The position numbers were made by a program, and so were the translations under genes. The notes under the pieces were generated by a model that made no database searches, had not been told where the DNA came from, and worked only from the letters and a program-made list of their open reading frames with translations. Source: a virus. From it: a stretch of DNA of 64,000 nt. Every line of letters starts with the position of its first letter. Within the stretch, counting starts at the first letter, position 1. Below are positions 1 through 64,000 of this stretch, one piece after another. The stretch spans positions 45,219-109,218 of IMG/VR virus record IMGVR_UViG_3300031227_000018, one strand, 5' to 3'.

Positions 1-311
1 TAATTCGAGCATCTCAGTACACAGCTAAAACATTGCGTGAACAACTTGAGACAGCTTTTGTGGGTAAAACTAAGGCTGGAGGAACGACTCTTGCTCAAGG
101 TATTAAGGGTTATGCCCAAATGATTCTTGGCTCTTTGTTGAGGCAAAACATATTAGTTGGAGATAGTAGAAATGGTGGTCTTGGATATCGCGGTTTAACT
201 GTCAATGTATCTGGTGGAACTGTTACTTTGGATGTAATTATTACACCAATTCAAGGAATTGATTTTGTCTTAAATAATATCACTTTGGCTAATATCAGTG
301 ATGCTGCTTAA
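1..311 (+). CDS. Contractile tail sheath protein, C-terminal fragment (5' truncated by window)
   Basis: Frame is open from the window edge. Ends in a sheath-like C-terminus (VTLDVIITPIQGIDFVLNNITL) and lies directly upstream of the tube gene. Confidence 0.8.
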   Translation, partial: IRASQYTAKTLREQLETAFVGKTKAGGTTLAQGIKGYAQMILGSLLRQNILVGDSRNGGLGYRGLTVNVSGGTVTLDVIITPIQGIDFVLNNITLANISDAA

Positions 312-328
312 AATAAAGGAGGATTAAC

Positions 329-808
329 ATGTCCGGATCAAGAGTTGATGAAGGTGTAAATCCAAGTGCCGTTTTAACAGGTGCGAAGATAACATTTTAT
401 CTTGGTGAAACAGTTGTGGCGTATGGCAGTGCACTTAATGTGACGATCAATCAAGGACTAACCCCTATCCATACTATAGATAGGTTAGCTCCCGTTGAGT
501 ATGCCGAAATTGATTATACCTGTACATTTTCTATAACAAGATTTAGAGTGCCGAAGAATAATGCAAGGCCAGGGACGGGTTCTCCGGTTGAATTAGGTTG
601 GCAATCTAAGTTGCAGAATATGTTGACACAGGGCACAATTTCCGCGCGAGTGTATGATAAATCAACTCAACAAAATGTGCTAGTTATTGAAGAAGTTAAA
701 ATGACAACTCGTAACTTTTCAATTGCTGCAAGAGATGTTGGCAATGAAACTCTTGATTTTGTTGGTATCCTTGCATATGATGAAGCTGGGGAACAAAACG
801 TCATTTAA
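329..808 (+). CDS. Tail tube protein
   Basis: 159 aa, beta-rich, strong SD (AAGGAGG), follows the sheath gene in canonical myovirus order. Confidence 0.8.
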   Translation: MSGSRVDEGVNPSAVLTGAKITFYLGETVVAYGSALNVTINQGLTPIHTIDRLAPVEYAEIDYTCTFSITRFRVPKNNARPGTGSPVELGWQSKLQNMLTQGTISARVYDKSTQQNVLVIEEVKMTTRNFSIAARDVGNETLDFVGILAYDEAGEQNVI

Positions 809-825
809 AATTGCTGACATGATCT

Positions 826-866
826 GTGGGGAGGGCGGGTCCCCTTCTTCGGCCTGCCCTTCTCAC
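826..866 (+). other. GC-rich 16-bp stem-loop after tube gene (mRNA stabiliser, processing site or atypical terminator)
   Basis: GTGGGGAGGGCGGGTC (826-841) pairs with GGCCTGCCCTTCTCAC (851-866), including G-U pairs. 9-nt loop, no U-tract. Confidence 0.6.
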
Positions 867-975
867 TCCCCCTAAAATAAAAACTGCAGTTACCTAAAAA
901 GATTTATATGAACTTACCTAAAAACATTGTTGTAAAACCACTTAAAATTAAACTAAAAAGAAAAAGGAGAATATT

Positions 976-1389
976 ATGAATTTCGATAGTTTACCGCAAT
1001 TTGAGTTTGGATTTGAAGTAGATGTGATTGGAAGTGAAACGAAAGAAAGGTACAAAGGAAGTTTTGTTTATTGTCGGCCCAAGATCAAAGAACAGTCGGA
1101 AATAGCTCGTCTTAAAGGTCGTCTTGATGGTGGTGTAGATGTTGGTCTTACTATGGTCACCATCCACGATGCACTCGCCCGTTTAAAAATCACTTTAAAA
1201 GAATATCCTAAATGGTGGGAAAAATGTGATTATGGAATGGAACTTTACGATCTTAATGTGATCGCAGAGTTATTGAAACATATAAATGATTTTGAAGATC
1301 AATTTATAGAAAAAATAAGCGACAAACAACCGAAGGAAAAAAAGAAAGAAGGAAAAGAAGAAAAGACCGATGAACAATCAGACACTTAA
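976..1389 (+). CDS. Tail assembly chaperone
   Basis: Position between tube and tape measure; SD AAGGAG; size typical. Confidence 0.65.
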   Translation: MNFDSLPQFEFGFEVDVIGSETKERYKGSFVYCRPKIKEQSEIARLKGRLDGGVDVGLTMVTIHDALARLKITLKEYPKWWEKCDYGMELYDLNVIAELLKHINDFEDQFIEKISDKQPKEKKKEGKEEKTDEQSDT

Positions 1390-1750
1390 AAATATCAAGA
1401 AGACCGCTCTTGATAATGTGAATAAAACTGTCAATGACGTGGATTCATTGCACATATATCTTAAACGGTGGTGGTGTTGGTATTACAAACGCCCATATAA
1501 AGATTCTTTGTTAGGCGAATACACTTATGAAGAGTTGTTGTTGGAATATTGGGAAAGTATATTTTTGAATGATGAAGAATCTCGTATGCAAGCTGAAGTT
1601 GATTTTCAGGCAGTTTCAGAAGAGGATAAGGAAGATTATGAAGATTGGTTGAAAGAAGAGATGGGCGATGACTATCAGTCACCATTAGAAATGCAGGATG
1701 CATTTGATAAAACCGATAAGACTGAGGAAGTGAAAAATGCCAAAGCATGA
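1370..1750 (+). CDS. Second tail assembly chaperone ORF (GT-like)
   Basis: Overlaps the first chaperone ORF and the tape measure start; acidic C-terminus. Confidence 0.55.
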   Translation: MNNQTLKNIKKTALDNVNKTVNDVDSLHIYLKRWWCWYYKRPYKDSLLGEYTYEELLLEYWESIFLNDEESRMQAEVDFQAVSEEDKEDYEDWLKEEMGDDYQSPLEMQDAFDKTDKTEEVKNAKA

Positions 1751-3920
1751 ATTAGAAATTGGATTAAATTTCAAATCCGATAGAAAAAGTGTAGATTCGA
1801 TTAAGCGTGAATTGGAACGGGGAATTAAACTACCCAAAGATGTAAAAAGTTTGTTGGATGGCTCATACATTAAAACTATTGAAACATTTGACAGAAGTCT
1901 TTCTCGTATCATAGGCAAACTTCAAAAATTTTCAGGGTTATCTCAAGGGCGTCCCCTTACTTCAGGGGAAGGTTATCGGGTTGGAAGACTTCAAGAAACC
2001 TTAACACAAGAAATGCACGGTAGAAGTAAAGTTGTGCAGGAAATGCAACAAATGTCCGCAGCGAGAACGGTTGGAGGTGGAAGTGGGATTGGCCAAGTTG
2101 CAAGTGCCGCAGCAGGAAGGTTGGGGTTAGGTCGTGTAGCATCATCAATAGCTGGTGGGGCTTCAGCGGCATCGGTTGTTGCTTCGGCTGGTGTAACCGC
2201 AGCAATTGCATATGGATTTAGAGCTTTGGGTGGTTATGGCAAGTGGAAAGAAGCTGCTCCAGCGTACGCAAAATTGTCGGGATTGGGTTATAATCCTTCT
2301 CCTTCTACAATGTATGGTGCCACACAGTATGGATTTGGATCCGGGAGAACTCGTCAATTAATGACTGGCATTACAACTGGAATGGGTCGTATGGATGGAG
2401 GGGTTATGACCCAGATAATGAAAGCCAGTAAGGCGTATGGATTAGATCCTCAAATGTTAGGTCAATTCCCAGGTATGTTGACAAAAATGGGTGGGAATAA
2501 CATCCAAAAACAACAGGCTGAAATTTTTGCTGCTGCATTTAATACAAAACTTGAGAGGGGTAGGATTGGAGAATACCTTGAGGCCACTGCTTCAACAATG
2601 CAACAAATTTCTCAATCTGCTCCAGGGGCAAGTGCATCTTCTATTTCTGGAATGATGTCGACTTTAAGTAGGGGTGGAGGGGTTCTGACGCCTGGTGTGG
2701 CAGGTGGAATGGCATCGGGGTTGAATGAATTGTTAAGAAATCCACAAGGTGGATTAGGTATGTTGATGATGGGTGCCACTAGTGATGTGTTGAAGAAGGG
2801 TGGTTATAGTGGTGCAATGTATGAGGGTATGTACAGGATGTCAAGGGAAAGTATGTTTTTACCTACGCCTGGAGAATTGCCGGGAAAATTTCCAATCACC
2901 CATATGATGGGTAAACAAGGACCGATGACTGAGTTGTCTCGTGCATTTCATTCTGGCGGAGGCACGATGGGGTTGTTGGGGTCTTTTCGTAAACAACTTG
3001 AAGGGTTGGGTGGTGGAGGTGCTGCTGATATTTTACTTTCAAGAGCTCCTGGATTTAAGTCTGCGAATGCGGCAAGAGAGTTTTTATCTAAGGTGGAATT
3101 TGCTGAAATGATGGGTGACACTAAGGGGTTGAAGGGGTTGAGTCGTGAATATGAGCTAAATACAGAAAAAAACCTCATAGATATAAATAAAACTTTAGCT
3201 GGAAAAGAGGGTGTTTTAGGTGCATTGGACGAGTTAAATAAGGAAATTGTTGGAAAAAGCGTTGGTCAAGCAACTTTAGATATGAGGCAAACTCTTTTGA
3301 ATCTTGAAAAAGGTTTTACCCCGTTGTTTTCTGTTATTTCCAAATTTACAGGTCCAGGAATAGCTCCATCAGGTTGGGATAAAATGGTGGATAAAATTAG
3401 AAATAAAACAGGTCTTTATCCAAAAAAAACAGGTGAATCATTTGGAGGATCTGTACCATCAACGGTTGATGAAATCTCAGGTGGGGGAGGGTTTTTGGGG
3501 AGTGGTCTGGTTGATGTTAAAAATGCGTGGGGAACAAGAAAAAATATTCATACATCAGATCTTGGCGGTATAGGTTGGAATGTCCCTTCTGGTACAGATT
3601 TGAGGTACAACATTCCATCCAAAGTGACTGGCGTTGGAGAAGGAAGTGTCACTGTAACAGGTCCGTATGGGTTTAAAGTTACTACAAAAAATCTACCTAA
3701 AATATACGCAAAGAAGGGTCAAATATTAGGTTCTAATGAATTGTTTGGTGTATCAGGGTCGGTTCCGCCTGTCACTAAAGCTTATGATCCAAATGGGCAG
3801 TTAATGGATCCCAGGCTTTATAGTAAGTGGGTGGAAATGGTAGGTGAAATGTTTGGTAAAGGTGCAGCACCGTGGCAGGGTAAATTGATAAGTCCACAAG
3901 AGATGTCTTCAGTGAGATAA
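1737..3920 (+). CDS. Tape measure protein with C-terminal degenerate M23/LytM-like domain
   Basis: 727 aa, Gly/Ala/Met-rich and helical, placed after the chaperones. C-terminus follows the LytM fold pattern without the Zn ligands. Confidence 0.75.
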   Translation: MPKHELEIGLNFKSDRKSVDSIKRELERGIKLPKDVKSLLDGSYIKTIETFDRSLSRIIGKLQKFSGLSQGRPLTSGEGYRVGRLQETLTQEMHGRSKVVQEMQQMSAARTVGGGSGIGQVASAAAGRLGLGRVASSIAGGASAASVVASAGVTAAIAYGFRALGGYGKWKEAAPAYAKLSGLGYNPSPSTMYGATQYGFGSGRTRQLMTGITTGMGRMDGGVMTQIMKASKAYGLDPQMLGQFPGMLTKMGGNNIQKQQAEIFAAAFNTKLERGRIGEYLEATASTMQQISQSAPGASASSISGMMSTLSRGGGVLTPGVAGGMASGLNELLRNPQGGLGMLMMGATSDVLKKGGYSGAMYEGMYRMSRESMFLPTPGELPGKFPITHMMGKQGPMTELSRAFHSGGGTMGLLGSFRKQLEGLGGGGAADILLSRAPGFKSANAAREFLSKVEFAEMMGDTKGLKGLSREYELNTEKNLIDINKTLAGKEGVLGALDELNKEIVGKSVGQATLDMRQTLLNLEKGFTPLFSVISKFTGPGIAPSGWDKMVDKIRNKTGLYPKKTGESFGGSVPSTVDEISGGGGFLGSGLVDVKNAWGTRKNIHTSDLGGIGWNVPSGTDLRYNIPSKVTGVGEGSVTVTGPYGFKVTTKNLPKIYAKKGQILGSNELFGVSGSVPPVTKAYDPNGQLMDPRLYSKWVEMVGEMFGKGAAPWQGKLISPQEMSSVR

Positions 3921-3929
3921 GGGGTAGAA

Positions 3930-5741
3930 ATGCCGATATCTAGAGTTATGCCAAAGATAACTTCTAAGGGTGGATCCCAATCTTATTCGTCAGGCTGTAA
4001 GGTTGAAGTTTATCACTATTGTAAACATCAACCTGATGGTATATCCGATGATGCAGATTTGAAAGATGTCTTAGAATCTAAAGTTTTAACATTTAACAGT
4101 AATTCCGAATGCAACCCAGTTGTAAGTTCTCATTTTGCAAAATCAAATACAGCTGGAGCAGGACAATTCAGTTTCACCCTTTTACCCACTGAGAATTGGC
4201 AAAGTCAAATTATGCCCGGAGATTGGGTTCTTATTTATTTAACAAACGGTAGAGATACGAATAAAACAAGCACACCAGCTGATAATCGTAAACCAAGGGT
4301 GATAGCTAGTAGTACCAGCCAAATTTCTGAACGTAGAGAACAAACAGATGTAAGGTATCATGGGAGTGAAGAAGAAACTTTTTATTGGACAGATGAAGAA
4401 TACAGTCGATTTCGAACAGAGAGTGCTGGTGTTGGTTGGTCTAGAAACATATTGAATTTAGCTCGAGAATACAATGCCAGAATTAGGGCTAACCCTGGGA
4501 ACAATTTAGAGTCGGAGCCTGAAGATATCTGGTCTTTGCGGTGTTTGGGTGTTGTAGATTCGGTGGTCAAAAATACCATTGTCAATCCTGTGAATGGTGC
4601 TAAAACTATTCGATACATAGTTGGAGGGCAAGATTTTGGCAAGGTGTTTACAAACTATTCTATCATGCTTTATCCTTGGATAGCGAAAGATAAGATGCAG
4701 GGATTTTATATATGGCAAGTTTTGGAGGCATTAGAAGGAAATGCCGGAGAAATAGTAACCAAAATGATTAAGGGTTTTTTAAGTAAAAAGATTGATGAAG
4801 TTGCGGGGTGGCCTGGAGGTGCTGGTGCGCTGCAATGGTATATTCCGAATCAATTGGCGCAAAAATTTAAAGTTGGAAGTTCGAAAGATGGGTCAAAGTT
4901 TTATGACATTTTAAACATGAAACATATAGAGTTGGATATGGATGGAAATTATTTCACAGCCAACCCCGACCCGAACACTACATTGTGGAATATGATGAAA
5001 CAGTATTCTAATGATCCGATAAATGAAATGTTTTGTGAAATAGATGAAAAAACATCCAAACCGTCAGTGCATTTAAAACAAATCCCATTTGCTTTTGCTA
5101 ATTATGAAGATAAAAATTTAGATCATATAAACAAATTTAAGGATTTAGCTTCTGTTGAAATTAAGGACAATGAAATATTGGGTAGTTCGTTAACTTATTC
5201 TGGTCATGACGGATACAATTTTTTCTTAATGGCAGGCGTCATTTATGACGACAATGTCACTTCCCCTTATCTATCTGTGAGTACATTGCAACCTGATTTT
5301 CCTTACATCAATAAAACGATGAACAAAAGGTACGGATTGTTACCAATAAGAAATTCTGTTATGTTTATACAAAAAAGTGCAACCAAAACAAACGACAGTC
5401 TTTTGAAGTCTTGGAATAATTTGTTTAAACATTGGTATCAATACAATAGGTATTTTGAAAAGGGTAGTATGACAATTATGGGTAACCCTGGTATCAGATT
5501 AGGGAAGCGATTGGATGTGATGATTGAGGGAGCAGATAAGGCGGAAGGGCAACAGCCGGAAAAAAGGTCATACTACATTGAATCTTATGTTGACACTTGG
5601 GATTATCCTAATCGGTGGTCTCAAGATGTAACTTTAACGAGAGGTGTTTATTACGATAGATTTGGTCAAGAGAAATTCAACCATGAAACAAAGGAATCGA
5701 GTGAATTGCCAATTGGTCAAACTGTAATTAAAAGAAACTGA
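3930..5741 (+). CDS. Baseplate hub protein (gp27/Tal-like)
   Basis: Follows tape measure; AGQFSFTL..PGDWVLIYL N-terminus and GSMTIMGNPGIRLGKRL..YYIESY C-terminus typical of hubs. Confidence 0.65.
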   Translation: MPISRVMPKITSKGGSQSYSSGCKVEVYHYCKHQPDGISDDADLKDVLESKVLTFNSNSECNPVVSSHFAKSNTAGAGQFSFTLLPTENWQSQIMPGDWVLIYLTNGRDTNKTSTPADNRKPRVIASSTSQISERREQTDVRYHGSEEETFYWTDEEYSRFRTESAGVGWSRNILNLAREYNARIRANPGNNLESEPEDIWSLRCLGVVDSVVKNTIVNPVNGAKTIRYIVGGQDFGKVFTNYSIMLYPWIAKDKMQGFYIWQVLEALEGNAGEIVTKMIKGFLSKKIDEVAGWPGGAGALQWYIPNQLAQKFKVGSSKDGSKFYDILNMKHIELDMDGNYFTANPDPNTTLWNMMKQYSNDPINEMFCEIDEKTSKPSVHLKQIPFAFANYEDKNLDHINKFKDLASVEIKDNEILGSSLTYSGHDGYNFFLMAGVIYDDNVTSPYLSVSTLQPDFPYINKTMNKRYGLLPIRNSVMFIQKSATKTNDSLLKSWNNLFKHWYQYNRYFEKGSMTIMGNPGIRLGKRLDVMIEGADKAEGQQPEKRSYYIESYVDTWDYPNRWSQDVTLTRGVYYDRFGQEKFNHETKESSELPIGQTVIKRN

Positions 5742-5749
5742 GGATAGTT

Positions 5750-6658
5750 ATGCCGCATTTTATGCAAGATGGAACACCGATTAGTGGAAATATTCATGTG
5801 GGGATTCAAAAGGATTCTTATCAAAAACAACGTGAAAATTTTGCTATTTTAAAATGTAGAGTGGATGAGGTGATCTATATTGATGATGCAAGAAACTCAA
5901 CAAAAGGAACATCTAATGAACAAACTGAGTATATATTGACAATCATTGGTGGCCCTGAATTGGGGAATCGAATTTTCAATGCCATCAGTGTAGTTCCGTT
6001 AGGCGGTGTTTATAATAGTGGTGAAATCATACATGACGAATTGATTGAGGGTGACACTTCCGGTGAATTTGAAAAAGAACCCAATAAAACCCATGGAGCC
6101 ATAGTTTTATTGGCTAGGGTGAGTGGACGCAAAGGTAATAATGTTATTGTTGGTTGTTTAAAACATCCAAAATCAATACAGAAAATAAGAAAAGATGATG
6201 GTAGGAAAATTCTTTATCAATATAATGGATTGGAAATCGCTGTTGATAAAGAAGGCGGAATCACTTTGACAAATATGGGAGGACCAAGAGACAAAAATGG
6301 TGATCCTACAAATACAGAAGCTGAAGGAGCTTCTATTGGTATTGATTCTGATGGAATGATGTCGATGAAAAAAGGAAGTCAAGAAATAAGTATGGACAAT
6401 GAGGGGCAAGTCAGTATAAAAGCAGCTGGTGAAAATGAAATGGTAATGACTTCCGATGGTCAAACAGAAATGAAAAGTCAAATTACAAATATACAGAGTA
6501 AGCAAGCGTTAAACATTAAGAGTCAACTCACCTCCATTGGGCAGGGAGGGACTCCTGGTGCGCGGATTGGGGACATATGTGTTGGAACTGGAAATGAAGG
6601 TAGACCTGTGATGTCTAAAATTATAAACGGTTCATTTATAACGATGATGGGGAGTTGA
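5750..6658 (+). CDS. Baseplate central spike (gpV/gp5-like)
   Basis: OB-like N-terminus, beta-helix repeats (ISMDNEGQVSIKA), C-terminal PGARIGD..KIINGS tip motif. Confidence 0.7.
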   Translation: MPHFMQDGTPISGNIHVGIQKDSYQKQRENFAILKCRVDEVIYIDDARNSTKGTSNEQTEYILTIIGGPELGNRIFNAISVVPLGGVYNSGEIIHDELIEGDTSGEFEKEPNKTHGAIVLLARVSGRKGNNVIVGCLKHPKSIQKIRKDDGRKILYQYNGLEIAVDKEGGITLTNMGGPRDKNGDPTNTEAEGASIGIDSDGMMSMKKGSQEISMDNEGQVSIKAAGENEMVMTSDGQTEMKSQITNIQSKQALNIKSQLTSIGQGGTPGARIGDICVGTGNEGRPVMSKIINGSFITMMGS

Positions 6659-6659
6659 C

Positions 6660-8156
6660 ATGGCTGTAGTTTTAACTCCAGATATGAGAAAAGCAGTTTC
6701 CAGGAGGTTGGTGAAACTTCCTGGAGAAATAGTTGCATTGACAAATACATCAGACAATCTTGATGATGCAGGAACTGCGTATGGGAAGGTTGATGAATCT
6801 AACTCTGAATTTCTTCAAAATTGGTTGAATATTGCGAATATGTATTTGGATGAAAAACAAAATATCAATGGTGAAGAATATGACACGTACAATCAAGGGG
6901 TAGGAGATGATTTTGATATTGATCGAGTTTTCATCACCAATCCCACGTTAAATGTATTCTTTCCAGTCAGTCATGCTACGTTATCTGACAATTATTTTCT
7001 TAATCCTCAAATAAATATTTACACAAATAGTGCTGCTAATGGAGTGATATCGGCAACTTATGAGTCTAGGGTTTCAAAAGATTATGAAATGTTGGCTCTT
7101 ACTTTATTGACAGGGTTGACAGGGGGAGTCAATACAACTGTAGCTGTAACGTATAGCGGTGGTAACACTCTACAAGTTGCTAATGGTGCGGGAACTTCGA
7201 ATGATTCTTGTGTTATTGTAGATGGAGATAACGGAGCTGTGGTTCCTTCTCAATATCTTTTTTATATTGCTTCTGGGGGAGGAACGAACACCTTAACAGG
7301 TTGGGCTATTTCTGGTGGCCCTGGTAATGTAGTTCCCGCAGGTTCTCAAGTGGTTGTTGGTGGTGGAGTGGTGTGGAGTGATGCAGCAAGAGACAGCTTG
7401 TCCGGTGCCGCACCTTTTGTGATACTTTCAAATAATATTGTTACTTATATGAATAATACAGCAATTTGGAGTGGTCATTTAACCGCTGAAGATGTAGCGT
7501 TAACAGCCAATGATGATGCAAGAGCACCACAGCAAGCTCAGAATACAGCGGCATTAGCAGCTATACCCATTATTGAAGCAGCGACCACCACTTGGTTGAC
7601 ATTTCCGGTTTCAGATGTGGGTGGTAATAGTAGATATAATGATCCAGCTTTAACAGCGTTTCAAACTCCGGTGGATGTTCGTTCAGCTTTTGTAGTTACG
7701 AGGTTGGCACAAATTGTAGTTGCGTTAGGTGCGGTTGCTTATATCGGAGGTGGTCCAACATTTACAGCAACTGGAGCTGCAGGGAATAAGTATCGTTGGG
7801 CAGATAGACGTTGTAACAAAAATTATGGATCGTTATCTCAAGAAGATAATGCAGAATCAACGAAAGAGATAATAGATGAACAAAAACAAAATTCAGAAGA
7901 TTTATTGATTGATTATGAAGCTGTAATGACAGCGGCAGCCTTAAATGTAGAACCTACCGGGAGTAAAACGGTTTATATAACGGATGTATCAGGTTTTAGT
8001 GTAGGGGATTCGATTTATGCAATTGATGAATTAAATCTAGAATTGAATGGTTTTGTTACAGGGGTTTACGTAGATATAAATAGGATGGATTTAAGTTTTG
8101 ATTTTCCATCCACATACACTTTGGATTATTTGGCGCGTGTGTATAAATTATTGTAG
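6660..8156 (+). CDS. Putative virion/baseplate structural protein
   Basis: 498 aa, within the baseplate operon, Gly/Ala/Thr/Val-rich; no family recognised. Confidence 0.5.
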   Translation: MAVVLTPDMRKAVSRRLVKLPGEIVALTNTSDNLDDAGTAYGKVDESNSEFLQNWLNIANMYLDEKQNINGEEYDTYNQGVGDDFDIDRVFITNPTLNVFFPVSHATLSDNYFLNPQINIYTNSAANGVISATYESRVSKDYEMLALTLLTGLTGGVNTTVAVTYSGGNTLQVANGAGTSNDSCVIVDGDNGAVVPSQYLFYIASGGGTNTLTGWAISGGPGNVVPAGSQVVVGGGVVWSDAARDSLSGAAPFVILSNNIVTYMNNTAIWSGHLTAEDVALTANDDARAPQQAQNTAALAAIPIIEAATTTWLTFPVSDVGGNSRYNDPALTAFQTPVDVRSAFVVTRLAQIVVALGAVAYIGGGPTFTATGAAGNKYRWADRRCNKNYGSLSQEDNAESTKEIIDEQKQNSEDLLIDYEAVMTAAALNVEPTGSKTVYITDVSGFSVGDSIYAIDELNLELNGFVTGVYVDINRMDLSFDFPSTYTLDYLARVYKLL

Positions 8157-8188
8157 GGTTTTCAAGTATAGTAATGCAGAGGTTTTAA

Positions 8189-10057
8189 ATGGGAATATCT
8201 ACTTTTATATCGGAAGGTGAAGATTTAATCTTAAATCAAGGTGCGAATATATTTACTACACCATTGATTCAAGGGGGTTCTGTTGTTCAAAATGCTGGTT
8301 ATATAACCAAAGGCGTTGAATATGCTCTCAATAGAATTAAAACAAGTAATTGGAGATTTGATTTAGGATACGGTTTTTCGGTGGAAGGGGATCCGTCTAA
8401 CAAATTTGCGAATCTTAAACTTCAAATAAATCCCAGCGAATTGAGACAATCTGAAAACTTTGCAATAACTGTTACGCCTTGTCAAACTGGAGTGATTACA
8501 GAGCATCAAGGGTTTGTAATTAAAAATTTGACTATTTCGGGTACGACTGGAATGAGACCGATGGGGGCTGTTAGAACTGGTTACGCTGAGTTTATGAGAT
8601 TGAGGAATTATCTTAGGAGTTATGCAGAGTGTAAAAAAAATCCAAACTATAAAGATTTAAAACTTATTTTTCGCAACAAAAAAGATAATGAATATTGGTA
8701 TGTAGAACCAACTGGCCCTGGAGTTGATTTAAGAAGAACACAGGATAGACCGTTTTTATATGATTATACAATTTCATTGATTATAGTGGGTTGGGCGGAG
8801 GCATATCCTCGTAGGGGTGGAGTTTATGGTCAAATTTTAGATAACATAACTCTTGTTGAGAATATTGTCGATGAGGTTGGTGATAGAATAGAGAATGCTG
8901 CGGCTATCATTCATGACAGTGCCGATCTATTGAATAGAATTAGTCGTCAAGTGGCAATCACTTTAACAATTCCACTCAATAAAGTAAGTGCAGCTTTACA
9001 AGCAATGAGATATGCAAAAACAACAGTGTCAGCCCTTCCGAGATCTTTTTATGAGGAACTTAAGAGGTCCGCTGCTGATGTGAGAGATAATTTTATTGAT
9101 TTGGTTGGATTGGGGGATTCTAGATACAATACAACATTTGGTAGAACGCCACTTTCTGCACAAAAAAGTTTTATATTATCTGATGTTAAAACTTTAGAAG
9201 CTGTTAGCAGTATAGTGACTGGTATGGATAGGGTTTTAGCTTCTGATGTTATTTTTAGCCCAGAATCAGGATCTGGAGTTTTGAGTGGAACATCGGACAA
9301 TTTAGAAAGTGCAATTGAAATTAACAGCAGTGCAGTTCAAGCTACCAGAACTGCTTCTGCCCCATCTTTGAAAGCTGCATTTAAAAATGCGCTTGATTTT
9401 GTGTTACCGCAAAGCGTTAAGGAAGAGGTTATTCAGTATAATGATACACTTGAAAAAATTGCATATCGAGTTATGGCAGATACGACATTGTGGTATCAAA
9501 TAGTTCTTCTTAACAATCTTGATCCACCTTATATTTCAGAAGATCCTATTGTGGGTAAAAACACTTTGTCATATGGGCAAACAATTTTGATTCCTCAATA
9601 TGGTACACCTGATAAAATGGCTGTATTACAAAAAGGTGATACTGAAATTACTAAGGATTTATCAATTTTTGAAAAAAATCTTGGAGTTGATTTGCAATTA
9701 ACGAATGAGAATGATATTGCCGTTAATTTAGCAGCTCAAGATTTTGAACTTATAGCTGGTGTAGAAAATGCTGCCCAAGCTGTTAATATTAAATTAGGGA
9801 TGGAGCCAGGTGCTTTAATGTATCATCCTGAAATTGGAATTGATATGCAAATTGGTCAAAAGATGGTTTATACTGCAGAAGAAATAACGGAAATGATAGA
9901 ATCCACAATTGTTGCAGATAATAGATTTGCTTCTGTTGATTCAATCCATGTTGAACGTGAGGGCAACACTTTAAGGCTCAAATTGAAAGTTTCGCTTATG
10001 CATTCAAGCAAACCTGTGCCCTTACAACTAATTTTAAGGAGTGGGGAAAATGGCTGA
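8189..10057 (+). CDS. Baseplate fusion protein: tube-initiator-like + LysM-like + gp25/W-like domains
   Basis: INPSELRQ..LTISGTTG..LYDYTISL N-terminus; NDTLEKIAYRVMAD..WYQIVLLNNL..GQTILIP (LysM); GVENAAQAV..GALMYHPEIG (gp25/W). Confidence 0.7.
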   Translation: MGISTFISEGEDLILNQGANIFTTPLIQGGSVVQNAGYITKGVEYALNRIKTSNWRFDLGYGFSVEGDPSNKFANLKLQINPSELRQSENFAITVTPCQTGVITEHQGFVIKNLTISGTTGMRPMGAVRTGYAEFMRLRNYLRSYAECKKNPNYKDLKLIFRNKKDNEYWYVEPTGPGVDLRRTQDRPFLYDYTISLIIVGWAEAYPRRGGVYGQILDNITLVENIVDEVGDRIENAAAIIHDSADLLNRISRQVAITLTIPLNKVSAALQAMRYAKTTVSALPRSFYEELKRSAADVRDNFIDLVGLGDSRYNTTFGRTPLSAQKSFILSDVKTLEAVSSIVTGMDRVLASDVIFSPESGSGVLSGTSDNLESAIEINSSAVQATRTASAPSLKAAFKNALDFVLPQSVKEEVIQYNDTLEKIAYRVMADTTLWYQIVLLNNLDPPYISEDPIVGKNTLSYGQTILIPQYGTPDKMAVLQKGDTEITKDLSIFEKNLGVDLQLTNENDIAVNLAAQDFELIAGVENAAQAVNIKLGMEPGALMYHPEIGIDMQIGQKMVYTAEEITEMIESTIVADNRFASVDSIHVEREGNTLRLKLKVSLMHSSKPVPLQLILRSGENG

Positions 10058-13000
10058 ATTTACTTTAAAATCTTTTCAACAAATTTTATCTGATATGATC
10101 GCAACTGTGGGGGCAAACTCTGCATTGACAGATATCTCAGCTGGTTCTGCAGTCATTACCATGCTGGAAGCTGCTTCAACAGAAGATGCGAATTCTTATA
10201 TTCAAATGCTGAATATTATTCGATCTTATAATTTAGATACAGTTGTTGGGATAGATTTAGATGATCGAGCTTACGAATATGGATTGACAAGGATCGGAAG
10301 CAACCCTGCGAACGGGTATGTAACTCTAAGTGATTCTGCGTTTAGTAAAGTTTCTACGGTTATTTATCCAGGGTTGCCAGGGCCAAGTGCAGGAAATACA
10401 ACTGTCAACATCGTAGATTCCACCAGTTTCCCAGCAATTGGAGGGTCAGTTATTGTTGGAAGGGGAACCAACAACGTAGAAACAGTTCCTTATGGTTCTA
10501 TAACTAATATGGGAACTTACTATCGTTTAAATTTGACGTTAGCTTTAACAAAAGATCATGGTACTGATGAAACCATTATTTTTGCACAAGGTGGCGATCG
10601 AGTTGTTCCCGCAGGTAGTGTAGTTTATGTTCCTGAATCTGATTTGATCTCTCAAATAAATTTTATTTTGCAAGCTGATCAAACGATTTTAGATGGTGAA
10701 GTTTCTATTTTAAATTCTACAGTTATTTGTAGTCAATCAGGCACTGTGGGTAATGTGAATATCGGTGCAATAAGATTCTACTCAACTTTACCGTTTACTA
10801 CAGCAGAGGTTACTAATCCCTATTCTTTTTCTACAGGTCGAGATGTGGAAACTGATGAACAATTAAGGGATAGGATTCGTGCCACCATACAAAGTTTAAG
10901 TCGTGGAACAGAGAAGTCGGTTTTAACAGCAGCAGTGCAGGTGACTTCATCTTATCAAAATAATAAAGTTGTATCAGCATCCTTTGTGGAAGCTACGACT
11001 TTAAATGAATTGAATTTTCTTTATATTGATGATGGTGTGGCACTTGAACCGTGGTTTGTAGCGGAACCTTATCAATTGTTGATGGAGTATGCAGCTGGTG
11101 GAGAAAAGTTTTTACAGCTTGATAATTCAAAAACACCGTTGACAAAAGGAAGTCTTGTAACTCAGAACAGTGAACCGTTTGGAATTATAGCTGGTCAAAC
11201 ACTGATCATTAGGGTTGGGGGTATTGAAGAAACCACTGTGACTTTTGGTGGAGCAGACATGTTTGCAGTACCAGGGTCTGCAACAGCGGAAGAAGTGATA
11301 AGGGTTCTTAATGATGAAGTATCGTTCATAGAAGCCAGAACGTCCGGCAATAGAACAAAAGTTGTTATTGAAGCACTAGCTAACACTAACGAGGAAATTC
11401 AAGTTGTGGGAGGCACTGCGAACGTTGCACTGGGTTTTAAAGAGGGCGTAGATGTTTACACTTTGAAACTTTACAAAAATGATATTTTGCTAAGTAAGGA
11501 TGGATGGAATGCCTATGTTATTTCTCAAAGTGGTCAACCCTTTGCGATTGTTCCTGCGACCACTTTGACCCTAAAGATTGATGACAAGCCAACGGTGCAA
11601 ACGATAACATTCGGTACAGAAACTACAGCAGCAGAAGTTGCTGCATTGATAAACACACAGATAACAGGTGCGCGAGCGTATACAATTCAAATTGGAAGTT
11701 CGGTGAGAGTTGTGATAGTATCCACTAATCCTTATCCAGGACAATCGGCAGTTGAAGTCACTGGTGGAGCTGCTAATGCTATATTGAATTTTTCCACTAC
11801 AATCGTGTATGGAGCAGCAAAGGATTATTCTTTAAATAAATACAATGGACAAATTGAATTAGAAGATGTTCTTGTGGCTGGCGATGAAGTGGTTGCAGGT
11901 TCTCCGTACACGAGGGCATTTGAAGAGTCTATCTCAGCTCAAAATTATTCTGTGGTTATTGGTCAATTATTGATTTTACAGGTGGATGATATTGTGGATA
12001 GTTCAGTCACCACTCAGATTAATGTAACTGACTTTATTGATGTCAGTTTAGCTGCAACATATGTTGATGATCATTTTGAAGACTTGTATGTTCGATTTAA
12101 AAGCACAACGACAACAGTAGCACTTCAAGGTGTTTATCGACAAATATCAGCTTATAATGGTACAACAGGTCAATTCACCACAGCTGCATTCCCTGCGATA
12201 CCTCAAGTTGCAGATGTTTATGAGGTGGTTCAAATAGCCACAGCGACAGCGACAGCTTCTTTAGATTGCGATGGTGTTAACACCATGTTTGAACCTTTAC
12301 TTAGGGGAGTGAGTTTTTATGGTAAAACCAAGAATCTTGACACTTTTTTGAGAGTGCAATCGAATAGTCAAGATGAATCTGGAAGAATACGCATTCATTC
12401 CGCCACTACAGTTGTGGGCTTGGATCTTCCTACAGGAGTCACAAACTCAGCGCAAGAGAGTAATTACGGTTTTGTGGAAAGTGGAAATGAACAGGATTTT
12501 ACATTTGGTGTTGGTCAATTTATCATTTTTGTTTTTGACAATGATTTAACTTATAAAACTGTAACAGTTAATATAGATTACGACAGTATTGTTACTGCTG
12601 GGGTTGGTGCCAGTGATTTTAGGGCTGCAAGTTTGATAACCTATTTCACACAGCAAGACTTCTTTGTGGGATGTAGAGTCAGATTTAAATTTAATACAAC
12701 TACAGCAGCTTTAAGAAATCAAATTGGGACAATAACAGCTTATGATGAAACTAACGGTCAAATAACAGTTGCCGCACCACTTCCAGCTGCACCTGTTATT
12801 GGGGATACTTTTGAGATTATTCCAACAACAACACGCAATGTGGTTGATCTTTTTAATCATAGAACTTTTACAAATTTAGGGGTTTATTGCGATATTGAAG
12901 CAAGCTATGACGGGACGAAAGTTCAACTTACAACAAAAACCGAAGGAACTCTAGGTGCTGTTAGATGTGCAGGTGGTAATGCAAATGATTTTAGTATACC

Positions 13001-13664
13001 ACTATTGACAGATGGTACGCTTCTGGGAGCTTCCACTGTAGATTCGATTGAAGGGTTGAGTGTTGGATTGCAATTGGTCATAAACGATAGCGGAGTAGTT
13101 GGCCCTGCGGATATAACTATAACAAACATAGCGGGTGCTGCTTCGCCTTATACAGTTTCAGTTTCAGTTGATGCTGGTGGAACTGATATCAGTGGTTATT
13201 TAACGGGTAATTCAGCTTATTTTATGCCTCGAAATCAATTTGATTTTACTCTTATTCCTGCTGAAGGAATTGATGGTTATAAAAACTATGTTGGTTTAGT
13301 TCAAGAATGTCAGTGGATAATCGACGGTAAGGATACTGATTTTGAAAATTATCCTGGCATTAAAGCGGCAGGGGTTCAAATTGAAATAAAAGCACCTGTT
13401 ATGCATTATGTTGAAGTTACCATTGATGTTTCCACATCAGACGGTTTGACATTGGCTCTTGTTAAAAATGATGTTAAATCTGCAATTAGTAATTATATAA
13501 ATGGCCTGGGAGTTGGTGAAGATGTGGTTCTTAGTGAAATAATCGCCGCTGTTATGGCTGTCACTGGTATTGTGGATTCAAGTATTCTCACTCCGACTGC
13601 GAATGTTTTAATAGCTGCCAATGAGTTGGCTCGCATTTCAGAAACCGATATTATAGTAGGGTAA
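10050..13664 (+). CDS. Baseplate J-like wedge protein with large internal insertion
   Basis: LKSFQQILSDM, GIDLDDRA, GTVGNV, GRDVETDEQLRDR, YINGLGVGEDVVLSEII motifs. Start at ATG 10050 after GGAG. Confidence 0.85.
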   Translation: MAEFTLKSFQQILSDMIATVGANSALTDISAGSAVITMLEAASTEDANSYIQMLNIIRSYNLDTVVGIDLDDRAYEYGLTRIGSNPANGYVTLSDSAFSKVSTVIYPGLPGPSAGNTTVNIVDSTSFPAIGGSVIVGRGTNNVETVPYGSITNMGTYYRLNLTLALTKDHGTDETIIFAQGGDRVVPAGSVVYVPESDLISQINFILQADQTILDGEVSILNSTVICSQSGTVGNVNIGAIRFYSTLPFTTAEVTNPYSFSTGRDVETDEQLRDRIRATIQSLSRGTEKSVLTAAVQVTSSYQNNKVVSASFVEATTLNELNFLYIDDGVALEPWFVAEPYQLLMEYAAGGEKFLQLDNSKTPLTKGSLVTQNSEPFGIIAGQTLIIRVGGIEETTVTFGGADMFAVPGSATAEEVIRVLNDEVSFIEARTSGNRTKVVIEALANTNEEIQVVGGTANVALGFKEGVDVYTLKLYKNDILLSKDGWNAYVISQSGQPFAIVPATTLTLKIDDKPTVQTITFGTETTAAEVAALINTQITGARAYTIQIGSSVRVVIVSTNPYPGQSAVEVTGGAANAILNFSTTIVYGAAKDYSLNKYNGQIELEDVLVAGDEVVAGSPYTRAFEESISAQNYSVVIGQLLILQVDDIVDSSVTTQINVTDFIDVSLAATYVDDHFEDLYVRFKSTTTTVALQGVYRQISAYNGTTGQFTTAAFPAIPQVADVYEVVQIATATATASLDCDGVNTMFEPLLRGVSFYGKTKNLDTFLRVQSNSQDESGRIRIHSATTVVGLDLPTGVTNSAQESNYGFVESGNEQDFTFGVGQFIIFVFDNDLTYKTVTVNIDYDSIVTAGVGASDFRAASLITYFTQQDFFVGCRVRFKFNTTTAALRNQIGTITAYDETNGQITVAAPLPAAPVIGDTFEIIPTTTRNVVDLFNHRTFTNLGVYCDIEASYDGTKVQLTTKTEGTLGAVRCAGGNANDFSIPLLTDGTLLGASTVDSIEGLSVGLQLVINDSGVVGPADITITNIAGAASPYTVSVSVDAGGTDISGYLTGNSAYFMPRNQFDFTLIPAEGIDGYKNYVGLVQECQWIIDGKDTDFENYPGIKAAGVQIEIKAPVMHYVEVTIDVSTSDGLTLALVKNDVKSAISNYINGLGVGEDVVLSEIIAAVMAVTGIVDSSILTPTANVLIAANELARISETDIIVG

Positions 13665-13666
13665 TT

Positions 13667-14929
13667 ATGGATAGATTAGAAAGACTTTACAGTTTTATGC
13701 CATCTTATTATCATGCTGAATCTAGCGAATATATTAACGCTACTTTTAAAGCATTTGCTGAGCAAGATCAGTTGATAGAAAGCGCAGTTGATGATGCTAA
13801 AGATCAATTGTATGTAAGTCGGGCTGTTCATAATTATCTTGATTATTTATCTTCTAATTTTGATATTTCAAGGCCCACAGATATACTTTATTTTATTGAC
13901 AGTAAATTTAGAGAACTTATCCCTGTTTTGAGTTATTGGCCGAAGCAAGTGAAACCTACTATTTACAAATGTTTGGAATTGTTTTGGAGTATCGAATACT
14001 TACACTCTACATCTACTAGTGGGAACTTTGAAACTTTTAATTTAGTTGGTGGTGAGACTTTGAGTTTTACTGTAGATGAAACAAAAGAAATATCTGTGAC
14101 ATTTTTAGCAGAAGATTTTGCAGTTCCAGGAGCCGCAACTGCTCAAGAAGTTGTTGATCGTATTAATGAATGGGTGCCAGAATACGTCATTGCACACACT
14201 TACCATGACAAACTTTTAAATCAAATACACGTTCGGATAAGCACTTTGACTTTTGGTTTGGCTGGAACTGTTCAAATAACAGGAGGTACTGCGAATGTTG
14301 CATTAGCTTTTGATACAGATAAACATCAATATACAAAAGTCAGCTTACATGAGTTGAATCCGAATGAATTGATAGTGAGGATGCCCAAGAAGATTATACT
14401 GGAATATGACACACTATTGTGGTCTCATCATTTCCATGCAGATGCAACAATTGTAGATAGTAGACCAGTCGTTGATGCAACGCATCCATATTGGCCAGGA
14501 TCTTTCTTTTATGATCGACCAACAGGATCAAGTATTCATATTACTAGTACGGTTACGACTTTACAACAATCCATTGGAGCGTCTGGGCATTATGCTGCTG
14601 TAACATTTGCCGACACTTCTCAATTTCCAGGAGCAGGCGGTCATATTGTTTTTGATTTTGGTGGAAATGAGCAGGAAGTTGTAAAATATCTTTCTCGCCC
14701 AAACAACACAACCTTATTGCTAGATGCTACGTATCCATTTGTTTATTCGCATGGTATCGGTGATAGAGTCAATTTATGCTATCCTACGCCATATAAACCG
14801 CGTATAACTGGTGTTGATTATCCAATATTTTTTGTTGATACAGAAATAGCGTACGAGTTAATCAGTCGATTTATTTTGTTGTTGAAAGCAGCGGGAATTG
14901 TTGTGAGATGGATATTAGAAGATGATTAA
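13667..14929 (+). CDS. Baseplate wedge protein (I/gp7-like)
   Basis: Follows J; MPSYY..YLDYL..RP N-terminus and LKAAGIVV C-terminus. Confidence 0.65.
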   Translation: MDRLERLYSFMPSYYHAESSEYINATFKAFAEQDQLIESAVDDAKDQLYVSRAVHNYLDYLSSNFDISRPTDILYFIDSKFRELIPVLSYWPKQVKPTIYKCLELFWSIEYLHSTSTSGNFETFNLVGGETLSFTVDETKEISVTFLAEDFAVPGAATAQEVVDRINEWVPEYVIAHTYHDKLLNQIHVRISTLTFGLAGTVQITGGTANVALAFDTDKHQYTKVSLHELNPNELIVRMPKKIILEYDTLLWSHHFHADATIVDSRPVVDATHPYWPGSFFYDRPTGSSIHITSTVTTLQQSIGASGHYAAVTFADTSQFPGAGGHIVFDFGGNEQEVVKYLSRPNNTTLLLDATYPFVYSHGIGDRVNLCYPTPYKPRITGVDYPIFFVDTEIAYELISRFILLLKAAGIVVRWILEDD

Positions 14930-14956
14930 AAGTTTTTTAAGATATAAAATATAGTT
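14927..14956 (+). promoter_or_regulatory. Candidate late promoter TAAAAGTTTTT-N12-TATAGTT
   Basis: Same motif and spacing at 50836-50865; both copies precede structural genes. Confidence 0.4.
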
Positions 14957-14975
14957 TAATAAATGAGGAGTTAAA

Positions 14976-16076
14976 ATGGCCCAACAAACAAAACTTATTA
15001 TGTATGCACAGGAGCGTTACGATTTACCAGATTTTAACACTTTGCAATCTTTAATAGAAACCGATGAACAACTATTGAATAAAGGTGCTATTTCAGGGTT
15101 AAATTGTTATATTTTGGGTGGTTTTGTGGTAACTCACGTAGTTCCACCGAGTCTGAATATTAGCATCAATCCGATAGGTTCTGTTTTGATAGATGGTGCA
15201 AATGATGGCAGTTTATACTATGGTCCAGCTGGAACTGCATTGTTAACGGATACAGCAGTGGATGGCACCACAACTTATTTTTGGCTTGAGACCGATTTCC
15301 AAGGTGGTACGCCAGCAGTTAGAACCTTTTGGGATCCTGCTTCAATGGTTGGTGTTGGAGCTGAATTTAATCAAATAGTCAACACTCAAAGAGAATTGAT
15401 TGTTACTTTGAATAAAAACACAACGGGATTCCCTGTTTCTGGAACTACAATCCCATTGTGCAAAACAACTGCGATTGCTGGTAATATCACCACTTTTACA
15501 GATTGTCGTCAAATGTTGTTTAGACTGGGGTCAGGTGGGAATGCTCCAAATTTAGATTATGTATACCCATGGATAGCGGGTAGAGGCGAACCTGGGGTTT
15601 CTGGTGCTGTTGGTATATTCAGTGGTGGAGATAAACAGCTTGAAAATTTAAAAGATAGTTTAGATGCTATAATGTCAATGATTAAAGAAATTAAATTTGG
15701 TAGTGCAACAGGTGCTGCAGCTGTTTGGTACGCACCTGCACATTCTAGTTTAGCAGATGTTTCTATTGCTATGACGGGTGGTGGAGTTTGGTCTTGGGCT
15801 TTGGGAACTGGAAGAGTTACACTTACGGCTGATGCAACAATATTGATACCTGGTACAGCTTTTATTAATACGATTGATTTTACTGATCCAGAAGGAACTG
15901 GAAATGCATGGATAAGCATGCCAGCAAACGGGAATGTAGCTTATGTTGATATTGATAGAACTTCAAATGCAGTTTTAACCGCCACAGTCGTGGCTTCTTC
16001 GGCATACGTTCCAGCACCAGATAGATTTATAATGATACGTAGAATCAGTGACGCTGTTTATATTGGTATGGCATAA
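14976..16076 (+). CDS. Tail fibre attachment / baseplate-associated protein
   Basis: Follows the wedge genes; QERYDLPDF..YILGGFVV N-terminus, TDCRQML; SD GAGGAG. Confidence 0.55.
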   Translation: MAQQTKLIMYAQERYDLPDFNTLQSLIETDEQLLNKGAISGLNCYILGGFVVTHVVPPSLNISINPIGSVLIDGANDGSLYYGPAGTALLTDTAVDGTTTYFWLETDFQGGTPAVRTFWDPASMVGVGAEFNQIVNTQRELIVTLNKNTTGFPVSGTTIPLCKTTAIAGNITTFTDCRQMLFRLGSGGNAPNLDYVYPWIAGRGEPGVSGAVGIFSGGDKQLENLKDSLDAIMSMIKEIKFGSATGAAAVWYAPAHSSLADVSIAMTGGGVWSWALGTGRVTLTADATILIPGTAFINTIDFTDPEGTGNAWISMPANGNVAYVDIDRTSNAVLTATVVASSAYVPAPDRFIMIRRISDAVYIGMA

Positions 16077-16088
16077 AAGGAGATTGAT

Positions 16089-17330
16089 ATGGCATTAATG
16101 AGATTGGATAATGGTGAATCAGGTGAACTCGCAACTCCATTGACTAAACAACATTTAGAGTATGTTGGAGGTGCTACTTTAACAGAGGCAGATTCTCAGC
16201 CTGATTACAACACTCTTATCGCACCTAAAGTGGTGCATGGATTTGCTAATTTAGAGGATTTAACACTGGCATTAGCTAAGGTTGGAGATCTGTTCACTAA
16301 TCGGTATGGTGATGATATATTTGGAATATTGGAGTGGCAGGCAGCAGCCCAAGCAGATTTTATTAATGGAGCTATTCTCAACATAGGTAATGGAGCTGTT
16401 ATCAATGTATTGTCTGGAGGAGAAATAGAATGTCGATCTGGAGCGATAGTGGATTTTCAAGATGGTTGTACACCAAGTTTTGCAACCACCCCAGGAGCTC
16501 CGTTTACTGTTGCTGCTGGTGCAGCTGTGGTCACCAATTTAGATGCAGACAAAGTTGATGGTGCAAATGCATCTGCAACTCCATCAAATGGCATAATTGT
16601 TATTGCTAATGCTAATGGGTTTTTAACAACTCCAGCAGCTGCTCCTACAGTTAATTATGAAGTGGCGAATAAAAAATATGTTGATGATTCGTCAGGAGCT
16701 ATAATCGATCATGATCATTCGGTTAGTGGCACCAACCATGGTGGACAACTTGTTCCTGGAACGATATTTGCAGCAGGTAATAAAACTGGAACAGGCAAAG
16801 CGGTTCTTGATGAATTTCCAACTATAAAAGCTCCGACGATATCTCCTACAAGTGCAAGTGCCTTTATATCTGCTCATGAATATTATAGAGCGGATGGAAC
16901 GCCTGTTTATATGCAGGAAAAGGGGGAAGCTCGAACTCAAGTTGATGCGTCTTACGCTATAACAACTGTTGCAGATGCAAATAATCGTAGGACTTATATA
17001 TTCTATTGTGCATATACTGCTACTGGGGCTGGAGATGTTTGGATTGATGTATTTGATGCAACATTGCATGCAAGCGATGATCAAATAATGATACATGTTG
17101 AGGTAATGGGTTCAGATATTACTGGGGCAGCCTCATATTTACTTTGTGATGGAATGTGGCACTCAAGAAGGGGTGTTGGTGGCACCACGTTTGTTGGTGA
17201 TGCGGGGTCAACTGGAGGGTGTGCGCAACAAATGGCGTGGGATGGAACAAGTAAGATGACGTATTCATTAAATCGCGATGATACAGTAGCAACGAGATAT
17301 ATGGTTAAAGCTACAGTGCAGGCTTGTTAA
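16089..17330 (+). CDS. Tail fibre protein
   Basis: APFTV..VVTNLDADKVDG and PTVNYEVANKKYVD fibre motifs. Confidence 0.7.
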   Translation: MALMRLDNGESGELATPLTKQHLEYVGGATLTEADSQPDYNTLIAPKVVHGFANLEDLTLALAKVGDLFTNRYGDDIFGILEWQAAAQADFINGAILNIGNGAVINVLSGGEIECRSGAIVDFQDGCTPSFATTPGAPFTVAAGAAVVTNLDADKVDGANASATPSNGIIVIANANGFLTTPAAAPTVNYEVANKKYVDDSSGAIIDHDHSVSGTNHGGQLVPGTIFAAGNKTGTGKAVLDEFPTIKAPTISPTSASAFISAHEYYRADGTPVYMQEKGEARTQVDASYAITTVADANNRRTYIFYCAYTATGAGDVWIDVFDATLHASDDQIMIHVEVMGSDITGAASYLLCDGMWHSRRGVGGTTFVGDAGSTGGCAQQMAWDGTSKMTYSLNRDDTVATRYMVKATVQAC

Positions 17331-17584
17331 TGCCAGAAAAAAAAGAAAATGATATATACATAAGAGATAGGGATAGCAAAAGTTATCGGCTTGCATTCTG
17401 GAGTTTCGTTGCTTCTCTTATTTTTGTATTTTTAGGAATTATAGAACATGTTCAATATGGAGACTTTATGTTGAAATTTAGAGCGGTGGAAGGTCAAGTT
17501 GTTTTGTTTCTACTTACTCCTTGCCTAAGTTTATATGGATTTCGTAGATATACAGATTATCTAGTGAAGAAAGGCGAAAAATAG
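17324..17584 (+). CDS. Small two-TM membrane protein, holin candidate
   Basis: Two hydrophobic segments, basic C-terminus, last gene of the late operon. Confidence 0.45.
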   Translation: MLMPEKKENDIYIRDRDSKSYRLAFWSFVASLIFVFLGIIEHVQYGDFMLKFRAVEGQVVLFLLTPCLSLYGFRRYTDYLVKKGEK

Positions 17585-17586
17585 GG

Positions 17587-17609
17587 AGGGGTAACCCCTA
17601 CTCTTTTTT
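17587..17609 (+). terminator. Probable intrinsic terminator at convergent operon junction
   Basis: AGGGG-TAA-CCCCT stem followed by a T6 run. Confidence 0.45.
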
Positions 17610-17789
17610 ATTATCTCCCTTTAAATATAACGGCTCAAACTTCCAATGTCTATAAGATTCATGTTTTCTACCGTTACAAGTTAAACACTTCCATCGCTTG
17701 TATTCTTTTTGAGTCCAAGGACTAACTTTTTCAAACAGTCTGTTCCCTTTACATCTAGGACAAAACAATATTTTAGTTCCTTCCCTCAT
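17598..17789 (-). CDS. Small zinc-ribbon protein
   Basis: CPRC..WKCLTC; coupled to the upstream ORF. Confidence 0.6.
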   Translation of the reverse strand: MREGTKILFCPRCKGNRLFEKVSPWTQKEYKRWKCLTCNGRKHESYRHWKFEPLYLKGDNKKE

Positions 17790-17792
17790 ATC

Positions 17793-18206
17793 TCATTTTC
17801 CTTGCATAAATTCATTGTGCCCCATCTCTACCTCTTCGTACAGCCTAGCTATCTGCTTACAATGCTCATCTTCTCTGCGTTGGTACTTAACTATCTCCCT
17901 ATCCTTCTCGTCTAACAGTTCTTGTATGAAGGCTTGTAGTTCAAGAAAGCCACCAAGGTCAGCCAAGTCATATACTCCACCTTTTACCTGAAGACCTTTC
18001 TTCTTAATTATGTCGAAGATAAGTTCTCTTAGCTTTTCCTTCCAGTCTTTAGGCTTATCACACCTAGCGCACCCCAACTGAACAATACCAAACTTCTTCA
18101 TCACCTTAATTACTTCATCGAAGAAGTCTGACATTGACACAGCCTTATCTAATTCATTTCCTCTTACATGCATGAAGCTGACTTCACTTTTCTCTGAATC
18201 AATCAT
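17793..18206 (-). CDS. Hypothetical protein
   Basis: SD AGGAG; part of the contiguous minus-strand operon. Confidence 0.6.
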   Translation of the reverse strand: MIDSEKSEVSFMHVRGNELDKAVSMSDFFDEVIKVMKKFGIVQLGCARCDKPKDWKEKLRELIFDIIKKKGLQVKGGVYDLADLGGFLELQAFIQELLDEKDREIVKYQRREDEHCKQIARLYEEVEMGHNEFMQGK

Positions 18207-18255
18207 CTTACACTCCTATGTAAACATTTGTAAAATTATAAGCATCAGGTTTTGG

Positions 18256-18633
18256 TTATACCTCATAATAGCCATCTTTGTTGGGTGTGGCTGGCCATAT
18301 TATTTTATCATAGGGCTGTAGAAGCATAATTTTCTGCACTTCTTCCATAGAACCATATAGCGTTGTGGTTAAGTACCATATTGAATTGATCGCATTCACT
18401 ACCCTGTTGATTAGAGCCGGTGCTAATAATAGCTTGGGTTCTTCTTCTACATAAAATTCCCAATTGTCATCAATTTTTTCATCAATATCCCATGAATTTT
18501 CGCGGTTAGATCTACTGAATGTGTCTTTACCAAAAAACATTTTATCACCTACATAGAGTATCTTTATGTAGCAGTTTTCGCTCCATGCTTTCTTTCTTAC
18601 TTTTCTTCCTACCATACTTTTTGTTATTAGCAT
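18256..18633 (-). CDS. Hypothetical protein
   Basis: SD AAGGAG; contiguous operon. Confidence 0.6.
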   Translation of the reverse strand: MLITKSMVGRKVRKKAWSENCYIKILYVGDKMFFGKDTFSRSNRENSWDIDEKIDDNWEFYVEEEPKLLLAPALINRVVNAINSIWYLTTTLYGSMEEVQKIMLLQPYDKIIWPATPNKDGYYEV

Positions 18634-18645
18634 TTTATTTCTCCT

Positions 18646-19011
18646 TTAGATATTTAACAATGTTTTCTCAATAGCCAATACGATAGCTAGGGAGGGTGTA
18701 GGTGCTGTTGCTTTTGCAGCAATGTTAGGCCCTAGATACCCCCATGACTTACTAAAACTTATGTCACATTCTTTATCAAAAAAACTCATAACAAAATAAC
18801 GGTAGCCTTTTTCTCTCATCTTATCCACAAGCATAAAAGCATCTGCTATGTTATCGCAGAAATTGGGCAATCCCAGCATAAGATTACCATTGCAAAACCA
18901 ATCAGTGCTGTGGATGTCAGACCCTATCCCATTTACCCCCACAACCCATGACTTTTTTTCCCACCCTAGAACCTTCTCAGCCATCAGTTTATTTAGCTTC
19001 TGTTTGTCCAT
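18646..19011 (-). CDS. Phage ABA-sandwich (BC1872-like) domain protein
   Basis: LMAEKVLGW..PNFCDNIADAFMLVDKM..ATAPTPSLAI pattern. Start moved to ATG 19011 (SD AGGGG). Confidence 0.6.
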   Translation of the reverse strand: MDKQKLNKLMAEKVLGWEKKSWVVGVNGIGSDIHSTDWFCNGNLMLGLPNFCDNIADAFMLVDKMREKGYRYFVMSFFDKECDISFSKSWGYLGPNIAAKATAPTPSLAIVLAIEKTLLNI

Positions 19012-19038
19012 ATCATCCCCTTTAAATATTAACAGCGT

Positions 19039-19231
19039 AGAGCATGGCAAGATTCGAACTTGCTTGTCAATACGGGTGGCAACCAACTGTAGGACTTTTC
19101 AGTCCACCCACACGGGGAGCTTTCTTCGCACAGTGCCACAGAGTGCTTGTTACTCCGTAGGCGTCCCGTATCAACACTCTAGCTTCTTACCGACACTATT
19201 AGCATAGGTGTTCCCACCACGCCGCACGCCC
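19039..19231 (-). ncRNA. tRNA-like structured RNA (~193 nt) with large insert in place of the anticodon/variable arms
   Basis: Acceptor GGGCGTG/CATGCTC, perfect T-arm GCAAG-TTCGAAT-CTTGC, D-arm-like segment, nested internal helices and a GAAA tetraloop. Confidence 0.7.
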
Positions 19232-19235
19232 TAGC

Positions 19236-19248
19236 TGTCAAAGATCAA
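19236..19248 (-). promoter_or_regulatory. boxA-like antitermination motif TTGATCTTTGACA
   Basis: Resembles rRNA/nut boxA; lies 4 nt upstream of the tRNA-like RNA; near-identical copies at 19440-19452 and 60405-60417. Confidence 0.5.
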
Positions 19249-19424
19249 TTGCGATTCCAATACCAATTCAATGTGCTGTTAAACCCCAATTCCCTTATTG
19301 CATCCTGTAGCCATTCCGGTAAAAGGCACCCATTATTTTGTAGAGACAATAAAAGATATTCTTCCTTTTTATTTTGTGGGATAAAATTACAATTTCCACA
19401 TCCTAAGTTTGCAATTATTATCAT
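19245..19424 (-). CDS. Small hypothetical protein (59 aa, not in ORF track)
   Basis: SD GGGAGG, MIIIANLGCGNCNF...WYWNRN*; fills the gap in the operon. Confidence 0.5.
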   Translation of the reverse strand: MIIIANLGCGNCNFIPQNKKEEYLLLSLQNNGCLLPEWLQDAIRELGFNSTLNWYWNRN

Positions 19425-19439
19425 GTCCCTCCCACTAGC

Positions 19440-19452
19440 TGTTAAAGATCAA
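19440..19452 (-). promoter_or_regulatory. boxA-like motif TTGATCTTTAACA
   Basis: Repeat of the motif at 19236; overlaps the stop codon of the Tad1-like gene. Confidence 0.5.
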
Positions 19453-27904: not shown

Positions 27905-29306
27905 GAATAATTGTGAGATAGACAGCATGGAAAATTCTTGTGATTTGAGAGAAGAAGAGAATTGGGATTTTGATACAAAAGAAAGGTATGGAAGTCCACG
28001 AGTAAGTTCTGAATATATGGATTGTTCTTTGCCATTGACTTTTGATCAATATTCGTATTGTTCTATGAAGTGCAAATATTGTTTTGCATATTATCAAAAA
28101 GCGATGAATCCGTCTATGCGTTCTGGGATAAAATTAAAGGGGGTTAATGTAGACAAATTGATTAAAATGTTTAAAGGGGAAATACCTGAAGACCCATATT
28201 ATCATAATTTTATTAAAAAGAAGTTCCCATTCCATTGGGGTGGCCTTGCTGATCCGTTTGATATGGTTGAAAAAAAATATAAACTTGGTTTTAAATTATT
28301 GGAAACTTTGGTGGAATTGAATTATCCAGTTATATTTTCTACAAAAGGAACATTACCCTCACAAGAACCCTATTATTCTTTGTTTAAGAATGCTGCAAAA
28401 AATAAGAATTTTGCATTTCAGTTCAGTATTATTGCTAATTCCGATGAGTTATCGAAAAAGATAGATGTTGCAGTTCCGACAACTTCTGAAAGATTACAGT
28501 GCATGAAAACAATGTCAGATTTAGGTTATTGGACTGTATTAAGATTAAGACCTTTTATAGTTGGAATAAGTGATATTGATGTAGAAGAGCTTATAACCCG
28601 TTCTTCTCAAAATGGTGCGAATGCTATTTCCACTGAATTTTATTGTTATGATGCTAGATGTTCAAATAATGTAGAAATAGCAAAAAGATTTAAGGAAATA
28701 TCGCAAATATGTGGTTTTGATATCATCGATTTTTACAAAAAGTTAAGCCCTTCTGAGCGAGGTGGTTATAGGAGATTGAATAGAAATCTTAAAGAAGAGT
28801 ATGTGAAAAGAATGTATACAACCTGTAAGAAGGTTGGTATGCAATTCAATATTTCGGATCCAGATTTTAAAGAACTTAATGACAGCGGTTCTTGTTGTGG
28901 TTTGCCTGAATTAAGGGAACAGTATGACAGTGATTTGGTTAATTGGTCTCGTGGGCAATTAACTTATCATCTCAAGGAATTACGTAAAAGATATTGGGCA
29001 AGTGGAGGTAAAGAAAGGTATTTAAAGATTCGTGATGTGATGGGAGATTCTTATGATGGTTGGTTAAAAGAACCGCGTTTTTATAGTGATAGTCTTAAAA
29101 ATTGGGCAACTTCTTGGGCAAAAGTTAATATGGGTTATAGAGACGAATTCATACAAACATGGAATAATACCAGGAGTTCTGGTAATCCGTACAATTATTT
29201 TCATGGTAAGATTAAACCTTCTTATATTGATGATGATAATAATGTTGTTTTTGAGTATGTTCCCCATGATTATGAGAAGAGGTGGAAAGAAGAAGGGATA
29301 TTGTAA
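27897..29306 (+). CDS. Radical SAM enzyme (spore-photoproduct-lyase-like)
   Basis: DQYSYCSMKCKYCFA (CxxxCxxC), GGLADPF, STKG, RLRPF, late SCCG. Start ATG 27897 after GGAGG. Confidence 0.9.
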   Translation: MDKNNCEIDSMENSCDLREEENWDFDTKERYGSPRVSSEYMDCSLPLTFDQYSYCSMKCKYCFAYYQKAMNPSMRSGIKLKGVNVDKLIKMFKGEIPEDPYYHNFIKKKFPFHWGGLADPFDMVEKKYKLGFKLLETLVELNYPVIFSTKGTLPSQEPYYSLFKNAAKNKNFAFQFSIIANSDELSKKIDVAVPTTSERLQCMKTMSDLGYWTVLRLRPFIVGISDIDVEELITRSSQNGANAISTEFYCYDARCSNNVEIAKRFKEISQICGFDIIDFYKKLSPSERGGYRRLNRNLKEEYVKRMYTTCKKVGMQFNISDPDFKELNDSGSCCGLPELREQYDSDLVNWSRGQLTYHLKELRKRYWASGGKERYLKIRDVMGDSYDGWLKEPRFYSDSLKNWATSWAKVNMGYRDEFIQTWNNTRSSGNPYNYFHGKIKPSYIDDDNNVVFEYVPHDYEKRWKEEGIL

Positions 29307-30044
29307 ATGGGAATAAAATATTGTAGGTCTTGTTGTCAAATGACTAGTCACGGTTTAAATGACAGGTGTTTAAAGTGCGGAAAAAATAATTTAATTCAAA
29401 AAAATATATTGGGGGAAGAATGTTGGGTTAGAAAAGATACTTGGGATGAAAATATTTTTAAAGAAATGGGATTGTATTTGAAAAAGATTTCTTTAACTCC
29501 TGAGGATGTCTGGCTGGATGTAGGCGGTAACATAGGGAGTTTTTGTAAAAAAATTGCCAAAGAAGTTGCCACTGTTATTGCTTATGAGCCAGATGAAAAT
29601 AATTTTGAACTTTTAAAGAAAAATAATGAAGAAAGTGATAATATTATTTTTGTAAATAAAGCTGTTATTGGAAATGCTGATATTGTGAGGGATTTTTATT
29701 TGAATCAAAAAACCAATAAGAGTACACATTCTTTTTTTGTTAAACGTGGAAGGGAACGCGTTGAGGTTGGATGTGAGAATGTTAATGAGATAATTCAAAA
29801 GTATAAAGTTGATAAAATAAAAATTGATTGTGAGGGGAGTGAGTACGAAATCATAAAATCTATTGTTGATTTTTCTTCAATTAAAGAAATATTTGTGGAA
29901 TTTCATTTAAATATTTTATGTAAAAAGAATGATTTAACTAAGTACAGGGAAGTTATTAAAATCCTTAAAAAGAATTTTGCGTATTTGGAGTATCCGGAGG
30001 ATGTTAAAAAAAATTGGCATGTTTATATTTATGTGAAAAAATAA
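29307..30044 (+). CDS. FkbM-family SAM methyltransferase with N-terminal zinc ribbon
   Basis: LDVGGNIG, AYEPD..N..LL..N, IKIDCEGSEY, VEFH; CRSC..CLKC at the N-terminus. Confidence 0.9.
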   Translation: MGIKYCRSCCQMTSHGLNDRCLKCGKNNLIQKNILGEECWVRKDTWDENIFKEMGLYLKKISLTPEDVWLDVGGNIGSFCKKIAKEVATVIAYEPDENNFELLKKNNEESDNIIFVNKAVIGNADIVRDFYLNQKTNKSTHSFFVKRGRERVEVGCENVNEIIQKYKVDKIKIDCEGSEYEIIKSIVDFSSIKEIFVEFHLNILCKKNDLTKYREVIKILKKNFAYLEYPEDVKKNWHVYIYVKK

Positions 30045-31214
30045 ATGAGATATATACATTCACAAAATAAAGATAAAGAATTTATCGATTGGAGAAACCC
30101 TTCTAGAAGGAAAGAAGGGTTTTTAAAGTGGTTAAAATGGAGAATGCGGTATGGAGATTTGGACCATTACGTTTGTAATAATTCCTACAGGGATGCAATT
30201 GGCAAAATGTCTCCAACTGGTAAATCAATGACTAAGGAGCAGGCGCATTGGTTTTCTTTAATTTTTGGTATGACTTATCAATCAGAAATGGCGTGGGTTA
30301 TTTATTGGAATTTTCCTGATTTTTGGTCTATCAACATTGAAGAGTTAGAAAAATGGAATTTGGATAATATTGATCGACAAAGGTATGCTCGTGATACTAA
30401 ATATAATAAAGGGAGGATCGTTAGTCAAGTCAAGTCCCTCCAAAATGAAATTGGTCCTTCCGGTTCTATTGAAAAGTTTTTTGGTGAATCATTGAGTGAT
30501 GATGAAAATGAGTCTTTTGAAAAAGTTTTTAATTCTTGTATGAGGTTTCATAAGTATGGAGGTATGACTTCTTGGTTGACTTGTCAGTTGTTATTCGAAA
30601 CTGCCAATGTACCGATTAAACCTGACACCGTCAGAGCCACCACACCTTGGAATTGGTCAGTAAGGTCGGGTTTGATGTATGCTTATAATAGGGACGATAA
30701 GATTGAAGCTACTTGTAAGGATGTTGAGTTTTGTGATAAAGATATTGAACAAATAAAAGAGTATGAAAAAGAGTTGTATGAGTTAGCGAAAGATTGTATT
30801 GATGAAAATGATAAAAAGATTTTTTCAAATTATTTATTAGAATCTCATTTGTGTCAATATAAAAAGTTAATGTTAGGAGGTGATTATGCTGGTCATTCTT
30901 CTGGAGATCACTTTTCAAGGGCACTTTGGTTATCTGAACGGTGGCCTGAAGTAAATTTTGATGTATTTTTTAAAGAAGCAATAAAAAAACATTGTCCGAT
31001 TGTAAGGGGAAAAAGGGAGAGTAAACAGCTTCGGTTTGTTTGTTCTAAGACAGGTCAGATGATAAATATGCATGAGGACTTTCAGGAATTGCCTAATATG
31101 TATTTGGAATTGGGAATAAATCCTGATTGGTTTTATACTAAAGAATATGACGAAGAAGTGGGAAGTAGAGTTGATAGTTATGCAAATAAAATTTATAATT
31201 CTAATTGGTGGTGA
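30045..31214 (+). CDS. Amino acid:DNA transferase (aGPT-Pplase2 clade) DNA-hypermodification enzyme
   Basis: DWR..RRKE.FL, WFSLIFG.TY, FPDF, D.KYNKG, F.KYG.MTSW, SVRSGL, LES.LCQYKK. Confidence 0.75.
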   Translation: MRYIHSQNKDKEFIDWRNPSRRKEGFLKWLKWRMRYGDLDHYVCNNSYRDAIGKMSPTGKSMTKEQAHWFSLIFGMTYQSEMAWVIYWNFPDFWSINIEELEKWNLDNIDRQRYARDTKYNKGRIVSQVKSLQNEIGPSGSIEKFFGESLSDDENESFEKVFNSCMRFHKYGGMTSWLTCQLLFETANVPIKPDTVRATTPWNWSVRSGLMYAYNRDDKIEATCKDVEFCDKDIEQIKEYEKELYELAKDCIDENDKKIFSNYLLESHLCQYKKLMLGGDYAGHSSGDHFSRALWLSERWPEVNFDVFFKEAIKKHCPIVRGKRESKQLRFVCSKTGQMINMHEDFQELPNMYLELGINPDWFYTKEYDEEVGSRVDSYANKIYNSNWW

Positions 31215-31228
31215 AAGGAAGGGGTAAA

Positions 31229-31606
31229 ATGATTAACACTTATGATCTTGATGGGGTTGTTTATTTAGGAGATGATTATGATGGTATTTATCCAGGTAGA
31301 GAAGACATCATTATAACGGGGAGAAGTATTGAGGAAGCGAAGTCTACGCATGAAATGTTGAGGTTGAGGTGCATTTATAGTCATGTGTTTTTTAACCCAA
31401 TTCCATTCAGTGCAAAAACTAGAGAATCTTCTGGTTATCATAAAGTTAATGTGATTAAAATGTTGATTGAAAGCGGTTATGAACATGGCCTTCATTTTGA
31501 TGATGATGAAATTCAGATCAAAATAATCAAAGAGCTCCTTCCCAATGTTCGTGTTGTGCATGTAGTTTCTGATATTGTTGAGAAGGAAAATGTTAGACAT
31601 GATTGA
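31229..31606 (+). CDS. Small HAD-superfamily phosphatase
   Basis: YDLDGV, IITGRS, K, HFDDD motifs. Confidence 0.8.
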   Translation: MINTYDLDGVVYLGDDYDGIYPGREDIIITGRSIEEAKSTHEMLRLRCIYSHVFFNPIPFSAKTRESSGYHKVNVIKMLIESGYEHGLHFDDDEIQIKIIKELLPNVRVVHVVSDIVEKENVRHD

Positions 31607-32099
31607 GGGCAAAATGTTAGAAATAGAAAAGAGAATAGTTATTGAACCTGAAAGTGTTGTTTGGAATCAGAAGGTAAAGGAGTGGTGCGGTCTTCCGTAT
31701 TATGATAAAAAAAATGGATGTCCAAATTTCAATAAACGTAAGGGATGTCCGATGGATAATAAGAATATAGATGAAATTTTAGATGTCAATAAAAAAACTT
31801 ATATTGTGGGTGTTGTTTTTAATTTAAAAGAATATCGCGATGAAATGAAGAAAAAACATTCAAATTGGACATATCGACAATTAAACAATGTGATATATTG
31901 GCAAGGATCAATTTTTGGAAAAATGAAAAGGGAAGTCAATAAGTTTTCATTGATGAATCCTGGTTTAAAAATTGTTTATAAGCCAGAAGCATATGGAGTT
32001 AATTTAACAAAGATGTTATTGAATTCGGGTGTTCCGATAAACTGGAAGTACCCGTTGAGAAAGATTTATATTGTGGCGTTATTAGGAGGAAAAATATGA
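31599..32099 (+). CDS. DUF2284-like metal-binding protein
   Basis: WC..GCPNFN...CP and PEAYGVNL.KM motifs. Confidence 0.65.
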   Translation: MIEGKMLEIEKRIVIEPESVVWNQKVKEWCGLPYYDKKNGCPNFNKRKGCPMDNKNIDEILDVNKKTYIVGVVFNLKEYRDEMKKKHSNWTYRQLNNVIYWQGSIFGKMKREVNKFSLMNPGLKIVYKPEAYGVNLTKMLLNSGVPINWKYPLRKIYIVALLGGKI

Positions 32100-32614
32100 A
32101 AGAATTTATTGCAGTTATTGGTCAAAGTGCATGTGGTAAAACAACATTTGTTCAAAATGAATTTATTGGGGCAAATGAGATGGTGTTAAATAAAGATCCA
32201 CTTTTACATACTGTTGTTAATGATTGTTGTTTATTGGGGGATTATGTTACGTCTGTGAGGACAAAAGGTACTGACAGGTTTTCTTATTCTATTTTACCAG
32301 ATTTGATTGAGTTTATAAAAAATAAAAAAGATGAATACAATCGTTTTGTCGCAGAAGGTGATAGAATAAATTGTGAAAGATTCTTCCAGTCTTTAAAAGA
32401 TTTGAAATTGAATGTTACGGTTTATGTTTTTTTATGTGATGTTAATTTGAGCGTTCAGCGTAGAGTTGATTCTGGTTCAAAACCTTCAGAGCAATTTGTA
32501 AGGGCAACTCAAACTAAAACTTTAAGAATGAAAAAAATGGTAGAATCTTTAGGGTTTAAAGTTATTGTTGAAGATTCTAGAACAGAAAACAATATCAAAC
32601 ATGGATGGTGGTGA
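32096..32614 (+). CDS. P-loop nucleotide/DNA kinase of the type linked to base-modification clusters
   Basis: GQSACGKTT, LGDY..KGTDRFS, EGDRI, RR..GS motifs. Confidence 0.75.
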   Translation: MKEFIAVIGQSACGKTTFVQNEFIGANEMVLNKDPLLHTVVNDCCLLGDYVTSVRTKGTDRFSYSILPDLIEFIKNKKDEYNRFVAEGDRINCERFFQSLKDLKLNVTVYVFLCDVNLSVQRRVDSGSKPSEQFVRATQTKTLRMKKMVESLGFKVIVEDSRTENNIKHGWW

Positions 32615-32617
32615 CTT

Positions 32618-32998
32618 ATGCGTGAAGAACTTGAAGCAAAAATGTTTTGTCAATTATTATATAAAGAGGGGTATGTTGAAGGTACGTCTGGTAATTTAAG
32701 TTTTAGAGATAGAAGTAGAGTTAAAATAACTCGTACAGGTTGTACATTGGATGATCCATTTTTTGTTGATACAGAAAGTTTTGAGGCTTCATCTGATGTT
32801 AATTTACATAAAGAAATTTATCGATTGACGGATAGTGATTGGATTTTTCATGTTCATAAAGACCTTAAATTAAAATTTCTTTTGACAGATAAAGATTTGG
32901 ATCTTCATTGGTTTAATGTAAGAGATCATGGGGTTTGGGTTGGATGTGGAGTTGATATAAAAATTTATAGAATTCTTGAAGATGAGGGAATTTTATAA
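32618..32998 (+). CDS. Minimal class II aldolase/adducin-family protein
   Basis: GTSGNLSFR, ITRTG, ASSD..LH..IY, FHVH, HGV. Confidence 0.8.
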   Translation: MREELEAKMFCQLLYKEGYVEGTSGNLSFRDRSRVKITRTGCTLDDPFFVDTESFEASSDVNLHKEIYRLTDSDWIFHVHKDLKLKFLLTDKDLDLHWFNVRDHGVWVGCGVDIKIYRILEDEGIL

Positions 32999-33030
32999 GG
33001 GTAGGTGATGATATGAAATTTAAAAAGTAG

Positions 33031-33067
33031 AATAGTTTTTTATTTTTATTCTAGTTTAAAGTAGAGT
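33031..33067 (+). promoter_or_regulatory. Conserved phage promoter P5 (TTTATT-N17-TAGAGT)
   Basis: Motif copy upstream of the replicative helicase. Confidence 0.7.
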
Positions 33068-33075
33068 GAGGGGAT

Positions 33076-34530
33076 ATGAATTTAGACAACAGATTTCCGT
33101 TCGAGTTGGCCCTGCAAAGAACTATTTTAAAAGTAATGTTCAAAAACGAAACATTTTTTTTAAAATGTATGTCGCATTTGAAAAGTGAATATTTTGAGAA
33201 TCAATATTTATCTTGGCTTTATAAACTTATTGTTAGTTATTATAAAGAATACAAAACACTTCCATCAATGGAAACTGTTAGAAATGAAATATTGAAGTTT
33301 GAAGTTAAGGATCGAATATTGTATGAGAAAGTTTATGATGATATATTGGCAACTGACTACAAGGATTTGGAATATCTTTATCATGAATTGACTGGGTTTG
33401 CAAAGAGAGCTTATTTTGTTGACAATATAAAGCGAACCTTAAGTCTTTATAATGAAGGTAATCGCAATAATGCATATCGTCATATGAAGGAGTTTTCTCA
33501 AAGTTTGTCGGAAATAGATTTTGAAGAAAGTGACTTATTTGATTATTCGAATTTGTTTCCATTATTGGAAGGTCTTCGTTCTCCGAAATTTAGAATGCCA
33601 CTATCTATAAAACCTTTTGACGAAGTTATGGCTGGGGGGATGCCAAAAGGTCGGTTGATGTTGATATTGGCAGGCGTGAGTCAAGGTAAGTCGATGGTTT
33701 TAACTAATTTGGGGAAAAATTTTATTCAAAAAGATAAGAAGGTGTTGTTTATTACGTTGGAGAATCCAGAGGATGAGCAAATAACTCGTTTTTTGTCTCC
33801 TATGACGGATATATCTCAAGATGATTTTAATAAAAGAGAATTGACTGATGATGAAAAAGTCAAGGTTATAATGGCGAAGGAAAAGATGGAAAAGAATCTG
33901 TTTTTAAAAAGTTGGTATGAAGATTCCTTGACTATTGAACATATTGTTAATTATTGTAAAGTGAGACATGCAATGGATCCGTATGACGTTTTAATTATAG
34001 ATTACGTCCAGTTGATTAAACAAAGGGCATCGGAGCGCATGCGTGACCTGTGGGCTATCCAGGGTGATATTGTGAAGGGTTTGCAGAATTTAGCAAGGAA
34101 TTTGAATATTTGCGTTATAAGTGCTGCTCAGATCAATAGGTCAGCAATGCAAAAGACTCGCAAGAGTAAAGGGTTCAAAGATTTGACTCGGATGACTGAT
34201 GTTGGTGAATCTTATAATCAAGTTAAGATAGCCGATATTGTTCTTACTTTAACTGTTTCAGATGCTGATTATAAGAATAGTGTTATGCGAATGTTGTTGG
34301 ATAAACATCGTGGGGGTGAAAAAGGTATCTTGGTTGAGGTTGAGGTTGATTTTCCAACTCAAAAAATATTCAGTCCGGATTTGCGATGTAGAAAGTTGAA
34401 ATGGTCAGATGCACTTAATCCCTCAGGAAATAGAGATCCAAAAGATTTGGATGAAGAACCTGAGAGTGAAGAAAGCGGGACTGATAATGTGAAGGTGTCG
34501 GAGGCTGAAATTGAAAAACTCTTATCATAA
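33076..34530 (+). CDS. dnaB: DnaB-like replicative helicase
   Basis: AGVSQGKS, FITLE, IIDYVQL, SAAQINR, KHRGG. Confidence 0.9.
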   Translation: MNLDNRFPFELALQRTILKVMFKNETFFLKCMSHLKSEYFENQYLSWLYKLIVSYYKEYKTLPSMETVRNEILKFEVKDRILYEKVYDDILATDYKDLEYLYHELTGFAKRAYFVDNIKRTLSLYNEGNRNNAYRHMKEFSQSLSEIDFEESDLFDYSNLFPLLEGLRSPKFRMPLSIKPFDEVMAGGMPKGRLMLILAGVSQGKSMVLTNLGKNFIQKDKKVLFITLENPEDEQITRFLSPMTDISQDDFNKRELTDDEKVKVIMAKEKMEKNLFLKSWYEDSLTIEHIVNYCKVRHAMDPYDVLIIDYVQLIKQRASERMRDLWAIQGDIVKGLQNLARNLNICVISAAQINRSAMQKTRKSKGFKDLTRMTDVGESYNQVKIADIVLTLTVSDADYKNSVMRMLLDKHRGGEKGILVEVEVDFPTQKIFSPDLRCRKLKWSDALNPSGNRDPKDLDEEPESEESGTDNVKVSEAEIEKLLS

Positions 34531-35488
34531 TCAACAAGATGTATTGAGTTTTGATTTAAAAGGGTTGTTGTCTTCCCATTTCAATAATTATTGTGAAAAC
34601 AATAACAGCTATTATATGGCATGTCCTTTTTGTGGAAAAAAAAATAAGTTTTATATTCAGAAAAAATACAAGTATTTTATATGTTTTGTATGTGAAGAAA
34701 AGGGGAGCATTTATAGACTCCTTGCACATTTAAAAAATATTCCGTCTAAAGAAGCGTATAAGATAATACATAAAATTAAAGAAGAGAATTTGTCGTATGA
34801 TGATGAATTGAAATTGAAGTTTGTTGATGAAGTTTATGAATCTGAATCTGATGTTTTGAATTTGGATTTGAGTTCTTTGGGATTTTATTCATTGTTAAAA
34901 TTCAAAGAAAATCACGAAGCAAGGGAATATATAGCTCATCGCGGTTTAGATGATAATATGATACAGCATTTTAATTTACATTATTGTGATAGAACTAAGA
35001 GGGTGATTTTTCCTGTTGAATTTGAGGACAAAATTGTTGGATATCAAGCTCGTGATATAACGGGAGAACAAGAACCGAAGATTCTTTCTTCAAAAGGTTT
35101 TCAAAAGACTAGGTTTTTGTATAACTACAACAAGTTGCTCTATGATTTACCAGATTATGTTGTTTTAGTGGAAGGGCCAATAGATTGTATAAAGTCGTAT
35201 GAGTATAATTCTGTGGCATTATTTGGTAAACACATGTCAAAAGATCAGCTTCATTTATTATTGAAAATACCGACTTTAAAAAAAGTGTATATAGCTTTGG
35301 ATCCGGAAGAAGAAGAGGGTCGGTTTGAGATGATGAAAGATTTATCTGCTTTTTGGGAAACGCTGCTCGTTCCTGTGGAAATTGGCAAAGATATAGGGAT
35401 GTATAGTTCTTGGGAAATTGGAATGTTATTGAAAAGATCTCAGTCGATATTTGATTTTGGAGATCAACTAAATATAGAAGATAAATAG
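34511..35488 (+). CDS. DNA primase (Zn finger + Toprim)
   Basis: CPFC..CFVC, RVIFP, GYQAR, VEGPID, ALD. Confidence 0.9.
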   Translation: MKNSYHNQQDVLSFDLKGLLSSHFNNYCENNNSYYMACPFCGKKNKFYIQKKYKYFICFVCEEKGSIYRLLAHLKNIPSKEAYKIIHKIKEENLSYDDELKLKFVDEVYESESDVLNLDLSSLGFYSLLKFKENHEAREYIAHRGLDDNMIQHFNLHYCDRTKRVIFPVEFEDKIVGYQARDITGEQEPKILSSKGFQKTRFLYNYNKLLYDLPDYVVLVEGPIDCIKSYEYNSVALFGKHMSKDQLHLLLKIPTLKKVYIALDPEEEEGRFEMMKDLSAFWETLLVPVEIGKDIGMYSSWEIGMLLKRSQSIFDFGDQLNIEDK

Positions 35489-35496
35489 AGGTTACA

Positions 35497-38400
35497 GTGG
35501 TGAAACCATCTTATGTTGCTCTTCATTGTCATAGCACTTATTCATTCATGGATGGTGTTGGTACCATTGAGGAATGGGTAAAAGGTGCAAAAGAAAAAGG
35601 TGTTGCTGGTTTGGCGATTACCGATCATGGCGATGCCTCATCTATGTTAGAGCTGTATGGGTTGGGGAAGAAACATGGTTTACCTGTTGTTTTGGGTTGT
35701 GAATTTTATATAGCAATGTCAAAGGAGAAGGATAAGAATGACAGATATTCTCATGTTGTAGTTTGGGCAAAGAATGAAATTGGGTACAAAAATATTTGTA
35801 GATTGACGTATTTATCTTATCAAGATGAGAATTTTTATTATAAACCGAGAATAACATTCGATGATTTAGTCAAGCATAAAGAGGGCCTTATTGTTGGTTC
35901 AGCTTGTGTGAAGGGTGTTATTGCAAAATATATAAATGATTTATCTGATGTTGATAATGAAGATGCGATAAACCTTGTAAATTCTTTTAAAGAAGCGTTT
36001 GGTGAAGATTTTTATTTAGAGATTCAACATGGCGATTTGACATATGAATGGGATGAAAAGAAAGAACAATTTTATAAAGCAAAATCAGTTAATATACAGG
36101 AAACTATCAATAGAGTTATTTGTCAATTGGGTAAAAAATGTGGTGTTAAAGTTATAGCAACTCCTGACGCTCATATGATTGATAAAGATCAGAAGATTGT
36201 TCAAGACGTTCAATTGAAAAATTATTTTAAAGATAAAAGAATGTACCATGAAATTTATTATTTGCCAACACGTGAAGAATTTATAGGAATGTTCAATGAA
36301 AAGCATCCATACATTCCCAATGAAGATTTGGATATTTATTTGGATAATACTTATGAGATTTTGAATAAGTGTAAAGATTTAAATCTTAAGTTTGATTACA
36401 ATTTGCCAAAAGTGGATGCAGCTAAGGTTCATGGTATTTGGGGTTTAATAGAAGAAAAAGGCATTATAGATATGAAGAACGAGGTTTACACTCATAGAAT
36501 AAAAGATGAATTGGAAGTTATTATTAATAATGGGGTACTCAATTTATTGCCCTATTTTATTGTGTTAGAAGAATTGGTTGAATGGTGTGAACGAAATGAT
36601 ATTCTGGTCGGTCCAGGAAGGGGTTCGGCTGCGGGTTGTTTATTAAATTATGCTTTGGGTATAACCAAAGTTGACCCCATCAAGTATGGTTTACCCTTTA
36701 GTCGGTTTTTGAATTTAGCGAGAGTTCAAGAAGGGACTTTGCCCGATATTGATTTAGATTTTAGTGATCAGCAAGTGGTGAAGGATTATTTGGTTAAAAA
36801 ATATGGCAGGGAATACGTTTTTAATATTTGCGTTAATCAAACCTTAAAAGCTCGATCAGCTTTTAAGGATATAATCAGGGTGATGGCTCCTGAAGTTAGT
36901 GCAGATAAAGCTAATCAATTGAGTAAAATGATTATTTTTTCCTCTGAAACTAATCAAAAACAGGTTTTAAAAGAATCGTTGAATAAAAATCCTAAATTGA
37001 AATCGTTTTTGATAAATAATAGGGAAGTTTTTATAGCAATCACTAAGTTGATTGGACAAGTGAGGCAAAGGGGAACTCATCCTTCTGCTGTGGTTATGTC
37101 TAAGGTTCCTGTTTACGAGGTGGTTCCTGTTGCCAAGAATAGAAATAGTGGCGAATACGTTACTCAATATACCATGGAATGGTGTGAAAAAGCTGGATTA
37201 ATTAAGAATGATATATTGGGCCTCAAGACATTGAAAGATGTTTCTGGATGTAGAAAATTGATAATGGGCAAATACAAGAAGGATATTGATGTTTTTAATT
37301 TAGATTTTGAGGATGAAAAGGTTTTTAAGGAATTTGAAAAATGCAACACTGATACAGTTTTTCAATTTAACACTGATTTAGTGAAAGGCATTTTAGGTAG
37401 AGTTAAGATTAAGAGTTTAGAAGATTTGTCTGTTGTAACTTCTTTGGGTCGCCCAGGTCCGATGGATATGGGTATGCATAAAATTTATATATCATGTTCT
37501 AATGATTTGGAAGAAGTTGTTTATCCACATGATTCATTGAGAACATTGTTGAAAAGTACTTTCGGTATTATGGTGTATCAAGAGCAAGTGATGGAAGCAG
37601 TGAAAATTTTAGGTGGTTTTACCGATGTAGAAGCGGATAATATTCGTAGGGCGATGGGTAAGAAAAAGATTGAATTATTGAATGAAGTTAAGGATAAATT
37701 TATAGAATATGCAGTCAATAAATATTCAGATATAGATAATGGTAAAGCAAACAAGTTGTGGGATTTGATTTATTCGTTTGGTCGATACGGCTTTTGTCAT
37801 GCTCATGCCATTTCTTATTCAATGTTGGCTTATATATGCATGTGGTTAAAAGTTTATTATCCATTGGAATGGTGGAGTTCAGTTCTTAGCAATGAAGGGG
37901 ATGCAGACACTGTTAAGGAGTATTATGTAAAGAATAAAGAGATGTTTATTATGCCAGATATAAATAAAAGTAAGGATACATATATAGTTGATGGTGATAA
38001 GATAGTCATACCGTTGATTTTTTTGACGAGGATAGGTGAGAAAGCTGTTATAGAAATCATTAAAAGACAACCGTATTCTAGTTTTAGGGATTTTTTGAAT
38101 AGAACAGATAGGCGTTTGATAAATAAAAAAGTTGTGATGAATTTGGTATGGTCAGATGTTTTTAGCAATGTAAATCGAGGTGACAGCAATAAGGAATTAC
38201 TAAAAGAATATTATTATTTTATGGCGAACGGGAAGAGTAGGCCTCAGATTGCAAAGATTTTGGAAGAATATTCTAAAGACATTGAATCATTGAATAGATT
38301 TGATATAATCAATAAAAAGATTGAGAGTTGCCCCATTTATGATGTAAATTGTCAAGAATATTTTAAAGATTATTTTAGTAAGGATGTAGTGTCTTTAGAT

Positions 38401-38673
38401 AAGATTTTAAAATTTGAAGAAGAATGTAAGGTAAAAGTAGGTGGAATATTTGGTGGAATAAAAGTTATAAAAACAAAAACGAATAAACCGATGGCTTTTG
38501 CTAATTTGCGGAATAATAATTGTTCGATTGATTTGGTTTTATTTCCTGAAGTTTATGACGCTCATAAAGATAAGATTAAGAATAATTTATTGTCTGAGGT
38601 TGATGGAAAGTTTAATGTGCGAAATAATAAGAAGTCCATAATAGTTAATGGATTAAAATTCATAGAAGTATAA
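35497..38673 (+). CDS. dnaE: DNA polymerase III alpha subunit (family C)
   Basis: PHP domain LHCHSTYS..DG, AITDHG; GPGRGSAAG, PDIDLDF, HPSAVV, RPGP, YQEQVM; C-terminal OB fold. Confidence 0.97.
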   Translation: MVKPSYVALHCHSTYSFMDGVGTIEEWVKGAKEKGVAGLAITDHGDASSMLELYGLGKKHGLPVVLGCEFYIAMSKEKDKNDRYSHVVVWAKNEIGYKNICRLTYLSYQDENFYYKPRITFDDLVKHKEGLIVGSACVKGVIAKYINDLSDVDNEDAINLVNSFKEAFGEDFYLEIQHGDLTYEWDEKKEQFYKAKSVNIQETINRVICQLGKKCGVKVIATPDAHMIDKDQKIVQDVQLKNYFKDKRMYHEIYYLPTREEFIGMFNEKHPYIPNEDLDIYLDNTYEILNKCKDLNLKFDYNLPKVDAAKVHGIWGLIEEKGIIDMKNEVYTHRIKDELEVIINNGVLNLLPYFIVLEELVEWCERNDILVGPGRGSAAGCLLNYALGITKVDPIKYGLPFSRFLNLARVQEGTLPDIDLDFSDQQVVKDYLVKKYGREYVFNICVNQTLKARSAFKDIIRVMAPEVSADKANQLSKMIIFSSETNQKQVLKESLNKNPKLKSFLINNREVFIAITKLIGQVRQRGTHPSAVVMSKVPVYEVVPVAKNRNSGEYVTQYTMEWCEKAGLIKNDILGLKTLKDVSGCRKLIMGKYKKDIDVFNLDFEDEKVFKEFEKCNTDTVFQFNTDLVKGILGRVKIKSLEDLSVVTSLGRPGPMDMGMHKIYISCSNDLEEVVYPHDSLRTLLKSTFGIMVYQEQVMEAVKILGGFTDVEADNIRRAMGKKKIELLNEVKDKFIEYAVNKYSDIDNGKANKLWDLIYSFGRYGFCHAHAISYSMLAYICMWLKVYYPLEWWSSVLSNEGDADTVKEYYVKNKEMFIMPDINKSKDTYIVDGDKIVIPLIFLTRIGEKAVIEIIKRQPYSSFRDFLNRTDRRLINKKVVMNLVWSDVFSNVNRGDSNKELLKEYYYFMANGKSRPQIAKILEEYSKDIESLNRFDIINKKIESCPIYDVNCQEYFKDYFSKDVVSLDKILKFEEECKVKVGGIFGGIKVIKTKTNKPMAFANLRNNNCSIDLVLFPEVYDAHKDKIKNNLLSEVDGKFNVRNNKKSIIVNGLKFIEV

Positions 38674-38687
38674 AAAAGGAGAGAGTT

Positions 38688-39551
38688 ATGATAAAAGAGA
38701 AGAGGGATGACCAGGAAGTTCAAGTTGTGTTTGCTATTTATGGTGGAGATTCTGAAAGTAGGAGGAATTTGTCCGGTGGTATTATAAAATATTGTAAAGA
38801 GAAAGCCATTAAAGTAGATTTGGCGTTGCCATTGCACACTTTAGCTCGATCTTTGTTCAATGTGCCTCCACAGTATTTGTTGGAAAAGGATAAAGAATTT
38901 TTGTCTCCAATTTTGGTGAATGATTTTACTATTAAACGAGCGATAAAAACTATTTATGATAGCCTTGGTACTTTGGCTAATTTTAATCCGAACAGAATTG
39001 GATTGAATAATTTTAATAGGCCGCGTTTAAAATCGGGTAATGATGTGTTGAAGTTCATTGGATTTGAGCTTATTCGTAAGGTTTATCCGAATTTTTTATC
39101 AGTTGTTTCGTGTAAAAATATATTGGGGAGAACGGGCAATTTTGTTGTGGAAGGGATAAAGTTTTATGATGAATACAATTATTTGGTTGATAATTTTCAA
39201 TTAGTGTACCCAATAAAGATTGAAGAAAAGAAAGCAAAGAAGGACGATGTTGTTGATGATTATGCTGTTTTAAAAGATGATTTACGAGATATTCAGCCGT
39301 CATCTGTATTGTCATTTGGGTTATCGGCGAAGGATGGACTTAAAGAGGCAGAAAAGTTATGCCCAAAAATAGAAGAAAATGTCAATGAATTGTTGGAGCT
39401 AGGCGATGTAAAGCCAATTTTTATCCCACAAGTTGTTGCACCGAATGCTCTTAATCATAATCAATCCAATGAAAGTGGAGTTATTCGTACAAATAATGCT
39501 GTTTTTGAAAAAAAAGCACATATTTGGAGTGATGATGAAGTGATAGTCTAG
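38688..39551 (+). CDS. Deoxynucleoside-monophosphate-kinase-like protein with degenerate P-loop
   Basis: ALPL..L...LF, VLKFIG.ELIRKV.P, VVEGIKF.DE resemble T4 gp1-type kinases; the Walker A lysine is absent. Confidence 0.5.
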   Translation: MIKEKRDDQEVQVVFAIYGGDSESRRNLSGGIIKYCKEKAIKVDLALPLHTLARSLFNVPPQYLLEKDKEFLSPILVNDFTIKRAIKTIYDSLGTLANFNPNRIGLNNFNRPRLKSGNDVLKFIGFELIRKVYPNFLSVVSCKNILGRTGNFVVEGIKFYDEYNYLVDNFQLVYPIKIEEKKAKKDDVVDDYAVLKDDLRDIQPSSVLSFGLSAKDGLKEAEKLCPKIEENVNELLELGDVKPIFIPQVVAPNALNHNQSNESGVIRTNNAVFEKKAHIWSDDEVIV

Positions 39552-39565
39552 CGAGGCGATTTGAT

Positions 39566-40390
39566 ATGGGTATAAAGAGAATTTTTATTGCATTGATTTA
39601 TATTGCACTTATTTTGGTGTTTAGTTTTTTTATTATAAAAGGGATGAAGGGTTGCACTAATGATAGTGACATTAAAATGAAGGGTAATATTGATGCGACT
39701 TATTTGATTCATTCTTATGCTCGTAAAACAAATTCTCCAGATTTTGTTTATAAAAAAGATGGGGATGTAAGGTATTTATTTCATGAAATTCATTTGAATG
39801 AGAAAGGTAAAGATGGTCCGGCATTAGGTTATGTTATGATTTATCCGGATGGTCGTGTTGTTAGTGGTGTGTATAAGCATGAGATTCAAACAAGAACTGA
39901 AATTGTTTATGAAAAGGAAGAGGTCGTAACAAAAAATAAAGCATATTTAGTGATGAAGCAATCTGGTTTGGCTAATCGTAAAGGCAGTGACAGAGTGAAT
40001 TGGAAGAATGTTCCTTATGAGTTGGAATTGATAAGTGTAGAAGAATCTTTTAATGTAGAGGTTGTGAAAAGGCGTAAAATAGTTTTTGATTTTTGTCCGG
40101 AAATAGGGGTAAATGGTATTATGGTTTTCAAAGATCAAGAATTTGATGTAATTCCGAGTTTGGGTTTTTCTGTCATTAGCTATAAAGACGGTGAGAAGAT
40201 TAAATATCGTTTTTTAAAGTTTGCAGTGGGAGTTAGGGATCTTAGTGCAGGTGCGAATATCAGTTTTTCTCCTGTATTGTATAATCTTGGTAATAAGATA
40301 AGTTACATCAATAACACTTATTTAGCACCTGTTTTGGGTTATGATAAACGTGGTTTCGATTTTGGATTATCTTTAAGTTTAACATTTTAA
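39566..40390 (+). CDS. Membrane-anchored protein with C-terminal amphipathic beta-strands and beta-signal
   Basis: N-terminal TM helix; ends FDFGLSLSLTF. Confidence 0.55.
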   Translation: MGIKRIFIALIYIALILVFSFFIIKGMKGCTNDSDIKMKGNIDATYLIHSYARKTNSPDFVYKKDGDVRYLFHEIHLNEKGKDGPALGYVMIYPDGRVVSGVYKHEIQTRTEIVYEKEEVVTKNKAYLVMKQSGLANRKGSDRVNWKNVPYELELISVEESFNVEVVKRRKIVFDFCPEIGVNGIMVFKDQEFDVIPSLGFSVISYKDGEKIKYRFLKFAVGVRDLSAGANISFSPVLYNLGNKISYINNTYLAPVLGYDKRGFDFGLSLSLTF

Positions 40391-40433
40391 TTAGGGTTAT
40401 TGGTTTATTAAATTAATTGCCCCAGAAAAGGAG

Positions 40434-41339
40434 ATGGTCATGACAAAAGGTTACGAGTATGACGAGAGTGAGATGGAAAAAGCTGTTGAGAAAAGTAGGG
40501 CAAGAAGGAGTAAAGAAGGTTCAAGGGGTAAATTTTTCAATTTGCAAGAAAATATGGATAATATCTTTAGATTTTTGCCACCTCCAGCTGGTTCTGAAAG
40601 AAGATTGCCGTTTTTAGAAACTACGAAACATTTTATGCAGAATGAGGGCAAATATTTGGTCCTCAATTGTACATTAGAAAAGCATGGTGTTTGCCCTATT
40701 TGTTCTCATGTTAAAAGTTTGAGAGATAAGGCAAGGAATCTAAGTAGTGAAGAGGCAAAAAAGAAGATGAGAAAAGCTGCGTCTGATATCCGTTGTCAAT
40801 ATGCTTATGTTTATACGGTTTTAAATGAAGAAAACGAAATTGGTACTTTAGAGATGCCATCTAAGTTGCATGATATGATTTTAGAACAGTGTAGTAGTTT
40901 GAAAAAAATTGGTGGAGACAATTTTGTTAATGTTTATGATTTTGAAAAGGGAAGAAACATAATAATTACAAAGAAAAAAGAATTTAAGTCAAATTCTACA
41001 AATTATATGTGGGTTTATAGTGCGACCTTTTTCCCAACTGAGAGTGCCATTCCAAAAGGGTTGTTGGATGATTATGAAGGGATGTATGTTTTTCCAGAAA
41101 TTTATGTTAAAGATTATGATCCAGAGAATTTAGAGGCTGCATTAAGGGGTGATTTTTCTTTTTTACAAAAGAAAAAGAGTGATGTTGAAGATTCAGATCC
41201 CACTAAAATCAAGGATGACGACGAGGTAGATACGAAGGAAGATGGCAAGGTTGAAGGATCTGATGATAAAGGCGATTCCCAGCCTTCAACAGAAACAACG
41301 AGTGACGATGATGATCTTATAGATGAGCTCTTAAAGTGA
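40434..41339 (+). CDS. Single-stranded DNA-binding protein (gp32-like)
   Basis: RFLPP, H..C..CPIC, D.EKGRNI.I, acidic C-tail. Confidence 0.8.
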   Translation: MVMTKGYEYDESEMEKAVEKSRARRSKEGSRGKFFNLQENMDNIFRFLPPPAGSERRLPFLETTKHFMQNEGKYLVLNCTLEKHGVCPICSHVKSLRDKARNLSSEEAKKKMRKAASDIRCQYAYVYTVLNEENEIGTLEMPSKLHDMILEQCSSLKKIGGDNFVNVYDFEKGRNIIITKKKEFKSNSTNYMWVYSATFFPTESAIPKGLLDDYEGMYVFPEIYVKDYDPENLEAALRGDFSFLQKKKSDVEDSDPTKIKDDDEVDTKEDGKVEGSDDKGDSQPSTETTSDDDDLIDELLK

Positions 41340-41368
41340 CGATGATCTTATAGATGAGCTCTTAAAGT
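41310..41368 (+). repeat. 28-bp tandem duplication at SSB 3' end
   Basis: GATGATCTTATAGATGAGCTCTTAAAGT at 41310-41337 and 41341-41368. Confidence 0.95.
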
Positions 41369-41396
41369 CTTAATTAAAATAAAAAGGAGATGTGTC

Positions 41397-41912
41397 ATGA
41401 CTAAAAAATACAAAAGATTGCCTCCAAAAATGATTGTGAAAGTGAAAGATTTATTTGATAAAATATCTCCCGAGGATATTGATGTAGATTTTTTAGATGA
41501 TTATAAAGGTGAAGGGGACAAGGAATATGCAAATTTATCTGATTTTAAAAAAATAGGTTCTGAGTATTTATATGCACAAGATTTATGTTTGAATAATTCA
41601 AAAGTTTGTGCGGCTTTTCAGGAAGAAGCAAAAAGAATTTTAAGCAAGGAAGAATCTTTGGCATTCCTTGATCGGGCTGTTCAGGCTTATGGTGCCCTTA
41701 AAAAAGAAAAGATGGAGATTACAGATGGGAAGGCAGGATCTTATGTGAATATAGATGAGAAAGTTAATCAATTAAGACAATTGCATTCGAGTTGGGGTAT
41801 TCTCAAAGATTACTTTTTTTCTTATTACAGATTGTTTGAGAAAAAACATGATTGGGTTAAGACGATGATTTATATGGAGGCAAAAATGGATGGGAATAGG
41901 GGGGCAACATGA
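41397..41912 (+). CDS. Helical hypothetical protein, possible UvsY-like recombination mediator
   Basis: Lies between SSB and RecA; coiled-coil character. Confidence 0.4.
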   Translation: MTKKYKRLPPKMIVKVKDLFDKISPEDIDVDFLDDYKGEGDKEYANLSDFKKIGSEYLYAQDLCLNNSKVCAAFQEEAKRILSKEESLAFLDRAVQAYGALKKEKMEITDGKAGSYVNIDEKVNQLRQLHSSWGILKDYFFSYYRLFEKKHDWVKTMIYMEAKMDGNRGAT

Positions 41913-42985
41913 CGTTGGATGCGAAGTTAAAAAGTAAGTTGTTTAAAAACTCCCCTGTTTCGGATAAAGAAATTGATGAGATAATTTCTGAGAAAAGGGT
42001 TCCCACTGTTTCTCCATCTATAAATTGGGCATTAGAAGGGGGCATTGTTCCTGGGAGATTTTATTGTTTTGTTGGTCCGGAATCGGCAGGTAAAAGTATG
42101 TTTGCTGTTTCTTGTTGTGTGGAGATGTTAAAGAACAATCCCAACGGTCGGATTATTTGGTTTGATACAGAAGAATCTTTCACTACGCATTGGTTGGATA
42201 TTTTTATGAAAGATGAGGATGGGTTTAATGATGATGATAGAAAAGGGTGTCTTGATGATGAGAAAAAAGGGCGATTTATAGTTAAACAAGTGAAATATGG
42301 GAGAGACATCTTTGATCATTATATTGATGATTTGACTCAAATTCATGATTCGGGAGTTCCAATTTTGAGTTGTGTGATTGATAGCAAGGATTGCATCATT
42401 CCTCCAAAAGAAGAGAGTCGCCAATCAACTGAAGACCACACTATGGCGGCTTTGGCAGGTTATTTGCCTGCGGCTTTTAGAAAGATGATTTCTCCTTCTC
42501 GTATTCGTAAAACTTCTTGGATATTTATTTCGCAAGTTGGTATGCAATTTGATGAAATGCAAAAAAGACTTGGGAATAGGTATACAATGTCTGGTGGTAA
42601 AAAGTTTTTGCATTATATGGATGCGATATTATTGTTTGAACAATTAGAAGGGAAAGTTAATAAGATTTTTGATGATGAGAAGGTGGGTATGGATGGTAAA
42701 CCAGTCCAGCTTGGGTGTTATATTAAAATGAAAGTAAATCACAAATGCCGTGTTGGTGTGCCTAATCGTGTTGCAGTGTTTAAGTTTATTTATAAAGAAG
42801 GGGTGGTTGGACAATGGGAAGAAATAGCTAAGTTAGCAGTAGGGATTGGAATTGTAAATAAAGAAGGGAGAACGTATTTTTATCAAGAGGGTAAACTTGG
42901 AGTCAGTGAAGGTGAATACTTGAACAAGGTTAAAGAAGATGAAAAATTACAAGAAGAATTATACACTAAAATAATGGAGAGTTGA
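41909..42985 (+). CDS. recA: RecA/UvsX-like recombinase
   Basis: GPESAGKS, WFDTE, VIDS, FISQ, SGGK. Confidence 0.9.
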   Translation: MTLDAKLKSKLFKNSPVSDKEIDEIISEKRVPTVSPSINWALEGGIVPGRFYCFVGPESAGKSMFAVSCCVEMLKNNPNGRIIWFDTEESFTTHWLDIFMKDEDGFNDDDRKGCLDDEKKGRFIVKQVKYGRDIFDHYIDDLTQIHDSGVPILSCVIDSKDCIIPPKEESRQSTEDHTMAALAGYLPAAFRKMISPSRIRKTSWIFISQVGMQFDEMQKRLGNRYTMSGGKKFLHYMDAILLFEQLEGKVNKIFDDEKVGMDGKPVQLGCYIKMKVNHKCRVGVPNRVAVFKFIYKEGVVGQWEEIAKLAVGIGIVNKEGRTYFYQEGKLGVSEGEYLNKVKEDEKLQEELYTKIMES

Positions 42986-42986
42986 A

Positions 42987-44042
42987 GTGAATTATTTAAT
43001 TGTTGGGGATTTACATTTGAAGTTGAATAATCTTGAAGCTGCGGATTTATTCTTTGATTATTTGTTTGAAGAGATAAAGAAAAAGGGGAAGGATGTTGAA
43101 GTGTTTTTTTTGGGGGATATTTATGAAGTAAAATCTATAATTAGAGTTGAAGTTCAAAATTATTTTTACAATAAGTTGAGTAAAATTAGTGATAATGTAA
43201 AGGCGATTTATTTAATTTTAGGTAATCATGATTATACGAATAAGAATCTAGTTGACCATGCCTTTAATTTTGGTTGTGAAAAGCTCATTAAAAATTTGAA
43301 AGTTATTGATAAGCCATCTATTTTGAATGATGGTATATGGGCAATTCCATATTGTGAGAATAGTCAAGATTTTATAAAACGGTTAGCAGATCTCACTTCA
43401 ACAGTAGAAATTAAAAAACCTAAGATCATTTTTTGTCATCAAGCGTTTAATGGGTTCGCTTACAGTGTTCGAAGTGGGGTTAAAGAAGAGAATGGTGTTG
43501 ATCTTGAGAAGGTCAAGTTTGATGGTTGTAAGGTTATTGCAGGTCATTTTCATTCATTTCAAGAAAAAGATGTCATTGTTTATCTTGGTACACCATTTGC
43601 CCACACTTTTTCTGAAGCTAATGAGAGCAAAAAGATATTGTGGATAAAAGATGATAAGTGGGAGTATTTATCAACTGGAGATAAAGTTCCACGATACTGT
43701 ATTTTTGATACTAATTTTAATGAATTATTGGGCGGTAAAAAGTTTGGATATAAGGAAAACGATCATGTTAAGTTTTTGATATCTGATAAAGAGGAAAATT
43801 GCAAAAAAGTTACGAAGGATTTTTTAGGTTCTTTGATGGATGAAGGCAAGATTAAAAAGTGTGACAATGTTTATCTTCAATATAGTTTTTCTGATCATCA
43901 GGTTGATATAAATATAGATGAGAATCAATCGGTGATTAGTATGTTTGAGGATTATGTGAATATTTATTTAAAAGACAACAAATATAAGGGTTTGATTTTG
44001 AAGGTAGGTGTGGGGAGGTATTTGAAAAATGCCTCTTTATAA
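42987..44042 (+). CDS. Mre11/SbcD-like metallophosphoesterase nuclease
   Basis: GDLH, LGD, GNHD, HQ, GHFH. Confidence 0.9.
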   Translation: MNYLIVGDLHLKLNNLEAADLFFDYLFEEIKKKGKDVEVFFLGDIYEVKSIIRVEVQNYFYNKLSKISDNVKAIYLILGNHDYTNKNLVDHAFNFGCEKLIKNLKVIDKPSILNDGIWAIPYCENSQDFIKRLADLTSTVEIKKPKIIFCHQAFNGFAYSVRSGVKEENGVDLEKVKFDGCKVIAGHFHSFQEKDVIVYLGTPFAHTFSEANESKKILWIKDDKWEYLSTGDKVPRYCIFDTNFNELLGGKKFGYKENDHVKFLISDKEENCKKVTKDFLGSLMDEGKIKKCDNVYLQYSFSDHQVDINIDENQSVISMFEDYVNIYLKDNKYKGLILKVGVGRYLKNASL

Positions 44043-44388
44043 GTATGAATGTGCAAATTGTAATACGATTTTTGACAGGTTAATAACCCCACCATCACCT
44101 GCAGTTGCCAGATGTTTTAGTTGCGGTGGGGTAGCTCAAAAACTTTTAACGAGGAGTTTATCTCCCACAGTGAAAGTTTTGTTGGATAAATACAGAAAAA
44201 AATCGGTATTAAGAAACATTAATAAAGTCATGAAAGACAGGTCTTGGAATCATCAAAAGAAATATGAAATAGGGGGGATGATTTCAAAATATGGTGTTGG
44301 CTACTTGAAGAAAGTGACTAATTTTTTTGATAAGACAACTGGGTTGTTAAAAAAAGATAAAGTCAAAAACGATGAAGGTGAGTTATGA
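44029..44388 (+). CDS. FmdB-family zinc-ribbon protein
   Basis: MPLYKYECANC..CFSCG. Confidence 0.75.
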   Translation: MPLYKYECANCNTIFDRLITPPSPAVARCFSCGGVAQKLLTRSLSPTVKVLLDKYRKKSVLRNINKVMKDRSWNHQKKYEIGGMISKYGVGYLKKVTNFFDKTTGLLKKDKVKNDEGEL

Positions 44389-46238
44389 TTAAATTAAAAG
44401 AGTTGAAGATTTTGAATTTTTTGTCTTTTAAAAAGTTGGAGATGAACTTCGAGAAAGGTATCTTCCTTATTGATGGTTGGAATTACGATGAAGATACGGC
44501 TAATGGTGCGGGTAAATCGGCGATAATAGATTCTATTTGTTTTGCATTATACGGTGATCTACCTCGTAAGGTCAAGTTTGAAGAGGTTATAAATTGGGAT
44601 GAATCTACATTGGATATGCAACTTTCTTTTGAATCTAGTGGTAAATCTTATTTTATTCATAGATCTCGGAATCCGAATGTTCTTAATTTTTATGTAGATA
44701 CTAATCTTAAGAACGGTAAAGATATGCGGGAAACACAGCAGATAATAACTGAGGTGTTGAAAATAAGTTTGGATACATTTCTTCGTTCTGTTTATTATTC
44801 TCAAAATAATGATATTGTGGCACAATTTCTTTTTTCTAATGATGAGGAAAAGAAAGATGTTTTAACTGAATTATTGGATTTGCATATTTTTGATGATTGT
44901 TGTGAGAAGGTCAAAAAGGATAGTCAAATTTTTGTGGGTAAAAAGGATGGTATAATTAAAGATGTTTCGTACATACAAAAACAAAATAAAGAAAAAGAAG
45001 GTGAAATTGAAAGATTGCAGAAGTTATTTGATACTTTTGAAGAGATGAGGGAGATTGACGTTCAACGGATTAAAAAGCGGATTTCTGATTTGAAATCTGA
45101 GAAGATAAAAATTAATGCAGATTATAAGAAAGAATGTGGATTATCAGATACAATAGATATTTATTCTAACAAAATGGATGATTTGGAAAAAGAAATTGAT
45201 TTAGTATTTGAGTCTCGTTTAAAAGATGCTGAAAATAAATTGATATCTATCAATAAAGAGTTGCAAATTTTGAGTAAACAATTGAAAGAGTTTGATTGTT
45301 TGATTGTTAAAGGGAAGTGTCCCACTTGTTTTCAAAGTGTTAATGATGGGGCTTTAAAAGATGTTGTTACTCCATTGTCTGAAGAAATAAATCAAAAGAA
45401 AAAGGAAAAGGAAAATCTAGACATTCAGGTGAGAGAATTTCAGAAAAAAGTTGATGAAATGTCTGTTAAGAAAAAAGAAGTTAATGAATTGAAAATGAAA
45501 ATTATAACTTCACAAACTATTTTAAAGAAGGCACATTCTAGTCATAAGGATATGTTAAAAAATATTGATCGTCATCTTGATGATTGTGATAAACAGTTGT
45601 CTAAAGAAAAGGGCAATAAAAATAATTATGGTGAAATGATTAAAGAGTTTCGTGATAAGATTGATAAGGGTGAAAAAGAGGTGAAGGATAAGAATGAGGA
45701 AGTTAAGAAGATAACCAAACTTATGGATGTTTATTATTATCTCATTCGGGCGTTTAGTCGTGAGGGTGTTAAAAGTTATGTGTTTGCTAAGATTATAAAT
45801 GAAATAAATCATTATATAAACGATTATTTGGTAGAGATATTTGATGCAAATATAAGTTTGCGTTTTGATATAGAATCTTTGGATTCGAAGGGGAAGGCAA
45901 AACAGAAAATTGACACTGTTTTGACTGTTGGTGGAGAACAGAGAAATATTAATATTTTGTCAGGAGGAGAAAAAGCTCGTTTAATTTTAGCTACCAATTT
46001 CGCTCTTTCTAAGATTATTTCAACTAGATGTTCAAGCGTCCCCAATTTTATTTGTCTTGATGAGTGTTTCACTGGATTGGATGTGAGTGGTAAGGAAAAG
46101 ATGATGGTGTTTCTGAGAAAGTTAAGTGAAAATAAAGATTTTGTTTATATTGTAGATCATACGTCAGAGTTTAAGTCGCTTTTTGATGGGATATATAATG
46201 TTGAAAAACGTAACGGAGAAAGTAAATTGGTCGTATGA
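44385..46238 (+). CDS. Rad50/SbcC-like ATPase
   Basis: NFLSF, NGAGKS, CPTC hook, LSGGE, LDE, coiled coils. Confidence 0.93.
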   Translation: MIKLKELKILNFLSFKKLEMNFEKGIFLIDGWNYDEDTANGAGKSAIIDSICFALYGDLPRKVKFEEVINWDESTLDMQLSFESSGKSYFIHRSRNPNVLNFYVDTNLKNGKDMRETQQIITEVLKISLDTFLRSVYYSQNNDIVAQFLFSNDEEKKDVLTELLDLHIFDDCCEKVKKDSQIFVGKKDGIIKDVSYIQKQNKEKEGEIERLQKLFDTFEEMREIDVQRIKKRISDLKSEKIKINADYKKECGLSDTIDIYSNKMDDLEKEIDLVFESRLKDAENKLISINKELQILSKQLKEFDCLIVKGKCPTCFQSVNDGALKDVVTPLSEEINQKKKEKENLDIQVREFQKKVDEMSVKKKEVNELKMKIITSQTILKKAHSSHKDMLKNIDRHLDDCDKQLSKEKGNKNNYGEMIKEFRDKIDKGEKEVKDKNEEVKKITKLMDVYYYLIRAFSREGVKSYVFAKIINEINHYINDYLVEIFDANISLRFDIESLDSKGKAKQKIDTVLTVGGEQRNINILSGGEKARLILATNFALSKIISTRCSSVPNFICLDECFTGLDVSGKEKMMVFLRKLSENKDFVYIVDHTSEFKSLFDGIYNVEKRNGESKLVV

Positions 46239-46259
46239 TCAAGAAAGGGAAGTGGCGGT

Positions 46260-46757
46260 ATGCTTAAAATAAAAAATAAAAAACAAAAAGTGGAAGAGGT
46301 TAAAATAAGCAAAGAAGAGTATGATCGTTTGAAGGATGTAGATGAAGAATATGGAGCGATGTTTAAACAGTGGAGAGAAATGGGGAAAAGGGTTGGGTTG
46401 GCGAATAAAAGTTTGATTATAATGGCTGGTACGTTGAAAACTGTGGATGGTTTATTGAAAGATAATTTTAATGTTTGGTTAAGTAAGACGATCAAGGCAG
46501 GGAAAGCGGTTATAACTGCGAAAGTCAGTACGTTTAGGAATGAAAAGGATGTAGCAGATACAATAGAAGGGGCTTATTTGCAAGCTGTTTTGGTTAAAGT
46601 AGCTCAAAATTCAAAAAATTATTACAGTGGTGGAAGTGATCTTTGTGAAATGTTTATGGGAAATTTGGATGATAGTGTACCGAAAGAAATAAGGGAAGTG
46701 ATGAAAGAAGGGGTTCTTAAAGGTGCTGTTAAATTGGATAAGGAGGGGGAGGAATGA
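46260..46757 (+). CDS. Hypothetical protein
   Basis: Contiguous plus-strand ORF, 165 aa. Confidence 0.6.
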   Translation: MLKIKNKKQKVEEVKISKEEYDRLKDVDEEYGAMFKQWREMGKRVGLANKSLIIMAGTLKTVDGLLKDNFNVWLSKTIKAGKAVITAKVSTFRNEKDVADTIEGAYLQAVLVKVAQNSKNYYSGGSDLCEMFMGNLDDSVPKEIREVMKEGVLKGAVKLDKEGEE

Positions 46758-47374
46758 AATTAGATAAGGTACAAGCTGTTAAAAAATACCATATTGTTTA
46801 TGCTACAATCAATTTAAAAAATTCTAAATTGTATATTGGAAGGCATTCTACCGATAATTTAGAAGATGGATATTTGGGTAGTGGGAAGATTCTCAATAAG
46901 GCTATTAAAAAATATGGTAAAGAAGTTTTTGCTATTGATATTTTGGAGTTTTATGATACATTTGAAAAATGTTGTAAAGGTGAAAAGTTTTGGATTCGTA
47001 TGTTTAAAATGCCAAATAAAATATCAAATGATGTTTATAATATTTCGGATGGGGGGGAAGGGAATTTGGGTTATACTCATACAAATGAAACTAAATTAAA
47101 GATATCGGCTCCAGGTGAGTCTAATCCTATGTTTGGTAAAAAGCATAAAGAGAGTACAAAAGAGTTGATAAGAGTTAAAAGACTTAAAAATTTGGAATCT
47201 AAAGAATTCAGAACTAGGATGATTAAAGTTCATGCTGATGTGTCAGGGAATAAAAATCCTTTTTATGGCAAGCATCATTCTGAAGAAACAAAGAAGAAGA
47301 TTGGTTTATCCAATATGGGTAAAAAGCGTTCCAAAGGAATTCTACAAAAAATTGAGATAAATTGCATTGGATAG
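46754..47374 (+). mobile_element. Free-standing GIY-YIG homing endonuclease with NUMOD3 repeats
   Basis: IVY..N.K.YIGRH..YLGSG..AIKKYG, YNI..GG.G, NPMFGKKH, NPFYGKHHSEETKKKI. Confidence 0.9.
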
Positions 47375-47408
47375 AGTATCACTTACTTTAAGTTAAGGGT
47401 TTATTCAA

Positions 47409-47864
47409 ATGAAAATTAATATTCTTAGTATTGATCAAGGTTCAAATTGTGGATGGGCTGTGTCTCGAAGTATTTATGGGGTTTGGGATTTAAGAACTAG
47501 GAAAGATGAGTCTCAAGGGATGAAATTACTTCGATTCAGGGCTAAATTGGAAGAGGTTTGTTCTTTGCAAAAAATTGATTTGATTGTTTATGAGCGCGTG
47601 GCGGGATTTCATAAAAGTTCGATTATTCATGCGGCAAAATTAGTGGCTGTTGTAGAATCTTTTTGTGAAAAAATGAATATTTCTTATAGGGCATATTCAG
47701 CAACCGAAATTAAGAAGTTTGCGACGAGTAAGGGTAATTGTAGTAAGCAGGCAATGATTGACGCGGCAAAAGAAAAATTGGGATACAGTGGAGATTCTGA
47801 TGATGAGGCTGATGCGATGTGGCTTTTGGAGTTGGCTTTACATGACTTGAAGTTGGGGGATTAA
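47409..47864 (+). CDS. ruvC: RuvC-like Holliday junction resolvase
   Basis: ILSIDQG..GWA, VYE, IKKFAT.KGN.SK, DDEADA. Confidence 0.88.
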   Translation: MKINILSIDQGSNCGWAVSRSIYGVWDLRTRKDESQGMKLLRFRAKLEEVCSLQKIDLIVYERVAGFHKSSIIHAAKLVAVVESFCEKMNISYRAYSATEIKKFATSKGNCSKQAMIDAAKEKLGYSGDSDDEADAMWLLELALHDLKLGD

Positions 47865-47865
47865 A

Positions 47866-48291
47866 GTGAAAAAAGAAAAAATAGAGGAAATTTTAGAAGA
47901 TGTTAATGCACCGAATTCTGTTTTTAATGTTGTGACTTCAGATATTTGGTTGTCTGAAATGGGGTATTTGACAGAAAATTACCTAAAGGGTTCGTTGAAA
48001 TTGATTCGATTGATTGATAGGGGGGTTAAAAGATGTGAATTAGATTATGATAAAGGAAAGAATCTGATTAAGTGTACTTTGAAATTGTCTTGGTTTTCTT
48101 ATTGGTTCAGAAGAAGTAAGCTCTATAATAAAATACTTATTTTTTGTGAGAATAATTTTGTTGAACAAGATGTTGATTTGAAATTTATGAGGTATAAAAA
48201 AGAAAGCTATGAAAGAACTCAAAGAAAAAAACGAAAAGAAAAAGAAGCAGAGGGGACGCCCCAAGGGGAGTCTGGGAGCTCTGTCGAATGA
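47866..48291 (+). CDS. Hypothetical protein
   Basis: Contiguous ORF with GTG start after GGGGG. Confidence 0.55.
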   Translation: MKKEKIEEILEDVNAPNSVFNVVTSDIWLSEMGYLTENYLKGSLKLIRLIDRGVKRCELDYDKGKNLIKCTLKLSWFSYWFRRSKLYNKILIFCENNFVEQDVDLKFMRYKKESYERTQRKKRKEKEAEGTPQGESGSSVE

Positions 48292-48973
48292 GATAACACC
48301 ACAATTTGCTGAAGAATTGTTTAGGTTGTGGCTTAACGGCAAAACTCTGCATGATATTGTGCATCTTTATATGGGTGCGAATAATCGTCGTCCTCAGTTC
48401 AGTTTGGTTAAATTGCAGAGTGTTTATAGGGAATATAAGTGGGAAGAGAGAAGAAAAGGTATTGTAAAAGAAATTATGGAAGCGAGTGATAAGCAGATTA
48501 TCATGGATAAGCATAAGCAGTTGGTTGCTTTATCTATGATGTTGGAAATAAACACTCGTAAGATAGAGGAAGTTTATAAAGAATATGTGATCGATCCAAA
48601 GAAATTTTTTAATAAAATTGAGAAAGATAAAAAAAGTAAAAAGGGTAAAAATAGTGGTCACTTTTTGTGTGTTGTTGATTCCATGGAAGAATTGAAATCA
48701 CTTTTTGATTATTATAAGAAAATAACTTCTCCAGAAATGGCAGAAAATGGTGTGGTCACTCCTGGACTTTCATTTGTTCAACAGAATGTGATGCTTCCTC
48801 AGCAGAACAATACAGTTAACAATAATGTTCAAATAAGAGACAATAAATTGTGCTTAGATAACCCTGAAATAAGAGGACAGTTTTTTAATTTAATAAAGAA
48901 TATAGCTGATTTGCGTGCTAATGGGGAATCTGAGAAAGAACCTTTGTTGTTGGAAGATAAAGATGACAGATGA
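48209..48973 (+). CDS. Probable terminase small subunit
   Basis: Directly upstream of the large terminase; AT-hook RGRPKG, HTH-like region, YKWEERR, N/Q-rich strand. Confidence 0.55.
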   Translation: MKELKEKNEKKKKQRGRPKGSLGALSNEITPQFAEELFRLWLNGKTLHDIVHLYMGANNRRPQFSLVKLQSVYREYKWEERRKGIVKEIMEASDKQIIMDKHKQLVALSMMLEINTRKIEEVYKEYVIDPKKFFNKIEKDKKSKKGKNSGHFLCVVDSMEELKSLFDYYKKITSPEMAENGVVTPGLSFVQQNVMLPQQNNTVNNNVQIRDNKLCLDNPEIRGQFFNLIKNIADLRANGESEKEPLLLEDKDDR

Positions 48974-50828
48974 TTTAGCTAAAATGTTTTCTGAGGCTGA
49001 AGATCCATTTTTAATGGGTTTTGAAGAAATTCCCAAGACAAGGGAAGAGCTGGACAGTTATTTGAGGTTTTATTTTGGTGTTTATCTAGCTTCCAAACCT
49101 ATTGAAGATGGGAACTCTTCTCCGTTAGATTTTGCGTGGGACATCATAAGTTCGATGATGGGGTATAAAAAGAACCCAAAATTAGAAGATTTTAATTTTT
49201 TGGGTATTGCTTGTCGATCAGGTCAAAAATCTTTGTCTTGTGGAATAATTGAGGCATTTGCTCTTAAGCATGATAGGTGGCGGGACTATTTTCACATGGC
49301 TTCGATTTTTGATCAATCAAAAGTCACTTATGGATATGTTCAAGATATTTTAAATAAAAAATATGTTGATGCAGTGGCTGTTAAAACTGTAATGAGTGAA
49401 ACTATTAGTAAAAGTGGGAGAAAATTAAAAGTTGGAACAGGAACAATTCGTGCAGTTAACTCTTTCCATGGTAGCGTCATTCAAGATGAAGTTGATTTGA
49501 CAGATAAAAAGGTGTTTATTGAGTCAAAAGGTATGTTGTCTCCAGGTGTTGGAAATAGGAGTCCATTGAATGTTTGTATAAGTACACGTAAATTTGCGTT
49601 TGGTAATATTCAGGGTTTACTTAAGAAGAAAGAAAGGGATTCTGATTATCCGCTGAGAGTGCATCGGTGGGGTGTATTAGAAATAACAGAAAAGTGTTCT
49701 GATAAAAAATCTGGAGAATTGAATAGCGAGCTTTATGTTGATGAAGAAAGGTTGGTGGCATTAAATCAATTTGAGTATGAACGGTTGACTGAAAAAGCAA
49801 AACTTGAATACATGCACTACCCAGCTTATGAAAATTGTTATAAATGCGGTATTTTTTCATTTTGTTTGAGGAGATTGAAAAATCAAATAGAAGATAACCC
49901 ATATTTACAACCTATTGACGATATAAGGAGACTTTTTTTTACTGATGATAACGAATTTTTTAAATCTCAAAGATTGAATAGAAAACCGTCAAAGTCGGGT
50001 TTAGTTTATCCAGATTTTGAATCGTCCATTCACCTTGCTTCTTATGAGAAAATATATGAAATTTTTTTAAAGGAAGAGTATACAGGGGAGGTTGATCTTG
50101 AATTGGAAGATATGATTGAGTTGTTTAAGAAGCACAAATGCAAAGTGTTTGTTGGTTTGGATTTTGGTTTTAATGTGTCGGTGGCGTTGTTAGGCGTGGT
50201 AGACGGTCGTGACAATATTTATATATTAGCAGAGTTGGTTTGTAATTTCAAGTCCGACGCTGAATTTGCTTATGAAACAAATATGAAGTGGGGGCATTTA
50301 GGTGTTGATAGGGTTTTCCCTGATATTGAAGATCCAGGTGCTATAAAAGAATTTAAGAGATACTTTCAAGTTGTTGATGCTGATGTACAGCCATATTCTA
50401 GGATATCAAAGGATGTAAAATGGGGTATTGGATTAGTTAGAAAGCATATGAGAGTCCCTGGTACGAATAGAGAGACTAAGTTGTGGGTACACGTTTCTTG
50501 CGAATTAGTGACTGATGAAGTTATAATTTATCGCCGTAAAATAGACCCTGAATTAGATGAACCAAGTGATCAAATTAGAAAAAAAGAAGATCATGCGATG
50601 GATACATTGCGTTATCTTATTGTTGGGATATTAGGGATGTACAGAGTTGGTTATATTTTAATTGAAAATGAAAAACCTGTTTCTAAAAAGATCTATTCTG
50701 GAGAAAACCCTAATAATATTGTTCCTTCTGTGGATGAGGTGGTGTCTGCTGCTGGCGGAATAATGGGTGAAGTTGGTCTTGATAGTGGAAAAATCGTAGG
50801 GAAAAGGGCGAAATTCACTCTGACATAA
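48963..50828 (+). CDS. Terminase large subunit
   Basis: Variant Walker A CRSGQKS, Walker B IQDEVD, GLVYPDF, VGLDFG, EDHAMDTLRY. Confidence 0.85.
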   Translation: MTDDLAKMFSEAEDPFLMGFEEIPKTREELDSYLRFYFGVYLASKPIEDGNSSPLDFAWDIISSMMGYKKNPKLEDFNFLGIACRSGQKSLSCGIIEAFALKHDRWRDYFHMASIFDQSKVTYGYVQDILNKKYVDAVAVKTVMSETISKSGRKLKVGTGTIRAVNSFHGSVIQDEVDLTDKKVFIESKGMLSPGVGNRSPLNVCISTRKFAFGNIQGLLKKKERDSDYPLRVHRWGVLEITEKCSDKKSGELNSELYVDEERLVALNQFEYERLTEKAKLEYMHYPAYENCYKCGIFSFCLRRLKNQIEDNPYLQPIDDIRRLFFTDDNEFFKSQRLNRKPSKSGLVYPDFESSIHLASYEKIYEIFLKEEYTGEVDLELEDMIELFKKHKCKVFVGLDFGFNVSVALLGVVDGRDNIYILAELVCNFKSDAEFAYETNMKWGHLGVDRVFPDIEDPGAIKEFKRYFQVVDADVQPYSRISKDVKWGIGLVRKHMRVPGTNRETKLWVHVSCELVTDEVIIYRRKIDPELDEPSDQIRKKEDHAMDTLRYLIVGILGMYRVGYILIENEKPVSKKIYSGENPNNIVPSVDEVVSAAGGIMGEVGLDSGKIVGKRAKFTLT

Positions 50829-50835
50829 GTGTGGG

Positions 50836-50865
50836 TAAAAGTTTTTAGTTGAATAAAGTATACTT
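50836..50865 (+). promoter_or_regulatory. Candidate late promoter TAAAAGTTTTT-N12-TATACTT
   Basis: Matches the 14927-14956 motif; precedes the portal operon. Confidence 0.4.
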
Positions 50866-50886
50866 ATTGAAATAAAGGAGATTGAT

Positions 50887-51273
50887 ATGACACTGCATTT
50901 TACTTTGTTAAATAAGATAACAGCTTATGAAGATACAACTGCTACGGATTTTCCAAAAGAAGTGATATTGGATTATCAAAAGGAAATAGAGAAAGACTAC
51001 ACTCAGTACGCTTCTGAGAATACTACGAAGGTTGCAGCATTATCAACAAAAGTCATTGAGTTACCTGCATCACCGAGTAATCTTTTGTATGTTTTAACCG
51101 ATACAGAGATTTCTATTCGATTAAATGGTGAAGTTGATAACAACAATTTGTTGGCTCCGAGCGTGCAAGGGGTAAAAAATGGCATTTTTGTTAAAAGAGG
51201 GGCGTTCACTTCTTTGTCTTTTAATAATGCTACATCTGATGATGCGAATGTATCGTATTTTATAGGAGTTTAA
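50887..51273 (+). CDS. Small beta-rich putative virion protein
   Basis: SD AAGGAG; beta-strand pattern; upstream of portal. Confidence 0.5.
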   Translation: MTLHFTLLNKITAYEDTTATDFPKEVILDYQKEIEKDYTQYASENTTKVAALSTKVIELPASPSNLLYVLTDTEISIRLNGEVDNNNLLAPSVQGVKNGIFVKRGAFTSLSFNNATSDDANVSYFIGV

Positions 51274-51275
51274 AT

Positions 51276-53018
51276 ATGTCAAATTTTTATGAAAGAAATA
51301 AGGGTATGGGGAAAAAGGTTGGCCAGTTGGTTAATCATGTAGTGGATGGTTGGCTTTTGAAAGCTAAAAGAACTCTTGATTATACCAATTACATGACATT
51401 AAAGCGTAAAGCTGTTTATGTCAATGATAGTTTTATCACTAATCAGGGGATTTTTCAGGAAAAAGCCAGTATCATTCCTTTTGATATCTTACGTCAGGTT
51501 GCCCAAAGAGATATGGCTGCATTGGCTGTTATAAATAAAGTTGTAAATCGTGTAGCTGCATTTTCTAGACCTCAAAAGGATAGGTTTAGTATGGGATATG
51601 TTTTTGCACCAAGGGATAAAAAAGAAAAATTGACTGAAAAACAAGATAAAGAAATTAAAGGGTTGTATGATTTTTTTACTTACACGGGTTATACAGACGG
51701 TAGAGATAAAGCGGATATACGCAATTTTGATGTTTTTTTACGATTGTTGACATGGGATTCGTTGGTTTACAATCAAATTGCAATAGAATGTGTGGCTCAA
51801 AAAGGTGATGATAGTAAGTTGGGATATTTTACAAATGTTCCTGGAGGTTCCATTCGTTATTCTGTAAAAGATTTGAAGAATAAAATTAAAACTCTTGGTG
51901 GAATGATATTCAATCTTGATAACAGTCCTGAGAGACAATTAGTTGTGGATGATATGGAGAAAGAAGATCTTGCTGACATTAAGTATGTGCAGGTCTATAG
52001 TGGTCAAGTTTTAGCTGTTTTCACTGAAGAAGAGTTAATTTACAAGAGTAGGAGGCCTAGCCTTGAAATTGGATGTCAGGGGTATCCTGTTGGTGAATTG
52101 GAATTTTTAGTCAACACTATTGCGAATCATCGTGTAGCAGAAATTCACAATGAAGTTTATTTTAAACAAGGTCACTCTTCAAATGGTATTTTGAACATTA
52201 AAGAAGAGATGACTGAAGAAGATTTACAGGGTCTTAGGGTTTTGTTGCAGAGGCAAGCCAGCGGTGTTAGGAATGCCCATCGACAATTAGTGACAGCTGC
52301 CCCTAAAGGCATTGAGTATGTTCAAATGTCAAATTTGTCTAATCGTGATATGGAGTGGCATGAATGGATGATGTATTTGATTAAAATGATTTGTGCTGTG
52401 TTTGGTATGAATCCTGCTGAAATTAATTTTGATATATCAAAAGATACAACAGGTTCGTTGGGTGACAGTGGAAGAAGAAATGAGATAGTTCTTAAGGATA
52501 CTCGAAATAGTATGTTACGTCCACTTTTGAATTGGATTGAGGATATTATAAATGATGATATAATGCCTAAGCATGATAAAGATTTGGCTGAAAAGTATAT
52601 ATTTGAATTTGTTGGTTTGGATGCAATGGATGAAGATCAAGAGTTGGATAGAATAAAGAAAAAAATTACTGCCATTTACACTATCAATGAAGTCAGAAGA
52701 GAGCTTGGCATGGAAGATTTGGAAGGTGGAAATATTATATTGGATTCTATATTTTTACAAGGGAAACAGCAAGATCAAATGGGTGAAGAAGGTGATGTGG
52801 GTGGAGATTTATTTGGTGGTGGAGATCCGGAGGATGAAGAAACGGGTTTGGGGGGTGAAGAAGAAATGGCAACTGAAGAGGAAAAGGTTTCGGATGAGGG
52901 TGTGGATTTGGGTGATGTTTTTGGTGAAGATAAAGATAAAGCTAAAAAATCTTTGGAGAAAGCAAAAAAAATGGAGATGAAGAAAGCAAAAGCAATTCGA
53001 GTGGAGTGGTGGAGATAA
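51276..53018 (+). CDS. Portal protein
   Basis: YVQV, GYP..ELE, YFKQG...GIL, DMEW.EW..YL...ICAVFGMNPAEI, LRPLL, TINEVR..LG..L.GG. Confidence 0.92.
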   Translation: MSNFYERNKGMGKKVGQLVNHVVDGWLLKAKRTLDYTNYMTLKRKAVYVNDSFITNQGIFQEKASIIPFDILRQVAQRDMAALAVINKVVNRVAAFSRPQKDRFSMGYVFAPRDKKEKLTEKQDKEIKGLYDFFTYTGYTDGRDKADIRNFDVFLRLLTWDSLVYNQIAIECVAQKGDDSKLGYFTNVPGGSIRYSVKDLKNKIKTLGGMIFNLDNSPERQLVVDDMEKEDLADIKYVQVYSGQVLAVFTEEELIYKSRRPSLEIGCQGYPVGELEFLVNTIANHRVAEIHNEVYFKQGHSSNGILNIKEEMTEEDLQGLRVLLQRQASGVRNAHRQLVTAAPKGIEYVQMSNLSNRDMEWHEWMMYLIKMICAVFGMNPAEINFDISKDTTGSLGDSGRRNEIVLKDTRNSMLRPLLNWIEDIINDDIMPKHDKDLAEKYIFEFVGLDAMDEDQELDRIKKKITAIYTINEVRRELGMEDLEGGNIILDSIFLQGKQQDQMGEEGDVGGDLFGGGDPEDEETGLGGEEEMATEEEKVSDEGVDLGDVFGEDKDKAKKSLEKAKKMEMKKAKAIRVEWWR

Positions 53019-53019
53019 T

Positions 53020-53238
53020 ATGGCAATTGTTAAGATTAAACTTGAAAAAGGTGAATGCATTCACGATGTCAAAGAACGGTTAAGTAAGGCGTTAAGTGAT
53101 GATATAGTCAATTTATCGAAGGAATCTTATAATGATCCATTGATGGAAGGTTTGATGGAAGAAGCAGAGAAGGATTTTTCAAAAATTTATTTGAGTATGA
53201 TGAAAGAAATTGTGGGGATATTGAAGGATGAAGTTTAA
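53020..53238 (+). CDS. Hypothetical protein
   Basis: Translationally coupled to portal. Confidence 0.55.
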   Translation: MAIVKIKLEKGECIHDVKERLSKALSDDIVNLSKESYNDPLMEGLMEEAEKDFSKIYLSMMKEIVGILKDEV

Positions 53239-53332
53239 TGAAAAAGGGTTCAAAAATATAATATGCTTGAAGAAACTAAAGTTTAGGTTTTTAAGAATAA
53301 ATGCAACCACTAAAGACACTGTGAAAGTGTAA
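53238..53332 (+). pseudogene. Second homing-endonuclease relic
   Basis: MKKGSKI* start plus, in another frame, FRFLRIN...V*; TTTAGRTTTTTAAGAATAAATG shared with 26168-26189. Confidence 0.45.
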
Positions 53333-53334
53333 TT

Positions 53335-54219
53335 ATGATTATATCTGATGAAATTAAAGAAAAAATATTTGATGTAATAGACAGCCATTTCAATGGTATT
53401 TTGATAAAGATGGGAGGTAGGGGTGCATTGAGTAGGGAGCAGATTGAAGAGTTGATACAGCGAGGTATTTATTCGTTGGAAATTCCAGTAGGGTTGGTTG
53501 AGGATGCGTATTACATCGGACGTCTGAGACCCACTGTGAAACTTCCAGATGCGGTAATAGATGACATACGACTCGCTAAGTTGGCATTGCCAATGTCAGA
53601 CACTGAAAATTATGCGTTGAAATATGTGAAAGAATCTGTCGGTGAATACGTAACTAAGTTACAGAATAATTTTAAGACCACTGTATCTCAAATTATTGGT
53701 AAACAAAATCTTATGTATAGAAACAAGATTTTAACGGAAATTGTTCGTCCCACAATTGTTAGTGGAATAATCAAGAGAAAAACGGTTGGGGCAGTTGCTT
53801 CAGAATTAAGAGATAAGACAAAAGATATGTTTCGAGATTGGCAGAGGGTGGCCGAAACTGAAATGACTAATGCAGTAAATTACGGTGCTTATGATGCTAT
53901 TGTTAGGCAAAGTGAGGAAAAGGGTGAGAAGTTGAAAGATGTTTATGTTGCGAAAATTGTGGTGATGGACAATGCTTTGTGTCCTCATTGTAGAAAGTTT
54001 TTTGTTAGTGGAGATGGGTCACCAAAAGTTTATCCTCTCTCGGAATTGCAGGCGAATGGGGATAATTATGGTAGGAAAGCTGTAGATTGGAAACCTGTAA
54101 TCGGTTCGGTTCATCCTCGGTGTCGTTGTCAATTAGTGCACATTCAAACAGGTTGGCAATTTGAGCCTGGCACTCAAGAGCTTCAGTTTGTTGGAGTGGG
54201 AAAAGAAAATTATAAGTAA
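53335..54219 (+). CDS. MuF/SPP1 gp7-like head morphogenesis protein
   Basis: RDWQRVAETE, ALCPHC, HPRCRC. Confidence 0.85.
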   Translation: MIISDEIKEKIFDVIDSHFNGILIKMGGRGALSREQIEELIQRGIYSLEIPVGLVEDAYYIGRLRPTVKLPDAVIDDIRLAKLALPMSDTENYALKYVKESVGEYVTKLQNNFKTTVSQIIGKQNLMYRNKILTEIVRPTIVSGIIKRKTVGAVASELRDKTKDMFRDWQRVAETEMTNAVNYGAYDAIVRQSEEKGEKLKDVYVAKIVVMDNALCPHCRKFFVSGDGSPKVYPLSELQANGDNYGRKAVDWKPVIGSVHPRCRCQLVHIQTGWQFEPGTQELQFVGVGKENYK

Positions 54220-54256
54220 AATAGTTTTTTATTTTTGTAAAAAAATAAAGTAAAAG
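54218..54256 (+). promoter_or_regulatory. Conserved phage promoter P6 (TTTATT-N17-TAAAAG)
   Basis: Motif copy; about 30 nt identical to P7. Confidence 0.75.
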
Positions 54257-54265
54257 GAAGGTACT

Positions 54266-54862
54266 ATGAAATTACAACAAAAATTAAAACAGATTCAGCA
54301 CAAAATAGATTTAGTTAAATTGTATAAGCTAGTTGAATCATGGTCTAAATTCCCGATACATTTTCCTGATGAAATTGATGAGAAAGTTGCGAAAGAAGTG
54401 GTTGATGCATTGGTTATTTTTGCCAAAGAGAAGATCAGAGAAATAGAAAGTGAAGAAGATATGTTGGGTGAAGAAGGTGTTGTGGGCGATGAAAAAATAA
54501 GGTTTTATGATTTTTCTTCGAGAGAAATCTTTTGTCTTAAGAAGTTGGCTGAAAAATTGGTGGGATTATCTTCGGAAGATGATACGAAAAAAGGTGGGGC
54601 GGTTGAAGAAAAGAAAAAAAAGCGGGGAAGACCTAAAAAAGATGGTAAAAAAGATGGTAAAAAAGATGAAATTGATAACAGTCGATTCAAGGGTCTTACA
54701 GTTAAGTTGATATCTTTAAGCAACCTTAATCCTAGTGTTGCTGAGAGACCAGTATGTGCGTATGATTTATGTAAAGTGATAGGTGTTAATCATGATATTT
54801 TAACCATTCAACATCAGTCGACGGGCGATGTATTTGACGTCCCTGTGGAGGATGTAGAATAA
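54266..54862 (+). CDS. Hypothetical protein with AT-hook and SH3-like C-terminus
   Basis: KKRGRPKK; C-terminal beta-barrel pattern. Confidence 0.55.
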   Translation: MKLQQKLKQIQHKIDLVKLYKLVESWSKFPIHFPDEIDEKVAKEVVDALVIFAKEKIREIESEEDMLGEEGVVGDEKIRFYDFSSREIFCLKKLAEKLVGLSSEDDTKKGGAVEEKKKKRGRPKKDGKKDGKKDEIDNSRFKGLTVKLISLSNLNPSVAERPVCAYDLCKVIGVNHDILTIQHQSTGDVFDVPVEDVE

Positions 54863-54885
54863 TTATTATCAGAAAAGGGGAAGCC

Positions 54886-55548
54886 ATGAAAAAAGGTTTT
54901 GATCCAAAAAAAGGCAGTGTAACTAATATTAGAAAACCATTAAAGGCTCAGACACCATCACCTTTTATGGATCTTAGTACTGCGGTGAAAAATGAGGTAA
55001 ATAAAACTGCTGGTGTTTTAATTCAGCAAGTCAGCATTCTCAGTCGTGCGAATTCTTTGTTCAGGCAGTCGCTTGAGGTTTTGCAGACAAGTGTTGATGT
55101 TTTGAAAAGACGTTTGAATGAAAAAGGTATTTTAAGCGAGGAGGAATATCAGAAAGGGTTCGCCATCTGTTATTCTGACCTTCAATTGGCGAAGATGAAA
55201 ATCAACGAAGAGGCGTTAGATGGTAGGGATGGCGTTCAGGACAGTGATTTAGAGGCAGAAGATGGTGATGTTGTTATAATGAAGTATGAGGCTCATATAA
55301 ATGATGAAGAGTTTGAAGCGAATAAAGCTGACTATTATAGGCTCAAAATTGGTGGTCCGGAGAGTTGGACAGAACTTGGTGCATCTTTGATAGGTAAGAA
55401 GAAGGGCGAAAAGTATTCAATTAACTTTAAGTTTCCCGATAATGAGATTCGTAAGGACATAGCAGGGAAAGAGGCAATATTTGATGTTGAAGTTTTAAAA
55501 GTTAAAAAGAAAATAAAAGTTGAGGGTGACAATGAGAGTGGTAATTAA
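54886..55548 (+). CDS. Trigger-factor-type FKBP domain protein with N-terminal coiled coil
   Basis: AEDGDVVIMKYE..F..L.IG..LIGKKKGE...F.FP.....IAGKEAIFDVEVLKVK. Confidence 0.8.
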   Translation: MKKGFDPKKGSVTNIRKPLKAQTPSPFMDLSTAVKNEVNKTAGVLIQQVSILSRANSLFRQSLEVLQTSVDVLKRRLNEKGILSEEEYQKGFAICYSDLQLAKMKINEEALDGRDGVQDSDLEAEDGDVVIMKYEAHINDEEFEANKADYYRLKIGGPESWTELGASLIGKKKGEKYSINFKFPDNEIRKDIAGKEAIFDVEVLKVKKKIKVEGDNESGN

Positions 55549-56671
55549 CAGAAAAGATTTGTTATCTGTTCTTGGGGAATTGAATAAAATAACAGTTGGT
55601 AAGGCTAGGAATTTGATTTCAAAGTGTACGACTTTTTCAATCAATGACAATAAGATTGAGTTGTTTGCAGGAAATGCAAGGGTTTATAGAGAGTTTACTC
55701 TTGATTGTGTGGAAAGCGACATTCACAGTTTTTCTTTTTGTGTATTGACTGATCTGTTGTTACGATTTTTAAGATTTTGTAGAAATGAAGAGGTTGTTTT
55801 TGAAATAGATACTCGAACAAAGATGTGCGTCATTAAGGAGGATAACACTGAGTTTTTGGTTTATTTTTTTGAATTGGAAAGTTTTTCAAATTTTAATCAA
55901 AAAAATAAAAAGGAAGGGTTGTCATGTTGGATTAAGAATGACTTATTCAAAGATGTGGTCAGTTCTGTAATTTCCATTATTGGTGATGATTATGGTTTTG
56001 ATTGTGTGAAGTTTGATTTTGGTGAAACTATCAAAATAATTTGCACTGATGGTGAGAGGATGAATTGTGGTGTAGTAAAAGATATTATGCATTTTGATTT
56101 TGATGGTACCGTTAGTTTTACATTATCATTAAAGAATGTCAATGATATGTTGAATTTTTTGAATTTTTGTAAGAATGACAGTTTGTTGAGAGTGATTGTT
56201 CATGACAATCAAATTGAACTTTATAATGAACAAAATTGTTGTAAAATAAAGTTTTGTGATGACTCGAATTGTTTTTTGTCGTTTGATGACCTTTCTTTTA
56301 AGTATCGGGAAGAGTTCGGCAAGATGATGCTAAACTGTGATGATTTTTATCGTATGTTGAAGAGGTTCTCTATTCTATATGAAAAAGGGTTTTCGAAAGT
56401 GGTATTTGGTATGGAAAGATGCAGGTTGCAAGCCAAGATCAATCATCGAGCCTATGGGAGTATTAGTGATTCTATTCCTGCAATTTATAATTCTAAGACA
56501 AGTCCGGTGTACATTGGGTTAAATCCTTATTATTTAATGGATGCAATTAAAAAGAGTGTGGGTAAAGGGGTAACATTATACTATAGAGACAATCATTCCC
56601 CTGTTGTTTTTGATTGTTGTAAAGAAGATTATGAAACATTTTCTTTAATCATGCCAATGCAAGTGAGTTAA
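55532..56671 (+). CDS. dnaN: DnaN-like beta sliding clamp (divergent)
   Basis: ~380 aa; INRKDLL..L, TDGERM, IGLNPYYLMDAI, SPV, LIMPM. Confidence 0.85.
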   Translation: MRVVINRKDLLSVLGELNKITVGKARNLISKCTTFSINDNKIELFAGNARVYREFTLDCVESDIHSFSFCVLTDLLLRFLRFCRNEEVVFEIDTRTKMCVIKEDNTEFLVYFFELESFSNFNQKNKKEGLSCWIKNDLFKDVVSSVISIIGDDYGFDCVKFDFGETIKIICTDGERMNCGVVKDIMHFDFDGTVSFTLSLKNVNDMLNFLNFCKNDSLLRVIVHDNQIELYNEQNCCKIKFCDDSNCFLSFDDLSFKYREEFGKMMLNCDDFYRMLKRFSILYEKGFSKVVFGMERCRLQAKINHRAYGSISDSIPAIYNSKTSPVYIGLNPYYLMDAIKKSVGKGVTLYYRDNHSPVVFDCCKEDYETFSLIMPMQVS

Positions 56672-56673
56672 TT

Positions 56674-57039
56674 ATGAAGACAAAAAAAAATTTTTGGGAA
56701 AGTTTATCTGTTTTTTCTTCTTTATCTGGAGTGAAGGAAGATATGAAAGATATTGAGAATAAGTTGAATGTTTTAAATGAAGACATTCAAGTAAAGAATA
56801 AGATCATTGAGGTTTTTCAGACTCAGCTTTATAAACGCGAGAATATGTGGAAGAATATCGTAAATGAAAAGCAAGATATGATGGAAAAACAGGCTGAAAT
56901 TATCAATAATTTGGAGGGAACAGCTTTGATGTTTTACAATGTTTTGTATAAAATGAAAGATGTGGAGAGCGTGGAAGAGGTTGAAGATATTTTGGATAGT
57001 TACAGCATTGATTTTCAAGACATGCCTTTTGTTCAATGA
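56674..57039 (+). CDS. Coiled-coil hypothetical protein
   Basis: Coupled to dnaN; heptad pattern. Confidence 0.55.
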   Translation: MKTKKNFWESLSVFSSLSGVKEDMKDIENKLNVLNEDIQVKNKIIEVFQTQLYKRENMWKNIVNEKQDMMEKQAEIINNLEGTALMFYNVLYKMKDVESVEEVEDILDSYSIDFQDMPFVQ

Positions 57040-57142
57040 GTGAAGTGATTGATATTTAATGGTGTTTAAAGAAAGTTTAAAAAAAACTTTTTTTTTGTTT
57101 TCATTGAAGTATAGTATGTTAACTGACAATTGAAAGGGGGGA

Positions 57143-57547
57143 GTGATGGGGGCATCATGGAGATCTACTATACCAGTCGCGTTTTATAATTTCACACCAG
57201 TTGTATCGTTTGGCAAATGTAAAGAAGAGGTCGAGTTGGAGGATAGGAATCTATTTCTTGATATAGAAAAGATTCCGGATAATAAGTTGTATCGTTTTTG
57301 GGAGGGTTTTTGTATTGATAGAAGGTATTCTTATGTTATAGCGGAAGGGTCTTTAAAAGATGAAGTTCGATGTAGGCAGGTTGAAAGAAAAAGCAAGGAT
57401 ATGGGGAAAACTGTTGATCAATTCTTAGCTGGAAAACAAACTAAAAAAGGTCATAAAGATTACTCTATTGGATATCCGGATAAGATATTCGGGTTTTTCA
57501 GATTAGATCGTGATTTAGAATATCTTAAAGCTGATGAGACTTGTTAG
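57143..57547 (+). CDS. Hypothetical protein
   Basis: SD-like GGGGGAG; followed by a terminator. Confidence 0.55.
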   Translation: MMGASWRSTIPVAFYNFTPVVSFGKCKEEVELEDRNLFLDIEKIPDNKLYRFWEGFCIDRRYSYVIAEGSLKDEVRCRQVERKSKDMGKTVDQFLAGKQTKKGHKDYSIGYPDKIFGFFRLDRDLEYLKADETC

Positions 57548-57565
57548 TTTGATAAATGATTGAAT

Positions 57566-57596
57566 GAGGGACATATGTTTTTGTCCCTCTATTTTT
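57566..57596 (+). terminator. Intrinsic terminator
   Basis: GAGGGACA/TGTCCCTC stem followed by TATTTTT. Confidence 0.65.
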
Positions 57597-57627
57597 GTAT
57601 TGTGACTTTTAAAATATAGAAATTAGT

Positions 57628-57650
57628 GGGTATAAAAAAATAAAACATTT
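57628..57650. repeat. Dispersed intergenic repeat, copy 2
   Basis: 21/23 identical to 21879-21901; an IHF-like TAAGTATTTGATT lies at 57662-57674. Confidence 0.5.
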
Positions 57651-57696
57651 AGATATTGATGTAAGTATTTGATTTTGAAAGTATTTTTAATGACAT

Positions 57697-57743
57697 AAAA
57701 AAAGTAAAAAAAACCTTTTCTTTTGTGGTAAAATCAGTATAAT
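57697..57743 (+). promoter_or_regulatory. Candidate early promoter (A-tracts + perfect TATAAT)
   Basis: TATAAT at 57738-57743, upstream A-tracts, ahead of the small-ORF cluster; the -35 is poor. Confidence 0.45.
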
Positions 57744-57771
57744 AAGGTTATAAAAATAAAAGGGAGGTAAT

Positions 57772-57969
57772 ATGAACGAAGAAATCAAAAAAGAAAAGTT
57801 GGAAGTTTGTTGTCATATTAAGTTTTGTAAGTCGATGGGTTTTGATATTGCGAAAATGTTTACTTCTAAAAAGAATGATTTAGAAAAGCTGGAAAGAGAG
57901 TGCCCGCCTTCCAAGGAATATCATGAATTTATGAAGTGGGAAATTCAACAATACAAGGATGCAATATGA
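57772..57969 (+). CDS. Hypothetical protein
   Basis: SD GGGAGGT. Confidence 0.65.
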   Translation: MNEEIKKEKLEVCCHIKFCKSMGFDIAKMFTSKKNDLEKLERECPPSKEYHEFMKWEIQQYKDAI

Positions 57970-58316
57970 AAACCATGGAATGGCGAGTTTGGAGAGATGG
58001 AAAAGTTGAGTTGTTGGATGAAGGTGGTGTTGTGTTTTATACGGCAACAGAATCGATACGGCAACGTATTTATGGGAAGGCTAAAAATATGTTTGAGGAT
58101 TCGGCGGTTGTGTCTGTTAATGTTGAAGCGAATGTTGAACATTTGTTTAAGTGTAGGTGGAAAGATGAGGCATTGAGTTGTCCGGCATATTATTATGATA
58201 ATGTTGTGTTTCGCACTTATGCGGAGGCATTTGAACGTGGCAGGAGGCTTCGGGCAAAGTATGGGAATGTCGATGTTATTGATTTTTGGGATGGCTTAGA
58301 CTTATCAATTATTTAA
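57966..58316 (+). CDS. Hypothetical protein
   Basis: ATGA overlap with the upstream ORF. Confidence 0.55.
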   Translation: MKTMEWRVWRDGKVELLDEGGVVFYTATESIRQRIYGKAKNMFEDSAVVSVNVEANVEHLFKCRWKDEALSCPAYYYDNVVFRTYAEAFERGRRLRAKYGNVDVIDFWDGLDLSII

Positions 58317-58329
58317 TAGGGAGGGATAT

Positions 58330-58518
58330 ATGACGGATTTACCATTAAAATTTAATGAACAATACTATTTATTTTTGGATGAATTAAGGGAAAGTGGTAT
58401 AACGAATATGTTTGGTGCTATTCCATATTTAGAGAAACAATTTAATTTAAACAAAGAATTGGCGAGGGAAGTGTTGAAAGATTGGATGGAAACTTTTGAA
58501 GATAGGAGTTCAAAATGA
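58330..58518 (+). CDS. Conserved small phage protein
   Basis: FLDELRESGITNMFGA.PYL motif common in phages; SD GGGAGG. Confidence 0.7.
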   Translation: MTDLPLKFNEQYYLFLDELRESGITNMFGAIPYLEKQFNLNKELAREVLKDWMETFEDRSSK

Positions 58519-58727
58519 TTGAAGCTCGGCATGCAGATGAACGCACTAAATATAAAAGCAAAAAGGGTGTGATCATTGAAGTTAAGCCAAAGTGTTCTAA
58601 GTGTGTTATGAAGAAGTTGGCACCAAAACGCAAAGTTGATTCGGTGCTTTATCGTTGTAAGAGTGAATCGTTAGTGTATTATGGTTGGTTGCCTGCTGAT
58701 TATGAATTAGAAATAATAAAAAAATAA
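58515..58727 (+). CDS. Hypothetical protein
   Basis: SD AGGAG; coupled. Confidence 0.55.
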   Translation: MIEARHADERTKYKSKKGVIIEVKPKCSKCVMKKLAPKRKVDSVLYRCKSESLVYYGWLPADYELEIIKK

Positions 58728-58738
58728 AAGGGGTGATT

Positions 58739-58897
58739 ATGGAAACGCTTGATATTAAGAAAATGTTTTTGGATGCATATGAATCGGCAAGATTTAGAGA
58801 GAATGTGTGTTGTAGATGTAAGTGTGAGGAAATAGAGCCAACACTTAAACAGGTGATAGAAGCATTGCCAGAAAACACAGGGGGAGAAAATGAATAA
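58739..58897 (+). CDS. Small hypothetical protein (52 aa, not in ORF track)
   Basis: SD GGGGTG, METLDIKK...GENE*; fills the gap. Confidence 0.5.
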   Translation: METLDIKKMFLDAYESARFRENVCCRCKCEEIEPTLKQVIEALPENTGGENE

Positions 58898-59087
58898 ACA
58901 AATGGTGGTAGTTGGGAAAAGAATTGGTGGAGCATGGACGAAGCTCTATCATCCTCGTTACAATAGGGAGTTGTTGGGGCCATTGTATGTGGCTGATGAA
59001 ATTCAGCGTATAAGAGAACGTCAGGCGATGGATAGTTGGAGATTAGAGTATTATTCAAGGTTTCAAAAACAAGAGGAAGTTGAATGA
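58890..59087 (+). CDS. Hypothetical protein
   Basis: SD GGGGGAG; coupled. Confidence 0.55.
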   Translation: MNKQMVVVGKRIGGAWTKLYHPRYNRELLGPLYVADEIQRIRERQAMDSWRLEYYSRFQKQEEVE

Positions 59088-59452
59088 ATATACATTCAAA
59101 GAAAGGTGATGAGGTTAAGTTTACACAACCGACGGCAGGCTATCTACCTCATCAAAAAATAGCTGCAAAGTACCTTGAGGTTCAAAAAGTTTATACGATT
59201 GAAAGAATTGGGGGGTATATGAATTACATAGATGAAAAAGTTGAAGAACTCCATGAAGAGTTCGGACTGTTTAGAAAGATAACGGCTATAACAGATTCAC
59301 CAGCGTTTGAAGCCTTTCTCCGGCTGAAGATACAAGAGACTATCGAGAAGTGTGCAAAGGTGGCTGAAGATTTCGCAAAGGATAGCTTTGATGAACACGA
59401 AGCAAGCACATGTAGAGCTATTGCGTCAACCATCAGTGAAATAGGAGATTAA
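59084..59452 (+). CDS. Hypothetical protein; C-terminal half paralogous to next ORF
   Basis: Internal SD and ATG at 59219 (MNYIDE..AFLR.KIQETIEK.AKVAE..IGD). Confidence 0.6.
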   Translation: MNIHSKKGDEVKFTQPTAGYLPHQKIAAKYLEVQKVYTIERIGGYMNYIDEKVEELHEEFGLFRKITAITDSPAFEAFLRLKIQETIEKCAKVAEDFAKDSFDEHEASTCRAIASTISEIGD

Positions 59453-59453
59453 T

Positions 59454-59657
59454 ATGAGTTACATAGATGAGATAGTCAATGAAATAGATAAGAAGTTGAC
59501 ACACGGCTGTGAGATTGCAGTGTTTAAAGCCTTCCTACGTCAGAAGATACAAGAGACTATTGAGAAGGCGGCAAAGGTGGCTGAAAAGTTCGATATGACT
59601 ACAGACGAACAAGGAATACATAGCGTGGTAGCAGCCATTCGTAAAATAGGAGATTAA
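59454..59657 (+). CDS. Hypothetical protein, tandem paralog
   Basis: MSYIDE..AFLRQKIQETIEKAAKVAE..IGD. Confidence 0.65.
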   Translation: MSYIDEIVNEIDKKLTHGCEIAVFKAFLRQKIQETIEKAAKVAEKFDMTTDEQGIHSVVAAIRKIGD

Positions 59658-59658
59658 T

Positions 59659-60057
59659 ATGTTAAACAAAGAAGTTCCATCGATCGAGTTGTGCAAAGCG
59701 CTTGAAGGGTTGGGGTGGGAACGTGAAGGGTTGTATTGGTGGAATCCTACTTATGATTCGCTAAACCAACCAGAAGACTATGTTCTGGAGCTAGAACCAT
59801 TTGATGGCGATGCACTAATTGCCCCCACAGTTGTCGAGATGTTGGAGGTGTTGCCTGAAAGAGTCTTAAGATCAAGAATTAGTTATTATTTGTTAATAGA
59901 AAAAAGTAATGGATGGTTTATAAAATATCGAGATACAATGCCTGATGGTCTTTCTTGGATAATAGTAGATGAATCTTTACCAAACGCTCTAGCAAGAATG
60001 ATAATATATCTTGAAAAAGAAGGTCACATTAAATTGGGGGTAAAAGGTGAAATTTAA
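59659..60057 (+). CDS. Conserved phage hypothetical protein
   Basis: SIELCKAL..LG, APTV.EMLE.LP, NALARMIIYL. Confidence 0.65.
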   Translation: MLNKEVPSIELCKALEGLGWEREGLYWWNPTYDSLNQPEDYVLELEPFDGDALIAPTVVEMLEVLPERVLRSRISYYLLIEKSNGWFIKYRDTMPDGLSWIIVDESLPNALARMIIYLEKEGHIKLGVKGEI

Positions 60058-60355
60058 AAAAATATGTGGGTGCGGTTATGAGACGATTGTTGATAAAGAA
60101 GTGTGGACAGTGTGCCCTGAATGCGGGGAAAGGGTTGACTGGGAATTTATCCCGTATTTGTTGAAGGAAACGATTGTAACATTGAAGGGTGAAAAGAGGT
60201 ATGAAGGGAGGGCAAAAGATGGTCGTAAGAAAGTGATGATGGAGGATGACGGTGTGTATGTTATATATTTATTGGAATCTAATAAGTGTGTGGGGATGAA
60301 AGTAGGGGAAATGAAAAATCGTATAAAAGCTGAATCAATTATGATGAAATTATAA
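60047..60355 (+). CDS. Zinc-ribbon hypothetical protein
   Basis: CGCG..CPECG. Confidence 0.55.
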   Translation: MKFKKICGCGYETIVDKEVWTVCPECGERVDWEFIPYLLKETIVTLKGEKRYEGRAKDGRKKVMMEDDGVYVIYLLESNKCVGMKVGEMKNRIKAESIMMKL

Positions 60356-60357
60356 GT

Positions 60358-60396
60358 AAAATAGTTTTTTATTTTTTGATAATAAGGAAGTAAGGT
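60358..60396 (+). promoter_or_regulatory. Conserved phage promoter P7 (TTTATT-N17-TAAGGT)
   Basis: Motif copy, followed by boxA-like TTGATCTTTAACA at 60405-60417. Confidence 0.75.
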
Positions 60397-60441
60397 AATG
60401 ATAATTGATCTTTAACATCAGAACATTAAAAGGAGATAAAA

Positions 60442-61392
60442 ATGATGAAATATGATGAATTAAAAGAACAGATAGTGGCTCGCCATCAGGAATTGAATCC
60501 TGTGGATCATATTGTTTCTTACCCTGAAGTTGAATACAAATATGATGAGAAATTTAATCGCCCTACGTTATTGACTAAGAAGGGCGAGTTTAGTCTTGAT
60601 GAATGGGCGCATGGGCAGTTGTGTGGAAGACTCGGCATCCCCAATGGTTATATCAATAAATGTCCACCAGATTTAAAAGAAGATAATATCAATTATTTTC
60701 TTAAACATCGTTTGGGAGATTTGAAATTACGAACAATCAAAGAGAATCGGGTTCGCGCTGTTCTTACACCAAGCTACACGTCTATTGATGATTATGATTT
60801 AATAGATTTGATTCAACCATTTATGGTATCTAGAGAAATTGAGATTATCAGTTGTTATCATGGTGAATTGATGACATCTTTTCGTGGAGTTTTTGTTGAG
60901 CAAGAAAAAGTTGCAATAGAAATTGGGGACCCTACAAAAAGAGGGGTTATGATCAACAATTCTGAGGTTGGTTACATGGCGGTGCAGTTTAGGGCGTTTA
61001 TGTATCGTTTAGTTTGTACGAATGGGTTAGTTCTTCCTCGGGATGTTGGTGGTTTTCATTTTAGACATCGTGGCAATAAGGATCGTATTTATCATACGTG
61101 TGAAACGATAGTCAATTCATTGGATGAACATCTTGAAGTTTATTTCAATAAATTTCAAAATTCTCGTGAAGTGAAGGTGAGTGATCCTTTGATGATTATT
61201 CAAGAAACAGTAAAAAAAGAGAATTGGCCAAAGAAGTGGGAAGACATTTTTGTGTCGGCTTATAATATAGAACCGCATGAATCTTTATTCGGGATTATCA
61301 ATGCATTTACGAGAGGTGCTCAGAAATTGAAAATTCATCAGCGTGTTCAAATTGAGGAATACGCAACTGAGTTATTGAGAGAAGTGGCATAA
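60442..61392 (+). CDS. DUF932-family protein
   Basis: A.GQLC.RLGIP, RAVL...Y, NSEVG, RLVCTNGL, H.G, INAFT. Confidence 0.8.
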   Translation: MMKYDELKEQIVARHQELNPVDHIVSYPEVEYKYDEKFNRPTLLTKKGEFSLDEWAHGQLCGRLGIPNGYINKCPPDLKEDNINYFLKHRLGDLKLRTIKENRVRAVLTPSYTSIDDYDLIDLIQPFMVSREIEIISCYHGELMTSFRGVFVEQEKVAIEIGDPTKRGVMINNSEVGYMAVQFRAFMYRLVCTNGLVLPRDVGGFHFRHRGNKDRIYHTCETIVNSLDEHLEVYFNKFQNSREVKVSDPLMIIQETVKKENWPKKWEDIFVSAYNIEPHESLFGIINAFTRGAQKLKIHQRVQIEEYATELLREVA

Positions 61393-61404
61393 GGGGAAAT
61401 AGAG

Positions 61405-62445
61405 ATGAAGAAGTGGGCTAAAAAATATGATAAGTGTTTGGAATGCGGAAGTGTCAAAAGGAAGCATCTGTCGTATGGTTTTTGTGCTCGCTGTTATTGG
61501 GTTAAGCGTAGGCAAAAAAAACTTCCTCAACATAAGTGGGCCAGAGATTATTTTTGTTGTGTTAAATGCGGTAAAACAGACAGTGTTTTTACTGGAAAAG
61601 GAATTTGTGCTAGGTGTAGGAGTGAAATTAAGAGAAGAAAGGAGGGAAAACTTCAAAAAGGTGGATGGGCTTTTGCATTTGATAAATGCATTAAATGTGG
61701 GACTATTGCTAGACCTCATTTGGCGAAGGGTTTATGCGATAGATGTTACAATAGAAGACATAGAGAAAAAATGGGGATTGTAAGTCATAAAGAATATAGG
61801 GAGTTATGTAAGTGGTCTAGGAGATATGATAAATGCGTTAAGTGTGGGGCAGCGCAAAAAAAACACAGCGGTAACGGTTTATGTCGTACTTGTTATTTTC
61901 AAAAAAATAAAGAAAAGACTTATGAAAGTAGAGAAAGGGGGAGAAGAAGGTTTTTAAATAAAGCGGAGAATGGAGTGTGTGAAAGTTGTAGCAAGAACAA
62001 AAAATTAACGCATAAAAACCGGACTATGTGCGCTTCTTGTTACACTGTATTTGCGCGAAAGAATAGGGAAAAATGGGCAAAAAAATTTGATCAATGTGTG
62101 GTTTGTAATTCGTTTGACAAATTTCATGTGGCAAAAGGTTTGTGTGTATGTTGTTATTTAAAAAAAGCGCGAAAAGAAAATCCAGAAAAGATGTCGCGGT
62201 GGAGAAAGACGTCGTATAAAAGAAATATTGCTAAAATTAAAAAGTATTATGGTCTTGTAAATTGGGGTAGTTTTGCGGATATAAGGTTAAAAATGCTTGA
62301 AATTGAAAAACAATATAAAAATAAAAAAGGAGGAAGAAATGAAGAAAAATCGAAAGGTGACATCAGAAGTGACGTCCGACGAATTCATGAATTACTTTTG
62401 GAAGTTATCACGAAAAGTAACAAACAAAGAGTTAACGCCCACTAG
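61405..62445 (+). CDS. Basic protein with six tandem CxxC-x11/12-CxxC zinc-finger repeats
   Basis: Repeat consensus W-A-x-x-F/Y-D-x-CxxCG-x5-H-x3-G-L-CxxCY. Confidence 0.75.
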   Translation: MKKWAKKYDKCLECGSVKRKHLSYGFCARCYWVKRRQKKLPQHKWARDYFCCVKCGKTDSVFTGKGICARCRSEIKRRKEGKLQKGGWAFAFDKCIKCGTIARPHLAKGLCDRCYNRRHREKMGIVSHKEYRELCKWSRRYDKCVKCGAAQKKHSGNGLCRTCYFQKNKEKTYESRERGRRRFLNKAENGVCESCSKNKKLTHKNRTMCASCYTVFARKNREKWAKKFDQCVVCNSFDKFHVAKGLCVCCYLKKARKENPEKMSRWRKTSYKRNIAKIKKYYGLVNWGSFADIRLKMLEIEKQYKNKKGGRNEEKSKGDIRSDVRRIHELLLEVITKSNKQRVNAH

Positions 62446-62548
62446 CGTTAATGCGGCTTGTAATGCGGGTAGAAATGTCTTGAAGATGGCATTTTTGAAA
62501 GAAAAACTTGCTAGAAGTAAACATTCGTCTAGCAATATTGTTTTGTAA
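62339..62548 (+). CDS. Small helical protein partnered with zinc-finger gene
   Basis: SD AAGGAGG before ATG 62339; NAACNAGRNVLK. Confidence 0.6.
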   Translation: MKKNRKVTSEVTSDEFMNYFWKLSRKVTNKELTPTSVNAACNAGRNVLKMAFLKEKLARSKHSSSNIVL

Positions 62549-62623
62549 TTATTTGAATGTATAGTTGAGTTATTGAGAGAAGTGGCATAAAAAATAAAAG
62601 GTTTAAAGAAGTATAATAAATGG

Positions 62624-62809
62624 ATGAAGAAAGCAAAAGAGTTGACTTTAGAGATGTTTTTGGAGTGGATTAGTAAAAACAGTTCTGATGATATATATGT
62701 TTGGAAATTATGGAAGGGCACTCCAAAAGAGTTTTTTGAGCAATTTGATGGATTTGTTATTAAGAAAAAAAAGACGGTTAAGGAGGGTAGTTATGGGAAG
62801 AATAGATAA
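62624..62809 (+). CDS. Hypothetical protein
   Basis: Short ORF after AAGTATAAT; overlaps the next gene. Confidence 0.45.
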   Translation: MKKAKELTLEMFLEWISKNSSDDIYVWKLWKGTPKEFFEQFDGFVIKKKKTVKEGSYGKNR

Positions 62810-63137
62810 ACCTTGGGGATATGAAGAGATTTTGGTGCAAACATCTCGTTATGTTTTGAAGAAGATTTTTATTAAACGAGGTTGTCGTTTATCTTATCAA
62901 TACCATAATAAGAAGGATGAGACAATATTTGTTTTGGAGGGTGAATTGATATTAAATTTGGATGATTCATACATGACTGGTCGCATGGGTTTTTGTAAAA
63001 GAATTAGATCTAAAAAGAAACATAGATTTATAGCGTCCATGAAAGGGGATTGTGTGCTACTTGAATGTTCTACCCCGGAATTAGATGATGTTGTCCGGTT
63101 GCACGATGATTATGGTCGTGATTGTGGTGAGTGGTAA
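62793..63137 (+). CDS. Cupin / mannose-6-phosphate isomerase type II C-terminal-like protein
   Basis: KPWG.E, RLS.QYH..KDE...V..G, HR, E.STPELDDVVR..DDYGR. Confidence 0.85.
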   Translation: MGRIDKPWGYEEILVQTSRYVLKKIFIKRGCRLSYQYHNKKDETIFVLEGELILNLDDSYMTGRMGFCKRIRSKKKHRFIASMKGDCVLLECSTPELDDVVRLHDDYGRDCGEW

Positions 63138-63175
63138 ATAAAATTAAAATTGTTTGAAAAAAAAGGGGAGGGATT

Positions 63176-63661
63176 ATGGCAAAGATAAATTTTCCGAGTG
63201 GAATAACAGTAGAAACTGATTCAAAAGAAGAGCTTTTTGAAATTGTAAATTTTTTTGATAAATCAACTAAAAATGAGGCAAAAAATGTATTGCCAAAAGT
63301 CATTAAAGTTAAAAAAAAGGGAAAAACAAAATCATGTTTGAATTGTGGTAGGACATTTTACAAAAAGGGGAGAAGGTGTTTCTGTTCAAATATATGTTCT
63401 ACTCGATATCATGCACTAAAAAGAAAAGTAGAAAAAGTGTGCAAATATTGTGACAAGATTTACAATGGGGGACCTAACAGTATCTATTGTAGTAAAGTGT
63501 GTTCGGGGAAAGCTATTCAACGAAAAAGAAGGAAAATAAAAGTGGAAGAAAAGTGTGCTGAGGTGGGACCCTTTTCTCCTGTTACTATAAGGAGGGCTGC
63601 GACTGGTGAGGAGACAAGAAGAGGTTCACCGGAGATGAAAATGATAGCGAAGGGAGTTTAA
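63176..63661 (+). CDS. Zinc-finger hypothetical protein
   Basis: Two CxxC..F/YCSxxC units. Confidence 0.65.
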   Translation: MAKINFPSGITVETDSKEELFEIVNFFDKSTKNEAKNVLPKVIKVKKKGKTKSCLNCGRTFYKKGRRCFCSNICSTRYHALKRKVEKVCKYCDKIYNGGPNSIYCSKVCSGKAIQRKRRKIKVEEKCAEVGPFSPVTIRRAATGEETRRGSPEMKMIAKGV

Positions 63662-63662
63662 T

Positions 63663-64000
63663 ATGATTATAAATAAAAAAAAGTGGAATGAGTTTGTTGA
63701 GCGTAACCAAAAATTTTCGTATGGTAAAATGTTGGTTGATTACACTCGCGCTGTGATTAAGATGTTGGATGACGATGATTTATGCGATTTTGATATTGAA
63801 AAGATTTTTGATGATGCTAAAGAAGAATGTTCTAAATGGGAGATTGATATTTCTGATTTAGGTCTTTTTTTTCTATCAAGGGTTGCATTTGTTATATGGC
63901 AATGCCATGATAAAGGTGATTTTTTTGCCAAACAATGGAATAAATGGTTTATGACTAAAGAAGTTCCAGATCAACATATCATTTTGATTCAACCACGTGA
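63663..64000 (+). CDS. Hypothetical phage protein (3' truncated by window)
   Basis: SD AGGGAG; frame open to the window end (MIINKKKWNEFVERN...). Confidence 0.6.
   Translation, partial: MIINKKKWNEFVERNQKFSYGKMLVDYTRAVIKMLDDDDLCDFDIEKIFDDAKEECSKWEIDISDLGLFFLSRVAFVIWQCHDKGDFFAKQWNKWFMTKEVPDQHIILIQPR

Follow-up and report, generated by a model that had tools for sequence, protein, structure and literature searches.

Two separate sliding clamp systems in an uncultured phage with DnaE as its sole DNA polymerase

We identified two separate clamp systems in one uncultured phage (109-kb genome, DTR, 100% complete): a bacterial-type beta clamp (DnaN) without a loader of its own, and a T4/PCNA-type clamp with its loader. 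Within a lineage, clamp, loader and polymerase normally match one another. This natural genome gives a bacterial-type polymerase two rings to choose from, one bacterial-type and one PCNA-type with its own loader, and makes the question of how freely polymerases swap clamps directly testable. Table 1 lists the features in the window, i.e., the whole stretch of 64,000 nucleotides that was analysed (positions 45,219 to 109,218 of IMG/VR record IMGVR_UViG_3300031227_000018). A first-pass annotation of this DNA had proposed that two clamps coexist here, and both proteins proved to be genuine clamps (AF2 and Foldseek for DnaN, the Sulfolobus PCNA3 match and the Atlas model for the PCNA-type protein). 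Our literature search found no published example of a DnaE phage with both clamp types, and the two types in one phage are unreported in global viral-replicase surveys (PMC3201878, PMC4889955) or in a jumbo-phage review.

Table 1. Features of the two clamp systems and of the replication genes (positions in the window)
Feature	Position	Strand	Basis or remark
80-aa Cys-rich (Zn-ribbon-like) protein with PIP box QAYISEFF	24814..25056	+	phrog_1581, unknown function
Promoter-like 21-mer TAAAATAGTTTTTTATTTTTG, exact copy	25049..25069	+	ahead of 69-aa/PCNA/loader operon
69-aa Cys-rich protein, tail ...RQLNLFEKEEVK with QL[SDN]LF motif	25125..25334	+	
PCNA/gp45-type two-domain sliding clamp, 233 aa, C-terminus ...LVAPKA	25331..26032	+	phrog_223, PDB phmmer, Atlas
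gp44-like (RFC small-subunit-like) AAA+ clamp-loader ATPase	26226..27149	+	phrog_168, 6.7e-64
Probable gp62-like clamp-loader A subunit, 145 aa	27142..27579	+	overlaps end of loader gene; Atlas; a lead
Hypermodification genes: radical SAM, FkbM methyltransferase, amino acid:DNA transferase, DUF2284-like, 172-aa protein	27864..32614	+	
21-mer motif, 2 mismatches	33028..33048	+	ahead of DnaB-DnaG-DnaE
DnaB-type helicase	33076-34530	+	directly upstream of DnaE with DnaG
DnaG-type primase	34511-35488	+	adjoins DnaE on upstream side
DnaE (Pol III alpha), 1058 aa	35497..38673	+	PHP, polymerase, fingers, HhH, OB domains
21-mer TAAAATAGTTTTTTATTTTTG, exact copy	54217..54237	+	ahead of dnaN operon
dnaN operon: 198-aa protein, FKBP-like 220-aa protein, dnaN, 121-aa coiled-coil protein, 134-aa protein	54266..57547	+	
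dnaN (379 aa), bacterial-type beta sliding clamp, divergent and Cys-rich	55532..56671	+	Pfam, PHROG, PDB phmmer, AF2, Foldseek
Terminator-like hairpin with T run	57566..57589	+	end of dnaN operon

For DnaN (ATG start at 55532; the start may also be the TTG at 55520, further upstream), Pfam matched the C-terminal domain (PF02768, DNA_pol3_beta_3; 36.3 bits vs. a cut-off of 27), with no match to PF00712 or PF02767. The protein matches phrog_947 ('processivity factor') over residues 1-378 (1.5e-20) and solved beta clamps over residues 2-377 (PDB phmmer, 1.8e-8). Folding the single sequence was unusable (pLDDT 35); the AF2 model from an alignment of 47 sequences has a pLDDT of 91.1 and a pTM of 0.88. 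All of its top Foldseek matches are beta clamps, aligned over the full length (TM 0.84-0.88), and identity to the solved cellular ones is 13-21%. All three tandem clamp domains are present according to AF2, Foldseek, PDB phmmer and PHROG. The earlier description of the protein as divergent and Cys-rich stands: it contains 18 Cys (4.7% vs. 1.55% in the proteome) and has just 59 matches at E<1e-3 in 1.8 billion cluster representatives. In the alignment, the hydrophobic partner pocket is largely conserved, with T172, D173, G174, R176, N331, Y334, M374, P375 and M376 aligning with the E. coli beta pocket (reference residues T172, G174, R176, L177, N320, Y323 and M362-P363-M364); the departures are at R152 (gap), H175 (replaced by E) and P242 (by L), with M177 at L177. 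A QVSIL motif in the FKBP-like protein beside dnaN was considered and dropped, as orthologues of that protein do not keep it.

The protein that the first-pass annotation called PCNA is a two-domain clamp of the PCNA/gp45 type. It has no match to the Pfam PCNA_N/PCNA_C or gp45 models, and was recognized through phrog_223 (4.4e-12), Sulfolobus PCNA3 (PDB phmmer, 2e-9, residues 14-232) and the Atlas model of the exact sequence (pTM 0.83), which aligns with clusters of archaeal PCNA across residues 1-233 (TM 0.85-0.89); its hhalign match to T4 gp45 is weak (63% probability). The loader ATPase contains AAA and DNA_pol3_delta2 domains (Pfam) and shares 33-39% identity with the gp44 proteins of T4-like phages. 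The 145-aa ORF that follows is probably the gp62-like subunit: 27 of its 30 nearest Atlas clusters share a set containing PF16790 (Phage_clamp_A; score 0.94), while it has no Pfam or PHROG match and its BLAST match to T4 gp62 is not significant. The first-pass annotation had assigned the two clamps to different domains of life; there are indeed two clamp types, but that wording is overstated, as the PCNA-type set is a module of the phage T4 gp45/gp44/gp62 type and not a recent archaeal import. Word-based protein searches with the clamps as queries returned only the queries themselves, P0061 (a 56%-identical relative of the PCNA-type clamp, on a 6.2-kb contig) and one weak PCNA; scans of IMG/VR and JGI with the PCNA-type clamp gave no relatives, and tblastn of both clamps against 50,697 GenBank phage records gave no match for either.

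DnaE is the sole DNA polymerase of the complete genome, in which neither a family B (PolB) nor a family A polymerase (PolA) was found. The clamp puzzle is therefore real: both proteins are true clamps, and there is no second polymerase to account for the PCNA-type ring. Searching the whole genome we also found one loader ATPase (PF13177), which is of T4 type, and no delta subunit (PF06144); DnaX, delta and delta' of the bacterial loader are not encoded by the phage, so that what had been noted for the window, an RFC-type loader with no DnaX/delta, holds genome-wide.

The PCNA-type set resembles that of phage T4 (gp45, gp44/gp62) in its gene order, a two-domain clamp gene, then a gp44-like ATPase and, overlapping it, the gene of a small, probably gp62-like subunit, and the phage encodes homologues of gp32, UvsX and gp46/gp47 as T4 does. 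It differs from T4 in that DnaE takes the place of a family B polymerase (gp43), the clamp is nearer to archaeal PCNA than to gp45 in sequence, and the operon runs on into hypermodification genes. In the survey of Kazlauskas and Venclovas 2011 (PMC3201878), T4-like loaders were confined to T4-like phages; the same survey describes Bacillus phage 0305phi8-36 with DnaE and beta and no loader, and Ma-LMM01 and RSL1 with PolA, beta and a gamma-like subunit. Our phage is like 0305phi8-36 in having a loader-less DnaN alongside DnaE, and its relative G009 is like Ma-LMM01 and RSL1 in having DnaN with PolA, but in those three phages no additional clamp of the PCNA/gp45 type, with a loader of T4 type, has been reported. 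Bacteroides phage DAC19 (capsid protein about 30% identical) was considered as a comparable system and set aside; it has DnaE and neither clamp type.

Like E. coli Pol III alpha/beta, the phage has a full-length DnaE, with the domains listed in Table 1, and a beta clamp of three domains whose pocket is conserved; unlike it, there is no DnaX/delta/delta', and the parts of DnaE that bind beta and tau are missing. No QL[SD]LF-type beta-binding motif was found in DnaE, as the first-pass annotation had noted. In the alignment, DnaE has a deletion where the E. coli protein has its QADMF loop and the DnaE of a faecal phage has QMTLFD. It stops directly after the OB fold, without the tau/beta-binding C-terminal tail. 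A PIP-like QEYFKDYF in DnaE was rejected as a clamp-binding site; it may be a structural helix because in other DnaEs it aligns with a helix that precedes the OB fold and its core, FKD.FS, is kept in the relative G002 (as MKYFKDRF).

The genome's only canonical PIP box and its only QL[SDN]LF motif, among 35,261 residues, both lie within the 149 residues encoded immediately 5' of the PCNA-type gene, in the 80-aa and 69-aa proteins, respectively; proteome-wide, PIP and clamp-binding motifs are as frequent as after shuffling of the sequences, i.e., at chance level, and the placement alone is notable. The stop codon of the 69-aa gene overlaps the start of the clamp gene, and the protein's tail (QLNLFE..) resembles the tails of T4 gp43 and gp55 (SLDFL[FY]). 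The hypermodification genes share one gene run with the PCNA-type clamp and loader, and this operon lies directly upstream of DnaB-DnaG-DnaE. In the modification enzymes no canonical PIP box was seen, just C-terminal WW ends. Loader and radical-SAM genes are linked in several metagenomic lineages (35-47% loader identity), in whose flanks no polymerase gene was found. One 21-nt promoter-like motif precedes both clamp operons and the DnaB-DnaG-DnaE genes alike; the TAnnTTTG within it may point to a Bacteroidota host. Scans with the sigma-70 consensus, and with a late-motif pattern allowing one mismatch, were not above chance; among the ORFs scanned there was no gp55-like late sigma, and a 202-aa protein gave a weak sigma-region-4-like match.

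The dnaN gene is an accessory gene that is variably present in relatives. Of four syntenic relatives, three have it at the corresponding position and the fourth (G002) lacks it; the operon is syntenic in G001, G007 and G002, in the last without dnaN itself. G002, a 22%-complete, 33.5-kb fragment with rearranged gene order, retains DnaB-DnaG-DnaE (DnaE 53-54% identical) and lacks, between GroEL and DnaB, the 8-kb block (24814-33030) with the PCNA clamp, loader and hypermodification genes; both clamp genes are absent from their own slots and from the entire fragment. A 375-aa ORF near its empty dnaN slot was examined and is not a clamp. The distant complete relative G009 has DnaN and PolA, without DnaE and without a loader. 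Two complete phages with DnaE, G005 and G006, lack both DnaN and a loader of T4 type. DnaN forms the most diverged orthologue pair (23% identity; DnaE 56%, large terminase 66%); this rate is not specific to DnaN, because its operon neighbours diverge as fast.

As to which clamp serves DnaE, the explanation that we slightly favour, and put forward tentatively, is that the PCNA-type ring is the fork platform for DnaE and DnaN an accessory that depends on the host loader; the clamp-client pairings (who binds whom) are what we infer here. One system is a complete, self-sufficient T4-type set of PCNA/gp45-like clamp, gp44-like ATPase and probable gp62-like subunit. Its loader would put the ring onto primer ends at the phage fork, and the ring would then be a platform for DnaE, the modification enzymes and the two small motif-bearing proteins encoded upstream. 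The other is a bacterial-type beta clamp without a cognate loader, in a separate, fast-diverging operon; DnaN would reach DNA solely through the host DnaX complex and would not be an obligate partner of DnaE. We lean to the PCNA-type platform because its operon adjoins DnaB-DnaG-DnaE and has the same 21-mer while dnaN lies 17 kb from DnaE, because the sole PIP box and QL[SDN]LF sit just 5' of the PCNA-type gene, and because the only loader is of T4 type, the sole polymerase is DnaE and DnaN is the most diverged orthologue pair. DnaN as an obligate partner is disfavoured since the dnaN slot is empty in G002, which keeps DnaE, since G009 pairs DnaN with PolA and has no DnaE, and since DnaE here lacks the clamp-binding loop and the phage has no bacterial-type loader. 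Published data also count for the PCNA-type platform, as viral clamp loaders are always found with a clamp; viral-specific processivity factors, e.g., T4 gp45, are always found with a DNA polymerase (PMC4889955). On the other side, the DnaN pocket is mostly kept and its operon has the replication promoter motif, as in a working replisome clamp, and the PCNA-type set may be tied to modification rather than to DnaE, because G002 keeps DnaE without the block and because the loader is linked with radical-SAM genes. G002, moreover, is a fragment of 22% completeness, and we know of no proven case of a family C polymerase working with a PCNA-type clamp. The fuller scheme of two orthogonal clamp channels, with DnaE and the hypermodification enzymes on the PCNA/gp45-type ring loaded by the T4-type loader and other clients on a host-loaded beta ring, is rather doubtful.

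A division of labour, which the first-pass annotation had offered alongside a decoy role for DnaN with DnaE switched to PCNA, is possible, though on the unlikely side: DnaE would work on the phage beta clamp loaded by the host DnaX complex, and the PCNA-type set would serve post-replicative hypermodification and perhaps late transcription. To our knowledge, the family C polymerases characterised so far all work with a beta clamp, and the conserved DnaN pocket and the promoter motif that dnaN has in common with DnaB-DnaG-DnaE fit such a role. So do the clamp, loader and modification genes, which form one block lost or gained together relative to G002, and the loader-radical-SAM linkage, which is conserved at the loader identities given above; T4 gp45 also activates late transcription (T4 annotation; PMC2988020). 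However, DnaE has neither clamp-binding loop nor tail, the phage has no bacterial-type loader, and recognition of DnaN by a host loader is uncertain because it is so distant (13-21% identity) from the solved cellular beta clamps. The absence of dnaN from G002, the occurrence of DnaN without DnaE in G009 and the lack of a gp55-like late sigma among the ORFs scanned also argue against it. Should the PCNA-type set turn out to serve the hypermodification enzymes, it would be the equivalent, in a bacterial virus, of eukaryotic clamp-coupled DNA methylation. The arrangement recalls DNMT1-PCNA coupling and the phage thymidine hypermodification clusters (amino acid:DNA transferase pathway) in that the modification enzymes share a gene run with a clamp and its loader; it differs in that these enzymes have no canonical PIP box, just the WW ends.

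It is unlikely that DnaE uses neither phage clamp, being intrinsically processive or working either with host beta or with some unknown factor. The clients of the PCNA-type ring would then be the modification enzymes and small adaptors, and those of DnaN would be host or phage beta-binding proteins. Consistent with this, G002 keeps DnaB-DnaG-DnaE without either clamp gene in its 33.5 kb, similar loop-less DnaEs are found in 45-50-kb Bacillus and Geobacillus phages, and G005 and G006 do with DnaE and without DnaN or a T4-type loader. But G002 is a rearranged 22% fragment whose clamp genes may lie elsewhere, a clamp-less DnaE copying a 109-kb genome would be unusual by the genome-size trend (PMC3201878), and a full clamp and loader without a polymerase client lacks precedent in the survey PMC4889955.

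Very unlikely is the remaining explanation, that DnaN is a decoy or take-over factor which absorbs host clamp-binding proteins or poisons host beta via mixed dimers: the 23% identity between syntenic DnaN orthologues, the unusual Cys richness, the missing loader and the patchy occurrence of dnaN among relatives would suit it, but the operon neighbours diverge equally fast, the three domains are intact in a confidently predicted ring-type fold, the pI of 5.7 is near that of E. coli beta (5.25) and within the acidic values computed for comparison, a lower pI going with ring-forming, loader-dependent clamps (PMC3201878), and a pure decoy is not indicated because most of the partner pocket is conserved.

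The window (bases 45219-109218) belongs to a 109,218-bp IMG/VR virus record that has direct terminal repeats, is rated 100% complete and has a GC content of 36%. The phage has a contractile tail, as its genes for sheath, baseplate J and tube initiator show, and its capsid protein is ~30% identical to those of SPO1-like phage and Bacteroides DAC phage. Large ORFs in the first 45 kb of the record are structural or glycan-related. Many replication and recombination genes are T4-type (gp32, UvsX, the gp47/gp46 nuclease pair and a gp44-like loader), and a DnaB-type helicase and a DnaG-type primase are also encoded.

The first-pass annotation had called two sliding clamps, a divergent, Cys-rich DnaN and a PCNA, and both calls are borne out. 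For DnaN, the Pfam C-terminal domain model scores over the cut-off, phrog_947 matches the full length, and phmmer gives full-length matches to solved beta clamps. The AF2 model (pLDDT 91 and pTM 0.88, from an alignment of 47 distant homologues) has only beta clamps as top Foldseek matches (TM 0.84-0.88), and alignment to E. coli beta shows that the partner pocket is kept (TDGxR motif, N320/Y323 and C-terminal MPM). DnaN contains 4.7% Cys (1.55% in the proteome) and is extremely divergent, with 59 matches among 1.8 billion representatives. The other clamp has no match to Pfam PCNA; it matches Sulfolobus PCNA3 over its whole length (2e-9) and phrog_223 (4e-12), its alignment with other PCNA homologues runs from one end to the other and includes the ...LAP(K) ending, and the Atlas model of its exact sequence superposes on archaeal PCNA clusters (TM 0.85-0.89). 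The next gene encodes the gp44-like ATPase (phrog_168, 6.7e-64), which shares 33-39% identity with the gp44 proteins of T4-like cyanophages and Melnitz phages, and the 145-aa ORF overlapping it is probably gp62-like, going by Atlas features only. PCNA homologues of ~255-262 aa were also seen at five search loci (L014-L018), on contigs of 8-28 kb binned into bacterial MAGs (Acidimicrobiaceae, Neomarinimicrobiota, Bacteroidetes and Pacebacteria); these contigs are probably viral.

DnaE is the only recognisable polymerase of the phage, since the complete genome contains no family A or family B polymerase, and so the second polymerase once considered as an explanation for PCNA was not found. The complete genome has one loader-type ATPase and no delta subunit, so the RFC-type loader is the only one genome-wide as well, and the rest of the genome leaves the two-clamp puzzle standing. 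The reported lack of a clear QL[S/D]LF motif in DnaE is confirmed. When DnaE is aligned to E. coli alpha and to the DnaEs of five phages, the loop bearing QADMF in E. coli is absent, and the protein terminates directly past the OB fold. The equivalent loop in a faecal-phage DnaE carries QMTLFD. A PIP-like QEYFKDYF in DnaE (QKDFKDYF and MKYFKDRF in the relatives G001 and G002) was given little weight because other DnaEs have a helix, preceding the OB fold, at the aligned position. The C-terminus of DnaG carries a conserved S[IV]FDF (QSIFDFG here, KSVFDFK in G002), a short aromatic-acidic peptide that is a candidate for docking. Two ORFs of 287 and 274 aa, the second with a hydrophobic N-terminus, follow DnaE in 3/3 relatives covering the region (31-47% identity); neither has Pfam or PHROG matches.

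IMG/VR yielded three syntenic relatives (G001, 25.7 kb; G007, 20.6 kb; G002, 33.6 kb), with identities of 53-57% for DnaE, 54-66% for the large terminase and 51-56% for the portal. The window phage, G001 and G007 carry dnaN between an FKBP-like gene and a 121-aa gene, and their DnaNs are only 23-24% identical. G002 lacks dnaN at this slot, as the FKBP-like gene directly precedes the 121-aa orthologue, and a profile search of the fragment found none. Its DnaB gene lies 75 bp after GroEL, and the 8.2-kb PCNA/loader block is missing there; as G002 is only 22% complete and rearranged in gene order, either block could sit elsewhere in it. Further out, where portal identity is about 29-30%, the complete 113-kb relative G009 has DnaN and PolA without DnaE or a T4-type loader, and the 97%-complete G008 has PolA only. 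Given this pattern, DnaN is a sporadic accessory gene in the wider group and no fixed companion of DnaE. The GroEL-like chaperonin (591 aa) immediately 5' of the clamp block is 48% identical in G002.

A JGI metagenome scan turned up 19 loci whose loaders share 33-47% identity with that of the phage, several with a PCNA-type gene just 5'. A homologue of the window's radical-SAM gene (25-45% identical) lies 0.3-4 kb 3' of the loader in seven (L071, L072, L074-L076, L080 and L081; loaders 35-47% identical). The flanks available showed no polymerase, and neither the transferase nor the FkbM methyltransferase was found in the seven linked loci. The pairing of a gp44-like loader with a homologue of the 480-aa radical-SAM protein is kept in several metagenomic lineages.

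PIP-like and beta-type clamp-binding motifs are as frequent in the proteome as expected by chance; what stands out is where two of them lie. The sole canonical PIP box (QAYISEFF) and the sole QL[SDN]LF (QLNLF with an acidic tail) are close to the C-terminal ends of the two Cys-rich mini-proteins whose genes come immediately 5' of the PCNA-type gene (149 of 35,261 residues). The QLNLF tail is similar to SLDFL[FY], the clamp-binding tail of gp43 and gp55 in T4 (from the T4 record), and from these motifs the mini-proteins look like candidate clamp adaptors. The amino acid:DNA transferase and a 172-aa protein end in WW (..NSNWW and ..KHGWW, respectively), and the portal in ..EWWR; the spacing is not that of a canonical PIP box.

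A 21-nt promoter-like motif, TAAAATAGTTTTTTATTTTTG, precedes six plus-strand sites with at most two mismatches (see the table); shuffled genomes contain 0-2 copies at up to four mismatches. Because it stands ahead of each, both clamp operons appear to share the expression class of the replisome genes. The dnaN operon is closed by a terminator-like hairpin. GTAAAAG usually follows the motif by ~12-15 nt, TAnnTTTG within it resembles, in our reading, the Bacteroidota -7 box, and in G002 a sigma-70-like sequence takes its place.

Table. Coordinates of the motif sites and other features (window-based unless a locus is named)
Feature	Position	Strand	Context
TAAAATAGTTTTTTATTTTTG site	22926	+	ahead of GroEL
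TAAAATAGTTTTTTATTTTTG site, exact copy	25049	+	ahead of 69-aa/PCNA/loader operon
TAAAATAGTTTTTTATTTTTG site	33028	+	ahead of DnaB-DnaG-DnaE
TAAAATAGTTTTTTATTTTTG site	40075	+	~340 nt 5' of gp32 gene
TAAAATAGTTTTTTATTTTTG site, exact copy	54217	+	ahead of dnaN operon
TAAAATAGTTTTTTATTTTTG site	60357	+	ahead of gene at 60442
Weaker TAAAATAGTTTTTTATTTTTG copies	22897, 21605	-	ahead of two minus-strand genes
DnaN	55532-56671	+	beta clamp
PCNA-type clamp	25331-26032	+	
Block missing at G002 slot	24814-33030		two small ORFs, PCNA-type clamp, loader, gp62-like, radical SAM, methyltransferase, amino acid:DNA transferase, more
GroEL-like chaperonin	23036-24811		
Loader and radical-SAM pair	26226-29306		
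Amino acid:DNA transferase	30045-31214		
172-aa protein	32096-32614		
DnaG	34511-35488		also locus L025:8478-9449
287- and 274-aa ORFs	38688-40390		3' of DnaE
GIY-YIG/NUMOD3 gene	46754-47374		
HNH gene	63176-63661		
Head-morphogenesis-like gene	53335-54219		orthologue in G001, L005:6738-8639

As to which clamp serves DnaE, we tentatively favour the PCNA-type ring as the fork platform, with DnaN as an accessory that would depend on the host loader. Of the two clamp systems, the phage can load only the T4-type set by itself, and this set adjoins the helicase, primase and sole polymerase genes; for DnaN no loader is encoded, a close relative appears to do without it, a distant one has it but no DnaE, and DnaE shows no means of gripping it. 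A division of labour, as first proposed, with DnaN for replication and PCNA for modification, is possible and comes next: the PCNA/loader genes are linked block-wise with modification genes, the loader-rSAM linkage points the same way, and family C polymerases, to our knowledge, use beta clamps universally. It is rather unlikely that DnaE needs neither clamp, a reading kept open by G002 and by small DnaE phages. That DnaN is a pure decoy is the least supported model and seems improbable.

Two global surveys of viral replicases list polIII-beta for a few phages, confine T4-type loaders to T4-like phages and phage PAU, describe viral loaders as always accompanying a clamp and a polymerase, and do not mention a phage with both clamp types (PMC3201878, PMC4889955); none was found in a jumbo-phage review (PMC7824862) or by keyword literature search. 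There is precedent for either clamp acting outside replication, since late transcription is activated by gp45 in T4 and by host beta for phage Mu (PMC2988020, PMC12867686).

The window also carries two homing-endonuclease genes, GIY-YIG/NUMOD3 and HNH; G001 and G007 lack a counterpart of the former between their Rad50 and RuvC-like genes. The head-morphogenesis-like protein has 294 aa here and 633 aa in G001, where the extra part matches Intein_splicing, Hint and DUF559 endonuclease models and is therefore probably an intein with a homing endonuclease.
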